DNA of 63,711 nucleotides, filler included, from Sluysia triapertura (taxonomy: Eukaryota), in the NCBI GenBank assembly GCA_046118255.1. It is 5 parts of 5 records of this genome, joined end to end, with 100 filler letters (N's around TTAATTAATTAA, not from the genome) between each part and the next. Parts side by side here need not be neighbours in the genome. Positions count along the whole stretch, not along the records: positions 13,352 to 26,636 come from JBJNIA010048452.1; 4 more parts are not named here. One strand, 5' to 3'. The notes under the pieces were generated by a model. It worked only from the letters and a program-made list of their open reading frames with translations. It made no database searches and was not told the origin of the DNA. The position numbers were made by a program, and so were the translations under genes. Shown here one piece after another: positions 1 to 63,711 of the stretch (its first letter is position 1; the number at the start of each line of letters is the position of its first letter).

Positions 1-599
1 CTAATTTATATAGTTGCTTATTTGTTTATTTTTAAGCCTCATTTTAATGAAGAACTTGAAATCATTTATTAATTTAATGTAGTAATTACTAGAACCTCAA
101 TACTTATTGAACTGGCTACGCGCAATTGTATATTTGATTTTAAATCCTGCTGACAAACGCTTAATTGTCTAAGATTGCGATCACTAGCGAACTTAGTAAT
201 ATAAACAAATTGTGAATTTAGATTTTACACTTAAAACCCGATCAATAATTAAATAAAATGAGTGTAATATGATAATAATTGAAGATGATAAAGTACATAA
301 AATTTGTCTTTAAATTACTGTTCATTATTTAATAAAAGTATTTTATTTTATTGAACAGAACAACAAATAAAATTTAAATATAATAGTATTGATTATTTTC
401 TGTCCTATTGTTCACATCTTTACCACCAAAGTGTTTTAATCTTGGTAATAACAAATTTATTTTAAAAATTTCTGTTATTTTTCTTTCTAATGTAATTACA
501 ATAGGAAATTATCAAATTCAAGTATGATTTTATCAAGACTTGCTTATAAATGAAATAAATAAAAATCTGTTGTAATGAAATCATTTATTATTCTCAAAG

Positions 600-1337
600 T
601 TTTCATTAAATCAGAATTACATTTATTGAAAATGACAAATATTTTCCGTGTGCGACACAGATTAATTGCTAGCCATCTTCACTGAACTTATTAAGTGTTG
701 TTTTAAATCGATGAGAAGAAGCGTTGTCTTGCTGAAGTTTGACATACTTCTTTTATCAAACCATAGTACTTATCACCATTAAGAGTTGATGGAACCACAC
801 CTAAAGCTAGCTTTTTATCATAAATTATGACACCACATACCATAAGTGATCATCGACAACAAATTCTCTTAGAAAATATTTTGTTTGAATTCTTTAGATG
901 ATGCTAATAGTATTTATAACCATCAGAACCATTCAAATTAAATTTCTTCTCATCTGAGAACATTATCTTGGTCCAGTCAGTGTGGTTATTAATATGATTT
1001 TGGGCAATTTTAATTCTTGCTATTTTATGAGCATCAGTAAGTGGAGGTTTAGCAAGCATTTTAATGAATTCGACCTCACCACTATTTTTTAATATTTTCC
1101 ATACTGTTGTTTTACTGCGAGTTGTATTTTTCGCATACCTTATTAAACTCCTTTTCTGACGATTAGAAAGTGCCTTAGGATGGTCCATTTGTTTCCATTA
1201 CTTTTTATAATTATTATCAAAATAAGTGGATATTGCATGTCTTGTTCTGTTTAACTTTTGGCATTATTTTCCCCTTTTTTAAGTATGAATCAATCTTTCC
1301 TTTTTTTGTATTCACCAAGTTTAAATCCATACACCAT
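600..1337 (-). mobile_element. Degenerate Tc1/Tc3-like transposase
   Basis: ORF 904-1188 contains KPPLTDAHKIAR...WTKIMFSDEKKFNLNGSDG (Tc3-type FSDEKKFNLDGPDG). Upstream HTH-like remnant starts at ATG 1337; frameshifted continuation downstream. No TIRs recognised. Confidence 0.9.
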
Positions 1338-2445
1338 TATACGACAAATATTAAAATAATATAAATATTTATTACCGAATAAAGTTCGCTAAAAATTTTA
1401 CAGTTAAACTGATATTTCGAATCTTAGGCCCCATTATTTCAATTTTCGTAGGATGGCGATGATCACGATTCATGTCGAGCTGCTCCAATAGCTTTATGAG
1501 TCTTCAAGTCTCTTTCCGGTGACAAATAACGGTAATTTTGAATTTGTCTTAGTAAATTTATCTAATTTTAAACTGTATCCAACAAATCGTAGCGCTTTTT
1601 TCTTTTCAGGGACAGAATCAATGTACGTCTGGTATTTCATCGGTTTGATTTTGTTTTCTAATGCTGATAATGCAAGTTCTATACTGTATCTATTATACGA
1701 CACTGTTTTCGATCTGAAATTTTTCTTTAGCTTTCGAGTAAGCAAAACAAGATCTTAGTGGCTTAATCCTAACGATTTTGAAACAATAGTTGAGTATTTA
1801 TCGCCTATGAGATCAAAGAAGTATTCTAAATGTGGATTCCAGGTATCCTTGTTCCTTTTTCCATTCATAACTGAAATAAAGCATATTACGGCTTCTAGTT
1901 AATTCTTCCGCAATACCTTCATCTTGGACTTCATCATTAAAAATTTGAAAATGTTTACAAAGCCATGTACATCTTTTTTTCCTTTTGATATATCATAATA
2001 AAATATTAAACATTATTAATAATATTTTAATAAAATAGACATTATTTAAAACATTTAAAATAAATTCTTTTGCTTCACTCATTTACCACCTACATTACAC
2101 ACATACACAAAAACGTAATCTTAAATATACGCCACCTATTCCAATGCGTAACACCATACCAATTCCACATATCCATAACCAAACATTAACTCTTGAAGTG
2201 ACAGTTTTACGAAGTTCTTAAATAGCTTTGAATAACGTTATCAAACATTAACCTTTAATTTAACTTTAATTTAATTTAAATCTTATCTATCTCTTTCATT
2301 TATTCATACTATTAGATTGCGATTTTCCCGCAAAAATTATAAACTACGATTGTCATTTTTTTTATTGTCAAGACTATATGTTTTATTTTCTTCTATTTTT
2401 CTTCTATACTATTATAATAGTGTATAACATTGTTATACAATAAAA

Positions 2446-2664
2446 TTGTTCACAAACTATTGGAACTGCTGGTGTTCAACACTCTATTTAACAGAACATG
2501 AAAGAGAAGATATAACGGCTACTGCACAACTTTATTTGAAATTGATTGTATTTACACAAATATGTAAAATTCTTGGTAGTGAACACATTGTACAGTCAGC
2601 TGATGATAAGCAGGAAAATAACATACGGAAACTAATAAAACAGTATTCATTCTCCAAAGAATGA
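2446..2664 (+). pseudogene. Fragment of the DZF domain C-terminus of a ZFR/ILF3(NF90)/STRBP-family protein
   Basis: LTEHEREDITATAQLYLKLIVFTQICKILG resembles the family motif QQREDITxSAQxALRLxAFxQIHKVLG. LLELLVF occurs just upstream in another frame; the rest of the gene is absent. Confidence 0.75.
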
Positions 2665-4701
2665 TAAACGTAATGTTATCAAGCTGGAGAGATTTTATAA
2701 ATTGTATTTGTTTTGAAATTAATTGTTATGTTTCATTGTCTAGTTTAGTGCAAGTAATTTAATTTATATGAGATCTGGTGGAATTTTTCAGCCTGATATT
2801 TGAAAATGGATTTAACAATAATAAAAATAAGTTTCATTGTTGTATTTCTTAAGTCTTTTTCCTTTTCTATCTTAAAAGTATAATATTAAAATCATAAATT
2901 ATGTATTAGCAGTTTCATTTATTTTAACACTCATTGAAGATGATAACAATTCAACGCCATTTACACATTAAATTTGTTTCGTTATACGTTTTTAAAAGGT
3001 TATTAAGCGATTTGGAAAAATCTATATTTCAAACACACAAAAAAGTAGATTTCAAAGCAGTTTTTAAACCAGTTTTAGAGTTTAAAAGAAGTCCATAAAC
3101 AAAAAAAACTTATACTGCTAATCTATCTTATTCAGAACCAAAGAAAAATAATCTTATATTAAAATTAAGAATATTTAATTCTATTTTGAAAAATGCACTT
3201 AATATTGTTATGCTTTCAAAACTGTAGTGGTCAGTTCACCAATTTCACTAAATATTTAGTTTGTGATTACAATACCAATAAGAGAGGGTGTGAAGTGCTC
3301 GCTTTTATTAATTGTAAAATTAAAAATTACGCATCTTTGTTAAATAAATAAATAAATAAAGTTTAAGACCTATCATGTCACATAAATCTCAATCGAAAAG
3401 TATTGATAAGATGTACTTATGTTTTTATTTTAAATTTTACGATGGGATAATCGAATTTAAAAAAAAATTATAAAATTTGTTTTTCCAAGCTAAATTCATT
3501 ATGTACATATTTTGATAGGTCATTTATATATGTTAAATATATATAAAATTCTTAAATATTTTATGGAATTAATTTAATTTTGCATTTCAATAAAATATTG
3601 CTACTTGTCAAAATAGATTAATACTGAATAATAATAATAACAATAATAATAATAATAGTAAATAATAATGTAATATAAAGAAACATCGTCTAAATTAAAT
3701 AAACAATTGTCAAATTTGTTTACATATCTTCATTATAATTTAAATTTTGATTCAAATTCAATTATTTGAATACTTCTGTCATTTGCAACAATAAAAATTA
3801 TTTTATTTTCATTATATTAATTTATAATTTAAATCGTTTAATTAACTCTTTATTAATTGGACAAAAACAGGTGAAAAGACAAATACAAAGCTCGATTACA
3901 TTTGATTCTAAGTCAAGATATATGCTTCAATAGTATATATATGCTCTACCCATTGAACTATCAAACAATTTCTTTAGTCAGTATTACCATCACAATTCTA
4001 CATGGCACTTTATAACGTCTTTTAAATAATTTAACTAATTCTTAACGTTAAGTTAAAAATTGAAAAAGTCAAATTAAAATTGAACTTTAATTATAAATTA
4101 AATTAACACGAATAAAAGATAAATATCGAAAATAAATATTATAACCAAGAAATGTTAAATTACAAATCAAATAATCGTAAAAGAATAAACTTTATACAGC
4201 AGCACTAATAACATAAAATTTATACAACGAAAACAGTTATAGCCCACAAAATATTAATATATAGTCAATTTAAAACGAAGTAATAACAATTTTCTATCCG
4301 CCCTCTGCTAATTCAATAATTTCCTTTTGAATTAGAAGCGAAATTAGCTCATTTATTCGCATTCAATTCCTTTTTGACTCGAACACTCCGACAATAAAAT
4401 TAGTTTTGACAAGTTTTGGGTTATTAAGAGTTAGAGCATTTAAAATTTTTCGTTAAATATTGAGAATCGTCTATCATGTTTGGAAATAAAGATTACTAAT
4501 AAAAAGATGATAAACAAATAAATCTACTAGACCTTATAAGATGTGGATTCTAGCCATTTTTAAGAATATTTTGTGATTGAGCTAGATGAATTTGGATAAT
4601 GAGCGATGTACTTCAGAAAACAATGAAGAAGAAAGGAAGTACTAAGAAATGTGTTTTTATAAGAAAATATCTACATTAATAATTTTAAATGATAATAATA
4701 A

Positions 4702-5030
4702 TGTTGGAATACAGACCTAAAGCGCCATGTAGTATAATGGACTAGTATAATCTAAAAATTGTCAGTGGGTAGAGCATCGAATTGCGCAGCAATAGATTCC
4801 CTGTTCGATCCCCGGTCAGTCCATCTTATGAAGTCTAACATTTGGTGAGCCCACTTATCGAATACTCTTCTGATGTTGAAATTAATTATTTATAAGATGT
4901 TTGAGGACAAACATAATTGAGATACGTTTGGATCCAAGCCTAAAGTGCCACATAGTATAATTGATTATAGTAATCTAAAAATTGTTAGAAGAGGCTGTTA
5001 TCTCAGTGGGTAGAGGTCCGAAATCTAACA
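4702..5030 (+). mobile_element. tRNA-LTR TRIM, two-LTR copy A
   Basis: LTR1 4702-4840 (TGTTGG...GTCTAACA), PBS-like TGGTGAGCCCA 4843-4853, short internal region, degenerate LTR2 4925-5030. Flanks ATAA/ACAA. Confidence 0.8.
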
Positions 5031-5079
5031 ACAATAATAATAGTTTTATAAAATTCATCAAAAACATCATTATTATGGT

Positions 5080-5173
5080 AAATATAATTATTATAATTAG
5101 TACAATAATAATTATTATTATTCATATAATAATAATTATTATTACTATTATTATTATTATTATTATTATTATT
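5080..5173. repeat. Imperfect (ATT/AAT)n microsatellite
   Basis: Runs of att/aat; this explains the poly-Ile and poly-Asn ORFs. Confidence 0.9.
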
Positions 5174-7149
5174 GCTTTCCTCATAGTTAATCTCTGAATT
5201 CATTCAAGATTAAAGTGTTTAATATCGATTTTATTTAATATGATGTGTAAATCAACAATTTCAAAAGAAATTTTAAATTGACTTGGGTTTTGCTTTGTTT
5301 CTATTATATTGGTTTTATTAATAAATGCTGATAAAACTGAAAAAGTAGCAAGTGTGCGGAATTATATGTAAAAGATAACATTTTCCCTAAATTATAACTT
5401 AGAATTGTTTCTTTGTTTATTTATAGATGTCCATAAAATTTATTAATGTTAGATATCTAGATAATCTATTTTTATCAAATTATGTATTAATATTTAGTAT
5501 AAATTACAATAGTGACATGCTCTTACCTTTTTATAATAGTGGTGCTTACCAAACATCAAAGTGATTCAACAACAAAATAAAAGCTTATGAATCAAAACTG
5601 GGATTTTGAGAATTGAAACATGCAAACTAGATAACGTTTTTTTGATTTTCTTAGTTCTATGTTTAAAGAAGCGACTTCATAAAAGGAAAACTACATATTT
5701 ATAAATTTTATTCCTGTGTCACAGGTCTGAATTTTAAAGAAAATTCACTTCTAAAAAAGAATAGAAGCTTCTAGAATGTTCTAGAACATTCCATCGATCC
5801 TCATTGGCTGATGACTAGTACATAAACTAGCATCAGTTTAATGAGAATCGCCATTTTGAAAAATCCAACATTTTGGTACAGCTTACAGTGTCTTTGATGG
5901 AGAAATTGTGGATTTTTTAGTAAATTTTTGTAATTCGCAGTTAATTCAAAAGATTGAAAAATATTTACTGGACTACAGCTATTCAGTTTCAATTCAGTTT
6001 CAATTATACATTTATAGGCTTAATTTCGATTTTAGAAATTGAAATTTCAAAATATACTTAAATTTCTAATTATTTGTAAATTTTTAAGTCCCTGATATAT
6101 TTAGAGGTAATATCTACTTAAAATATTTTGGTAAAATAATTATTTTTATATTCTTTTATCTTACTACTATTATTGTTAGAATTTTGTATTTTATAAATAA
6201 AATTAAAATTCTTAAAAGTTTAAGCATAAATTATTAAAGTTTTTTAAGCACCTGTTAAGATCCTAATTACATAATATTTATACTTAGACAGACTATTAGC
6301 TTAAATAGTTACAGAAACGTCCTCTTCTCAACAAAAGACGTTTACTGTAACTGGACCCTGCTCAAAAAATGCTTTGGCATTATTATTAATAAATTTTATA
6401 ACATTAAATAGTGGTAATAATAGTAATGAAAATAATGAACTGGTAAATCACGCATCACAAGAAAGTTGATAAGTAAATGTTGTCATTAAAACCTTAAAAT
6501 ATGTTTTAAGATATAAAATTGATAAAAGTACATTTGTTAATTAAATTAATTAAAATAGGTTTTTTAAATAACTTTTGATTAAAGTGATATTTTTGGAAAA
6601 GCTGTACAACAAATTGTTATTTTAACTAAATCTAAAAGTGTTCACAAGGAATTATTTATCATAGAATAATAGGATAAACTAGAGTGAATCTTTGTGACGG
6701 AATGATTCCGAATTTGATATTTATTTAATCGAAAAAACATGACGTTGACATATTAAGCATTGAAAAATATTTTTATACGTTGTGAGGAAACATGATTATA
6801 AAAATTATTATTTTTAAGTGAGATATGTTTAATTTAATATAATTTAATGTAGATTAGTCATTTTAATTTGATATCAATTCTTATATCAAATGAGTGTCGG
6901 TTTCGCAAAGACAGATAAACTTATTATATTTTGATTATTTGTTTAAGTTAGACTTAATTGAAAATTTCCTATATAAGTGAGTTGATTTCACATTATTTTA
7001 TTTCATGTGACACTATAATTTGCTCACTCTTCATGTTAATTGTTAATAAACCATTATTCCAAAATGGTTAAGTTAAAATAATAAAAGACAATAAAGTTAT
7101 TAAAAGAAAAATCTTGATATTTACTAGGAATAGTTTAAACTGCGGCTAT

Positions 7150-7387
7150 CGTCAATAAATGACCTGATGAATTGCTTCTGGAACGGGTGTCGCTTATCTA
7201 TTATCTATGTTATGAATATCTGATTTCATTTATACATGCATGGCATAGAAACTCACATAATTTATTACTATTTGGTCTAATTATAAAGAATTATTTCCTT
7301 TTTATAACTGAAATAAGTATTGAGAAAATTTCAAATTTGAAGAAGTTCCATTTATGGAAGAAGGTAGACTGTATTTTACAGGGTTAA
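7150..7387 (+). pseudogene. Fragment of a ferredoxin-NADP-reductase-type NAD(P)-binding domain
   Basis: IASGTGVAYLLSML from 7171 (cf. GTGIAPF), then LLLFGLIIKNYFLFITEI in another frame (cf. LFFGCR...DFLFxxEL). Stops and frameshifts present. Confidence 0.45.
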
Positions 7388-7519
7388 TATAATCAATAAA
7401 ATTATTAACGATTTTAATATTAAAAAAGGTTTACATAAACAAATTCAAATATGACTGTAATTTCACTAACCAAAAAAAGAATTTACTAACATTATGTACA
7501 GGAAAAATATGTTTTTCTT

Positions 7520-7924
7520 TGGTGATCCATCAAAAAGTGTCGTTTGGGAAAATGTGGTAGAAAGAAGAAAATATCAGTGAGAAATGAGAGATATTTGGTG
7601 GAACTTTCTATGATGAATTGTAAAACTACCAGTATGACTTTGTAGAAGCAGTTAGAGACATTCGGAATTCACGTCAGAAGGAGACTTGCAGTCAATGGCT
7701 TGCGAGCGAGACGACACCAGGGATGATTAGTAAAAGGTTGGCATGGACTAAGCAACACCAACATTTAACTGAGGATGAGTGGAATCAAGTGTGTTTTAGT
7801 GACGAGAGACCCAATGAGGAGTCTCTGATTGTGTCATAGAAACTGTGAGACATCCAACTTTTGATTAATAATTTCATAGTACCTTCGAAAAACGGTCTTT
7901 AGTCTAATTATTTGGCCACTACTG
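7520..7924 (+). mobile_element. Tc1-like transposase remnant with 3' TIR
   Basis: RRLAVNGLRARR...KRLAWTKQHQHLTEDEWNQVCFSDE at about 7678-7806. Right end reads CAGTAGTGGCCAAATAATTAGAC on the minus strand and is followed by TA. Confidence 0.8.
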
Positions 7925-8104
7925 TAAATAAAATTAAATCTGTGTTAAACAATAAATAATTTAATAATAAATTCATAATTAATTTAATTAATTTAGTTTT
8001 TAGAATAATTATTTATTTTCCTAATCAAAAAATGAATCAATTTAGATTGTACTATAAATTCATTTTAATATTTTATTAATTGATTAAGTTATTTTAAGAT
8101 ATTT

Positions 8105-8900
8105 CTGGAAATAAGTAACCGAACCGCAAACTTAAATAAAAATTAGATATCAAAAACGACAAATTTAATACGTATATTTAGTATTTACAAATGTTCAAAA
8201 TGTCCACTTTGAACTTCAATAAAAGCACCACATCTTTTGACAACACTTCAACAAATTTTCTGACAACTTTCCTCTGAAATTTGGTTCCATTCGTGCTTTG
8301 TTTTAGTTGATCAATTGTCCTAGGCGTTTTAGTATAAACTGCGTTTTTTAAAATTCCCCACAGAAAAAATCCTGGGATCTTGCAGGCCATTCGATTGGTC
8401 TTCGGCGTCCAATATAACGTCCAGGAAATGTTTCATCAAGCCATTGTCGAACATCTTTGGTTTAATGCGCATCTTGTGAAAATGAAGATAACCTTTAGTG
8501 TTCAGTATATCGAGGAAACGTTCACCATTAACAGTGCTTTCAAAAAAGACAGGGCCAACTAGGCCATTGCTGCCGATTTCAAGCCAGACTATGACTTCTG
8601 TTTCAATAATACGATAGGGATTCTCACTGTCCCAATGAACAATAATGAGTCTGTAATGTGCCAATTTGGTCATTCGCTGCATTTTTAAGAATGAGAGTTC
8701 AGAAGAAAAACCAAACAATGACGTCAGAACAAAATCAATAAGATCACGCAACAAAACTCATTCCAAAGACTACCATTCGCAGAATGAAATGAATAGTAGC
8801 GAAGATAACATAAAATGACATAAAAGAAGAGATTACATTTGTCGTTTTTGAAACCTAATTTTTATTTGAGATTGCGGTTCGGTTACTTTTGGGACACCTT
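8105..8900 (-). mobile_element. Internally deleted Tc1/mariner (maT/DD37D-like) element, copy 1
   Basis: Inverted ends AAGTAACCGAACCGCAAACTTAAATAAAA / ...GCGGTTCGGTTACTTTTGGGACACC. Peptides HWDSENP, VWLEIGSNGLVGPVFFESTVNGERFLDIL, FFLWGILKNAVY. Confidence 0.9.
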
Positions 8901-11626
8901 TGCTGGGATTACCTAACTGTAGATCAGGAGGTGAGTAAGAAACATATAGAACTATAAAACAAGGAAATTGATGGATTGAACATTATAAACATTGCTGAAA
9001 TAAGAATCATGAAAAAGAAAACATTTATAATGATCTAACAGCTACAGAATATCTTAAGGTTCCAAAGACCTATATAAGGGTTTGGACTTTATGGAAGCTT
9101 GAGATGGATTAGAAGCATTAGAACTTTAGAACCTTTAGACCATTTAAGACCTTAGTAATCTTTAAGTATTTTGGAACATCAGTGAGCATTTAAGATCCTT
9201 TAGTAATCTTAAAGTATTTAAAATCTTTGAAATATTTGAGAAATAAAATCATTGTTATTGGTATTAAGAATAAATCTAGTATAGTAATAATTAAAACGGA
9301 GAGTAGAAAAAAGAAGCAGAGAGGTGAAGGAGATAACATCTATAGCCTCCTGAATGCCTTATAAACTACTGAATAACTTTAGAGTCTTAATAAAACCTTT
9401 AAACAGAGAATAAGATTAAGAATTAAAAACATATTAATTAATTAAAATCTTAATTAACTTAATTAAGAAAAAAATACGTTTTTGTGAATAACTTTTGAAT
9501 GCGGAATGCAATGTTGAATTTGAAACTGTGTATGTATTTGTTTTGAAAAGACTTTTCGATGAAGTTATGGTTTGATCGAGTTCATGCGAAGAAGGCATTA
9601 ATATTGAGCAAAGTCAAATTATAATTAATTTTAATTATGGAATGTTTAATTTTTTATACTTAGAGTGATATAAATGTAATGAATGGAATATGAGATGATT
9701 GCTATGAAAGAGGAGAATCTATAAGTGAGTTTGTTTGAGAATAAGAACCTTAAAACATTTTCATTAGAAAATTTGGAGTGAAAAACCAGAATCAATTAAA
9801 TTCTGAAAACTAAAATTAAATTACTTAATTTTTATGTATGCTAACAATAATAATGATTATTATTTTAATGTGAGAATTAATTTAAGTAAAAGTAGATTGA
9901 GTAGAGGAAAGGAAAATAATAGATAATAATCGTAAATAAAATTTTTGTGTTCCGTATCTAATACAGTTTGACAATTTGTACTATGTAAGTGTCAAAGTTA
10001 TTATTGCCGGATTAATTCTCAATGAATGTTGCAGTGATATATGAGAAAAAGTTTAATCATAAAATTTGAAATTGTTGGATGAGAAAATATAAAAAGGAAA
10101 ACTTAAAAATTTTATTACACAACATAACTGCAACTACAACGGCAATACAACAATAATAACAATTAGTAATGCAAATGAGAAGATCCATGCTTTAAGTAAT
10201 TTTTGAATTTATTTTATAATTAAAAGTAATATTATTTTTTGAGGATTTTATTAAAATAGTTTTTGTTCTTGTGTTTTACTGAAAAATTTATATTTGATAA
10301 TCTTGAATAATATTTGTGTCACCTCTGGTTTCTTGTGATAGATTTTTATATCCTTGAAACTATTATAAACGTTATTGTTAATCTCACCATTTTAATCATT
10401 TTTAGTACTGCTTAATAGAGATTTATAATAATACTAATTTGTAATTGATTTTTTAATCAGTAAATTGTTGTGTTGTTGTTATTGATTTGATTTCAAAGAG
10501 CTTAATTTTGGGGTGAATAGTAATTGATATTAAATAAGAGAATGATTGAAAATTTATATTTAATCTAGTGAATACTTAAATAATTGAGATTCTTTTTAAC
10601 CTAATTAAATTAATATTTATTTTAAATAATGACAGAATGACAAATAGCAACAGAATGACAAGTAAAAATAACTTCAATAGGATAATTCGTGGGTTAAAAG
10701 CTTTATGTAAGCGATTTTGGATGAACGATGAAATAAGATAATCATGAATTACAAGGTTGTTAACAGAAACCATTTAAAACATTAAATGATGTTAGAATAA
10801 GGCCATCTTGAAATTTTTAATAGAACAGACATTGATTAAATTATTATTATAAAAATATATAATTTGTACACATTTATTTAATATTTAGTGAACTAAATCA
10901 AAGATGGAAACATGAATGAATGAATCAACAATGAAAATTTGTTTTAACTCCATTAATTATTTATTTATCTGAAAGTAAATCTAAAAATGCTATGTTACAC
11001 AAATTCTTTTCTAATACCACAATTAATTCATCGAATTGATTTCTGTCATAGGATGTATTTTTCCTTCGTAATAATTAATTCAATTCCAAAGTGAATAATT
11101 CTTATTTAGTGCCACATATTTGATAGTGGTTTAGAATAACTTTAGTGATTGTTATAAGACAAATTAATTCTTCTTAATCTGAAAATTACTGTCGTAAAGC
11201 GAAATAATTACTTTCCAGCAAATTGATAGACTATTTAACATTTATAAGGAGACTTTTTTAGAAAAATTGAAGCACAAACACACAACGAGTGTACGTAAAA
11301 TAATGAAAAATGATAAGGATAAAACAATAAAAGCGATGTTGCAAGTATAATGATTAATTGTTGCCGTTATCAACGATTGTTATGTGCCTAATATCTGGAA
11401 TGAGGGAATTTTGCGTCTAGGTGAAGAAAGGTTGAAAAAGTGAAGTGATTATTGTTTTGTAGAAAATATGTAATGTAAGAATTTATGTTATAATATATAG
11501 ATATTAACGTGTTGTGATGGACTAATTGTTTAGCTAATATGTAAATTTTGTTTAAATGGTTAATTTTTGTTTTATGTGAATGGACAACGTAATATTAGAC
11601 TTTGAATTATTAGATGTACCACTAGA
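8901..11626. repeat. Modular repeat family member E1
   Basis: 8901-9245 resembles 26930-27300; 9340-9545 resembles 28505-28700; 10630-10750 resembles 54826-54925; 11285-11626 resembles 56095-56414. Confidence 0.75.
10576..10773 (-). CDS. Small hydrophobic peptide of the modular repeat (paralogue of 54674-55051)
   Basis: SFIQNRLHKAFNPRIILLKLFLLVI versus SFIQTRLHKSSNQRIILFKLLLLVI, with many synonymous codon differences. Confidence 0.45.
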   Translation of the reverse strand: MVSVNNLVIHDYLISSFIQNRLHKAFNPRIILLKLFLLVILLLFVILSLFKININLIRLKRISII

Positions 11627-12376
11627 AATAATAACATACAGCAATCTTAATGATGGGTAATATCGATAATATAATTACTGTTTATTATTATTAATTAATA
11701 ATGATTCATTCATTCGGTCGACAATGTTGAATCATAAAGATCAAAGAAATTGTAAAATTGTTTGGCTGACCATATTTGATTTTGAGAAGCATTCTGAATA
11801 TTTAAATAAAATAAAAAAGAAAATCATATCACAATTATTGGCCGGTGGCAATGGACTTTATCAATAATTCATTTGGTGAATTAAATGTACTTTTAATTTT
11901 CCGAGAAAGACTGCTATAGGGAGCTCTTTTAATATTGCAACTTGATTCAATACTTATTGCACTGGGAGTCAATTCACTAAATCACTGTATCCATGACATT
12001 ATTAGTATCCTCGAGATTTTATGTAAAATGTATCAATTTCATTTGTTCAAAACATGACAACACAACACTGTGTGTGTGTTTGATCATTATCTTTCCATTA
12101 TGTTTCACATGCTATTGCATAAAATGAATAATCAACAAAAGAAATATGCAAATGCTTCACATTAAAACTTAATCTTACAAAATAAACTGAAGGTTAAGTC
12201 CACCTAATAAGCACTATTTATATCAAAGTAGAAGACGTGTTATTAGGATTTACAGCAAGTAGCAAAAAACAAGAAAAAATTATTTTATGTAAAACGTTAT
12301 TTTTAATGTAGATTGAAATAGTCGTATTACGACCTAGTATATAAAATCAATTTAAACTAGTCTAGTAACTGTTTAA

Positions 12377-12448
12377 CTCGTTCGCTACCAGCCGGCACAT
12401 ATGTGTGCCATTGTATATATAATAAATTATACCCTGGTAGCGAACGAG
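12377..12448. mobile_element. 72-bp TTAA-targeting (piggyBac-type) MITE
   Basis: Perfect 15-bp TIR CTCGTTCGCTACCAG at 12377-12391 and 12434-12448, TTAA on both sides, internal near-palindrome GGCACATATGTGTGCC. Confidence 0.85.
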
Positions 12449-13251
12449 TTAAATAAATTTCAGCGTTAAGAAATTTAACTAGTCTTTTGCGGCCTAGTGT
12501 ATACATTTATTTTTTCTTTTTAATTATTTTATTAACTCTAAAGAAAATAACGAATTTATAGCGTTTATTAAATAAATTTTTATATACTTAACAAAAAATA
12601 AATATAAGTATTTTCAACAATATTAAATCCTTTAGTATTTCAGGGTTTTAAGTAGGAAATTAATCTGGCCTTTTAATAGAATTTAAGTAATATTTTAAAT
12701 CTAAATTACAGTGAGATTTAATAACCTATTTATAAAGAAATTACTTGTGCATGGAAAATTGGAAGTTGGTCTCGGAGTTTTTCGTTAAAAGGAATTGAAA
12801 ATTGAACTTGAAAGGAAAATTTTGCTATGGCGACCAAATGTCCTTTGTCTTTATATAGAAATTTGGGCAGCCATATTAAGTATTTATTGTTTAATTAATT
12901 TAAACAATTGAAAAATTTATTTTAAAATATTTATTATTTTAATAATGATTATTAATAATTTTAAAACGTCAATTTAATTATTTTATTTTCTAATGTTTTT
13001 GTATTAACTTTACAGAATATTATGAATATATAATATTGATAATGATTTTAATAAATCAAATAAAATAATAAACAAAATTAATAAAACAAATAAAATTTGT
13101 AATAAAATTATAATAATAAAAATTTATCACTTAAAATTTATACCATGATTTAAAAAACATAAGACGGTAATAAAAAGGTATTTTAAGGATTAAAGCTCCG
13201 AGAGCGTTTAATCTATTAACTATATTATCGGGGACTTAAAAATTACAAATA

Positions 13252-13351
13252 NNNNNNNNNNNNNNNNNNNNNNNNNNNNNNNNNNNNNNNNNNNNTTAAT
13301 TAATTAANNNNNNNNNNNNNNNNNNNNNNNNNNNNNNNNNNNNNNNNNNNN
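13252..13351. other. Artificial scaffold linker
   Basis: N44-TTAATTAATTAA-N44. Confidence 0.97.
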
Positions 13352-13529
13352 GGAACCTATTTAACTTTAATTTTAAATCATAAAAATTAATTAAAATAAC
13401 TCATTTTACGTTATCTACGTCGCAATACTTCATCATTAAAAACACTAATAAAACTCAATATTACACACTAAATCCAATATCATTTTATAATGAACAAACA
13501 TTTTTATTAAGTTCTCAAATTAAGTAAAT

Positions 13530-13780
13530 TTTAATTAAATTAATTAACAAATGTATTTTAATATTTTAACAAATAAAACCCTGCAAAGGGTTATATTTAC
13601 GTATTTCTCATTATTTTATTTTGATTTAAGTATTTTATATACTTATCTTACCATTGCAGTTCATCACAATGCCTCATCTTAATTCGTTAACAATGTTGTA
13701 CTTATCGTTGGTTTTGACCCTTACATCTACTTCTAACCTTCACCAATCCCAACACTACTTTAACAGATTTTCTTTAATTA
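13530..13780 (-). repeat. Monomer of the tandem repeat at 36965-37492 (inverted)
   Basis: Shares AACCCTGCAAAGGGTTAT...TTTCTCATTATTTTATTT...GTTTTGACCCTTA...CCTTCACCAATC with the reverse complement of 36965-37170. Confidence 0.85.
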
Positions 13781-15383
13781 TGTTCAAAGACCCTTAATAA
13801 TAACTCAATCGAGACAAAAAGTTCCAAGTTATATTATCACAATTCTAAAAAAACTAAATACGATACTATAGAAAATTCAAATTCAAAGTCAATACAAAAT
13901 TCAAATATAATAAATAAAATGATAATTTATTATGGCTAGAATTCCTTCTAGTAATTTTTAAAAGTTTAACAATGAGATTATATTTAGTCTAAGATAAATG
14001 TTCAGTTGTGTAAGTTAAGTAAAATATTGTATTTCCTAATGGAAATAAACTTATAATAAAACTTATAAATACCTTTAATCAGCCGATAGCGAAAAAATCA
14101 GATTAAATCGATTGTCACTCGATCAGCAATAAACCAAAGTTAGGAATGATAGCTGGAATAAACATCAAAAAACTAATAAACTGAATCGCCAATAAACTAA
14201 TAAGCTGAATCGTTTGATTACTAAATACGCATCAAAATGAATCGTTTGAATACCGAACACTAATTTGTCGTCTACGTTTTTCTAATGAAAAAATTTAGAA
14301 AATGATTCTATTATATACTATCCTTAAGTTGTACTTTTAGTAACATTAATAATCATTTATTTTAGATAATTACTAATCAGCCAGTTTAAATGGGGCTATT
14401 TATTATTATACTTATACTTTATTTATTTTCATTTAGATAAGGTCATCTAAGGTAAGTTTAGTTTGTTATTGTTATTATTATTTCTTATCATTATTATTTT
14501 ATTTTCAGTTACAGATGATTACATACTGCAAGTATTTCTATTAAAAACTTAATATTACTTACAAAATATGTAATGAGTCGGTTCGCCTAATATATAGACG
14601 TTTTATACCACTATTGGAGACGTACTATTAGGATTTTTAAATCTTAACTCAATAACTTTAGAAAAACTTTTATATATGACTTATGGTTTATATGACAATG
14701 TAACTCTTCAATTAATTTATAATACAACCCTTTACGGGGTGTTGTTTAATTAAAATTAATTACGCAACCCGCATTAAGGTGTTGCTTCAAAATAAAAATG
14801 AGTTTAAGTATATTTTACTATTCCTTATTAAGGTGAATAGGCAAATTCTAACAATAAAAAATTACTTGGAAAGCATGGAGTAAAATGATTGTCTTCTGAA
14901 ACTTTGCTGGAAAAATGTTTTTTAAATTTGGTCTAAAAATTTGTGTAATTTATGCTAAAAAACTTACCTATTTATATAAAATTTATTTACTCCATATTGA
15001 AAGATGACTTCTATTTATTAAAGTGATTCACTTAAAGAAAATAAAGAAATAATTTAAATTTTGTCTTATTTAAACAAAATTTTATTTTTGAAATTTTCTG
15101 AGACATTCTTTTAACCTTGTAAAATGTTTGTAACCTTTGAAATGTTCAAGAATTAAAATCATGGTACATAATATCAAAGATAAATTTAATACATTAATAA
15201 TTGAAATAAAAAACAGAAAAATGAATCAGAATGGTTAAGGTGAGAGCACCTAAAGCCTCTGAGTACCTTAACAACTTTATAACCATAATAAAACCTTTAA
15301 ACTCAGAATGAAATAAGTTAAAATAATTAATTAATTAAAATCTTAAGAAAACTTACTATAGTGGTAGGGAAATTTTATTATTT

Positions 15384-15698
15384 TGTTGGATTAAAAACGC
15401 CTGAAGTGCCATTTGGTAAATTGACTATAATAATCTAAACTTGTTAGATAGGGCTGATAGCTCAGTGGTAGAAAATTGAACTGCGCAGCGATAAGTCCCG
15501 GGTTTGATCCCCGGTCAGTCCATTTTACGAAGTCTAACATTTGGTGAGCCCATATATCGAATACCCTTCTGATGTTGAAATTAATGATTTATAAGATGTT
15601 TGAGGTCAAACATAATTGAATTGGGAGAAATATGTTGGGTAAAAATGATTATAATAATCTAAGCTGATCCCCGGCCAGTCCTTTAATGAAGTCTAACA
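15384..15698 (+). mobile_element. tRNA-LTR TRIM, two-LTR copy B
   Basis: LTR1 15384-15539, PBS-like TGGTGAGCCCA 15542-15552, 93-bp internal region, PPT GGGAGAAA 15623-15630, deleted LTR2 15633-15698, ATTT on both flanks. Confidence 0.85.
15451..15522 (+). tRNA. tRNA-Ala-like pseudogene inside the TRIM LTR
   Basis: GGGCTGA/TCAGTCC acceptor stem with G3:U70, A box TAGCTCAGTGG, mutated B box GGTTTGATCCC, TTTT after the 3' end. Confidence 0.65.
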
Positions 15699-16211
15699 AT
15701 TTTATTATTCTAATTTATTATTTTAACATTGTTTTAACATTCCTATTATTATTATCATTATTATTTCATCTGTTTTTAAGGGATTTTAAAATCATTTGGT
15801 GGGAGACTCCCTTTGCAATATTTTTTATTTTAAAATTAGTTTTGTGAGAGACACCCCACACAATTTACTTTTCAAATATTAATTTTCTTAGTATATTACT
15901 GTAAAATTCTAGGAAGAATCTCTGCCCAAATTTTTGTTATAATATTTAATTGTAATTATGTTTGGTTAAGCTGTCTAGAAATATTTGGGCAGTATCATTA
16001 TTCTTCACTTTCCAGATATTGATATTTTTAGTGTCTGTTGCATCACTCCTGGCTTCTTTAGTTATATTGTAGTGTCTTTAATATTATTATAAACATTAGC
16101 CAGTTTGAATATTGTTTAGTAAAGATTTATAACATTAATAATTTACATTTTGATTTTTGTTTCATAGTAAATTACTGTTATTATTTGTAATAATTATAAT
16201 AGTAATAATAA

Positions 16212-16338
16212 TGTTAGACTTCATAAAATGGACTGATCGGGGATCGAACCCAGGACCTCTCGCTATCAGCCCCGTCTAACAATTTTAGATTATTATAGTC
16301 CATTATACCAAATGACACTTTAGGCCTGTATCCCAACA
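16212..16338 (-). mobile_element. Solo LTR of the tRNA-LTR TRIM (internal deletion)
   Basis: Reverse strand reads TGTTGGGATACAGGCCTAAAG...TGTTAGACGGGGCTGATAGCGAGAGGTCCTGGGTTCGATCCCC...GTCTAACA. ATAA on both flanks. Confidence 0.85.
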
Positions 16339-18772
16339 ATAATAATAGTATTAATAATAATTAATAACAGTAATAAAAATAATAATAATAATAACAATAA
16401 TAATAATAATATCCACTTCAATCTATTGTGTTTAATAGTGAAACTGATAATAAAACGATTTAATTTTTCTGATTTTTTCCGTTGTTTTATCTGATTAATA
16501 TTAAAGGAAATAATTGCCGCTCATTTAAAATGCACATCAATAAATAAATAAAACAGTTTTGCCGAATACGAAATAAAAACTGAAGTACACCTATAAGTCA
16601 CTAAATCTATTAAAACGTTCTTGTACAGTATTGGTAATAATGCACGACTAAGACAAACATTTTATTTCATGCTTTTTTGAAACTTATTTATAATTTTGTT
16701 ATCGATTTTCATTTATTAAATGATTACCTTTGCAAATTATTTACGTATTTTGATTTGTGGCAATTTTAAATGTGTAAGTGACTAGTGAGATTGAGTTAGC
16801 TTAATATTAGAATAATGTAGGATAATGCCGGATTCGAATCGTAATGAGTTGTGTAAAGGCATTACTCTACTAATTTCAATGACTACTTTTTTTTACCAAT
16901 AGAAGTTCAAATTCAAAATGCTACGTTAATGCTGTACATCCAAGAATCAAAGAAAGTGTAGATTACTGTGTACCATATTAAACTAACTATGAACATCTTC
17001 AACTTGTTTCAAACATTCTAAATTTATTGCAATGTCTACGTTTCGAAATAATGCTGATAAATATTTAGTGTCACATCAATTTAATGAAGTATTTAGTGTT
17101 AGAAGCAATTTTAGCTATCATTCAGAAACGGAATCTGAAGTAACTGCTGAAATATCATTAAAAAAGTAAAAAAATGATAACCATATGATTTTAAAATATG
17201 TCCGATATTTTATTATTGATAACTGACATTCAAATGATCCATCCTTAGATTGTTTAGACCACGTGCTACCGATAGATTATTATTTTTCAATTTGATTCTG
17301 AATCGTTACAAAGTATCTAAAACAACATTACTGATTATTTGCAACCAACTATCCAACTATTTTCTCTGTTTGAATTTAATTGACGATTCTTATTGAGAAA
17401 TAAAATAATCATTTATTACCATCGAAAATGATTAATTTTTGCTGCTGTGGCTGTACCTACCTAACAAATTTTATTTTAAAATGTAAAGAGTTCGCCTATC
17501 GTACAAGACTTACTCAATTAAGGGCTTGTGTAGGATTTTTACTTTATTTAATTTATTTACCAACTGGAATTTGTGATTTAATTCTTAAATATATTTTAAG
17601 TCCGTATTTAAAATAGGATTCAACATGATATTTTTAGATGCTTCTTTAAATTCGCCTTTTTATTATTAACATTTTTATTATGTATATTACGACTATTTAA
17701 ATCATTTAAATTAAAATGATTTATTACACTATTATCAAAATAAATAATAGTAATTTTACAATATTAAGGTTGTTTAGACCTTAATTGATACTTTTTATAA
17801 TTTAAAAAGGTTTACCTTGGGGACCTATTTAAAATGGTACTTGAAAAATATAAGATTTTACAGTAGATTTTAATACCGCTTAGGGTTACATATACTTATT
17901 GAGTAAATCTAACGTTATTTTAAGAAGCAAGCATAGGTTCCACGGCCAAAAGAAAATTAAACGTTGTTCTTGAACCAAATAGCTTTCCAAAGATTCCTTG
18001 AAACGTTTTGGCTTTTAAAATTAATTTATACAAAAATTGTTCTAACTTGTATGTTAATTTTTTACTAAATAATTTACTTATTTACTAAATGATTTCATTG
18101 AATGATTATTTATTTCAAATTCAAATAAATTTCCGTTTTCTGTTTTGTGTATATAATAAATTCATGTTTTTAAAAATAACTCCGTTTTGTAAAAATTTTT
18201 TTGAATCTAAACTACATTAATTTCGATAATATCAATAATTTATTAATTTTTTAGTTTATTAATTTCTTTTCATTCACATTAGATTTATTCATTTATCATT
18301 TGTTTTAATTATGTAATTAATTATTTAATTATTATTTAATTATAGACAATAACAGTGTAAAATAAGGTTAGATGAAATAATCTTGCTTCAGAAATAATCG
18401 TAAGATTGACAGAATCATTAAGAAATGATAGAAAAACAAAGATAAAATGGATCAAAAGAATTAGCGGAAGCCATTCAGAGTTAATATCTTGGAACTTGAA
18501 ACAATCGAATTGACATCTTGGACTCAAATAGTGCAGTCGTTCTAAAAGAAACGGTAGAGAAGAAAGTATCATATGGCAGAGTTAGTTTCACAGTTTTAGA
18601 GTATCATGAAGATTATATTTAAAAGGTAGAAACGTCAAATATCATAATAAAGTCACTAATTAGGTTCGTTTGTTTCTTTGTATTTCTCATTGAGTGCAAA
18701 GGGTTACATGACACTATTTTCGAATCATCTATTCATCTATTCTACTTATAGGTCACACACTAATATCTTCAT

Positions 18773-19700
18773 TGTGGTGGGCAACCTATTTCCCCAATAG
18801 ACATTCTACAAATTACACCCAAAATCAACAAAAGCGTCATTAAATTAAATCAACACGTTCTACATAAAACCATGCTCTTAAACATTTTAATATTCTCATT
18901 TATCTCTTTTACATCCATTAAAAACATCTTCACCTGTTAAAATCAACTAAACACATAATCTCATAACATCCAAATCACTATTACATTCAAAACTATTAAA
19001 CCACATTAAAATTCATCTTAACAGTTCAATCACAATCACATTCGAAATTAATCAACAAATCAAACATCATAAATTCACTACCTGGTACCAGTAAATCCTA
19101 ATATTCAAACATCACCTTCATTCAAAAACATTAATCAGCATTTACACTTTAATACATCTTCAGCTTGAAACATTATTTAATTCAGAACAGTACGGTATAT
19201 TCTAACATCTACATAAAGCATTCATATTGTTTCAAAATATTAAGTCTTAAGCTTCTAATTTCCATTACTCTTAATTAAATATGTCAGAAAGAAAGTACGA
19301 TCGTGTCGGTTATTGCGAAACAAGGAGTTCATGTGTTTTTTGGATAATAATAATAACATTTGTTATTATTTTCAATTATAATCAAATACATAAAATTACA
19401 TTGATTCACAATGACAGTCAATGTCACCACTGATAGTGGTTCACATATCAATCATCTGACTTTTGTTCTTAATTATTGATCGTCTAACCAGATTTATTTT
19501 GTCACTACTTTTATACGTCTCCCTGGTTGGACGACCAATCAGATTGATATTCATTATGAAAATTTTTATTAAAAGCTATGCATAGCCAATCAGTAGTTGT
19601 AATATTTTTGCACACATAATTATTATCTTTTGGCAACGGTATTATACATTACAATTAAAAATTTCGTTCTGTAAATTTTTAAAGTGTTTGGTAAGTCAAT
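18773..19700 (+). repeat. Terminal C/A-skewed block and CCAAT-containing promoter-like block of the modular repeat
   Basis: Begins TGTGGTGG. Two CCAATCAG boxes (about 19534 and 19586). Weak inverted similarity to 30420-31634. Confidence 0.5.
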
Positions 19701-19748
19701 TTTAATTTCAACAACAATTCGTTAGCAATATTACCTATATACTAAATA

Positions 19749-21040
19749 ATGAGGCGAGAAAAATATTCAGATGATTACAGAGATCGTAGAGATACTTATC
19801 ATGATTTAAATCCACTGAAACAACTTGCCAGAACTGTTATTGAGCTTCAAAAGTTATTTGGTTATGTTCTTTTTGATGTGTAGTCATGAAAATGATGGAA
19901 TATACAGAAAACATTATTCTATTTGTTTAAGCAAACTTCCTCATCGTTTATCAAATCACGATGTGCGCAATATTATTTATCGAGAGTGTGAACAAGTTGA
20001 TGATGATTTCAGTGTCAAATTTTCTACATACAATGGACAAAGAGTCGCATATATTAATTTTAGATCATCAAGAGATGCATCAGATGATCAGCATAAAGCT
20101 AATGATGATAAAAATAACGATTATACAATATGCAACAATGTAGTCAAGATTAATTTGATCTACAATAGTAAAAATATTAATGTTACAATTATGATTGTCC
20201 GCGATGATCAGCGTAAAGCTAATGATGATAAATATAACGATTATACTATTGTGAATTAAGTTTGACTCGATCGACACTTGTAAAGATAACAATGTTCCAG
20301 TTATGATTACTCGAGATGATCAGAATAAAGTCGATGAAGATGAATATGACGGTTACCAAATATGTAATAATAAAGTTATTAATGTTGAAGTCGAGCATTA
20401 TGATTCTTACAATTATAACCCTAATGATAATGAAGATAATGCTGAATGCGAATTTAATCAAATTAGGAGAAAGAAATATATTGATGTTAAAGCCAACAAC
20501 GAAGAAGAACTTTCTTTATTTGCCGTATAGACAAATTTTATAAACCTGAATGTTTTATAGTTAAATATTTTAATATTCATAAAAATAATATTTATACTAT
20601 TGATGATGGTAAACATAAGATTTATGAAAAGTATAATATTGACGATGAGCATTTTTGTAATGACTCTCGACATAGATATTACGAGCAGGATTACTGTAAG
20701 TCATATAGACGAAAATTTATTCGTACGACTGTTATGTGTCTAAGTTTTACTAATGATAATGATATCTGTTTAATGCGTGGTTTATACTGCTGATACATTC
20801 ATTCTATTCATGAACTTAAGTTCTGTGAACAAGATCAACTTACAACATGCACCTGCAACGAATTACAGAGTTGCTGAAGAACACTACAATCGTTTCAAAC
20901 ATTTCAGACGGCAATCTCAACGTAAGTAACGTCTTCTTATATTCATTATGTGAAACACCAACAAGAAGTGTCACGCATAGAAGTCAAATACCAAAATTAA
21001 ATCTTTTTAAAAATAAATTTTTATGTTATTATTTTCAGCT
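19749..21040 (+). pseudogene. Chimeric RNA-binding protein pseudogene: RBM15/Spenito-like RRM, three internal repeats, CCCH zinc finger
   Basis: YSICLSKLPHRLSNHDVRNIIYRECEQVDDDFSVKFSTYNGQRVAYINFRSSRDA. Repeats start at 20083, 20203 and 20315. C-x9-C-x6-C-x3-H followed by SIHELK at 20737-20820, with an in-frame TGA. Possible intron GTAAGT 20922 to TTTCAG 21038. Confidence 0.65.
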
Positions 21041-21592
21041 TTTTTTAAATAGAATAGGATAATTATTTGAAACAAAAAATGTTAAAGAAGAAATTTTAAT
21101 GAAAATTAATTTTAAATTTAGTAAAGTTGAAAATAATTTGATTTTAAATTTTAAAAATGATTATAACGTAAAAACTATATAATAATCCCTAGCAGCTCCA
21201 AAAAGTGTAATTGTACAAACAATAGTTTCACAAATTCAATTTATTGATATCAAATTGATCGTAGAGCGCGCAACACTCGACTTTTCCCGATCAATAATGT
21301 CGTACAATAAATAACCGGAAAACAAAATTTAGGTATCGTTAAACAATGAAAAATATTAAATGGAATTTTTATTCAAACTGTACATTTATATCATCATTTT
21401 TTGCATTGTTAATCATTCGTCATTGATTTATTGTGGATTGCAGTTTATCAATGGTGGCGCGCAACATAAACTGTCGCCTTGACAACTCACGTACTTTCTA
21501 CATACGATTAAGTATATTTTAAATTGCTTATTATATTTAATAATTTTTTGTTTTAATATTACTATTTGCGGTTAATTAAAAGTCGAATTGAA

Positions 21593-22358
21593 TAGGGTGT
21601 CCCAAAAGTAACCGAACCGCAAACTTAAATAAAACTTAGATACCATTTCCTTCTGCGAATAATAGTCTTTGAAATGATTTTTGATCTTGTTCTGCCCTCA
21701 TTGCTTGATTTTCGCTCCGCGTGTGCTTCTGGGCCCTCATTCTTAAAAATTAAGCGAAGGACTTTCGCTTTAACGAACGCATCTTCGTTATTAAGAATTA
21801 AGAATTCCTTGACTAGTTACAAGCACGTTGAAGAAAGATGGGAAGCAAACTTCAAATCAGCTGTACCGAGTAAGTCGACAATGTTCAATCTTGTATCCAA
21901 ATTTGAAGTAACTGGAAGTATGTCAAATGCTCCTAAAGGTCGTCCGAAAACAGTTCGTTCACCTGAAAACAGGGATATAGTGGCAGTTGCATTTGTTCAC
22001 TTATTCACTACACCAAAGATGATCGACAATAGCTTGATGAAACGTTGGACTATGAGATACCCGGATCTGACACAGCCTGCTTTTTTTCTAAAGGAAGTTC
22101 TAAAGAACGCAGTTTATGCTAAAAAGCCTAAGACAATTGATCAACTAAAACAAAGTATTCAGCACGAATGGAACCAAATTTCAGAGGATACTTGCCAGAA
22201 AGTATGTTGCAGTGTCGTCAAAAGATCTCATGCCTGTATTGAAGTTCAAGGTGGACATTTTGAATATTTGTAAATACTAAATATACCTATTAAATTTGTC
22301 GTTTTTGATATCTAATTTTTATTTAAGTTTGGGGTTCGGTTACTTTTGGGACAGCCTA
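21593..22358 (+). mobile_element. Internally deleted maT/DD37D-like element, copy 2
   Basis: TIRs of about 50 bp (TAGGGTGTCCCAAAAGTAACCGAACC... / ...GGTTCGGTTACTTTTGGGACAGCCTA). ORF 21674-22273 fuses the HTH region (KFEVTGS, GRPKTVRSPEN) to the C-terminus (PDLT, GGHFEYL); the catalytic core is missing. Confidence 0.93.
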
Positions 22359-22859
22359 TATATTAAAAATTAAAATCGATGTATCATTCAAATTGTAACG
22401 CAGATTCTAAATCTAATGCGGCACAAAATGCAAAAAAGTTATGTTGAAAAGACACTTGTAATAATAAATTTATAATTTATAGCAAATAATAATAATATTA
22501 AATAATAATGATAATAATAATGGTAATAAAACTGTTTAAATATTGTTGTGCATAACCACCAACTGCATTTTATACAATAGTTTAAACAACAACAACAACT
22601 TATGTGCTGTCCCTAACATCTACATTATAATAAAATAACAGCGACATTGAAGTTAATTATTTTAGCGCCAGATCTGACAGTTATTAATATTTTTGCAGTG
22701 TGCTGAAATTAGATTAGATCTCAATTGTCATAACAATTTGGAACAGCAAAATAATGAAACAGAACACAAATTTACACTAAACTAATTATAAAATTGATAC
22801 TATTTATTGATTTGGATACCTGTTAAATATTTTGCATAAAAACTTATTGAAAAATATAA

Positions 22860-23260
22860 GCATTATTGAAGAAGAATGATAAATTTGAAAACATCTAGAA
22901 TCGTTTTAATAGTCGTCTTAAATATTAAAGAACATCTTAGAGTTTCTAAAGACCTTTATAAAATCGTGGGATCCTGAAGAACCTTAAGAACTTTTAAAGA
23001 CTATTTAATGCTTTTAGAACTCTAATATGTGTGTAATATCATAAGAGATTCTTGTGGAGTGTGACATTTTTGAAGTGATTGTGAAATAGAATTAGTGTCA
23101 TTGATAACAAAGACAATTTAATACGTTAATGTAGCACAGATTAGTAGATTGGTAACGATAAAACCTTATCAAACACCTAATTTACAACCTTTTAACATAA
23201 ATAGAGTAAATTCTAAAAATAGATTAAATAATTAAAATCTTAATTAAGTTGTATAACGGG
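22860..23260. repeat. Partial modular-repeat member (9-bp periodic block and TTAATTAA-rich block)
   Basis: gaacatctta/gacctttat/gaaacctta/gaactttta arrays and ATTAAAATCTTAATTAA, as at 9050-9470. Confidence 0.5.
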
Positions 23261-26200
23261 TTTCTGCGTAAGTTTGCCACCATTTTATCTAATTTAGCGC
23301 ATTAAAATTCTGTACATTCTGATAAAACATCTAATGATGTGATTTGTTTAAGTATAGCGGAATGTGTTTTTGTATTAGCCGAGCACTGTTGAAAAGTAAT
23401 TGAATATCGTGATTCAGTAGATAGGATCAAGTATAGAAAATAAAGTATTAACATGATTATATTTGGCAAATAATTAGACAACGACACGACTAAAAATAAC
23501 TTTGAAAGATTAATTTTTTCAATCTCGCAAAAATTAGAAAGAAAACGTTTGTTTTTAAAATTAATTTTATAATGTTATTTATTCTTTTAACTGAAAGCAT
23601 TAATTTTCCCACCGAATCCAACATAAACATTGAAATAATAAACATTTCTATTAATACACCAGGATGATGTGTAAAAACTCACTTGGTAATGATTTTCTAG
23701 ATGAATGTCTATCAGGGAATCTAATGCTTGAATTGTATAAAATGTTAGAAATGATGGTATATAAATATTGATGAATTATGACAGTAGACGTATTTGTAAC
23801 CTTGACACTTGATGTTCCATCATTTATAATTTCACATATACAATTAACATGTGGTTAATACGGTTAAATTGTTGAGACTTTAAGAGATAAATATATGATA
23901 ATAATCAACTTATTCTGAATGTTTTCATTCGACTTTCCAATATTATTTATGCGTCAGTTGTTTATAGTATTTCGATTTCACTTAGATTACACCACAATAA
24001 TTTCCCCATATAAGAAAATTAGTCTCTAATTTTTCCAAATAACAAATTAAATTGTTCGAAGATATACTCGAGTAAGTCTCCGCATTTGAAGTATTCATCT
24101 TCGCCTACTATTCCATATTCTTCAACACTATCATCTAAATCTATATTCGAAGACCACAGGCTGACTTTTTGAAGAGTTACACGACGATCTGGAAAAGTCG
24201 ATTTCCACTTCGTCTGCTTGCGATCTGTTGACATATTTTGTAATTTTATAGTATTTAGATTACATCACACTTATTTCATTTGATACTCTCACGAAATCTT
24301 CATATTTCATAATCGGTTATCGCTCTGTAGTACTGTTGCCATTTTATACAAAATTCGATGTGCATTTAATTATAATTATAATAAATTAGTATAAAAATAG
24401 TAATAATTATCAAGCAATAATATTATAAAATAGTCCATATTTTAATAACCTTGTAAAATTTATAAATATGTGTTGGATTTTAGTCTTTACTCTGTTTGCA
24501 ATCTCCTCTATGTTAGTTTAATATGTATTGGTTTTTCAAGATTCACTCTTACGAAATATCAGACTTAGGGACATTCAGTTTCCTCTTCTGTTTTAATAGT
24601 CTGTATTTTATTAAATATTTTTAATTTCAGAGAATGAGTTCTATATTCATCTCTGTTGTCAGAGATGAAGTGCTAAATCAACTTGTATAAGTGTAACTTT
24701 TAACTTTTCAGATCCTATCCCCCAATTCCTTTGTGCTGTCTTTATAATAGATTAGCAAACAAACAAAATAATGAAAAATTTTATTCAACTCATAAACACA
24801 AACAAGTAATCAAAATATCAAAATTTAATTAATGCTTGGCTAGTTTAGGCTGAGAATAAATAAGCTAACTCAGGGATTTGGGATAATCAAGTTTGATCGT
24901 TGTTCGTTGTCTTGTCGAATTATAAAACAATCCAGATGATGGATGTCTTCTTTTATTATTATTTCCGCCAAGTGATGGTGGTCTTTCCGTGACAAAACAT
25001 TGTTGTGGACTGTCTTGTTAATATTAATATATAATAATTATATGTTAATTATTAATATATAATTATTTAATCTCAGCCAAGGTAATTTATACTACTGTAT
25101 TCACTATAATATGCTACACACTATTAAATATGGGTAAACATTGTAACATATCCGCTTATTTAATCTCATCCAAATTATTATAGAAAATATTATAAAATTA
25201 TTAAATATCAAAATCATTAATACAATTATTAATCGTTTTATGCTAAACATTGTTATAATTCATGATATATTAGAAAAATTTTTATTACCGAGTTTTTACA
25301 TACATTTACAGATTTATCGTACAGTTCCAAATTACCACACGCATTCGTTTCAATCGTACTATTTATTCATATTCATTCAATAAATTCTTATAATAATAAT
25401 TAATATTTTTTAATCTATTAAAATTTTAAATTTCATTCTCTTGCATACAATCCAATCAAATATTACTATTGTCATCTAATTATTTTATTTTACAAACATT
25501 TTTGTCAATTTATCAGTTTAACCTTTAGTATACGAATTTTTAAAAACTACAAAGTATGCTGGAAATATCGATTTTTTAAACCATTTTTATAAACAATCTT
25601 AATGTCTTTGGTAAACATGCGCAAACTAGGGGGCTCTTAAAATTTTAAAATTGTTAGATTTTACAAACAAAGTTTTGTTTTTTCTTTGAATATTTTTTGT
25701 TGATTTTTACCAATTCAAGTAATTCGATCATCTAATTCCATGATTTTTACGATCTTGATTTTGGGCGATTATGTAATGTTTTTATTTTTATAAGTATAAA
25801 ATTAGATTACACTTAATTTTATTAATTTTTACGAAAACAGAATAAATCATTTATTAATTAAAAATAACAATTTTCACTAAATTATGGTTAAAATCTTTGC
25901 TTATCAAAATTATTACTAAAGATTTACCAAACATTTATGAACAAATTAGAAAAACAAACAATAAAAAGATTATAAACAAAATTGTTGGACAGTTTATGTT
26001 TCGGATTACTACAAGCTTCTTGGAATAGGTCATTCTAAAAAGAAAATAAATATTATGATGATATCTTATTGGTGTTTGTTTTTGAACAGCACGACTTGTT
26101 TGAGTATTATTAAAGAGTGTTGAACTGAGTAAATAATGCTTGTAATTGTTTTTGTTAAATTTTAATTAATTATTCAAATAGAGTTACTATTGGATGGCCA

Positions 26201-26636
26201 ATGAAATAAGCAGTTGCCGTAATATAGACGCAGAAAATTAATGAGTAAAACAAATGAGGACTGTCAGCCTATGACAGTAGAGATAATATAATTAAAGTGC
26301 TGTCCAAAGTGACAGCTAAAACAGCTAGGCAACTAAGAATTCGATTAATGATAATTATAATTATAGTACTAATAATACTAATAACAAAATGAGCAAATAA
26401 TAATTTTAATGATAATAATAAAACAAAATTTAATAAAAATAAAAATAAGGATGAAGAAACGCATAAATTCTTTTAAATTCGTCTTATATTTTCATACATA
26501 AATCTTTACATTCCTTTATTTTAACATATCTTAGAAATAAAATTCTTTTAAAATTCTTTTAAGTTATAAAAATTCTCTTTTATAACGTAATTTAACTTCT
26601 TTCTTTTATAACTAAAATACTTAAAGTGTTAACATC

Positions 26637-26736
26637 NNNNNNNNNNNNNNNNNNNNNNNNNNNNNNNNNNNNNNNNNNNNTTAATTAATTAANNNNNNNN
26701 NNNNNNNNNNNNNNNNNNNNNNNNNNNNNNNNNNNN
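26637..26736. other. Artificial scaffold linker
   Basis: N44-TTAATTAATTAA-N44. Confidence 0.97.
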
Positions 26737-29700
26737 TAAGCGCTTTTGAGTACTTTCGCGGTAGATATGAGCGCAATATAAATTAATATATTATTATTAT
26801 ATTATTATTATTAAACTTTTCTATTAGTCAAATTGGGTTATAGATTCTTTATACTCAAATTTTACGTTACAAAAGTTTGAAATTAATTAAATTTATCCTA
26901 AAATTAATCTCATAATTCAACAACTGATATTGTTAGGATTGTCCAACTGTTGAACAAGAAACCAGTTAGGAATATGGAATTACAAAATGTCTGAAGAATT
27001 GGTACATTGAATTGATTATAAATATTATTGGAGTAAGAATGATGAAGATGAAAACATCTATAGTAATGTTGAAAGTTGAAGAATACCTTGGAGACTTTAT
27101 AGGGTGTTGAGACCTTATGGAGGCTTGATATAAGTTTCGAAATCCTTTAGAGGTATTAAGGTATATTTGAACTTGTGAACCTTAAAATCAGTTGGAACTT
27201 TATTGACCCTTAAGTAATCTTGAAACCTTTATAAGCATTTGAGACCTTTGAGTAATTCGTAAAGTATTTGAAATCTGTAAAACATTTGAGAAATGGTGTA
27301 ATTCTTACTAATAATGTAAATAAATTTGATTTAATAATTAATAATGTCAAAATGTCAAATCTAAAATAGCAACAACAAATTTCAAATCTAAAAATAATAG
27401 CAAATCTAAAATTGACTATCATAGATAAGTATTAATAAAATAAATTATCGATTTTATGTTATTGTAAAAATAAATTATATTACCTTAAATTTGGTATTAT
27501 TATTATTGATATTATTATTATTGATTATTATTATTATTAAAATGTTAATTCCTTCTGAATTTAAATACTAATGTTGATTCTTTCTAAATTGAAATTTAAA
27601 ATTTAATTATTCTTTTGAATATTCTTTTAATATTCTGAATCTTTTATGTAAGTCAAGGTCATCGTAATAGAGTATAAATATAGTCATTTAATTACAAGTT
27701 TCACACAACATTGTTACACAATTTTGTTTACGAAAGTTTATTTTCACGATTTTATTCCTTAAAATTTTGCTGGTATAATCTTATTCTCGAGTCTGGAATA
27801 TAAATTCGACAACTGTTTTAACTAGACAATCCCTGCTCACAAACATTAGTTTGATTCATTTAAGCCATACTGTTTAGTAAAATTCTACTTAAAATATTTT
27901 TTCTAGAATTGTTTTACACCCCTTTTTAAGAGGCGTGATAACGTTTAATAAAATTAATTAGTAAAGATTATATATTAATCTTAGCAAAATTTTTTATGCT
28001 TATACAAATACAATTGTAAATTTTTATTGATTTGCTTATACATTTCATTAAATTTATTAATTTTTATTCATTTTGCTTTCTAGGTAAGGACGCCGATTTT
28101 ACTCGGACGAAAAAAACAGGTAACCTTTAACTGAAAAAGTAATTAGTAATTAAGGTTTACCGCTTTTGATATACGGTTGTAAATTACCACTTACAATAAT
28201 ATTTGTTATTTGAGTTTTAGCATCAGAAATAATTGAAAATAATATCTAATAAAATCTTTGAAAAGACTAAATAAATACTTAACAAGCTACGATAAATAAT
28301 GCGCAAAATATAAATAACTGTTTTCAAAAAATAAACATACTTATACCTCCATATAAGTTCTTCTAAAATACTGCTTAAAACTTAGCTCTTAAGTGAGGAA
28401 GTCTAAGATTCTAAGGAACTCACAGCATAAGTAAAATAAGAAAACAAAGATTTAGCTTTAGCAATTTAACATGATAATATAAAGAAGTAGAAAAGTAATT
28501 TAGAACCCCTTGATTGCCTTATAAAGTAATAAATAACTTTAGAACCCTAATAAAACCTTTAAATTAAATAAGATCAAGTCTAAAATTAAATAAATTAATT
28601 AAAATGTTAATTAACTTAATTAAGAAAAGGTATGTTTTTGTGAATCATTTTTGAATGCGGAATGCTATGTCAATATTGAAACAGTATACATATTTGTTTT
28701 TGTTGGTCCTTAACTTGAATTCACACAATTATATAATTTTCAAGGGGTTTTTGGAGATTTTATTGTTTTGTATTGTAATATTGATTTAAAGATTTTAGAA
28801 ATTTTAACTAATAATGTTTTTAATAAATTAATATTGCAGAAACGAAAATGATTTGTGTTTGATAAGTAGTTTATGTTTGGTCTCAGATTTTTAGGTTGCG
28901 ATGTAATAGTCAAGACAATGATGGTCATAATAAAATTTAGTAGAAGGTTCTGATGGATGACAGAGTTAGATGCTATTAAGATATGAATTGGATCTACTAT
29001 TATGCATATAAATTTATATCTCAGTTTAGTTTCATCTTTTAAGTCATTAAATGTCAATGACTGATGTTTCGAACTCATTTTATTTATATAAACTATGTAA
29101 TAGCATAAAATTCTTTCTTCTCGAAACAATAAATTTAAGTCTCATATTTCATTTTTTAAAATAAATATAAAAATTTTAAATACAATAAATTTATTACATG
29201 AAACGACATTTTTAGATTTTAATAGAAAGTTTTGCTTGATCTTCAAACATCACCACGTCTCGTTGTACTCCACTGATCCATTCCTTAAATTCATTATCTA
29301 AAATATAAATCAAAAAAGATATAGAATAAGAGCTTACACATGATATCTTACCGCAAAAAGTTTTGTTCATGAATTCGCATGGACTCATTGTGCTTGATTG
29401 GTTGTTGATGACATCGTTAATTGTTGATGTTGTAGTATTAAGATGATCCCATTAATTTGCAATATAGTAAAATATTTTAGCGTGACTAATTTTTTTAGAG
29501 ATGTTAAACGTGTTTCTGAATTATGATTAATTCTATACCAAATTTTGTTTATGTTAAACTTGTAGAGATAAATCTTAAAACCATTTGTAGCATAAATTTT
29601 TAATACAAAGCTAAAGCGAGGCATTACTCTACCTAGAGACAAATCGATTGCGTTCCTTTGTATCATGGTGCTGGCCTTTGGTAGTCTTGATAGACAGTGA

Positions 29701-31634
29701 TGAAATAGTTTAACTTTATACTTCTTTGACATATCATGTAGATTATGCATAATCCGTGTACTTCTGACTAAATCTTTGTTGTCATAGCCATCTAATTCGT
29801 TTTCGAGTACTCTTTCACTAACTAACTGTTCATTCATGATTTGGGATTTTCGATCAGCTTTTTGTTGAACTAGTTCAATGATTAATTTTTTTGTTGTGGT
29901 TTAATTAATGGTAAAGAATTTTTAAAAAATAATATCATAGATGTGGCAATCGGACGAGTTAATTTTGTTAGATTTCGACTATTAAGTAAATCAGTAAAAT
30001 CTTTTAGACTTGATGTATGGGATCTACTATTTCCAGTATTATTAATTACCGGTGTTTCACTATAACTTACAGTTTTATCTTCTTCATAAGCATTCGTTCT
30101 ATGTGTTTCACAGTAAAAACTATCTTCGTCTGGACTACGTGAATCTTCATTACAACTATTCTGACTCTGTAGAGTACTGCAAAAATTATATTGATTATGT
30201 TTGAAAACATCAAAAGGAGTAGTTGTTTGAATATGAGCTTTCTTGTCATTACAAAAAGATAATACGACGTAAACATTTGAAACTTGTTCAGCTTTTCGCT
30301 TTTTATCTTGGCATTTTTCATCAGAGTCATTTGGTCTAAATAATATTATATTCTTTATCGACTGCATGACCAAGATTTATTGTTGGTTAGAAGAGAATAA
30401 TATGATTTGGGTGAAATTTTCAATTTTACAGATAATAACACAAAAGTTTTTTGGTACTAATAATTGTGCTGTTTTTTAGTTTTTGTCTATTGTGTTATTT
30501 GACTTGCCCAATCAGAGTCTTAGAAAGTATATTTAATAATATTGACTCTGATTGGGTAGTGTAAACAAATTGTTGTTATGAAATCAGGAAGATAAAACTG
30601 ATAATTGACACTATAATGAAAAATGTGACGTATAGTGTCAACACTGGTGATGGTAGCAACCAGGTTGATCATCATTTAATTGAGTTTTTAATTTAAATTA
30701 TATTTCATAAAATTAATTTAATGTTTTATAATAATAATAACAATAATATTGTTATTATTATTATGAAATAAAAGTAATTGCATAAAATTTCTTTACAATC
30801 TTAAAAACATGATCTTTTCTTTCTTACATATTAAAATAAAATAACAAATAAAAACTATTGAAATTATGTGAAGGAGCAACGATAACGTGGTATACTGTGC
30901 TTAAGTTATCGTTGTTGCTTCATCATAGGGAAATGAATTCTTTAAAGCTGTATTAAATTAATCTTTGAAGATAAAGGGATGATATAAGTTGTAAGTGAAA
31001 TGAAGAATGTTGGAATAAATTCTTGAGATTTATTTAAGTTTTATAATCAAAAATACGATTTATGCATTAAATATAATGGTTTAAAAGGCTTGTTAATAGG
31101 TTATAGTTTATTTGATTTAAAAGACAATTAAAAAATAAATCTTAGCGTATTTACAATGTTATTGTAGAGTGTTGATAATGGTTATGCGTATTTGAAATGG
31201 GTTTGAATTAGTATAACTTTTTTGAGTTGTAACGTAAATGTTTTCTATGTTTCAGGTTTTTGTTAATGTTGTTGAATGATGTTAATGTATTTTTAACTTA
31301 AATATTATGTGTTGTGGCTGTGGTTTGGTTTGAGGGAATGGCTATTGAGTGAATGTTATAGATTATTCGGTATTAATTATCAAAGTATAGTGTGAGGTGA
31401 AAATTTGAGACTTTTAGACGAATTGTTTGGGAAGTATATGTTGTTGAAGTATAAATGTCGAATATTGTTTATGATTAATCAGTTAATGTAATTCGATAGT
31501 ATGGAATGTGATTGAATTAGGTGTTATGTTTTTTTTGTAAACTGATTGTTGTGATTTGAATGTGTTGAGTAAGATTGACATTAAAAGTTGTGAGATTTTT
31601 AGAAAATTTGGAATTGTGGGTGTTGGCCACTACA
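26737..31634. repeat. Modular repeat family member E2
   Basis: Starts with GCTTTTGAGTACTT (as at 52405). Shares blocks with E1. Ends in a G/T-skewed block closing with GGCCACTACA. Confidence 0.7.
29210..30373 (-). pseudogene. Unknown intron-containing cargo gene in E2
   Basis: Consecutive ORFs 30373-29882 and 29837-29385. GTAAGA...TTTTAG intron at about 29351-29298. Preceded by CCAAT boxes at about 30508 and 30550. Confidence 0.5.
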
Positions 31635-31879
31635 ATTTTAATTTAATTTCAAAACTATTCGGATGATATTATGACTTAATTATGTATTTTTAGCATTTGT
31701 AATGTTTTTATATTGACCTTTAATATTTAAAATATTTCATTTTTATTTAAGTAGGTAAAGTATGCAAGATTTGTATTATAAAATTTTGAGATTTTGTTTT
31801 AATTATATTTTTTATGAATTTTTGATATTGATCCCAAAATTTGCTAAAAGGTTAAGTTTTTGAATTTAGCTTTTTAAAT

Positions 31880-33053
31880 ATGTCGTGCCAATCAACAGTG
31901 ATTGTTCCATGTGAGAACGCATTAGATAAAAACGATTTTTCGGAAACCTTTCGAGATAGTCGGATTGTATTACGTTCCTTTTATATCAATAAAGAAAGAG
32001 TAGTAAGTGATTTCAGCAAGATGATTAATAGGCGCGATGCTTTTTATGAGTTCTTAAAATGTTTAGATGAAGCCAAACCAGACTAGTGGATCGTTTCCAT
32101 AAAACTAAAGATAATTCAAAGTTCTATGTATTCGAAAATACGTAGTGTAAACTTTACTTATGTACTATGAATATTTACAATTATTACAATGCTAACTTGA
32201 ACCGTAATATATCTGAGAAAGTTGTTTAAGCCAAAGAGGATCTGTTTATTACTACATTATGTTACGAACGACAAGAATATTCTGAACAAGTGTTAGTGAT
32301 GTTTTACGTAGTTTAAAAGTAATTCTAACTAAAATAAAGTTTATAAATGATAAGATTTTAAACTTAAATCTACAAGCGGTTAAAATGGATAATATGGAAA
32401 ACAAGTTATCCATGAGTGTTTTAAATTATGACAAAGATTATAATAATGTAGTTATATTAGATTGCACGATTTTGAATTTTGAAATAAAAAGTTTACGTGT
32501 ATATTGATAGCTCTGAGTTTTCTAGTATAAAAAACCGTTATAAACTAAAATTAGCTGTTTTTAGACGGAGCTGATTCTGGTTGTGGAACTAAGAATCATT
32601 TATGGTTTCATTAAACAAAAACTAAAACACGAATATTCTGTTTTTTGTATTTCAGTGTTCGATCACGAAACTATGAAACGACTAAAGATAATATATATTT
32701 AGAAACGAGTTATAAAAGTGTTCATAAATTGGTACCTCTTAATGAGTTTTATAATTTAATAAATCATAATTATAATTATAATTTAATTATAAAATGTGTT
32801 TCTTTTAGATTCATCATTCAGGAATTTTACTTGTCCTCCGTCATCTAAGAAAAATCTAAGTATTTTGAATCTACTTGATAGCGGTGTCTTTGCCGAAAGA
32901 TCCAGAGATTTTGGACAAGACCATTTGCCAAGTACGGGCTCAAATAGTTGTGCGGAACATTTACAAAGTGTTAGTAAAGTTTTGATTCGTATTCGTTATT
33001 TTTATATTAACTTTTCTGTGTACACTCAATATATGTCTACTTCAGTTATTTGA
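31880..33053 (+). pseudogene. Degenerate compact multi-exon gene of unknown family
   Basis: Higher-GC coding-like blocks separated by short AT-rich GT...AG segments (acceptors about 32564, 32655, 32808). Stops present. Confidence 0.35.
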
Positions 33054-33869
33054 TTTTATTTTTCTTTATTAATTCTAGTAATAGTTTTTATTTTTGAAGT
33101 AAAATTTTTATAAAGTTTAAATTTAATAGCTATTTACAAGACCTTAAATCAAACATTTTCATTTCATTTATCTTTTCTAACAGAATTAATATTAATTAAC
33201 ACCTTACGGCCACAATAATAATAATTGTTATTATCATTAGTATTACTGAAATAATAATTTTTATCATTAACATTATTGTTATTACTTCATATTTGTTAAT
33301 AAAGTTTCAAAATTTAATGTAACGTAATACAAACATTAACCATTATAATGCTCTATCAGCATAGAAAGATTCTGAACTTGAAGTTTACAAACTTCGCACC
33401 AATAAAAATTTGTGCTTTTTGCTGATAAGTTATTAGAATGTTCAACTGATAAATAATGATTTTTCGCTTGGTTGTTGGAAGAAAAATTTAAATTACAAAC
33501 AGGACACATTTCTAAACTTTTCTAAACCAAAATTTAGTATAATTAATAAAAATTAATTAATTAATAATTAATAAAATAGTAACAATTTATAAATAAAAAA
33601 TCGATTTTAATAAAATTAAATGAAAAATGAGAAATTAATGAAATACTAAATGAAATGAAATTAAATAAGAAATATTTAAATGAAATAGTAGATGTACTTT
33701 TGTAACAAAATAAAATAAATTTGTTATCTATATTATTTGAACTTTCAACATATTTAAGTTATAAACATTCAATTTTATTACCATCAAGTATTGTAAAACA
33801 TCATGAAATACCAATTATAATTTGCAATATTTCACATGATTCAGTTAAATTATTTAAAAATTAGAAAAT

Positions 33870-34930
33870 TGGAATGTTAGACCAGTGTCGGAAAATGACA
33901 TAATATACTAGCCTAGAAGAAATTCCAAATCTATTTAAAGGGAGAAATTACCACAGAGGATTACAATAATTTATCTGCGATACAAAGATATAAATTAAAA
34001 GAGCCTTTAAATAAATATCTACATATTTATGTTATGGAAAAATCCATGATTTTGTAAGTACTTCAGTAATCAAACATGCAATCCCATGAACTACGGATAA
34101 ACCTATTAAACTATGCCCATGTCCCATACTGTTTCACCGTATCGAAGTAATGAAGGAGGAGATAGAAATAATGCAAAAATACTGCAGACAGCTCCAGTAC
34201 TATTAGTCTAAAAGAAAGATAGCTCCATGACTTTGTATTGATTTCAGAAAATTGAACGAAGTAACAATAAATATCTAATTACTAAGTATAAATTATACGT
34301 TAAATAACCTTAGATATTCTAAAAATTTACCGACAGTAACTTACCTGAAGATAAACGTACGACTTCATTTTCTAGGAAGAATGATTGTTCGAATGAGAAA
34401 AAAAATGCTTTTTGGTTTAATAAAGATGAATGAATTTTGTATTAGCTTAATTCCAATACACGATATTATATGTTCTACAGACTTCGACAGTCACTTAAAA
34501 GATATATTCCTTCGATTAGAAAATGTAAAACTAAAAATAAAACCAACTAAGAGTGATGGGCAAAAGAGAAAGTTGTATTCTTAGGATATAGTGTCACAAT
34601 ACAGAATTTCATCTGACTCGAAAAAGGTAGAAAATGCTAAGCTCTTTCAAAATCCTATTAAGCAAGTGGAAGTACAAGCTTTTTCGCAAATTATTATAGA
34701 AAATTTATAATAAAAAATAATTTTGCAACAATAGTAAAACCGCTAACTGAACTAACCAAAAAGGGAATATAAAAATGTAAAGAAAAAGGTGAATTAATTA
34801 ATAATTTCATTGGGAACGACGTTCACAAAAAATAGCACTTACAAAAGCTCCTATCTTATGATTCTCGGTTATTAAAAACCATTCATACATGTGACAGATG
34901 CTAGCGACTTTGCAATTGGAGCGTTTTTGT
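33870..34930 (+). mobile_element. pol: Highly decayed Ty3/Gypsy RT-RNaseH remnant related to 41250-42280
   Basis: CIDFRKLNEVT, RLENVKLKIKPTK and TDASDFAIGA remnants, with nucleotide similarity to 41938-42008 and 42238-42268. Confidence 0.85.
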
Positions 34931-35070
34931 AGATAATATGTAATCGATTATCAACGTAAAGTGAATAAGATTTACCAGTTAAACTAACAAAAGATAAACA
35001 GTTTACAGTTTTTATAACATAACAAAAAATTTATTATTACAATTTTTTAATAACATAACATAAAATTTTA

Positions 35071-35616
35071 TTACCTTTTAATAACATTGATAATAATACC
35101 TGAATCGTTTTTACATACCACCTTTTTATGTTTATCGCCATTAAGATGTAACTGCATATTACTAGGATCCATTGTCAAATTACACTTTTCACAATAAACT
35201 TTAGGATCTTTTATTAATTTTAAATTATTTAAATAAATTTCACGCAACACTCGTTTATGATGAGATCCTGTTAAATGAGACTGCAAAACTACATTACTAT
35301 CAAATTTCCGTTCAATGTTCGACACAATAAAGGATCCAAAGAACATACATCACTTTTTTCTCTAATTTGATACAATAAATTTTTTCGCAACTAAAATAAA
35401 ATAAATAGACAAAATACTAACTCACTTTACGAGATGATCAATAAACACTAAATGTTTTTTCCACTCTTCATGTGTTACACATTCAATATTACAGATATTA
35501 CATTTATAATTATTTCTTTCTAAAATTTTCAAAGCTTTTTGGTGTGCATCATATATTGTTTTGGAATTGCAAGATATTTCACAAATATCACAATTATAAG
35601 GATCATATTTTGCCAC
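35071..35616 (-). pseudogene. Tandem matrin/U1-type C2H2 zinc-finger protein (ZNF385/ZMAT/ZFR-like), frameshifted
   Basis: CDICEISCNSKTIYDAH, CNICNIECVTHEEWKKHL, FDSNVVLQSHLTGSHHKR, CEKCNLTMDPSNMQLHLNGDKHKK. A 35-40 nt GT-AG intron ends at 35391. Confidence 0.8.
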
Positions 35617-36964
35617 GCGAAGTGTAAAAAGGACGCTTTTTAAACGTCATAATATAACTAAAGCGACACCATTAACATAAAAGTATAAGGATTTATTGAA
35701 AATATTCACAAAATTTATTTTAAAGATACAATAACTGTAGCAAATTCGTTAGTAATAACGTAAAATAATTCTGTAACAGATGCATTTGCGGATGAAAATT
35801 ATTAATTTTATCGATATCCTAAAATAAATATGAAATTAAAATACTTAAAAACTCTTTTTTCATGGGATTAATTATAAAATAAAAATAATATACTTTTAAG
35901 CTTTTCAAATAAATTCTATAAAAAAACCCCATTATATAATAATTTTACATAAGTATTTTAGTTACATTTAAATAAACAAATTACATTTAAATGATTTCTT
36001 GTTTTTAATAAAAACATTTTTACAAAATTAATTAAATTCTTGACATCACAAAACCTCAATAATGAAAATTTTCGTTTTTACCGACGCATTTGTTAAATTT
36101 AAATTTAACTCAGTTTAATAAAAATATAAAAATAATAAATTTTGTTATATATTTGAAGAGTTACTGTTTAACGAAATATAAAAAGTATTAATTTCTTATT
36201 AAAAATTTGTTGACATCATACTTTATAAGAATTATTGCATTTTAACATCTGTAGCGCTCTCGAACTATGTACTTAAAGAGTGGTAGATGATTGACTACAA
36301 TTAAAACAAGGAAAGGAGCAGAACTTGAAAATTTTATCAAAATATTTATCAGTAATGATTAAACAATCATAATAATATTAAAGTATAATAAATTTTATCT
36401 TTCTAGGAAAATGAAGCCAAAAATAAATTTAAGATGCGTATTTTATTTAATAAATTATCAAATATTTTTCGAAGTCAACACATAAAATCAATATAAGTTT
36501 TCAATATAAGTATGAAAAGTCACAAAGTCACCATTATATTACTAAAAACAAATCAAGGAATCACTTATTAATTATGGATACATATTTAAATGATGATTCA
36601 TATTTATCTCAAAGTATAAATCATTCTTTTCGTTTTATTTTCACTTTTTTTAAATTAAATTATCTTAGAACTTAGTTTTGAAAGATTTGAAGCTGGCTTA
36701 AAGCCTGACGATACTAATAGAATAGATTTTACATGGTCAGTTAGCCCCTTAGTATCATTTAAGATCAATTAAATAAATTAAACATTGCATTGATTTTTTC
36801 CGTTGAAATATGTTATACTAGTATGAAAAGCATAATATTAAAACTTAAACATATAGTAAATATTATAATATTAACAATTCCTACTGTTCGGTTGCCATCA
36901 CAACCCTACAAAATAATTTTAAGATGACATAATTATTTAAAAATATTTAAAATCATGAAAAAAT

Positions 36965-37492
36965 TTGTTGAGATTGGTGAAGGATGAGAGTGATATAAGG
37001 GTCAAAACTAAGGATAACAGAATAAATTCAACATTATTAAAATTAAGATGAGATATTATGATGAACTGAAATTGTAGGATAAGGATATAAAATATTTAAA
37101 TCGAAATAAAATAATGAGAAATAAGAAGAAATAACCCTTTGCAGGGTTTTTTTTGTTGAAATATTAAAGCGTTAGGATTAGTGAAAGGCAAAGGTAGATA
37201 TAAAGGTTCAAGATTCAGGATAAGAGATAAGGTAAACGATATTGAGGAATTGAGATAAGTGATTATAATGAATTGTAATAATATATTCGATATGATATGA
37301 TGATATGAGATAATCGAATCAAGATAAGACAGTGAGAGATACAGAGAAATAACCTTTTATAAGGTTTTGCTTGTCGAAGTGTTAAAGTACATTTGTTAAT
37401 TAACTTAATAAAAATTGTTGGGATTAGTGAAGAATAAGGGTTGGTATAAGGGTCAAAACTTAGGATAACAGAATAAGTTGAACGTTATTAAA
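36965..37492 (+). repeat. Tandem repeat with ~205-245 bp unit, at least 2.3 units, running into the gap
   Basis: Recurring GATTRGTGAAG...TATAAGGGTCAAAACT...GGATAACAGAATAA at about 36972, 37176 and 37422. Confidence 0.85.
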
Positions 37493-37592
37493 NNNNNNNN
37501 NNNNNNNNNNNNNNNNNNNNNNNNNNNNNNNNNNNNTTAATTAATTAANNNNNNNNNNNNNNNNNNNNNNNNNNNNNNNNNNNNNNNNNNNN
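37493..37592. other. Artificial scaffold linker
   Basis: N44-TTAATTAATTAA-N44. Confidence 0.97.
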
Positions 37593-38536
37593 GATTATAT
37601 AAATGATTACGGTTATCCATCAATGAATGGAAACCATGAGGAAGCATCAATGACTTCCGCAGTTATAATAGCGTATATTAAGCCTTCCGACGATTTAAGA
37701 AAATTGGACGAATTAATAAATGATGATAATGATGTTGCTTAGATAGAACCCTATGTTCATTACTAAGATAATTAATGGAAGACAATAAAGTTATAGATAA
37801 CCATGATGAAAGTAGAATTATAGATATTACCAATGATAATGATGATTACACTGAAGATAAACCTGACTATATAATAGATTTAAATAAAAATCCACATACT
37901 GAAACTGAAGATAAAGAAACAAATACTTTTAAAAGAAGGCCAGGTAGACCTAGAAAGAATAATGGTGACGAAACAATAAGACCAACCCCAATGCATAGAA
38001 AACCAAAATTACTTATAAGAACATAGAAGAAACCTTAAGTACGAAAACTATAATTTATGCTCTACTATCTAATAAATTTTCTAACTTTGATAAGTATAAG
38101 ACACTTTTACCTAAATTAAAGGAATACAAAATTGCATTAACTAAGATAATTAATGTTATGGAAGAAAAATATATGAATACAGACATAAGTGACTTTATAG
38201 ACAACGATCAATATAAAAACATAATAAATAAACAGATTAACGCTGGAATTAATAGGGACAGACTTAAAATAATAATGACTTACATAATATTTCAATGCAA
38301 TAAGGCTACACTCTTAATTAAAGAAAAAATAGATAAGATTATAAATTTTACTGATAAGAAATTAGGTACTCTGATTGAACAATTAGGAGGATGAAAAAAT
38401 ATTATAAAAGACAAAGATAAAGAAAAGGAAGAAAAGAATATTTTAAATGAACCACTTAACATGATATCCCGACTAATTAATAATAATAATAATAAAGGAA
38501 ATACAAATGGATCATTCCCACGATTCAATAAATAAT

Positions 38537-40520
38537 ATGTTACTTATAATTGTTTTACTGGCATTATTTGGAATTCATAAGACTAATGCTATAAAAGCTT
38601 TTGATTGTAGCCAACCCCAAATTGAAAGAAAGTTCTCTTTATTAGATACCGAAGACTGTCCTAAATCAAGACCAAATAGAGTCAAAATAAAAGACATGAA
38701 AGTATTAAATGTTTATCAAGAAAGAAATCTGGTTACGACACTAGTTAGAGAATGTTTAGTCAAAAGATCTGTGGTTATTTGGTATTGTGGACATCACAGT
38801 CATTCTTCAATTATTGATATATCGAATATATTAAAACCTTTTAAAATATCACCGAATAATTGTCGTGATGTATTCGAAACTGGATACATAAGTCTAAACA
38901 AAGGAGATAAATTAAGAATTAAAAATAATGAGAAAATAATTTATAATATTAGAACAGCTGATAATGTACTAATAGATGGTACGTGCGAAAGAGGATCAAT
39001 AGAATACAAAGGGAAAATTTATACAATTTAGTAGCTCAAGAAACCTATGTAGTAAGTCTAAAATCTTATAACGAAAGTTTTAATTTAGAAAAAGGTACTA
39101 TGATGTCTAGATCTTTTTGTAGAAGTAATCAAACAAGTTGTGACACTGGTGAATCTATACACATATGTGAATTGGAAAATTTTCAATGTCCATTAATATT
39201 CTTAAAACAAATTAAATTTAATTTAATAGAAGGATTTATGTATCAAAATGAAGATGAATTAGCTATAGAAGAAATAAACAAAAAACAAATTTATAAAGAT
39301 AATTTAGACATACGAGAAAGAAAAAGACTTCATGAAATCGAAACTCCAACAATTCTAATGGCGAATGAAGAAGAAGATGGATTAATATTTGTAGCAAAGA
39401 AATTAGTAATTAGATGCGGACTAGAAATCACAGAAACAAACTATTAAGGAATATATTTATCAGAAAAGACAACATTACAAGCTAAGAAAGGAATAGATAC
39501 AAAGAATTTACAGTTGAATACATATTTTAATAACAAAATTGACTTTTATTACCATTTAGGACTTATGTCACTAGAAAAAGTTTATCAAGCTATGATAGCT
39601 AGAGATTGTCAATTAAACAAAGAAATATTAAGAACGAAGTTAGCAGTAGCAATAACTAACCCAGACTTAGTAGCACCATTACTTCCGTTAGAAGAAGGAG
39701 TATTTGGTAGACTGATGAGTGAAGTTTTATATACATACAAATGTAATAAAGGTGGAAGTACTAATGAATTACCAGTAATATGTAAAAATCAAAACACTTA
39801 TTTAGAACCAGTTACTAGAATTATTGTGCCAACTAATAAACTAAAACCAAAACACTGCACTGATCTAATGTAATGGCTCCAGAATATAAAATCGATGATA
39901 ATCTTTGGATATCTTTACCACACAGAAGTCAAGTTAAAACACCAGAAATTATAGGGTTAACAGAATTAAAAACAAAATTAAAATTTTCAACTACAAAGAA
40001 CATTCCAAGATCAGGAATCTGTTCTAATGAAGATATTCAGGCAGCTTGGCACGAAATCTTATTTCCAATTAAAAGATCTAAAGTACCTACTGATATAGTT
40101 GATAAAGCAATAGTAGAAAAAGATGGCAAAATAAATTTTGAATTACTATTAGGACATGATCACTTGAAGAAAGCAGCACACAATACTTTAAAACAAATTT
40201 GGGGAAATTTTTTAGTTATAGGTCAAGCTTTTTCAGGTTTAATAGGAATATATGTATTAATTAAAGTTATTGCTCTTGTAATCTCTCAAATATTTTCAGT
40301 TGTAGGTATTTACAAAATATCAGGCTTTACGTGGAAATTAATAATTGGATGCTTTCCATTTTTAGCTAAGTTCTTATTACATCATCATGCTCATGCTCTA
40401 TTAAATGCTTTAAAGAAAGAGAAAGAACAAAGTGAAGAAATTGCATTACAAACAATAGATACTGAACCAGTTAAAAAAGAAAAGCAAAGTCTATATCAAC
40501 CACCTCCAAGCAATCTAATT
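38537..40520 (+). pseudogene. env: Chuvirus (Jingchuvirales)-like viral glycoprotein
   Basis: Signal peptide MLLIIVLLALFGIHKTNA; AFDC...SLLDTEDC; C...WYCGHHSHSSII; CQLNKEILRTKLAVAITNPD...EVLYTYKC; NELPV...LEPVTRII; C-terminal hydrophobic segments. Split by stops and frameshifts. Confidence 0.82.
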
Positions 40521-40579
40521 TGTATTGTGCTAATAATAATAATTATTATTGTGCTAATAATAAATATAACAGTGCACGA

Positions 40580-40890
40580 AGTCCCATGGTAGATATGAGA
40601 GTTAATGGTAGAATGCTATCTTCATTAGTTTATACAGGAGCAGTGGCCTCATTAATAAGCGAATCATTATTAACCACTAAAGAATTAAGCAATTTAGTTA
40701 AACAACATTCATATTTAACAGGAATAACTGGAGATGAAATTGAAATTCTAGGAGTGCTAAAATATTATGTGAAATTGGACAAAATAAAATTGAAATAAAA
40801 TGCAGGGTCCGGAAGATATGATATTAGGCATGGATGTACTATCACAATTAAAAGGAGTTTCATTAGATTTTAGCAAAGCAAAATTAATGG
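40580..40890 (+). pseudogene. Retropepsin protease 1
   Basis: PMVDMRVNGRMLSSLVYTGAVASLIS (DTG changed to YTG at 40631), LTGITG, DMILGMDVL. Confidence 0.85.
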
Positions 40891-41249
40891 ACACCTATAC
40901 TGATAGACCAATAGATGACGATAATGTTATAATAGAAGAACCACGTTGGTTACTCAAAAGAACAGAATGCATAACACCAGGAAAAAAATAGTGTAAGAAA
41001 TGGCCAAATAATGTCTATAGCCTCGAAAAATAATCAAGAAAAATTAAACATAGGCATTGCTAATTCAATTTGTAAAATTAATGATGGAAGTATACCAATA
41101 AGAATAATAAATTATACAGATGAAAATAAATGGTTATATGCAGGTACAAAACTAGGATAAATAGTTAGCTATAAATTGCAAACACAAATAAATATAGTAT
41201 AAATATATGATAAACCAAGAAATAAGAACATAAAACTACAAAGAAATAT

Positions 41250-43745
41250 CGAAGATGAAGAAATAAAGAATAAGAATTTAACTAAACAACAAAATGAGAT
41301 ATTATACAAAGTCATATACAGATATCCTTGGCAATAGCTAGAAAAAAATATGATATTGGAGATTCCATCATAATAAAACACGAAATTCCGTTAATATAAG
41401 ATAAATTAATTAGAAAGAAACCTTACAGAATTCCATTATGTAATCAACAAGAAATGAAAGATCATATAGATACAATGAAAAAGGTTGGAATAATTAGACC
41501 AAGTTTTTCTCCATTCTCATCATCAGTACTACTAGTTAAGAAAAAAGATGGGACTATGAGATTCTGAATGGATTTTAGAGAACTAAATAAGATAACAAGA
41601 ATAGATGTGTTTCCTCTACCAAGAATAGATGAGATGTTAGATAAATTAGGCAACGCTAAATATTTTACTGCACTAGATCTTCAAAGTGGCAAATAGAGAT
41701 CGCTGAAAAGAATAAACATAAAACAGCATTTTCATGTGGAGATGAGCTATATGAATGTGAAAAGATGCCATTCAGATTAACAGGTGCACCGGCGACATTC
41801 CAAAGATGTGTGAATTTCGTATTGTTTGGTTGTAAGAATGTTATGGTTTATATTGATGATATAATAATATTTTCAAAGGATTTTGACACTCATGTAGTAG
41901 ACAGATAATACACTCAAAAGACTCGAAGTGGCAAGATTAAAGATTAAGCCGACTAAATGTTTATGGGCAGAAGAACAAGTCGAATTTTTAATGTCATATA
42001 GTGTCACATAAAGGTATAAAACCAAATCCAAAAAAAAGTCACCAGATAATGTAAAGAAAGTTCAAAGTTTTCTAGGATTAGCAAATTATTGTAGAAGATT
42101 TGTAAAAGATTTTGCGAAAATAGGTAGACCTCTAAGAATGTTAACATTTAGATGGAATAAAGAACAAACAAAAGCATTTATTAACAACCGCACCAATACT
42201 AATGTTCCCAGATATGAGCAAACCATTTATATTAAGAACAGATGCTAGCTACTTTGCAATAGGAGCAATTCTGGGACAGAGAAATAAAGAAAACTTAGAA
42301 GGTGTTATAGCTTGCGCGAGTAGGAGGTTAAATAAAGCTGAATGCCTAGAAATTGTATACGCATGTAAACTATTTAGACACTATCTATTAGGACAAAAAG
42401 TACTCATATACACCGACCATAAACCATTGACATATTTATTAAACCACAGAGATGAAGTGAGTCGATTAAATCGATGGTTTACAAAACTAGCAGAATTTGC
42501 CGAGTGTATGTCCAGATTAACAAATACCGATGAACAAGGGAACGTAAATTTTATACAAATAATGTCAATTTGTGGAAAGGCTGTAGAGCCAAAAGAAATA
42601 ATAAAACATCAAAAAGGAGACGAAGAAATGTAATATGCCTTCGAAGCAATAGCAAAAGGATTATTAAACGAAGATCAAGCTAAAAAGATGAATGGAAAAC
42701 AATTGTACCAAAAACTCTAATAACACCATTATTAATTCAATATCATGATGGACAATATGTGGGCATTTTTCAACGAGAAAGACATCATCAAGAATTAAAA
42801 ATAAATACTATTGGGATAGCATGGAAGACGATATTAAGAAGTGGTGCAAGAACTGTGCTATCTGCTGCAGAAGAAAGAATACTGGGATAAAAACAAAAGT
42901 ACCACTAAGACCAATACCCATACCACTCTCTTCAATGAAATTCACTGCAATGGATATAATGGGACGGTTGCCAGAAACAATAAATGGAAACAAATGCATA
43001 ACAGTATTCGCAGATTATTTAACAAAACGGCCAGAAGTTTACCCGATACCAAAGCAGAAAGCTGAAACAGTGGCACAAATATTAGTAGAAAAAATAATAT
43101 ACATATATGGAACTCCGAGAAAATTGTTGACTGATCAAGGAACCAATTTTACAAGTGATGTGACAAAGTCTGTTGCAAAATATTTAATATTTTTAAAAAT
43201 ATTCAATCGAACATTAATAAATATGCTACAATTGTATGTAAACGAGAAACAGAAAGATTGGGACTTATATATATCACCATGTTTGTTAGTATATAGAAAC
43301 TCAGTGCATCCTGCTACCCACTTCACACCATTTTATCTTATGTACGGTAGACATTCAAACATGCCACTAGATTTAGATTGAGTACCACCTTTATCTCAAT
43401 ATTCAGAAACTCCTGAACACGTTACTATTATGAGAGAAAATTTACAGGATGCATGGAAACGCGCTGGATTGCAAATACATTATACACAGGAAACATAAAG
43501 ATAACTATGACAAAAAGGCAAACGATCATAATTTCAAAATAGGAGATAAAGTATTGGTAGATTATCCAATAGCAAAACCAAGATATTCTCTGAAATTACA
43601 CAAACCGTTTAAAGGACCTTATGAAGTAATGAAAACAACTTCTACTAATTTATATATAAAGAATCCTAAAGATATGAATGCTGAAACTTTCGTTTTGTAT
43701 GTATATCGATGTAAACTAGCACCAAATGATGAGTATAACTTGTGA
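41250..43745 (+). pseudogene. pol: RT, RNase H and integrase (Ty3/Gypsy pol)
   Basis: LVKKKDGTMRF, FPLPRIDEML, YIDDIIIFS (41849), LRTDASYFAIGA, YTDHKPL, CxxC, AMDIMG, LTDQGTNF, KGPYEV. The segment carrying the catalytic E appears deleted. Confidence 0.95.
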
Positions 43746-43869
43746 GATAGAAACGTTACAAAAAGTGTATTAAAAGTTATGCCAAGAATTAAGGATAGAG
43801 ACAAACCATCTAAATCATTAGGTATACCATTCAAACCAACAAACACAGATGCAAAACCAATTAATACAA

Positions 43870-44200
43870 TAAATATGACAACTTCTTTTAATATACAAAA
43901 TCATTTAGTTCAAAGTATTAAGTTCAATCAAAAATGGGTACGAGCAGTCATAGATACAGGCTTGAATAACACTATTATCAATTATAATGTACTAAATGCT
44001 TCGGAAATTAATATGTTACAACAAGCTGGCATACTATTATTTGCAGTGGACGGCTCACATATTTTATTTAATGGAATGTTACAGTATCAATTAACTCTCT
44101 TAGATGTGTATTTATTCATAACAATACTAGCTTGGGAATGATGCCCATATGATATTATATAAGGAATGGATGTATTAAGCAAATTGGAAAATGTAGTAAT
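43870..44200 (+). pseudogene. Second retropepsin protease downstream of integrase
   Basis: IKFNQKWVRAVIDTGLNNTIIN (DTG at 43953), LFAVDGS, and DII..GMDVLSKL after a frameshift. Confidence 0.8.
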
Positions 44201-45033
44201 ACATGGAAGATTAGGATATCATGTAGTGTTACCACAGTTAGTTTTACCTCCAATGCCAAGAGAAGTGCAACCATTACAACCGCAAAACTACCAAATTGCT
44301 CCACTAAATCCAATAATACCACCATCACCAACTCCAAATTGGGAAAATTTTGATTGGTGGGATACCAAGGTTTCTTCAACCTCGGATATAGGAACAGATA
44401 ATAAAGATAATGATAATAATACTACCGATAACAATACTAGTTATATCATTAGCGGTAGTAGTATAATGTTTATAAGAGGAATTCCAAATAACATATTTCT
44501 TTATATAATAACTTTCATATTATTTCTATTTCAATTGACAACCATGATAACACATTATCCAATAAATTTAACAAGTTATACCAATACTAAACAAGACATT
44601 TTCCTATCGAATACTTTCAATAGATTTTGGACAGCTGAAATTGATAATAGAAACGAATTTCTGATTGTAATTTTGATATATTGCATATATTTTGAACCAT
44701 TAATAATAAAGAAACATTCGATGATAGATAATATTCTTAAATGCGAACATTTAATTCAATATACCACAATTATAGCATATACACCTTACAATAAGACAGT
44801 AACAATCGACTTCGTAGACATTTTTAAGAAAAGATATAAATAATACAATAAGTACACCATTACCTACTACAACAAACAAAATAACGAATATTACTACCGA
44901 CCTAAGTAAGAAAATAAGTAGGACAAATAGGCTGGAAATACAAAATGTCTTTACTATAATCTATATGATATTTACTATTTACTACATAATCACTTGTAAT
45001 AGAGTTATAAGAGTCAATAATAGATTACCAAGT

Positions 45034-45675
45034 ATGATGTTACTTACTTTATTAACATTAATTTCAATTACGAATGCGTCACAAAGAGTTTACTAATCGA
45101 AATACTTGGATTTTTATAATTTCGATACCGAAGTTCAAATTAAGGTAACTAGGAATATTAAAGCACACTACATAGGTATTAATCCGTCAAGACTTAATTT
45201 TAGCATATGAGATTTACACAAACATATTCTACCCAACACAGAGTATCCAGTAACAATATGTAAAGATTATTTACTATCTGAAGACAGAAATATAATAATA
45301 TTTATTCAACGTCAGGCTAAAATTGTTAAACAACTTAATTTTGCTATTCAAGGAATTAAAGAACCAACTACAATTACAGATACATTAAAAAAGGATCCAT
45401 CAATAGCTATTTTAGTAATCGCTGCTACATTATTTATTATTGCAATGATAATAACTTTACTAATGATTATGATGTTCATTATGAATAAATGCAAATATAC
45501 TAATTCTGATTCAAATAATGATGATGATAACTATTATTCTATTCCAAAAAATAATAGATTTTATGTCCCTCCTCCAGGACCACCATTACCGTCAATAATG
45601 CTATCACCAATATACGAATACAATACAGACTTAAGATTAAACATTATAGTGAATTACAAATATCATCGGCGTTAA
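45034..45675 (+). pseudogene. Type I membrane protein (accessory)
   Basis: One frame with two stops: signal peptide MMLLTLLTLISITNA, ~110-aa ectodomain, TM IAILVIAATLFIIAMIITLLMIMMFIM, tail with YYSIP, PPPGPPLP and IYEY. Confidence 0.6.
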
Positions 45676-46772
45676 TATGTATTTGTCTAATAACAACTAT
45701 AGATTCATCTGATATAACCATAAATAAGTTAAGTGAGAAATTGTTTTAAAATAATATACAAATAACTCTTCAAGCCAAGACTGACATAATAGTAGTTGTA
45801 GCATGCAAACAGATGAGAAGTTAGTTAGTTTATCTATTAGATGTTGCTTAAATAAGTTATGTACTACTTCCACAAAAAAATGGATAGTAACCTGTGAAGA
45901 TTTATTTTAATCCCAATTATATCAAGTAAAAATTACAATTGAATTAATAAATCGGGTAATACATGCACAATATTATTGGTTAACACAAAGCCTTATGTAT
46001 TCTAGGATAAATTTAGTAAATAATGGATGAACTGTTCCATAACAGCGTTAACCAATGAAATCGACTTAATTAAGGTAACTAATCCATTATCAAATAACTC
46101 AATTATAATAAGATATGGAACTGATAAAGAAACTGTTTTAGAACTAATTCTACCGAAACGCACGACTATGCTGAATTTCTATCCCCAGTCAACCTTTTCA
46201 ATTATATACTCTTGGATACTTAATGCTAATGAATCAATAAAAGCAAACGACTGGTCAATCACGCGACAATATAATTTTGTTATACCCATTATTAAGGAGA
46301 CTACCAATACTAAACTAAGAATATTGTAAGAAAGTCAATAATAGCTAAGAAAACAATTAAAATACCAAATAAATTTACTAAAATCAGCTTAATTAACCTT
46401 AAAATCTCCAAACACAATAATGACATTAAAGAGAAATTTAAATTCAACATTCATCTTTGCATCATTACATTCACACTTTATGCTTTGCTTACAGTCAATC
46501 TTACAACTGAAGCCAGAAAAATATATTTAGGATCACTTCATAAAATAACACCCTTAATTAAAGTGTAGAGTTGAACAATACATAAAAGTTACGAGTGACC
46601 GATGTTGACGGTTGTTTCCTGTCCAACCGGTCACCTAACTTTAAAAATTTTCGTAGTTTTTAGCAATTTACATAATTAGGATTATAACTATAGTATTTCA
46701 ACCAACAATTTAATTAATTTTAAAATATTATTATCTTATTATATTTTTATTTTTTCTTATTAAATTTCAGCA

Positions 46773-46952
46773 ATGTATTTTATTCGGTGTTCTATTTGTC
46801 AACGTTCTATACATAAGCATTATACAAAGACACATCCATGTTTACATAAATTTCACTTTAAATGTACAATTAATCTTTTTCATTTCTCATTCACGGAATA
46901 CATGAGTTGTCCATTATGTAGAACTTCTAGAGAGGAAATTCAAGTTTTCTAA
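46773..46952 (+). CDS. RING-H2 finger protein (59 aa, below the ORF-track cutoff; probably frameshift-truncated)
   Basis: C-x2-C-x13-C-x-H-x2-H-x2-C-x14-C-x2-C: CSICQRSIHKHYTKTHPCLHKFHFKCTINLFHFSFTEYMSCPLCR. The ATG lies 3 nt after a TTTCAG acceptor. Confidence 0.85.
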   Translation: MYFIRCSICQRSIHKHYTKTHPCLHKFHFKCTINLFHFSFTEYMSCPLCRTSREEIQVF

Positions 46953-47371
46953 AGGGTAAATTTAGGCATTCTTATATCTTAGAAAAAATTCCATTTAATA
47001 TTTTTAATCAGCGAATCGAAATTCAAGAAGTTGTGATAACCCAACCAGAGTATATTAGATAACAAAATAATAAACATTCAATTAATACACAACATCTTAA
47101 TTATCCTCCTAGGTTGTCAAAATCCCAGAAGCATAATCGGAGTTGCAGACAAATACGACATCCGTATAAAAAGGCGGGTTTATATAAGAAGAACAATATA
47201 GCAAATCCATTTTTAAAGAAAAAACTTAATTAACTCAATTTTCATGAATCTTTTATTTTTCCTAAAATACATAAATAGGTAATAAATCAAATAAATAAAT
47301 TTACATTAAACTAACAATAATTTTAATATACTAATCTTTATATTTCTTATTGTTTCACTTTTCCTTCAGAA

Positions 47372-48600
47372 ATGAGTACAAATCAAACAAAAGCAAGAAT
47401 CATAAATAACATTATCCCCTTCTATAATGGCATTGACCGATTCTGCGGTAATAATGAATTTCTTTCTTCAAATATTATCCCAAATATATTAAAATGTAGA
47501 TTGACGATGCGTTCTTCACGCATTTGTTTTGAATTGAAAATATTCAATCTCCTACCATTGTGTGTTAAAGGGAATTTTCCATTAATAATATACCTGTGAT
47601 AATTGCAGCAGCTAGGTTGACTTTAAAAATAACTATTAAAATAGATGGGATTCCAATATTATCACGAATTCAAGGGTTTTCTTCTTTGTTGATCACCAAT
47701 ATTATACAAATACAGGCAATCGAATTCCTCACCACATTCGCAGTACTTTTAGCGCAGTTAGAAAAACCACTAGATCATAAAAAGCGTCCTTTGTTGTACC
47801 ATAAGGACGAGGTCAACCTATATAATTGGCAAGAAGAAATAACGTATTCTCATAACACAAAGGGGATTTTATTTTCGTATCAGTACAATTTGCCTTCGGG
47901 TTTGATGAATAGGCATCACATACTTAAAATGTGTTTTATGCCCTATCATTAATTATTTCATGGAGAAGTCTTATTAAGACCTAGGATCCGCATAAAAACT
48001 TTTTAACCGTTGATCATGGGATGAAAGAGGATCACTTAAAAGATGCCAAAGATTTGTCCCAAATTAGAGATTTTTGGCTAGCTGCTCTTAATGATAAAAT
48101 TCTGGTATCCACTTTCCCAGAATTAATAATTAAGACACTGCACATCCCATATGGTTGGTTAAGGAGGATCATTAATTTAACTTGCACTAATTTAGTGTCA
48201 CAGACTTCATTAAACCCCATTACGAAGACCCGAAGATTACTAAAATTATTATACCCTTTTCCTCCAAAAGTAACCTGTCACCAACTTGTTATCTCCAAGG
48301 ATCCCTCATTTTTGCCACAGATCAATGATATTAATCTTACTTTACCTGCTATTCCAAGCACTTCTTTTACTGAATCACAAAACATACCTACAATACCTAC
48401 AATGCGGATGAAACTCCACAAAGAAACTACGAAAACATACTTCTCCGTCAGTTGACCTAGATGTCACTGGGAACAATTTCAGAAGGCAGAAAACACCAAT
48501 AAGGAAGATGGTATTAACTATATAAATGAAGAAGACATTGATTGTATTGATTATGATGACAGTATTTTAAACGACATTTTTGATTTTAATATTCCCTTCA
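47372..48600 (+). pseudogene. Accessory ORF with a DEDDh (REX4/ISG20/DnaQ-like) exonuclease-like segment
   Basis: GEVLLRPRIRIKTF/LTVDHGMKEDHLKDAKDLSQIRDFWLAALNDKILV at 47962-48110. Expected acidic catalytic residues are not evident. The ATG follows TACTAAT...TTTTCCTTCAG. Confidence 0.5.
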
Positions 48601-48634
48601 GAAATTAGGGACTAATTTTCCCTAATGGGTAAGA

Positions 48635-49200
48635 TGTGTTGTGTTTATAAGTTATGTTTACAAATCAAATTTACATACAAATTTACGAATTATATATGTG
48701 TACAAATTATATAAATATACATAATTATTGATTTGTCGATTTTTGTAAATTTATTGTTAATTTATATTTAAGTGGAAAATTTACATCTTCGGAATTTTAT
48801 TGGAATTTTAATTGCAGTTTTATAAAAAAAAGGGAAATATTAATATTATCATTTTTATTGATCATTATTAGTGTTAAATTATTAATTTTATTATAGTTAA
48901 AATTTTTAAAATTATTTTAAATTTTAAATAATTAGTTTGACCTCAAGGTCATTTTTTAATATAGAAGCAGTGAGATTAGGTTTCATTGACACAATATTTA
49001 GACACAATCTTTATACACAATTAAGAACTTGATTAAAATAATGATTATTAAAAGTTTATTTTACATCCAGAAAAGTAGCATAAATTTATACAACCTCCAT
49101 AGACTTTACGTTTTTACTTTGAAATCCAACGGCTAACTCTAACCGGTAAGCCTAGTGCGTTAGTGGACTCACCGTGAGTTTGCTTTATATATAACAATAA
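48635..49200 (+). repeat. Putative 3' LTR of the large Gypsy element
   Basis: TGT follows the gypsy-type tract TTAGGGACTAATTTTCCCTAATGGGTAAGA. Candidate ACA ends at 49196 or 49212. No 5' LTR in the window to confirm. Confidence 0.55.
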
Positions 49201-50050
49201 TTCTACCACACAATTAGATGAGTATGAATCTCCGCATATTCTAAACTTAATAACAAAGTTCTTTTATAAAATATAATTTATAAATTAGTCTTTTAATAAA
49301 AAATTAATTGATATACATAAATGTTAGTAACCCAATAACAATAACTTAGCAACAAAAATTTAAGACCCAACAAATAACAAACAAATCAAGCAAAAATAAA
49401 GTTTGGTCATATATTAAAAGAAATTTAAGATTCAATCAGTGTTTTCCACAACTACCTTCTTACAACAGAGGAAAATTATAAACTTATTGTAATAATTCTT
49501 GTGCTTATGGTTATTTATGTGGTGTTTAGATGATTGCTAGAAATGCGGGACTTAATTATTTTGCATTTCGACAACACATGCTTATTTCTTAGAATCAGTT
49601 TTATGCCGACCAATTTTAATAATCAAATTTGAACATTAATTATTATCTGGCAATTATCAAATGATATTGAGTTTTATGATAAACTCATGTATTTAGAATA
49701 ATAAAATCAAAATTTAACATTTTAATAATACTAATTGATACAATATATAAATTAATGTATTTCATATTTCTTTTATGTAATTATAATGCAATCCTTATGT
49801 AAAATTAATGTATTTCAGGTTTAAATAATTTAATATTTTAATAGTTATTATTTTAATATTTTAATAATTATTATAATAATTGATAAAGAAAAGGAAAATA
49901 TTTTATTATTGTAATTATTATTAAATTATTAAATTTCATTATTATTGTATTATTGTTGCGTCTTTAAAATCTGTTAGTTATTACAACTCAATATTATTAT
50001 CTTGATCAGCTTAAACCTTAATAATTTCAATAGTCAGTATATCAAGTATA

Positions 50051-50150
50051 NNNNNNNNNNNNNNNNNNNNNNNNNNNNNNNNNNNNNNNNNNNNTTAATT
50101 AATTAANNNNNNNNNNNNNNNNNNNNNNNNNNNNNNNNNNNNNNNNNNNN
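50051..50150. other. Artificial scaffold linker
   Basis: N44-TTAATTAATTAA-N44. Confidence 0.97.
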
Positions 50151-50899
50151 ATACCAATATACTTAAAAATCCTAGAGATACGTCTTTTGAGAAGAATATA
50201 AACCGTATACTATAGGCAAACCCGTACTAATAACTCATTTTGCAGATAATAATAATAAAACATCCAGCATTTCTTGATTTGACAATCAAATTATTTCATT
50301 TTGAATTTAAAAGTGCAATTTTTTAAAATGCATATTTATTTGCACATATAATTTATATAAATTACAAACGAAATATGACTAGCAGAAAAATAGTTTGTTA
50401 CTCTTGCAATTATAATTTCATAATAAATTAACAAAAATATATTAAAAACATCTGAAAATTGTAAAATAAAATTAATTAATTAAAACAAACTAATATTTGC
50501 GTGAATGTGAGAGAATTATTGAATGAATCGAATAGTATTAAAATTATTATAAATAAACATGAACACTTATTAAATAGAAAAAAATAATTTGTTAATAAGA
50601 CTGATGAAATTATTGGATGATTCAATGAGAGTAATTTATAATTTTTATGAATTGTGTCATGAAAGAATTTAATTCAAAACACATTTTTATAAATGAAAAA
50701 ATATTTAAAACTCCAAAATAAAATTTGAAAAACAAGGATGGCAACTTAGCAATTGATTTTTCTGATAAGGGTAATTTTATACCAGATAATCGTGTGCATT
50801 AACCAGTTTTATCTTAATTACAAGTTAGAAAATTCGCATTCAGTTCTATCTAAACTTGTTATTCATTATCCAATTAGTTATTATATTGATTAAAAAGCA

Positions 50900-52350
50900 G
50901 AATTTGAAATATTATTTAAAGATAGTGAATCTAGATGACTTCTAAAAAGGATTACATTAATGTATAATGTAATGGCTGGATATATGTTGGTTTTCAAAGA
51001 TTTAAAATTACGAGTAATCATATTTCAATGTTACCACTCTGTTTATATTATTCTCAAAACCGTAGTGGGAAAATTTGTCCGAATAAACAATGCATAAATT
51101 GTATCGAATGTCATTAATTTAGTCTTATAGCTAATTCATATAAATGGCCAAAATGTATGGAAATTTTAACTCTAAACAGTTCGAAGATATTAGAAAGGAA
51201 AAAGATTACTTTTACGTTTAAATCAAATATTAAAAATATGTATAAATTATGAAAACATTTTTGGTAAAAGAATGAAATAATTTAGAAATGATTAATTTTT
51301 TTGTATTGAAAGTTGAAAAAAGAAATAATATTAATAAATCAAATATTACATTAGACATCCAAAAGAAGAATATTAATGAATTTGAATTTAGGACAATTAA
51401 CGATGATGATGATTTAGTAAGAATATATCGGAAATATCAAAAACAAATCATGTTCATCCAAAATAAACCAGATTTATCAAAAATAAGTTAACTTTGACAA
51501 TTATTCATCTGGTTTTATTAAAAATCATTAATAACTCATTATATAGACTACACTTTCCGTCAAGTGAAAAAATATCCGTTGTATTACCTCATCTGAAATA
51601 TAGTAATCAGTTACTTTTAAATAATTACAGACATATAGCATTATTATCAATTATAACAACAAAATTGAGTTTAAAAAGTAGTTCACAAAAATTATCAAAG
51701 TTTTTAAACAAAAATAAAATGATAATGATCTTTGTTTGAAATGCCTAGAATTTAATAGAAACAACCACCTTAAGAATAAATTGTGACTTTTTAATTGTTT
51801 CAGTTTTAATAAATGTATTTTGATGGTGTTGTTAAATATGATTGTTGCTTTGAAACATTAGGTAATTATATATTAAAGAATTTTCAATAAAAGTGGTTAG
51901 GATTCAAAAAACGTGGAAGAAAATATTAAAATGTAATATTTTAATGATAGATATTAGAAAATTTATCAATAAAGATACGACTAAAGTAACTGGTTATTAA
52001 TAGATAGCTAAATAATATAGATTTTAATAATGGTACATTATAATCAATTCCATATAGAACGTGCTAAAACTGCAATTACCATTGAATTAATCATCAAGAC
52101 TAATTTTATACTAAAATCTCTTATGATACCTTATCTTAAAAAATTATATTGGTTGCAAATAAAAATCACAGTAGTAATGTATAAATGCTTAAGTTATGGA
52201 TGTCTCTTGCAAATAATAAAAATTTGGAAACCTAAATGAATGTGTCATTATGATGTAATAATTTATATAGAATCCTCATTGGTAATAAAATAGATGATAG
52301 GTTATGTATCATTTATTTCAAAAGTTCATAAATAAAATTAAAAATTATGA
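50900..52350 (+). mobile_element. Ancient non-LTR (CR1/L2/Jockey-group) RT remnant
   Basis: FEFRTI...LKIINNSL..LHFPSSEKISVVLPHLK...NNYRHIALLS...KLSKFLNKNKMI, matching the NYRPISLL region of LINE RTs. Confidence 0.8.
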
Positions 52351-52863
52351 AATGACAAAGTCTTATTATTTCAAAAATATTATAGTCAATGATTTACTTT
52401 AGGTGCTTTTGAGTACTTATTTTATGATAGATATAAAAGGTATATTAATTAATTTATTTATTATTAATATTCCTATTATTATTATTATTACTAATTTATT
52501 AAGAATTATTATCTAGTAATTACTAATTACTAGTTTAAAGAAAAACAAATTACAATCAAAACGTAATCAAAGTAAAACAAAACCTCAGAATGCAAAAAAC
52601 ATAGATTGTATGATTGTATGATTGCATTATTTCATTTAACTAGATAAGGAAAAATAAATATTACGAAAGTCAAACTAACACAATCACATAACTACTGAAT
52701 GAATGTATATGGATAAACCGATGTGGTTTTCTGGATAAGATGGCATGAACATACATTATCAAGTGATTGTCTAGATACTGTATACTTATGATATTGTCAA
52801 GATGTCTTACGCTAACGTTAAACATTATTGCTATAGTTGTAAAATGTGAAACTTTACTTATAT

Positions 52864-53900
<1,037 letters not shown>

Positions 53901-54673
53901 AGATGCAGATGAAGGATTATTGTTCTTAAAGATGGAGGTGTTGGTTAAGCTAGAATAAAAATTGCAGATCAAAAACTGTTCTGTTTTTATTTTTAAAACC
54001 TGTCCTCTTTTATATTGCTTTGTTTATCGCCTTCTTTATACAATTATTGAATTAAATTTCCATTTACAATAAATATCCATTACGGTACATAAATTATTAA
54101 TGCATAGTCTTTTGCATACAAATTGTTGAATCTTTATTTATAATAAATGTACATTATAGTGCATAAATTATTACATAAATATATTTATAAACTATATTTA
54201 TATTATATAGTTTATTATTTATTAGATCCCTGCTTGTAATTAAAATTTTTTAGTGTCATTTGTTTTACTTTATGTAATAATAATATCAAACATTCATATT
54301 ATATTATTCAGTATTCAATAATTTTATAAAATTGAACAATTTTATATTACTTGTTTTGTAACTGAAGATTATTGTTACATAAATTTTGTAAATGTATGTT
54401 AATATATAGTGAATTTTGTGTTATAAGGATTTTAGTAAAATGATTAGCATTAATTTTATTTAATACAGCCATGTCCATGCCCGATAACAAAAAAGGAAAT
54501 CACACAAATTAATATTTAAATTTTAATAATCGATAATGCAAATAATTTTTTGTGTTTTAAGGATTTTAGTAAAATGATTAGCATTAATTTTACTTAATAA
54601 GAATGACAGAATGGTAATAAAGGTTACTGAAAAGCAACATTGATCATGTTTTTAGATTACATGTAGTAAGTGA

Positions 54674-55051
54674 TCATAAATCTGTCAACAAATGATGTAA
54701 CTCAGAAAAGAATAAGTAATTGTCAGTTGTCAATGTGAAATGTCTTGCAGATATGTTATAAGTTAATTGAGCTGAATATTTATGGTGTAAATTTACAGTT
54801 AACGAGTTGACATTTATGTGTTTAGAACGAATAACAAGTAGCAATAACTTAAATAAGATAATTCTCTGATTAGAAGATTTGTGTAAGCGGGTTTGTATAA
54901 ATGACAAAATAAGCTGATTGTGTGATCGATTTGATGTTATATGTTTTAGATAGTGAGAGTCATAATGTTGATAATGTTTATGAAAACAAACAATCAGTAA
55001 GCAATATAAAACAATTTTTCTTAATTTATGAAAACAATTAAGGTTTTTCAA
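54674..55051 (-). CDS. Hydrophobic peptide ORF, paralogue of 10576-10773
   Basis: Shared core SFIQxRLHK..N.RIIL.KL.LLVI. Confidence 0.4.
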   Translation of the reverse strand: MKNLNCFHKLRKIVLYCLLIVCFHKHYQHYDSHYLKHITSNRSHNQLILSFIQTRLHKSSNQRIILFKLLLLVIRSKHINVNSLTVNLHHKYSAQLTYNISARHFTLTTDNYLFFSELHHLLTDL

Positions 55052-55527
55052 AATACAACTATTGGTCTTAAGGACCGTAACATGACTTAAAGTTAAATTT
55101 AAAAGAATGGCACAAGTTTTGATTAATTTACTGCATACACAATTAAACTCAAATAAATATACTAAAATATGAACACTGAGTACTTTTAATAAAAATATGC
55201 AAGAAACTCACATTAGAAAAACGTTTTTCATAATTTTCTTTAAAATGAAATACATTTCTTCATCAAAATTTAGTTGCACATGACAATTTTGAATACCTGA
55301 ATTTAAATCAACGCTGCATATATTCATATTATCATACCTGTATTCAATTGTTATATGAGTGTTATGCATTGGTTCATAGTTCGCATTATGAATAAACATG
55401 CATTTACTCATAGGAGTAGTTTGAAATGTTAGACGATGCGGCATTAAGGTCATATTGCAAACAGTATCAAAATCATAATAATTATTGATTACATTAATTT
55501 TTTGTATTTTTAATAAAATTTTTATAG

Positions 55528-55530
<3 letters not shown>

Positions 55531-55584
<54 letters not shown>
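55531..55584. repeat. (ATT)18 microsatellite
   Basis: Perfect trinucleotide run. Confidence 0.95.
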
Positions 55585-58503
55585 TCAAACTTCAAACATT
55601 GTAATAACAAATAATTTATCAAAGATTGATTATAACTTGTTAAACTGGTATCAAAAATAACAAATACAAAAACAGCATGTATTTTTAATATTCAGAAGAT
55701 AATTATGAAAAGGTTCACTTATTCCACTTGTATTTATGAATAATTCATTAGAATCGTTTTGATGAATTGAATTTGAATTTGTTTAACTTCACGTAAATTA
55801 TTCAGACTAAAAACATCGTAATTTTCTTGTTTAAATCGTCTTGGATCTTATACGTGACGCCTAAAGCATCTTATGCCGCGGTTTGTTTCTGTAAAGTATG
55901 CGATGGAGATGCATCACAATCTGTGCTTTGACATAGTTTTTTTATGTCATCTTGTAAGTGGTCTAGATAATGTTCCAAACCAAGTTTGTTAATCGACTGT
56001 TAAATGCATTGACTAATTTCTTCAGTTTGTTTACTTTTCGCCTTCTTCTATGTTCAGAACGAGGTTGGGTTATATTTGTTTTTTCACTTACTGTGGGTAC
56101 ACAAAATGAAAAAAATTAAATGATAAGAATAAAACGATAAAAACAATATTATTATCACTGTGACTAATTATTGCCATTATCTGCGATTGTTATTCGCCTA
56201 ATGTTTGGAATGAGGGAATTGAGAGATGTTATTGTTTTGCATGAAGTGTGTTATTTATAAATTTGTATAGAACTTAATGTATTGTGTTAAGTGCGTTTAA
56301 CATCTTTTGGTTGATTGTTTACTAAATATGTAATTATTATTTAAGTGTTCAATTTTTGTGTTATCATAATGAATAATGATATAAAATTTTTGAATTATTA
56401 GGTATACCGCCACAACTTGGTTCAGCATACGTTTGTACTACTTAGTAATTATAATCAGATATTCATTGATTAGCTATAAATTTAGTAATTCATAAATAAC
56501 TATAATTTAGCATTTCATATTCGTTTATTTTAGTAAAAAATCTCATTCATTAACATTATAATAAATGTTTATATTGTAATTTATCATCATTCAGTTTTAT
56601 TTAGCAAAAATCTCATTCATTAATAACCATTCTACATTCATTTATATTCGTGTTCTGCTTTTATGTGCTTTTCTTAAACTTACAAAATTAGTATGAAGGA
56701 TTCGCCTAAATTATACGATTTAGACTAGAATTCTCACTGACTCACCTGTAGGAATTTTTAAATATTAAATGAATAGCTCTTATTCTATAATTACTACGAA
56801 ATTACTTAATCAGTCTACTTAATTTGTTATGTCAACTATTCTGATAACTATTCTGATATGTTAATCACTAATTTGAGTCTCTAGTAGTGTTAATAATCTT
56901 AATATTATGGTTTATCACTACTTAATATTATCATTACAAAATTCTCCTGAAAATTAAATTTTTCCTTATCTTTCTTCAAGAAGAAGTCTTAGAATGCTAC
57001 CGCAATTGCTAATTATTATTAACATTATTCACATACAACCCCCCAATTCACATATTCACATGTAAAAAGAAATAAGGATTTAATTTAATTTATTTGGAAA
57101 CATAATTTGTATTCTGCCTTTTCACTGTTACCTTGAAAAACTATATTCATATTTTACAAAATTATACAATAAAGTTTGCCTTATTTTAACATAATCTAGT
57201 GGCATTATTAATGTTTAAGCTATTATAGAGTAATTTGAATATTTTTAAAAAAAATAATTATTTTAACTTACCATCAAACGCATTCATTTAATATATTTCC
57301 CAATATTTATTTTCAAATATTCGTTTCAAATTTCCAAACAATTATTTTAATAATTTCATTGACAATTCATTATTTTTTAAACATTTTCATTTTTTAAGCA
57401 TTCGTTACTTATAAGCATATATATTATTCAATTATAATATTTGTTTCGCCATTTTAGAGTTAACATGTACTGCAGAGGCATTATGTTAATCATTATCTTA
57501 AAGTAAAAATTATTATTTTTACATATTTTTTAATCATTATGTACTTATGTATAAATTAATTATTAATAAACTTTTATTATTTTATTAATTTTATTTCGGA
57601 AAATAATCTTAGATTAAAATTGAACATTATGTTACAATTTAAACTAACATTTTTATTATTATTATCATTAATAGTATTATAATTTTTATTATTATCATTA
57701 TAATTATTATTTATGTTATTATTATTATTAATTATATCGAACCATATTAAAATACAATCTATTTTTAGATTAAATCAATTTAAGCGACAAAATGTATTTA
57801 ATTATTTAATTATTGTTTATAATTTTGATGTTAGCTTCGACCAATAACTATTTTATTATTTAAACATAATAAAGACATGATTAATGTATTAAGATAACTA
57901 TAAAGTGTATATATTATGCACACATTATCAAGTATAAATTATTTTATATGGTTTTATTAAGAATTGTGATGTTTGTTTATTCTGTAATTGTACTTTCAAA
58001 GTTTAATTATGTAAGATTTATCATCATTTATGTCTAAATTAGGACATTTTCATTTTTTAATTATTCATGAACCAGTACTTTGTTCTATATCAAAAAGTAT
58101 TTAATGTTGAAATTTTGAATAATATTCTATAAGTATATTAAAATTTTAATTTGTATTTAAAGAAAATTATATTTCATACTTTAAGATATATTTTACAATT
58201 GGAGAAAACTATTTTATTCACAACAAAAAACAATAAACTTGTTGGAAGAAAGTTAAATTGTTTTTCACTTTAAAGGATACATTTTGTATTTGAAGAAGAC
58301 TATATTTTATTTTGGAAAAATCAATTTGATATTTTATTAGTTGATCGTTAGTTTTTTGACTATTATAAGTTGATTTTTAATTGTTTGTCTAAAATACATT
58401 TAATTTCTTAAATTATAATTTAGTAACGTTTACGTACATTATATAAACTTTGCGTAATAAATTAAGATAATTATAAAATTAATATTATTAAATATTATTG
58501 TAT

Positions 58504-58666
58504 TGTTGGGGCAAAAAGGCCTAAAAAAAAGTGCCAAGTAGTATAATTGAATATAATGAAAATGAAAAAGTTAGACGGGGCTGATAGCTCAGTGGTAGAG
58601 AAGTCGAACTGCGCAGCGATGGTCCCGGGTTCGATCCCCGGTCAGTCCATTTTACGAAGTCTAACA
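58504..58666 (+). mobile_element. Solo LTR of the tRNA-LTR TRIM
   Basis: TGTTGG...GTCTAACA flanked by the 4-bp duplication GTAT (58500-58503 and 58667-58670). Confidence 0.88.
58578..58649 (+). tRNA. tRNA-Ala-like gene inside the LTR (best-preserved copy)
   Basis: Acceptor GGGCTGA/TCAGTCC with G3:U70 and A73. A box TAGCTCAGTGG, T arm CCGGG-TTCGATC-CCCGG, TTTT terminator at 58650. Anticodon arm irregular. Confidence 0.7.
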
Positions 58667-61600
58667 GTATTATTTTATCGAACCTTTAACATTTTTGTGA
58701 CAGTTAATTTAATTCTGTGTATAAGTACATTTGATTATTAAGTTTTCTTTTAAAATTAAATAATTGAAGTAATATTGTTATCCTGAGTACTAACTAACAT
58801 TTTGATTTAAGTTGTATAATCGAATTTTGTGTTTATTTTAATAAATAGTTTATGATATCACTGTGTTTTTGATAAGTAATAATCATTTTAAAATTTGTAT
58901 ATTTATAAACATTTAACGCAGATAATTTTTGAATAAAATAATATCTAAGTTAACATTTCATCTTTGAATCGTGATTATACGTCATTTATTTCTAAAATTA
59001 TAATAAATTAAAAGAATTCAATTGCAATAAGTGTTTAAAAATTGGAAATACGTAGAGCCAAGAATTAATTTAAATATAAATCTCCAGTTTTATCTTTCTT
59101 TTCTTGAGCTTCGAATCTATGTGCTGACCCTTCGGTGAGTAAGTCCAGTATCATAAAGAACATAAAATAAGAATAAAGAAACTAATCCAAAAGCAAATAT
59201 CTATCTTTAATCACCAAATATTCACAATATATTAAAATTTTCATGCAAAAGATTTAACTACGAATAATAAACCAGACAAACATATGAAGATAAACGTCCT
59301 ACAATTCGAAAATTCTGCTACATATTTAATGACAATTTAAAGTAACCACATCCAAAATATATATATTTAACTGTTAATGAACAACTATTACTTGCCTGGA
59401 AGATATTTTAATCAGAAAACCGCGAAATTATAATTTTTTTGGTTTTATAAGCTCTAAATATAGGAAAATTTAATTTTAGTTTAATTTTAGTTTTTATGGT
59501 AAATGGTCGTTATTAATCTTAAAAAAGGATGGCGCTTAGAGAGCTTATTGAAAGTAATTATGGAAATATTATCTTTTGAAAAGACTACTTTATCAAGGTG
59601 AGGTTTTAATGTTATGGAAAAACTAAATTGAAAGCTTTAATTTTAAACATAACACACCATTTAAAATCCATAATTAGCACAGAAAAACAAATTACATTTA
59701 TAATGTAAGGTTGTAAATTAAAATTTTTGTATAAAATTTATATTTTATTATTTATTTTATATTTTATGCATTTTTTATTTTATGTTTCGTGCATTTATTA
59801 AAAATTATAAAAATTACTATTTAAAAAATTACAATTAACATTATTTTAAAAATTATAAATAAAATTTAATTATTTTAAATTACAAAGAAAACAAAGGATA
59901 TTAGAACCGGCTGTTTTTATTAACAAAATTTTTAATATGGTTCCTTACAGTATATAAAGACGTAAAAAAATAGTGACAAGTTAATCACACAAGTGGTAAC
60001 CATTTTAATTATACAAGTTGATGATATAAAGTGTAACACTGCTGTACGGAGAACAATTCAATTCAAGTTATTATATTAAATTCAATTGATTATATTCGAC
60101 AATTGGTCTGTATTGACGAGATAAACTTTTATATTCGGCAGCACCATTAATTTTATCAAAACAAATTAGTTATCAATTAAGTAGTAAGTTTAATTTTAAT
60201 AGACTGAAAACTCGTAAGAGTTATATACTTAAACTTTTCTATTTTCAATTGGTCCTTAAGATCAATAATAAAATATTGTCAAATAGATAGAGACTTCGAA
60301 CTAGATCGAATTAAAATATTATTGCTATTATCATTATTATTTTATAATTTTGTTTACATTATTAAACTCTGTTTTTTTTACTAATGCATACATTTATCGG
60401 AATTTTTGGTAAGCTATTTTAACATTTTTGATAATTAACTTTTGGTAATGCTTGTTGTTATTTATAATTTAATTAACATTTAAGTAGTTCTTAGAACGTA
60501 TGTATTTAAGGCTGTTTGATCACTTTACTATCTAGGATAAAATTATACAAGACTTGACATAAATATATATTAGTGTTAAAGACTTTAATTTAAACGAATT
60601 TCGTAATACACGTCATAGTAAAAGACATTTTTATGTTATTCTTTAAGCATACTTTCACGTTACTTACAGATACACCATTGGTAAGTGGTGTACTGTGAGC
60701 GGACTCTGAATATTAATTTATTTTGCTGTTAGGTAAGTTTTTAGTTAAAAGAATAAAACAGTCAGTAATAAGAATTCACTACACTGTCTTCATTATTTTC
60801 TATCACAGTTTCTCGAATGTGATGTTTAAGCAGGAATATCCTGTCATTTTTAAGAATAGTTACGAAGTTTGTGCATATCAAGTTATCAATATTTCTGAGT
60901 TTCCTTCTAGAAGGAAAATAACTAACAAAAAATTTAATACCCGAATCGCTAAATTTGTTGTTCATCATTTTATATATTGAACGACTTATAAAATAGCATC
61001 AATTTTGCTTTTTTAATTTAATTCTTTTATTCACATTATTATTAAAAGAAGTTACGAACTCTAAATAGCTAATTTATTCATTTCAACTCAAAAATTAATC
61101 AAAACTTTTTTTAGATCTTTAATTACTTTAGGTAACTATAAATGTTGAAAATAAAACCAAGACAAATATCCGTTGGTTAAGGCAGTAACTAACTTATCTA
61201 TAACTGATTTAATTTTAATCTCGTTTTTATTAATGTCACGAAATCTAAATCACATAAAAGAGAATTTCTATAAAAACTTGAAATACTAGAAGAACATAAA
61301 TGACTTCATAAAATAAATTTATTAACACATTCGTAAAATTTTGAAAACTAAGACTATTAAATTTATAACCTAAATGAATTTTTTGTTCATCAACAGAAAT
61401 TTTATTAATAGGTTCTAAAACTTTGTAATCCATAGATTTATTTTTAAAATCATTATTTAAAATATTGTCTCTATTTATAGTATTTGGATTTGATTCACCC
61501 GATCTATCTGTTATGTACATGCCGACATGGTTGCACTTTGCATAAATAAGTTTGGCAAAGTTTATTCAGATTCTAAAATTAACTTCAAAACGAATTCAAA

Positions 61601-63005
61601 TTTAATTGTTAATAATAATAAAATCGAGATTTTAATCAGGTTCTAAAATGAAGCTCTTGGTATATTCAAAAATAAGGAGTACTAAATTAATATGAAATTA
61701 TATTAAACAAAATAGATGCAAGTTTAACAAGATTATTAGAAAATAATCTTAGGGTCAATAGCTATTTTAAACAAAAGTAAAAATTTATGAAATTTTCTCT
61801 ATTCCCAAATATCAGATTAATTTATTAAATTATTAAAAAAATGATGATTAAAAATAATTTATAAAATAATTTACTTTAAAATTAAATTTATCATCCTTAA
61901 AATTAAATTTATATTTAAATTTATTTGAATGAACTAAAAATCGATAAAATCAATATCTTACTATATTACTATACATATAAACATACAAACTTTGTTACTA
62001 TAACTATAGAAGATATGAACATTTGAACTTTATTTTTGAAAATTATAACAATTGTTATATTGCTTATTTCTTCATTTTTTGTTTTTTCTTTAATTTTATT
62101 TTTATAATTTAAGAATCAAGTAAAATTAATTCATGAATTAAATATAAGAAATTGTTAACTAGTGAGGATTTGTACAACTAGTTCAACTAGGAACAATTAC
62201 GTTTAAATTGGAAAATCGATTTAAAATTGTACAAACTCTTAATATTAATATTGTCAAAATCATAAAAATAACCGTTGTATAAGCAAATTTGACTACAGGA
62301 GCCGTGTAGAAATCTTTGATCTTCAATAAATATATTTTTATACTATCTTTTACATTTCTGAAACCAAATAAAATTTGTTTTATTTTTAAATTCAATTAAT
62401 TTATCTAATTTTATTTTTTGAATTTATATAAATTTGAAGTAGTTAAAACTGCATCAATAAAACAATCATAATATTCTGGAACAAACAACTTTATGCGAAT
62501 ATAATATGATACTACTGCTATATATTAAAAAATTGTGTAATAATTTGGCAAGTCTCAAGAAAGAATTTTCGAACAAGTTTAAAATATGTTATCTGACATA
62601 TTAAAAAGCTTTATTTATTCATTTTAAAACCTCAGCAAATATTCCTAATTTGGCTACTCTCGTCAGCTTATGATGGTGAAGGAATAACTATATATTAGAG
62701 TCTATTAAAATAGACGAATTGTATCCTCTTTGTCTTAAATGTGTCAACGAATAAAAATTTTAAATGAAATTATTATTATTAAATTTTAAATTATTATTAC
62801 AATAAGATAATAATTAATATTATCCGTCACAGTTTTATTTTATAAATGATTTTTGACTACGTATAATATGTGATTATATTTTAAACCATACTAGATAATG
62901 AATATAAACCAAATATGAATTATTTTATGAAAGTTTCTCAATATCTTTTATAAATCATTTAATTATTAAAATACTTTATTCATTTTAATTTATGTTTATA
63001 ATTAA

Positions 63006-63311
63006 CCGTTTGAGTCCGGCGAAGCGCTATCGCGCTTCACTTGTCGTATGCCAAAAATAAGGCACAGCTCGATAACGGTTTTCTTGTTTTGCATCGATAA
63101 TGCGAAGATGCTGTTATTGGTACATAAGGAGTTTGTGCAGCAAAACATTTCTGTAATAAGTGAAAATAAAAATTTTTTGATCAAAATTACTTGTTACATA
63201 ACAATTCGTGTTAATTATAACCATTTTCATTGTTCCCCGCCAAAAAAATACTATGCATTTCATCCCGGACTTTTAGCGTAAGCATAAGAAAATTCTCCCG
63301 CACTCAAACGG
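63006..63311. mobile_element. 306-bp TTAA-targeting (piggyBac-type) MITE
   Basis: TIR CCGTTTGAGT(C/G)CGG, TTAA at 63002-63005 and 63312-63315, subterminal palindrome GAAGCGCTATCGCGCTTC. Confidence 0.88.
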
Positions 63312-63611
63312 TTAAAATAAAAATAATAATCAAGTAATATAATTTGTAAAATTCGCAATAATTATTATTTGCATAAAGAAACAAAATTTTTCTTTTAATA
63401 ACAAAGCTACGATTTACATAGTATTTAAACGATCTAATATGTTTCAAAATTATCAGAAGAATGTTTTAAAAACTAAATATACAAAACAATAAAACTAACC
63501 TTTTAGGTAAATTTAGTGTTTCTTCTGTAATATTAACTTTACTTAACATATAAGATTTCTAAAGTATAATAAAATTTAATATTCAATATAAGTATTAATA
63601 TTAATATAAGT

Positions 63612-63711
63612 CAGTGGTCTCAAAGTGGCGGCCAGCGGAGGCAAATCATGCGGCCCGTGTATTTACAAACAATACCAGGATAGGTACACGAATATTCATC
63701 CGTTATTTTGA
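63612..63711 (+). mobile_element. Left end of a hAT (Charlie-like) element
   Basis: CAGTGGTCTCAAAGTGGCGGCC...TGCGGCCCG terminus with repeated GCGGCC subterminal motifs. Confidence 0.65.

What the first reader, a model, noticed from the sequence alone, without database searches (positions are those of the whole stretch)
15384..15698. Miniature LTR retrotransposon whose LTRs carry a tRNA-Ala-like gene (tRNA analogue of Cassandra)
Seen: this repeat superficially resembles a tRNA-SINE, but every copy runs from TGTTGG to CTAACA with the tRNA in the middle. Copies 4702-5030 and 15384-15698 are LTR, TT, TGGTGAGCCCA (PBS-like), ~90 bp, LTR, and copy B has GGGAGAAA (PPT) just before LTR2. Copies 16212-16338 and 58504-58666 are solo LTRs. 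Flanks are 4-bp duplications: GTAT/GTAT, ATTT/ATTT, ATAA/ATAA and ATAA/ACAA. Established: TRIMs have this layout, and plant Cassandra TRIMs carry 5S Pol III promoters in their LTRs. Inference: a ~415-bp non-autonomous element transcribed from a tRNA-type Pol III promoter and mobilised by a 4-bp-TSD integrase. I know of no described animal example, but could not search.
Basis: partly seen in the sequence, partly recalled or inferred. Interest (0 to 1): 0.93.

Follow-up and report, generated by a model that had tools for sequence, protein, structure and literature searches.

The report
Helenus-type TRIM with tRNA-like LTRs
This is a decayed 315-bp copy, plus a nearby solo repeat, of a tiny gene-less LTR retrotransposon whose terminal repeats carry a tRNA-derived Pol III promoter; it is real, but this kind of element ('Helenus') was described in animals in 2024, so at most it is a new family.

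Summary
Window 15384-15698 reads: 156-bp repeat (TGTTGG...CTAACA), TT, TGGTGAGCCCA, a 93-bp internal part ending in GGGAGAAA-TA, then a 66-bp deleted copy of the repeat. ATTT flanks both sides. An inverted solo repeat at 16212-16338 has ATAA on both sides.

The 5' repeat holds a degenerate tRNA (Rfam 30.6 bits). It has an exact A box, a near-exact B box, an intact acceptor stem with G3:U70, and a T4 run directly behind it.

Contigs of a public run show a very abundant family. Many copies end exactly at CTAACA next to unrelated DNA. Others run on from CTAACA into the TGG... site, and one runs gaplessly through the whole internal part. This is the behaviour of an LTR element, not of a SINE.

Its novelty premise is not. 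Kojima 2024 (PMC10886601) described exactly this class as Helenus (TRIMp3): six animal phyla, 4-bp duplications, Gypsy-type primer sites, sizes bracketing this one. No 8-14-mer tried, apart from generic tRNA motifs, occurs in the published Helenus consensus file, so this is probably an unlisted family. The host is unidentified (26% G+C, arthropod-like transposon context). Pol III transcription and the autonomous partner remain inferred.

The parts
15380..15383 (+). Left target-site duplication ATTT
   Evidence: identical to 15699-15702. Chance of a 4-bp match at this spacing is 0.9%.
15384..15539 (+). 5' LTR, 156 nt, TGTTGG...CTAACA
   Evidence: 88.8% identical to the solo copy outside a 28-nt gap. 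Many contigs of run X1 end exactly at 15539 next to unrelated DNA (table 7).
15384..15450 (+). 67-nt leader upstream of the tRNA-like part (U3-like). It contains a TATAATAA block at 15426-15433, about 25 nt before the tRNA-like start; the block TATAATAATCTAA is identical in all three repeat copies.
   Evidence: Alignment; role inferred.
15451..15522 (+). tRNA-like module. The acceptor stem (with G3:U70) and the T arm are intact; the D and anticodon arms are degenerate.
   Evidence: Rfam RF00005, 30.6 bits; fold; no ARAGORN call.
15458..15468 (+). A box TAGCTCAGTGG (exact match to TRGCNNAGTGG)
15501..15511 (+). B box GGTTTGATCCC (one departure from GGTTCGANNCC). Most other copies in run X1 read C at 15505.
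   Evidence: table 3.
15523..15526 (+). TTTT directly after the tRNA-like part; the only T4 run in the 5' LTR plus internal part (Pol III terminator-like)
   Evidence: A T-run follows the tRNA-like part in the published Helenus LTRs seen.
15540..15632 (+). Internal part, 93 nt, no reading frame
   Evidence: An X1 contig aligns gaplessly from 15478 to 15638 (table 8, record 2).
15542..15552 (+). Primer-binding-site-like TGGTGAGCCCA, 2 nt after the LTR
   Evidence: 10/11 to the complement of the honeybee tRNA-Trp 3' end as printed in Fig. S2 of PMC10886601, and 11/12 with the C that most X1 copies carry at 15553.
15596..15613 (+). Local palindrome ATGTTTGA-GG-TCAAACAT just upstream of the purine tract
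   Evidence: The internal part as a whole does not fold better than shuffles (z 0.27), so this is weak.
15623..15630 (+). Polypurine-tract-like GGGAGAAA, 2 nt before the 3' LTR
15633..15698 (+). 3' LTR, 66 nt. Both termini are kept; three deletions remove part of the leader and the whole tRNA part except its last 20 or so nt.
   Evidence: 89.4% identity to the 5' LTR and 93.9% to the solo copy over aligned columns.
15699..15702 (+). Right target-site duplication ATTT
16212..16338 (-). Solo LTR, 127 nt, inverted relative to the full copy. A 28-nt deletion removes the A box; the B box GGTTCGATCCC and the T4 run are kept. Flanked by ATAA (16208-11) and ATAA (16339-42).
   Evidence: (I2, I3). 241 X1 contigs end at 16212 next to unrelated DNA.

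Best explanation
This is a dead copy of a non-autonomous, gene-less LTR retrotransposon (a TRIM) of the Helenus / TRIMp3 kind, together with a solo LTR of the same family 513 bp away.

Each intact LTR (156 bp) reads: a 67-nt leader, a tRNA-derived module with A and B boxes, a T4 run, and 13 nt ending in CA. Between the LTRs lie a primer-binding site for a host tRNA 3' end (closest to tRNA-Trp), about 70 nt of spacer, and a polypurine tract.

Likely mechanism (inferred). RNA synthesis starts near the 5' end of the tRNA-like module of the 5' LTR. It is driven by the internal A and B boxes, probably helped by the conserved TATA-like block 25 nt upstream. Some transcripts read through the weak T4 stop, cross the primer site and internal part, and stop at the same T4 in the 3' LTR. 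The tRNA-like module then serves as the terminal redundancy (R), the 13 nt behind it as U5, and the leader as U3. The RNA is packaged, reverse-transcribed from a host tRNA primer, and integrated by the proteins of an autonomous LTR element (Gypsy-like, judged by the 4-bp duplication), which regenerates both LTRs. Recombination between LTRs gives solo LTRs and possibly tandem arrays.

Shown: the anatomy, the duplications, and the family-wide repeat end and internal part. Inferred: the polymerase, the start and stop of the RNA, the primer tRNA, and the partner element.
For: Anatomy and flanks were read directly and aligned.
- All three repeat copies keep TGTTGG and GAAGTCTAACA despite different internal deletions.
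- The 4-bp duplication surrounds the composite, not either LTR alone, and a second 4-bp duplication surrounds the solo copy. Chance is about 1% each.
- tRNA call: 30.6 bits, an exact A box, a B box with one departure, and a single T4 directly behind.

Run X1 gives family-wide support.
- 18110 contigs were laid on the 1.4-kb stretch at 80% likeness or more.
- 164 contigs end at 15539 and 241 at 16212, next to unrelated AT-rich DNA (agreement 0.43).
- At least 121 contigs carry the change at 15553, which lies beyond the LTR end inside the primer site.
- One 285-nt contig aligns gaplessly from 15478 to 15638, from the LTR through the whole internal part to the start of the next LTR.
- Where most other copies differ from this one (15473-74, 15505), they read the letters of a canonical D stem and B box.

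The class description in PMC10886601 matches. Animal Helenus have 4-bp duplications, LTRs of 104-323 bp, internal parts of 43-621 bp, TT or T before a TGG primer site, a purine tract, a leader before the tRNA-like part and a T-run after it. One wasp family uses tRNA-Trp.
Against: - Only one two-LTR copy is available to me, and its 3' LTR is 66 nt without any tRNA part. The two LTRs differ far more than those of a young insertion would.
- The duplications are AT-only in DNA that is 74% A+T.
- The primer site has one mismatch to bee tRNA-Trp, and the host's own tRNAs are unknown.
- The T4 directly after the tRNA-like part should stop much Pol III transcription before the primer site, so a Pol II or read-through origin of the template RNA is not excluded.
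- The summed contig depth in X1 is as high over the start of the internal part as over the LTR, and lower over the leader. This does not fit a simple two-LTRs-per-internal count. The tool warns that depth is no copy number; tandem arrays and leader-length variants could explain it.
- No autonomous partner was seen in 13 kb.
- No RNA data are available.
Confidence: 0.8

Rival explanations
1. The repeats are LTRs of a longer LTR retrotransposon or LARD family, and the 315-bp unit is a one-off internal deletion of such an element rather than a member of a dedicated miniature family.
For: Only one two-LTR copy could be read here. The TGTTGG...CTAACA termini are generic for LTR elements; fungal Helenus and Copia-type elements share them.
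Against: An independent X1 contig runs gaplessly from the LTR through the same 93-nt internal part to the next TGTTGG (table 8, record 2). Another contig joins 15623, near the end of the internal part, to the LTR leader through 22 other letters (table 5c). Many contigs cover the internal part. The short form is therefore itself repeated.
Confidence: 0.08
2. It is a tRNA-derived SINE (SINE2). Two adjacent or nested SINE insertions mimic an LTR-internal-LTR layout, and mobilisation is by a LINE.
For: A tRNA-like head with A and B boxes, very high copy number, and contig depth peaking from the tRNA-like part into the following 50 nt.
Against: The unit starts 67 nt upstream of the tRNA-like part with a conserved leader and a fixed TGTTGG end, which an internal Pol III promoter would not copy. 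It ends at CTAACA with no A-rich or simple-repeat tail. Hundreds of contigs stop exactly there. The duplications are 4 bp in both local cases. TGG lies 2 nt after the repeat and a purine tract 2 nt before the next.
Confidence: 0.06
3. It is a small DNA transposon (MITE) with 6-bp terminal inverted repeats and 4-bp duplications, two copies of which happen to lie 93 bp apart.
For: The termini TGTTGG and CTAACA are 5/6 inverted. The 127-156-bp units have their own ends. Some DNA transposon superfamilies make 4-bp duplications (from memory: Sola).
Against: Neither repeat of the composite has its own duplication (ATTT/TTTG and AATA/ATTT); the duplication surrounds the composite. The primer-site-like and purine-tract-like motifs sit exactly at the two inner junctions. 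X1 contigs continue from the repeat into the same internal part.
Confidence: 0.03

Closest known systems
Helenus (TRIMp3), Kojima 2024, Biology 13:119 (PMC10886601)
   Same: Gene-less LTR element a few hundred bp long. The tRNA-derived sequence with A and B boxes sits inside each LTR, behind a leader and before a T-run. The ends are TG..CA, with a TGG primer site 0-3 nt after the 5' LTR, a purine tract before the 3' LTR, 4-bp duplications in animals, and solo LTRs. The sizes (LTR 156, internal 93, full 405) fall within the published animal range, for example Helenus-4_ArIr at 156/113/425. The motif GCGAGAGGTCC.GGGTTCGATCCCC of the solo copy recurs in bivalve, nemertean, brachiopod and sturgeon families.
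   Different: No 8-14-mer tried from the leader, LTR end, LTR-primer junction or primer site occurs in the published consensus file, so it is not one of the listed families. The termini TGTTGG...CTAACA resemble the fungal (Copia-linked, 5-bp) families rather than the TGTA/TGTG...TACA ends of the listed animal ones, yet the duplication is 4 bp. The DNA is very AT-rich, unlike the GC-rich wasp families. The primer site TGGTGAGCCCA is not among those listed. The host is unidentified.
Cassandra TRIMs of plants (Kalendar et al. 2008; described in PMC10853983 and PMC10886601)
   Same: A TRIM whose LTRs carry a small-RNA-gene-derived Pol III promoter. It has solo LTRs, and tandem LTR-internal-LTR arrays are well known.
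   Different: Cassandra carries 5S rRNA-derived sequence, whereas this element carries tRNA-derived sequence; Rfam reports only a tRNA match in the whole piece. Cassandra is found in plants. Its transcription from the Pol III promoter was shown experimentally (as stated); nothing has been shown for this element.
tRNA-derived SINEs (SINE2)
   Same: A tRNA-derived A/B-box module, short length, no genes, high copy number. A SINE2 inserted in a TRIM LTR is the proposed origin of Helenus.
   Different: This element has a leader before the tRNA part, fixed TG..CA ends, paired repeats, a primer site and purine tract, a fixed 4-bp duplication and no tail. Mobilisation is therefore by an LTR-element integrase and reverse transcriptase, not by a LINE.
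Canonical TRIMs (Witte et al. 2001; animal examples in bivalves PMC6934838, Echinococcus PMC4558846)
   Same: Miniature LTR-primer site-purine tract-LTR layout, non-autonomous, with solo LTRs.
   Different: Canonical TRIMs have no small-RNA-derived module in the LTR and presumably use Pol II promoters ('TRIMp2' in Kojima's terms).

Membership tests
Helenus / TRIMp3 | Two direct terminal repeats with TG...CA ends flanking a short internal part | tested here: met
   15384-15539 and 15633-15698 share TGTTGG and GAAGTCTAACA. The 3' copy is deleted to 66 nt.
Helenus / TRIMp3 | Miniature size and no coding capacity | tested here: met
   315 bp as found and 405 bp if both LTRs were whole. No ORF of 70 aa or more overlaps it. 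The published range is 311-1263 bp.
Helenus / TRIMp3 | tRNA-derived sequence with box A and box B inside the LTR | tested here: met
   Rfam tRNA 30.6 bits at 15451-15522. A box exact, B box with one departure. Only the 5' LTR keeps both boxes; the solo copy keeps only the B box, and the 3' LTR keeps neither.
Helenus / TRIMp3 | Primer-binding site complementary to a tRNA just after the 5' LTR | tested here: inconclusive
   TGGTGAGCCCA starts 2 nt after the LTR. It matches the complement of the bee tRNA-Trp 3' end at 10/11, or 11/12 with the majority letter of other copies. The host's tRNAs are not available.
Helenus / TRIMp3 | Polypurine tract just before the 3' LTR | tested here: met
   GGGAGAAA at 15623-30, 2 nt before TGTTGG.
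Helenus / TRIMp3 | 4-bp target-site duplication (animal families) | tested here: met
   ATTT/ATTT and ATAA/ATAA; 5-bp flanks do not match. About 1% chance each. Only two cases.
Helenus / TRIMp3 | Dispersed family with solo LTRs | tested here: met
   Solo copy at 16212-16338. Hundreds of X1 contigs end at the LTR end next to unrelated DNA, while others continue into the primer site.
Helenus / TRIMp3 | Sequence identity with a published Helenus family | tested here: not met
   Eighteen 8-14-mers were tried in the published consensus file. Those from the leader, LTR end, primer site and tRNA acceptor end were absent or matched only unrelated positions; generic tRNA motifs and the short end TCTAACA did occur. 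Line wrapping in the file could hide some matches. This bears on which family it is, not on the kind.
Helenus / TRIMp3 | Autonomous Gypsy partner sharing the primer site | not testable with these tools
   No reverse transcriptase or integrase was found in the 13-kb piece, and no genome access.
Helenus / TRIMp3 | Transcription by RNA polymerase III | not testable with these tools
   No RNA run holds the stretch. This is also unproven for the published Helenus.
tRNA-derived SINE (SINE2) | tRNA-derived head at the very 5' end of the unit | tested here: not met
   A 67-nt leader conserved between the 5' LTR and the solo copy lies inside the duplications.
tRNA-derived SINE (SINE2) | A-rich or simple-repeat 3' tail and duplications of variable length | tested here: not met
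   The unit ends at CTAACA with a 4-bp duplication in both cases. The family-wide end lies at the same base.
Cassandra | 5S rRNA-derived sequence in the LTR | tested here: not met
   The Rfam scan of the whole piece at E up to 1 gives only the tRNA match.

The most novel reading that the evidence does not exclude
This is an undescribed and unusually abundant Helenus family in a host lineage outside those listed in 2024 (among arthropods only chalcidoid and cynipid wasps are listed). It combines Copia-like TGTTGG...CTAACA termini with 4-bp duplications. Its LTRs come in leader-length variants that each begin with TGTTRG. Its terminal redundancy is set by a Pol III start and a leaky T4 stop flanking the tRNA-like module.
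Probability: 0.3. Interest if true: 0.4.

Novelty: new member of a known kind. Interest (0 to 1): 0.3.

Why it matters
It shows that tRNA-bearing TRIMs occur, apparently at very high copy number, in at least one more very AT-rich animal-type genome. Such elements inflate tRNA gene predictions and are easily misannotated as SINEs. They scatter potential TFIIIC/Pol III binding sites. A family with many copies would be good material for testing whether Pol III really makes the template RNA of an LTR element and how a T-run inside the LTR is bypassed. That question is still open for the whole Helenus class. It does not open a new category: the category was named in 2024.

Tried and rejected
- ARAGORN found no tRNA. 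The module is pseudogene-grade and only the Rfam model reaches its threshold.
- Exact-pattern scans for the LTR end and the LTR-primer junction found nothing in viral contigs or in JGI metagenome contigs. No extra copies with flanks could be fetched.
- Host identification failed. Three window ORFs are not on record by exact look-up. Relatives of the mariner-like ORF (65-69% identity) lie on ENA contigs of 37-40% G+C that hold no copy of the element. The two protein-atlas searches gave only weak leads: arthropod-type transposase families and a generic RRM.
- The internal part does not fold better than shuffles (z 0.27), and the tRNA-like part only marginally so (z -1.64).
- Contig depth in X1 was not used as a copy number, because the tool says it cannot serve as one.
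- The tRNA-like 3' end (GGTCAGTCCA) is not complementary to the element's own primer site, so self-priming is rejected. The same is reported for published Helenus.
- Kalendar 2008 (PMC2311327) is not held.
- I built no family consensus.

Full report
**What is in the sequence**

I read window 15200-16500 directly.

- A 156-nt unit runs from TGTTGG (15384) to GAAGTCTAACA (15539).
- It is followed by TT, then TGGTGAGCCCA (15542-15552).
- The 93-nt stretch between the repeats (15540-15632) ends in GGGAGAAA-TA.
- A second unit follows at 15633-15698, again from TGTTGG to GAAGTCTAACA.
- The four bases on either side of the composite are ATTT (15380-83 and 15699-702).
- An inverted third unit lies at 16212-16338, flanked by ATAA on both sides.
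- Five-base flanks do not match in either case.

In this piece (26% G+C) a 4-base flank match at these spacings occurs at 0.9-1.2% of positions. Neither repeat of the composite has a duplication of its own, so the duplication belongs to the composite.

Pairwise alignments give these figures.

- 5' repeat against solo copy: 88.8% identity, apart from a 28-nt gap in the solo copy.
- 5' repeat against 3' repeat: 89.4% over the 66 columns the 3' repeat retains.

The 3' repeat has lost about 25 nt of leader and nearly the whole tRNA-like part, yet keeps both termini. This is an old, decayed insertion.

**The tRNA-like module**

Rfam's tRNA model matches 15451-15522 at 30.6 bits (threshold 29, E 0.0045). 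It is the only Rfam match in the 13-kb piece. ARAGORN calls nothing.

The acceptor stem is complete (GGGCTGA/TCAGTCC, with a G3:U70 pair) and so is the T arm. The D and anticodon arms do not pair in this copy. That judgement rests on my knowledge of tRNA-Ala, and the isotype cannot be fixed.

The A box TAGCTCAGTGG (15458-68) is exact. The B box GGTTTGATCCC (15501-11) has one departure. The only run of four T in the 5' repeat plus internal part sits directly after the discriminator base, at 15523-26. No CCA is encoded. The module therefore looks like a tRNA gene with its terminator, not a retroposed mature tRNA.

The solo copy keeps the B box and the T4 but not the A box. The 3' repeat keeps neither box.

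**The rest of the family**

The one run found to hold the stretch (X1; organism coded; Logan contigs) was laid on 15100-16500 at 80% likeness or more. 18110 contigs were laid. Four results bear on the question.

1. 164 contigs end at 15539 and 241 at 16212. These are the same CTAACA end on the two local copies. The DNA beyond has no consensus (agreement 0.43), so in many places in that genome the repeat stops exactly at CTAACA next to unrelated DNA.
2. At least 121 contigs carry a difference at 15553, inside the TGG... site. Many copies therefore continue from CTAACA into that site. With that majority letter the site reads TGGTGAGCCCAC.
3. A 285-nt contig aligns without gaps from 15478 to 15638. 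It runs from the repeat through the whole 93-nt internal part to the next TGTTGG. Another contig joins 15623, near the end of the internal part, to the repeat's leader (15423) through 22 other letters (table 5c). The miniature form is therefore itself repeated.
4. Where most other copies differ from this one inside the module (15473-74, 15505), they read the letters of a canonical D stem and B box.

A repeat that either stops at a fixed base or continues into a TGG site is what an LTR element gives: 3' LTRs and solo LTRs against 5' LTRs. A SINE does not behave this way.

I did not use summed depth as a copy number, because the tool warns against it. I note that it is as high over 15523-15569 as over the repeat and lower over the leader. 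Tandem LTR-internal-LTR arrays could account for this; they are described for Cassandra, other TRIMs and LTR-11_DR. So could leader-length variants. It remains unexplained.

**What it is**

The features add up to a terminal-repeat retrotransposon in miniature whose LTRs carry a tRNA-derived Pol III promoter module:

- paired repeats with TG..CA ends;
- a TGG site 2 nt after the first repeat;
- a purine tract 2 nt before the second;
- a 4-bp duplication around the whole;
- a solo repeat with its own 4-bp duplication;
- no reading frame.

**How it most likely works (inferred)**

The A and B boxes would place a Pol III start at about the first base of the tRNA-like module. A TATAATAA block lies 25 nt upstream (15426-33). 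The block TATAATAATCTAA is the only part of the leader identical in all three copies, and it would fit either polymerase.

For the RNA to be a retrotransposition template it must cross the T4 at 15523-26, then the primer site and the internal part. The internal part contains no T4. The RNA must then end in the 3' LTR, most simply at the same T4.

- R would be the tRNA-like module.
- U5 would be the 13 nt behind it.
- U3 would be the 67-nt leader.

A T-run shortly after the tRNA-like part, still inside the LTR, is also visible in the published Helenus LTRs that I saw from nemerteans, a brachiopod, a mussel and wasps.

Reverse transcription would be primed by a host tRNA. The site is closest to the complement of honeybee tRNA-Trp as printed in Fig. 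S2 of PMC10886601: TGGTGACCCCAC against TGGTGAGCCCAC. The proteins must come from an autonomous element. The 4-bp duplication points to a Gypsy-type integrase, as proposed for all animal Helenus. None of these steps is shown here.

**Comparison with what is known**

A literature search found Kojima 2024 (PMC10886601). [quoted passage not shown] It groups them with Cassandra (5S, plants) and Ajax (5S, nemerteans) as TRIMp3.

- Helenus is reported from fungi, one plant and six animal phyla. Among arthropods only chalcidoid and cynipid wasps are listed.
- Animal families make 4-bp duplications and share primer sites with Gypsy elements.
- Published sizes are LTR 104-323 bp and internal part 43-621 bp. 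This element is 156/93, giving 405 in full.

This element meets every structural criterion that I could test (see the membership table).

It is not one of the published families. The 8-14-mers taken from its leader, LTR end, primer site and acceptor end are absent from the consensus file. Generic tRNA motifs and the short end TCTAACA do occur there. Its termini resemble those of the fungal, Copia-linked families, although its duplication is 4 bp. Later papers that cite Helenus add no arthropod lineages.

**Host**

The host is unknown. The piece has 26% G+C and carries a Tc1/mariner-type remnant with a DUF4817 helix-turn-helix, a family seen mostly in arthropods. Exact look-ups and relatives' contigs gave no identification and no further copies.

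**Verdict**

This is a real feature and it was correctly read. It belongs to a kind described in 2024, and is most likely an unlisted family. Pol III use, the primer tRNA and the partner remain to be shown, as they do for the whole class. I compared copies only and built no family consensus; that step is listed under referred steps.

Noticed in passing
window 21592-22359: Internally deleted Tc1/mariner-type element. It has 54-nt terminal inverted repeats (93% complementary), TA on both sides, and a 199-aa ORF (21674-22273) with a weak DUF4817 helix-turn-helix and a transposase C-terminal remnant. The closest proteins are 65-69% identical, on ENA metagenome-assembly contigs.
   Followed up: partly
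window 15100-15334 and 23069-23247: Another high-copy repeat lies immediately upstream of the element. Many X1 contigs match it, with loose ends at 15112 and 15268-70 (agreement 0.67-0.73). A degenerate second copy (61-75% identity) lies at 23069-23247. The family is unidentified.
   Followed up: partly
window 15442-15448 and 15412-15417: The LTR leader holds internal TGTTAG and ATTTGG sites. An X1 contig joins an LTR end to 15442 through 11 other letters, and the 3' LTR's leader aligns as if it began at the second site. LTR variants with shorter leaders, each starting TGTTRG, may exist. Unexplained.
   Followed up: no
window 19825-20530: An open frame with an RRM-like stretch (YINFRSSRDA), followed by three copies of a 112-120-bp repeat (20083-20361) that encode D/N/K-rich peptide. 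There is no Pfam hit and only weak atlas leads. It could be an exon of a host RNA-binding protein gene.
   Followed up: partly
window 15745-16100: The spacer between the full copy and the solo LTR is itself matched by many X1 contigs at about 90% likeness, so it is also repetitive DNA. The whole neighbourhood looks like nested repeats.
   Followed up: no
window 16340-16420: An (AAT)n-rich 9-bp-periodic microsatellite directly abuts the solo LTR. The reads tool skipped it as a repeat, so the family-wide 5' end of the LTR could not be read there.
   Followed up: no

Follow-up and report, generated by a model that had tools for sequence, protein, structure and literature searches.

The window, a stretch of 63,711 nucleotides with filler included, very probably contains a decayed, 5′-truncated Ty3/Gypsy element, likely of the Burro type, in which a fusion glycoprotein (G) lies 5′ of protease, reverse transcriptase, RNase H and integrase (PR-RT-RH-IN); in its intact relatives, a single giant reading frame codes for all of these parts. 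The gene order is real and already published; since the anatomy of the Burro elements was described in 2019 (PMC6431247), it is not new, and the window adds a decayed member. What may remain new is a membrane tail with FN3- and Ig-type domains following the integrase, which was not found in print, and possibly a host outside the flatworms; Grohme 2018, Lee 2026 or Repbase may describe both the tail and the extra proteases. The analysis also yielded several intact relatives from public data, 2.6-4.8 thousand amino acids in length, with a variable number of protease-like domains and a conserved Ig/FN3 tail.

Glycoprotein and pol

G is a Monjiviricetes-type fusion glycoprotein (38537..40500, + strand, as are all features below), termed HSV/gB-type in PMC13524379, and consists of a signal sequence, an ectodomain and a transmembrane (TM) segment near 40215, split over four fragments. 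The sequence-only reading had proposed a glycoprotein of ~660 codons, and the span from 38537 to about 40520 does amount to about 660 codons. Three of the four fragments match the 653-position Pfam profile PF24664 (Monjiviricetes_fusion), namely 38537-39028 (E 1.8e-22, profile 6-163), 39448-39870 (E 2.7e-17, profile 292-430) and 39864-40589 (E 7.2e-29, profile 429-633); the Pfam search gave no PF24664 match for the fourth (38965-39444), which aligns with relatives by tblastn. A gene probably does not begin at the ATG at 38537, since the signal sequence before G is embedded in a longer ORF in relatives. Regarding the signal peptide and TM segments noted earlier, the signal sequence and the TM near 40215 stand, but the hydrophobic stretch that hydropathy shows at 40518, read in the frame of G, is spurious because it arises by reading an AAT-rich imperfect tandem duplication (40516..40576) within the G-protease linker; this run is not present in intact relatives.

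The description of G as chuvirus-like holds only at the level of PF24664, which is a class-wide family, and the nearest relatives of G are retroelement polyproteins, at 33-47% identity. Stand-alone Gs of about 650 amino acids have 21-32% identity to the element's G, and gB and rhabdovirus G are found among the Atlas look-alikes below 0.9. A PDB sequence search with G yielded no G match, with 36 of 36 rows being proteases. In a FastTree phylogeny of G that included 119 of the 160 proteins collected, the copy in the window falls within a clade of 16 (support 0.90), two near-duplicate pairs among them; a downstream protease motif is found in 12 of the 15 other members, and the remaining three end within 12 residues. 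Among 14 selected G matches, 11 have a retropepsin in the same ORF.

As the earlier reading held, G runs into PR-RT-RH-IN on the same strand with no LTR between them, as seen in the Pfam order, and no TSD or LTR was found between G and pol. The parts of pol are a broken retropepsin-like protease with a degenerate catalytic motif (40571..40991; RVP E 0.0017, under the Pfam cut-off, for the ORF 40475-40795), an intervening segment (40975..41196), a broken reverse transcriptase and RNase H (41319..42630), and a broken integrase with H2C2, core and SH3-like C-terminus (42702..43745). The intervening segment occupies the position of the Burro dUTPase-like domain and aligns to P0159, P0011 and L001; a four-row profile found no dUTPase in it, and it is conserved in relatives. 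Compared with Gypsy-type profiles and sequences, both the order PR-RT-RH-IN and the Gypsy-type character of RT and integrase are those of Ty3/Gypsy (Metaviridae), and among the polyproteins and gypsies compared, pol is closest to Gypsy-type polyproteins. RT-N identity is 51-54% to six of seven G-polyproteins versus 38-46% to four G-less gypsies, and RT, RH and IN trees left the branching among relatives unresolved. Its Gypsy pol with a class III/gB-type env 5′ of it places the element in the operational class of GAG-ENV-POL HSV/gB-type errantiviruses; in the window PF24664 sits 5′ of PR, and the gag side of env is visible in relatives only.

Intact relatives and extent of the element

G through integrase form a single ORF in six relatives (P0011, P0016, P0159, P0162, L001 and L003; 2,627-4,844 amino acids). 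The window is colinear from G to integrase with four intact single-ORF relatives at 37-41% mean identity, and is colinear with L001 and L003 as well. The six relatives bear out the suggestion that G and PR belong to one ORF and a single polyprotein, although the window copy itself is broken, and the env-before-pol order recurs in the intact relatives. In the window about 144 codons separate the pre-TM motif and the protease motif; the distance is 131-214 in 12 of 13 relatives and 391 in the other one. Given this shared ORF in six relatives and the matching G-to-protease spacing, the junction is judged from these comparisons to be native, and the possibility of a nested insertion at this point, raised earlier, is contradicted by the shared order and spacing.

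The order in relatives is (Gag, zinc knuckle, ubiquitin-like, Bcl-2-like)-signal-G-TM-protease(s)-RT-RH-IN-(protease)-signal-Ig/FN3 ectodomain-TM-tail, in which the number of protease-like domains varies among intact relatives and the Ig/FN3 membrane tail is conserved. L002 has zf-CCHC (E 1.4e-5) and ubiquitin (E 0.0047) matches upstream, ankyrin is found in the 4,844-amino-acid P0159, and three relatives have Bcl-2 matches. As L003 has the layout of the window with a pol identity of only 39-47%, layout alone is no proof of lineage. Scans with individual fragments gave no match among metagenome contigs or viral contigs; an alignment scan found at least three loci in metagenome contigs and, in viral and prokaryote contigs, none among the matches listed.

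Relative to four intact relatives, the window copy has 8-12 frame changes and 10-18 stops. Judged from its sequence, this copy is dead and unable to perform any of the functions proposed below.

The element is larger than 38537..43745 and extends on both sides, with its 5′ end (gag, LTR) absent because the contig begins at 37593; no long direct repeat (LTR) was found in the piece 37593-50050, and the contig likewise lacks a TSD. An acidic linker with a basic GRP-containing motif (37772..38026) likely belongs to the same polyprotein, and by eye similar motifs sit 5′ of G in P0011, P0013, P0015 and L002. We take this motif to be AT-hook-like. It is followed by a likely Bcl-2-like helical domain (37999..38394) with a stop inside its C-terminal motif, located 71 codons from mature G compared with 52-82 in four relatives. 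Three of four aligned rows match Pfam Bcl-2, the window row being the one with no match; a profile that includes the window row matches Bcl-xL (E 3.6e-4), and a five-relative profile built without the window ranks the window domain second of 425 ORF pieces (E 0.041). In a fold search with the window domain, 12 of 50 rows were Bcl-2 family members, at Z 3.8-5.2, lower than unrelated top rows, and Foldseek gave no match at E<=0.001 for either model searched, that of this domain included.

Downstream, a second retropepsin-like domain (43746..44201) lies 3′ of integrase in the frame of the integrase C-terminus, with a stop between; it is weak in Pfam, its match in P0003 is the protease that follows integrase there (E 2e-6), and P0011 and P0159 align over the integrase end and this domain. 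It is followed by a membrane tail (44163..45675) with hydrophobic/signal segments, a TM at ~45403 and a cytoplasmic tail by hydropathy, within which lies a likely fibronectin-III-like ectodomain remnant (45211-45399). The tail layout is common to P0002, P0003, P0011, P0016, P0159, P0162 and L001, and a post-integrase FN3/Ig membrane protein is kept in seven of seven main-lineage relatives with the tail examined. For fold and profile work, tail stretches were chosen by eye; the Ig/FN3 fold is shown for the P0162 tail only, and the window remnant was not significant against a profile of the relatives' tails (iE 0.45). An FN3-like pattern, which is circular since it was composed with the window sequence in view, occurs in six of six protein tails and L001, in 2 of 425 window pieces, and is absent from L003. 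Further downstream, a RING finger (46764..46952; Pfam zf-RING_2 E 9.1e-7, above cut-off) probably belongs to the element as an accessory ORF, to judge by its position. What may be left of another accessory ORF, for a DEDDh exonuclease (47569..48455), has weak similarity (E 0.009 pairwise, E 1.8 tblastn) to an RNase_T-family ORF downstream in L001 (E 1.4e-5).

Comparison with Burro and other elements

The sequence-only reading presented the element as an independent capture by Gypsy in env-pol order, an arrangement preceded both by Burro in 2019 (PMC6431247) and by PMC13524379; the latter counts 114 arthropod elements in which a chuvirus-like G adjoins gypsy POL, and argues for an ancient association. 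In the account of Arkhipova and Yushenova (PMC6431247), the env of planarian Burro lies in frame between gag and pol and encodes a mononegavirus-like fusion protein. As in the window lineage, the giant Gypsy-like LTR elements Burro/GYPSM1 carry BCL2-like, env and PR-RT-RH-IN parts in one ORF plus accessory ORFs; the Burro arrangement Ubi/SUMO-BCL2-env-PR, its ankyrin and its 4,873-amino-acid ORF are matched by parts across the relatives. The same account records decayed Burro fragments with stops and frameshifts in Dugesia japonica. Burro Gag, MATH, BIR, ankyrin and LTRs are absent from the window, where the 5′ end is missing, while the extra proteases and post-integrase FN3/Ig tail of the relatives go unmentioned in section 7 of that account. 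The link to Burro, which is likely, rests on domain order, motifs and by-eye likeness to supplement rows.

GAG-ENV-POL Gypsy elements have been surveyed in nematodes, bryozoans and flatworms (Chary and Hayashi 2026, PMC13524379). Schmidtea errantivirus 1-6 of that survey (group Platyhelminthes_C1a) have gene order, an HSV/gB-type ENV and ENV motifs in common with the window, but the errantiviruses listed are intact copies whereas the window copy is decayed. Within the available part of its ENV sheet, the family motif YQES occurs in Schmidtea elements only (4 of 4 occurrences), as does CDTGES, which the window carries (1 of 1). In its main text 'polyprotein' and 'fibronectin' occur 0 times and 'protease' once, and a single polyprotein, fibronectin domains and extra proteases are undiscussed. 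Mosquito Anakin (Dezordi 2020) carries a chuvirus-like G of the same broad family as the window G, but is BEL/Pao and not Gypsy (PMC13524379 and PMC10084718). Troyka, defined by its termini (PMC12440569), was dropped as a candidate, these termini not being visible in the window.

Gag, env, pro and pol also form a continuous ORF, reportedly, in endogenous retroviruses that Sacco et al. (2022) described from nematodes, where, as in the window, a metavirus has env 5′ of pol. By eye, however, the 18 nematode ENV rows in the available part of the PMC13524379 supplement are unlike the window G.

Proposed mechanism and alternative explanations

In intact members of the lineage, synthesis of the polyprotein would take place at the ER, where an internal signal, later removed by signal peptidase, would direct G to the lumen, and the G anchor would bring the chain back to the cytosol. 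Retropepsins would free Gag and the enzymes, and a second internal signal would turn the tail into a type I membrane protein. G would serve as the fusogenic envelope of particles, and the Bcl-2-like and RING parts would dampen host-cell apoptosis. A bolder extension, offered as speculation that we consider unlikely, is that elements of the Burro type are complete enveloped viruses whose envelope has two proteins, with the FN3/Ig type I protein encoded after integrase (an attachment protein or cytokine-receptor decoy) partnering the gB-type fusogen, and that the lineage, through this copy, may reach hosts other than flatworms. The tail protein would be released from the same polyprotein through internal signals and the extra proteases. 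As herpesviruses need gD, gH and gL beside gB, and the entry mechanism of gB-type errantiviruses is stated to be unknown (PMC13524379), the tail is a candidate for the missing entry partner.

Three other accounts of the window copy were considered. A programmed -1 ribosomal frameshift after G, reaching pol and leaving env a separate product, would fit the protease ORF, which is -1 relative to the last G fragment, as the earlier reading noted, and overlaps that fragment's end. However, this offset is just one among the frame changes of the copy, the overlap falls inside the tandem duplication, relatives are in frame throughout, and by eye the G frame has no canonical slippery heptamer; a programmed shift is thus very unlikely, and the offset most likely reflects decay. 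That a chuvirus-derived endogenous G was inserted beside, or misassembled onto, an ordinary Gypsy pol draws on the frequent flanking of Jingchuvirales G EVEs by Gypsy fragments (PMC10084718), but the same polyproteins are closest to both G and pol with matching order and spacing, and with no TSD or LTR at the boundary this highly improbable account is largely refuted. Domestication of the env or Bcl-2-like part as a host gene draws on the Burro1 IAP-like part, which is reported, at second hand, to aid planarian stem cells, yet stops and frame changes break every part of the window copy, and we give this account almost no credence.

A further alternative is compatible with the preferred reading of a decayed Burro-type element and keeps its mechanism, but places this Burro-like lineage outside triclads, in an arthropod or other invertebrate host; we consider it possible, though we lean against it. 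If the host is not a flatworm, the copy would signify that a lineage called planarian-specific is more widespread or has been horizontally transferred. Of the Atlas clusters closest to G, most with a known phylum come from Arthropoda, and the ENV-POL search of PMC13524379 was confined to non-insect genomes. No marker of the host was found: besides zinc-finger and RRM-like fragments, neighbouring pieces of the window contain just remnants of mariner/Tc1 and a SINE-like tRNA repeat. On the other side, Burro1 is called planarian-specific, ENV types are largely host-specific (PMC13524379), G motifs match Schmidtea rows only in the part of the ENV sheet available, and a GC content of 23-28% fits planarian genomes, which are >70% A/T.

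Gene order of the decayed element

The window consists of five contig-like pieces linked by 100-nt spacers. The piece carrying the element (37593-50050) has a GC content of 28%, and the other four pieces have 23-26%. Its fusion glycoprotein (G, 38537 to ~40500) is broken into four fragments, three of which match successive parts of Pfam family PF24664 (Monjiviricetes_fusion), in the order of the profile (E = 1.8e-22, 2.7e-17 and 7.2e-29); the remaining fragment gave no PF24664 match in the Pfam scan. Downstream of G on the same strand are a protease (weak match), reverse transcriptase (RT), RNase H (RH), integrase (IN) and an SH3-like end, bearing out the sequence-only reading, which had placed G upstream of these pol domains on one strand. 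The ORF map likewise agrees with its claim that the protease (PR) frame is -1 relative to the last G fragment, and a search for LTR-like repeats across piece 37593-50050 found none, as it had reported for the G-protease boundary. The arrangement it described is confirmed as a real feature. The final hydrophobic stretch of the G frame (40518) falls within an AAT-rich tandem duplication that lacks a counterpart in relatives.

Relatives and the G-protease junction

Used as query in a full HMMER search, the C-terminal fragment of G matched 271 proteins at E<=0.001, and among the 150 best, which were listed, the top G matches have 33-47% identity and include long proteins. Fourteen upper matches, picked mainly by length, were scanned for domains: all 14 contain PF24664, 11 encode a retropepsin within that ORF, and three have RT as well. 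G and protease are also joined in protein P0001. Cluster look-up added P0162 (3,003 aa) and P0159, a protein of 4,844 aa in which Pfam marks ankyrin and as many as seven stretches of retropepsin-like domains. A DNA scan for relatives gave at least three metagenome loci. L001 has a 5'-open ORF of 3,426 aa running from ahead of G past the integrase, followed by a separate RNase_T-family ORF; L002 encodes gag, zinc knuckle, ubiquitin-like and Bcl-2-like domains, one in-frame stop, then G; and L003 has a 2,693-aa ORF with the order gag-G-PR-RT-RH-IN-tail. In six sequences a single frame spans G to integrase, so the suggestion that G and protease belong to one polyprotein holds in the relatives. 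Where the phylum is known, most Atlas neighbours of G come from arthropods.

The window copy is colinear with P0011, P0016, P0159 and P0162 at a mean identity of 37-41%; the frame changes 8-12 times from one aligned piece to the next, and the pieces themselves contain 10-18 stops. The distance from the pre-TM motif to the protease motif is ~144 codons in the window; 13 of 14 relatives tried had the motif, with spacings of 131-214 codons in 12 and 391 in one. In a G tree of 119 of 160 collected proteins (those passing 75% coverage; P0013/P0159 and P0010/P0162 are near-duplicate pairs), the window falls inside a 16-row clade (support 0.90) in which 12 of the 15 other rows have a downstream protease motif, and every row with that motif (14/14) lies within a 21-row clade (support 0.986). 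The window RT-N shares 51-54% identity with six G-polyproteins, compared with 39% for L003 and 38-46% for four G-less gypsies. For integrase, the figures are 50-52% with five G-polyproteins, 54% with P0002 and P0003, 41% with L003 and 34-39% with the four G-less gypsies. Branching order was not resolved in RT, RH and IN trees of the window and relatives. Judged by sequence comparison, the G-protease junction is native, and given the colinearity, motif spacing, G tree and agreeing pol identities, decay is the best reading of the -1 offset.

Several relatives have features of their own. The lone stop in L002 (3058-3060), between the gag-ubiquitin-Bcl-2-like ORF and G of an otherwise open 4.2-kb contig, could be either a mutation or a read-through signal. 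L001 (2-10282) carries an additional signal-FN3-like-TM cassette within pol, between two protease domains, besides its C-terminal tail. P0159, P0015, P0011 and P0026 have multiple retropepsin-like domains per polyprotein, on both sides of RT-IN, as well as C2H2 fingers and ankyrin repeats. P0016, an intact member, was deposited as a hypothetical protein in a Flavobacteriaceae MAG, the contig being most likely eukaryotic and mis-binned. L003 (440-8521; 42% GC) is a compact, more distant member whose integrase is followed by a signal, a Cys-rich ectodomain and a TM segment; the FN3-like pattern is absent, and no LTR pair was found within the contig.

Flanking domains and published elements

The element extends beyond its earlier-reported limits, both upstream and downstream. 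Upstream, ORF 37999-38394 occupies the position at which P0012, P0020 and P0021 match Pfam Bcl-2, at the distance from G expected from relatives. Three of four aligned rows match this family (best E 2.5e-5), the window row having no match, and the four-row profile matches Bcl-xL (E 3.6e-4). With a profile of five relatives, window excluded, the ORF ranked second of 425 pieces (E 0.041), below an unrelated, AT-rich piece. Its predicted model has seven helices (pLDDT 68); Foldseek returned no match at E<=0.001, and a wide fold search placed Bcl-2-family structures in 12 of 50 rows (Z 3.8-5.2) under unrelated top rows, 11 of the 12 aligning 105-115 residues at rmsd 4.5-5.6. The ORF is likely a Bcl-2-like domain.

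Downstream, a second retropepsin lies 3' of the integrase, as in P0003, P0011 and P0159, and hydropathy then indicates hydrophobic segments, the short remnant of an ectodomain, a TM segment and a tail, a layout matching the ends of six proteins and L001. Of 18 PDB rows matched by the relatives' tail profile, 16 are receptors that contain FN3 domains (best E 0.008). The P0162 tail model has a seven-stranded domain resembling Ig/FN3 sandwiches (rmsd mostly 2.3-3.5), and its Z-scores of 6.7-8.6 are middling and point to no function. A RING finger is found at 46764-46949 (E 9.1e-7), and sequence comparison gave a weak likeness to the L001 exonuclease ORF at ~48000.

PMC6431247 describes planarian Burro/GYPSM1 as a single ORF of 4,873 aa that encodes Gag, Ubi/SUMO-like, BCL2-like, env, PR, dUTPase-like, RT, RH, IN and ankyrin parts, the env having multiple matches to mononegavirus fusion glycoproteins. 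PMC13524379 reports GAG-ENV-POL Gypsy elements with gB-type envelope (ENV) from nematodes, bryozoans and flatworms, and 114 arthropod elements in which chuvirus-like G adjoins gypsy POL. In its ENV sheet, YQES, typical of the window's G family, occurs only in Schmidtea rows (4/4) and CDTGES, found in the window, only in one Schmidtea row; the looser motifs YQET and TNY also match other groups. Together with the low GC content, the G motifs make a planarian host likely, and searches with putative host fragments from the window were uninformative. PMC10084718 reports chuviral G EVEs with Gypsy fragments close by, though no clear case of capture; PMC13465017 refers to a RING-BIR part of triclad Burro1 that counters apoptosis; and PMC11410931 and PMC13238120 give general background. 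Neither the FN3 tail nor the extra proteases turned up in the literature searched; further papers on these elements, their supplements and Repbase may describe them.

The domain order, the single ORF in relatives and the decay of the window copy are established. Following established polyprotein biology, synthesis would occur at the ER, with signal peptidase cutting internal signals; G would be membrane-anchored, and pol, facing the cytosol, would be freed by retropepsins. The post-integrase tail would become a second membrane protein, particles would be enveloped, and the Bcl-2-like and RING parts may control apoptosis. The window element works like, and likely is, a Burro-type GAG-ENV-POL Gypsy element. 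It is improbable that the FN3/Ig tail is a second envelope protein and the host also lies outside flatworms.

Other features of the window

Another piece (33733-34929) contains a further decayed remnant of Gypsy RT/RH, more distantly related. An intronless RRM-like fragment (19819-20259), possibly akin to RBM15/Spenito, is followed by three short repeats. On the minus strand, 35071-35646 and 29385-30376 contain zinc-finger exons (U1/matrin-like matches) and a broken ORF, which gave no Pfam match and has what we take to be a BESS-like end. Mariner/Tc1 remnants (8113-8888, 21592-22359 and 904-1754) have terminal inverted repeats common to different pieces. Finally, tRNA-like SINE copies occur at 4768-4920, 15467-16264 and 58528-58674, two of them inverted and ~670 nt apart.

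Follow-up and report, generated by a model that had tools for sequence, protein, structure and literature searches.

A RING-H2 accessory gene under purifying selection in an errantivirus-like LTR retrotransposon of the Sluysia triapertura assembly

We describe a RING-H2 gene that is carried, between pol and the 3′ LTR, by a large LTR retrotransposon in the Sluysia triapertura genome assembly (GCA_046118255.1). An earlier note on this DNA had proposed an accessory gene of a retrotransposon. The position of the gene, its copy number, the purifying selection acting on it and its conservation in a second family of elements back this proposal and make it practically certain that the gene is a genuine accessory gene of the element. 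In the reading that we prefer, intact copies would encode a nuclear RING-H2 ubiquitin ligase, which we predict to come from spliced RNA and to mark host proteins for the benefit of the element; taken as a whole, this reading seems to us about evenly poised between right and wrong.

The window, i.e., the whole stretch of DNA analysed here, is 63,711 nucleotides long. It joins contigs at positions 13252, 26637, 37493, and 50051 by N-TTAATTAATTAA-N, and neighbours across these joints may not adjoin in the genome. The element is borne by a single contig (JBJNIA010107094.1, window positions 37593–50050); the contig ends before it reaches the 5′ LTR, the primer-binding site (PBS) and gag.

The window copy of the RING gene (ORF-B) is broken and occupies positions 46773–47233 (+), as delimited by its ORF, Pfam matches and alignment to intact sisters. 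The gene consists of a RING-H2 domain (codons 6–49), a linker, an arginine-rich helix, and a C-terminal NPF motif, and is about 153 aa long in intact sisters. A 59-aa ORF at 46773–46952 (+) holds all eight C3H2C3 ligands reported by the earlier note (C6, C9, C23, H25, H28, C31, C46, and C49). The Pfam zf-RING_2 match of this ORF (E 7.8e-7, 29.7 bits) exceeds the cut-off of 27.3, thus the RING is not a chance match; three of three sister proteins also exceed the cut-off (29.5–30.9 bits). The match of an intact sister (L006, 153 aa) is split between two frames of the window, at 46773–46949 (88%) and 46946–47230 (68%). The coding-like sequence noticed earlier in another frame is therefore the rest of the same gene, and the 59-aa ORF represents the 5′ part of a gene copy that is dead. 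Because of a frame break near 46946–46949 and an in-frame stop at 47060–47062 relative to the intact 153-aa sister, the window copy is a pseudogene, as are the adjoining env and pol. The earlier note had overlooked this, along with the conserved arginine-rich C-terminal helix and the probably spliced two-gene 3′ cassette.

The contig begins with the end of a gag-to-env spacer (37593–38476, +). Sisters supply the missing 5′ end: an LTR, a conserved PBS-like TGG site, and a gag with a CCHC knuckle, followed by the spacer, which is acidic. The region at 37.6–38.4 kb was considered as gag and rejected, as the sisters place gag upstream of it. The spacer contains KRRPGRPRK, which we take to be an AT-hook-like motif (within window 37930–37960; also in L169 and L177). 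Next comes a broken env (38477–40592, +) for a class III fusion glycoprotein of the gB / Monjiviricetes type (PF24664, E 1e-22, 3e-17, and 7e-29 in three pieces). It is followed by a broken pol with the Ty3/Gypsy order PR-RT-RH-IN (40475–43745, +), which is matched by Pfam RVP (weakly), RVT_1, RT_RNaseH, Integrase_H2C2, and rve. ORF-A (43746–46568, +), broken as well, is a C-terminal extension of pol in sisters and comprises a second retropepsin-like domain and then membrane-like units. Downstream of the RING gene lies a second accessory gene, ORF-C (47372–48608, +), also broken, with a beta-helix domain followed by a DEDDh-exonuclease-like domain. A degenerate polypurine-tract-like stretch (48624–48634, +), which is weak and has the same context in L047, precedes the 3′ LTR (48635–49188, +). 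This LTR has an internal deletion near 49021 and has lost its last bases; in L047 it measures 1,196 bp (TGT...ACA).

The core of the element is probably one long polyprotein, because a single open frame covers the spacer together with env in L176, L171, and L177, and integrase reads on into ORF-A in four of the six copies inspected (L021, L031, L140, and L147; internal deletions or shifts mark the remaining two). A candidate status of ORF-A as a separate accessory gene was rejected, since the integrase frame continues into it. The ORF-A extension is about 930 aa long and has a DTG motif in its second retropepsin-like domain (L031:232-1623:+, L029:3721-4668:+); the gag-asp_proteas match in ORF-A of L031 (E 1.2e-5) is below the cut-off. 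ORF-C adjoins the RING gene on the 3′ side in 19 of 20 long stretches, and polyprotein domains are found upstream in six of these 20. Four contigs span gag or the spacer to RING (three chosen as present in both match lists, plus L021). The element LTR was found by genome search, while blastn against the RING loci failed because LTRs diverge; it precedes gag in 4 of 18 stretches and follows ORF-C in L047. In this fragmented assembly we found neither a copy with an LTR at each end nor one with a target-site duplication. The distance from gag to ORF-C is about 12 kb, and the element is about 13–14 kb long. The RING gene is thus within the LTR-bounded element and not outside its true boundary.

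The backbone of the element is of a known kind, namely the GAG-ENV-POL errantiviruses with HSV/gB-type ENV described from Platyhelminthes, Bryozoa, and Nematoda (Chary and Hayashi, PMC13524379), with the same gag-env-pol order, class III env, Gypsy pol, and LTRs. Across copies we found the PR-RT-RH-IN order, the gB-type env between gag and pol, the LTRs, and the TGG site. By eye, the cysteine pattern of the env is that of the Schmidtea C1a rows in the supplement of that paper. Its main text treats these errantiviruses as three ORFs only and contains neither “accessory” nor “ubiquitin”, whereas the element described here adds ORF-A on pol and two accessory genes. The giant planarian Gypsy element Burro (GYPSM1), as presented in PMC6431247, likewise has env in frame between gag and pol within one polyprotein. 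It also carries accessory ORFs and ubiquitination-tied domains (MATH, Ubi/SUMO-like, BIR, and one labelled “AIR1 ... RING Zn-finger”). However, the Burro interior is given there as about 25 kb with the extras inside or upstream of the polyprotein, while our element is about 13–14 kb long and its RING-H2 gene stands free on the 3′ side of pol. In the window, two pieces of the spacer gave no Pfam match to the Burro-type BIR, BCL2, MATH, or ankyrin domains. We assume that the AIR1 label of Burro probably denotes CCHC knuckles.

Extra ORFs are also described in LTR elements of rotifers (PMC5408684) and plants (PMC7264820). The bdelloid Juno and Vesta elements, in the account of PMC5408684, resemble ours in having 3′ accessory ORFs other than env (DEDDy, GDSL, and TM ORF3s), typically spliced and with exonuclease-fold cargo. 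In that account the DEDDy residues are intact and a RING is not mentioned, whereas ORF-C is without such residues and has an extra beta-helix domain. The word “RING” is absent from the main texts of PMC13524379, PMC5408684, and PMC7264820. In the literature searched we found no free RING gene 3′ of pol in animal LTR elements, although Grohme 2018 and Repbase may describe such ORFs.

A genome search with an outside homologue as the query revealed a second family of elements in the same genome. Its RING protein is 36–38% identical to that of family 1 (the family of the window), its IN is 68–73% identical, and the order IN-ORF-A-RING-ORF-C is kept in three contigs (L140/141, L147, and L154). In another contig (L155, G000:C62754) two RING + ORF-C units stand in tandem, each of a different lineage, and L135 (G000:C127434) represents a third RING lineage. 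The outside homologues came from a full HMMER search with the RING protein, although a word-seeded search with the 153-aa protein gave no match. The HMMER search returned 28 matches at E ≤ 0.001, among which five ENA/Logan proteins match the tail too and the rest are generic RINGs. Of the five, four are full length, with the whole RING, and the other is missing the RING's first half; a sixth homologue emerged from a profile search. At 31–36% identity, all six outside homologues retain the arginine run, and the five that were aligned finish in an NPF-like motif; two distant ones lack P47. The loci of these homologues were not found in metagenome and viral scans.

Copy number speaks against a one-off host insertion: the RING query gave at least 150 scored matches in the genome, from 1614 candidates, and the full-length RING protein gave at least 150 from 2746. 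For the analysis of selection we used 70 distinct copies of family 1, picked for their similarity and in part for being intact; 40 of them read through into the basic tail and 30 do not. Pairwise omega of the RING gene is 0.27 for 28 close pairs and 0.13 for 752 distant pairs, and the maximum likelihood estimate is 0.173; omega from read-through copies is biased, as intact and similar copies were picked. A test by variant class, which escapes the intactness bias only partly, was applied to codons 1–50 in the 66 of 70 copies that are in register, with a neutral N/S expectation of 2.99. Variants seen in a single copy include 102 non-synonymous changes, 19 synonymous changes, and 6 stops; this class is decay after insertion. 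N/S is 31/11 for variants in two or three copies and 22/56 = 0.39 for those in at least four. This is the pattern of a gene maintained by replicating lineages, and the RING gene is under purifying selection.

Where pairs are unsaturated, omega is 0.05–0.12 for the RING gene and 0.07–0.3 for RNase H and integrase in the same pairs, which counts against passive cargo. In the linker it is 0.21–0.29, and in distant pairs the arginine helix (0.12) is as conserved as the RING. No region of the RING protein has omega above 1 in the domain-level pairwise test, so there is no arms-race signature at that level. In most of the same pairs the silent divergence of the RING cassette exceeds that of pol (pS about 0.7–0.8 against 0.5), which suggests that the 3′ cassette has been exchanged between sub-lineages independently of gag-pol.

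A role as an E3 ligase, suggested for the gene by the earlier note, is favored by the predicted fold and by the conserved positions for E2 contact and the linchpin. Each RING ligand is kept in 37–40 of the 40 read-through family-1 copies and in 23–24 of the 24 family-2 copies, and the fifth ligand is His in all of them (40/40 and 24/24). We take I8, L35, and P47 to be hydrophobic E2-contact positions of loop 1, the helix, and loop 2, and R50 to be the position of the linchpin Arg; the latter fits the alignment with RNF38 and ARK2C, in which R50 stands opposite the Arg after the last Cys. Conservation is high in family 1 (I8 63/66, L35 64/66, P47 61/66, R50 62/66) and in family 2 (I8 24/24, P47 22/24, R50 24/24); the usual helix Trp is replaced by Leu or Phe. 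The linchpin Arg is a key catalytic aid of RING E3s (PMC12326332), and some RINGs with intact ligands are inactive (PMC6487577). In the predicted model, a RING fold is accompanied by a helix that spans residues 117–134; the mean pLDDT is 67.8 (62–83 in the RING). The rmsd of the model to TRIM and other RING E3s is about 1.5–2.9 Å over some 50 columns, and the Foldseek matches listed were nearly all RING proteins, none reaching E ≤ 0.001. Among ten E2 loci inspected in the genome there was no clear UBE2D-type gene. Because the residues of E2 contact and the Arg at the linchpin position are conserved, an intact gene likely encodes an active E3.

Viral RING proteins offer a parallel. Members of the alphaherpesvirus ICP0 family (PDB 1chc) and baculovirus IE-0, IE2, and PE38 likewise combine a RING with a basic region and a proposed action on host repressors, and the RING protein of the element may work in a similar way. 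However, these viral RINGs are C3HC4 domains in larger proteins of DNA viruses, whereas the RING of the element is C3H2C3. The match to the baculovirus RING family PF05290 is below the cut-off, and profile matches to TRIM2, ARK2C, RNF38, and the equine herpesvirus RING (PDB 1chc) are about equal. Since the likeness is that of a generic RING, no better than to host TRIM2, ARK2C, and RNF38, the sequences give no sign of descent from viral RING ligases.

Splice-like sites flank the gene. An acceptor-like site (pyrimidine tract and AG) at 46745–46770 (+) ends 2 nt before the RING ATG, and a donor-like site in the LTR (49143–49151, +) would act from the 5′ LTR copy. A pyrimidine tract with YAG 2–3 nt before the ATG is present in 49 of 57 family-1 copies with ATG as compared with 73 of 7000 random positions (1%); 7 of the 57 have no acceptor-like site. 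In family 2 and related copies a site 2–17 nt upstream is found in 23 of 24, a span wider than the one tested against the background. ORF-C also starts with an acceptor-like site in 21 of 28 family-1 and 11 of 17 family-2 copies with ATG; in the window its AG is at 47368–47369. Donor-like G/GTRAG or G/GCAAG lies near the 3′ end of 23 of 33 distinct LTR copies, and the other 10 are without it. We consider it likely that the RING gene is made from spliced RNA, as these sites predict. Alternative splicing from the 5′ LTR would be the simplest reading of them, and spliced leader (SL) trans-splicing would be an alternative use of the acceptor-like sites. An acceptor-like site also precedes the gag ATG (L169, L175, and C101545), so the gag mRNA, too, may arise by splicing from this LTR donor, which would leave out the primer-binding site.

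The arginine-rich tail raises the best surviving of the rival readings, an RNA regulator akin to Rev/Rex/Rec (PF00424), whose arginine helix would bind element RNA and set the balance of unspliced and spliced RNA or its export, with the RING as a helper or dimerisation module. Rev, Rex, and Rec are regulatory proteins of complex retroviruses, with which our protein shares an origin from a small 3′ gene, here probably spliced, and a predicted arginine-rich helix. The basic window of our protein has 4–7 Arg and about 8.5–9 K+R per 18 residues in both families, the helix and the RING are equally conserved, and the element seems to need several spliced RNAs besides the genomic RNA. Pfam REV also matches the basic window in two of three intact proteins (E 0.032 and 0.051), but at 14–15 bits, short of the 22-bit cut-off, and these scores may be compositional. 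Moreover, a strict leucine-rich export signal was found in none of 57 intact proteins and none of six outside homologues, loose matches not being conserved, and such a regulator has no need of a RING with conserved E2-contact residues. An ESM Atlas search with the tail (residues 52–153) gave no usable match. Overall, a Rev-like regulator seems unlikely to us, though it deserves more weight than the other rivals.

The ligase might instead be directed at the element itself, ubiquitinating its Gag, Env, integrase, or ORF-A units and so timing assembly, budding, or turnover; it would then play no part against the host. Purifying selection that is uniform, with no patches evolving fast, would fit a stable substrate encoded by the element, and the element does have an envelope. 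Yet so long a basic helix would suggest a place in the nucleus or on RNA, and the exchange suggested by silent divergence would have swapped the RING cassette between lineages apart from gag-pol, so that we regard self-directed activity as improbable.

ORF-C bears on a further rival. It is present in both families at about 35% identity, and an intact frame is found at L034:2855-4081:-. Residues 8–155 of a natural intact frame are modelled, mostly confidently, as a double-stranded beta-helix of the 2OG-oxygenase/cupin kind (the Z score is about 10 against AlkB and the prolyl-hydroxylase oxygenases and 8.7 against vaccinia C16), and the second half is poorly modelled. The Atlas puts ORF-C near DEDDh exonucleases (0.90, 155 shared features; the ten best family matches all agree). 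A profile comparison with a two-sequence DEDDh alignment gave E 0.0006 over 52 columns at a probability of only 29%, and the positions of DEDDh motif I are not acidic in either family. A protein search gave no homologues of ORF-C and a PDB sequence search no meaningful match; the one noteworthy Pfam match, INT1_R3, falls on 6 of 41 ORF-C fragments. As a lead from these models, ORF-C may be a pseudo-enzyme that unites an inactive oxygenase fold and an exonuclease fold. Its Atlas look-alikes include the C-terminal domain of arenavirus NP (0.86, a lead only). Together with the small size and stand-alone nature of the RING protein, this recalls a non-catalytic scaffold like arenavirus Z, active in matrix formation or translation control, whose partner would be a protein of exonuclease fold, as NP is for Z. 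Arenavirus Z is N-myristoylated at Gly2 and has late domains. By contrast, none of the RING copies of this genome that we inspected has Gly2 (only the outside protein P0002 does), PPxY occurs by eye in only a few copies, and the C3H2C3 ligands come with conserved I8, P47, and R50; we think a Z-like scaffold quite improbable. Finally, the view of the gene as a one-off or passively carried fragment of a host gene, suggested by the dead window copy and by the 30 of 70 copies that do not read through, is refuted by shared variants that are mostly silent, by the same position in two families about 38% identical, and by an omega as low as that of RNase H and integrase, and we give it next to no credence.

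The host of the element is likely a flatworm. One COX1 gene in the assembly is T-rich and has AAA at conserved Asn positions (flatworm/echinoderm code); three other COX1 genes are fish-like (the L158–L161 set), so the assembly is mixed. The GC content of the element (25–30%) matches the bulk genome, and its env matches the Schmidtea rows, as noted above. An arthropod host is unsupported, as PF00379 gave 0 candidates, which is not proof of absence. A long contig (C10, L200) holds a bacterial-looking domain, presumably a polymerase exonuclease. Elsewhere the window contains two MITE-like units of about 770 bp with terminal inverted repeats of about 55 bp (8113–8888 and 21592–22359) and repeated tRNA-like units (4768–4920, 15467–15619, 16204–16264, and 58528–58674). 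There is also a decayed kinase-like exon fragment (53652–53807, −), which in our judgment resembles an AMPK/SNF1 kinase exon.

The preferred reading of a host-directed nuclear ligase would work as follows. Transcription would begin in the 5′ LTR, and the RNA would be spliced from the LTR donor onto the acceptor that precedes the RING ATG, or alternatively onto the one before ORF-C. Through its basic helix the RING protein would reach the nucleus or attach to RNA or chromatin. The RING would recruit host E2~ubiquitin, and the ligase would remove or modify a repressor of the element, e.g., a silencing or restriction factor. We put a host-directed role, anti-silencing or activating, at slightly better than an even chance; counter-defence, the function suggested by the earlier note, is plausible. 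In planarians, nuclear PIWI keeps LTR elements repressed (PMC8532177), so a candidate target system exists in flatworms.

A bolder version, which we offer as speculation and think doubtful, would see here an old flatworm lineage of “complex” errantiviruses with HIV-like alternatively spliced 3′ accessory genes, in which an RNA-guided ligase that destroys the silencing complex and a double pseudo-enzyme decoy would jointly act against piRNA silencing. The arginine helix would bind element RNA or chromatin, and the RING would destroy the silencing complex arriving there. As the decoy, ORF-C would join a dead oxygenase fold to a dead exonuclease fold of the DEDD type, features reminiscent of vaccinia C16 and Maelstrom/EXD1.

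Descriptions of animal LTR retrotransposons usually stop at gag-pol(-env). A conserved, probably spliced ligase-like gene would liken these flatworm elements to complex viruses that manipulate their hosts. The RING protein is small and cloneable and gives a handle on the question of whether retrotransposons counter PIWI/piRNA silencing with proteins, in flatworms, where RNAi works and nuclear PIWI is known to restrain LTR elements.
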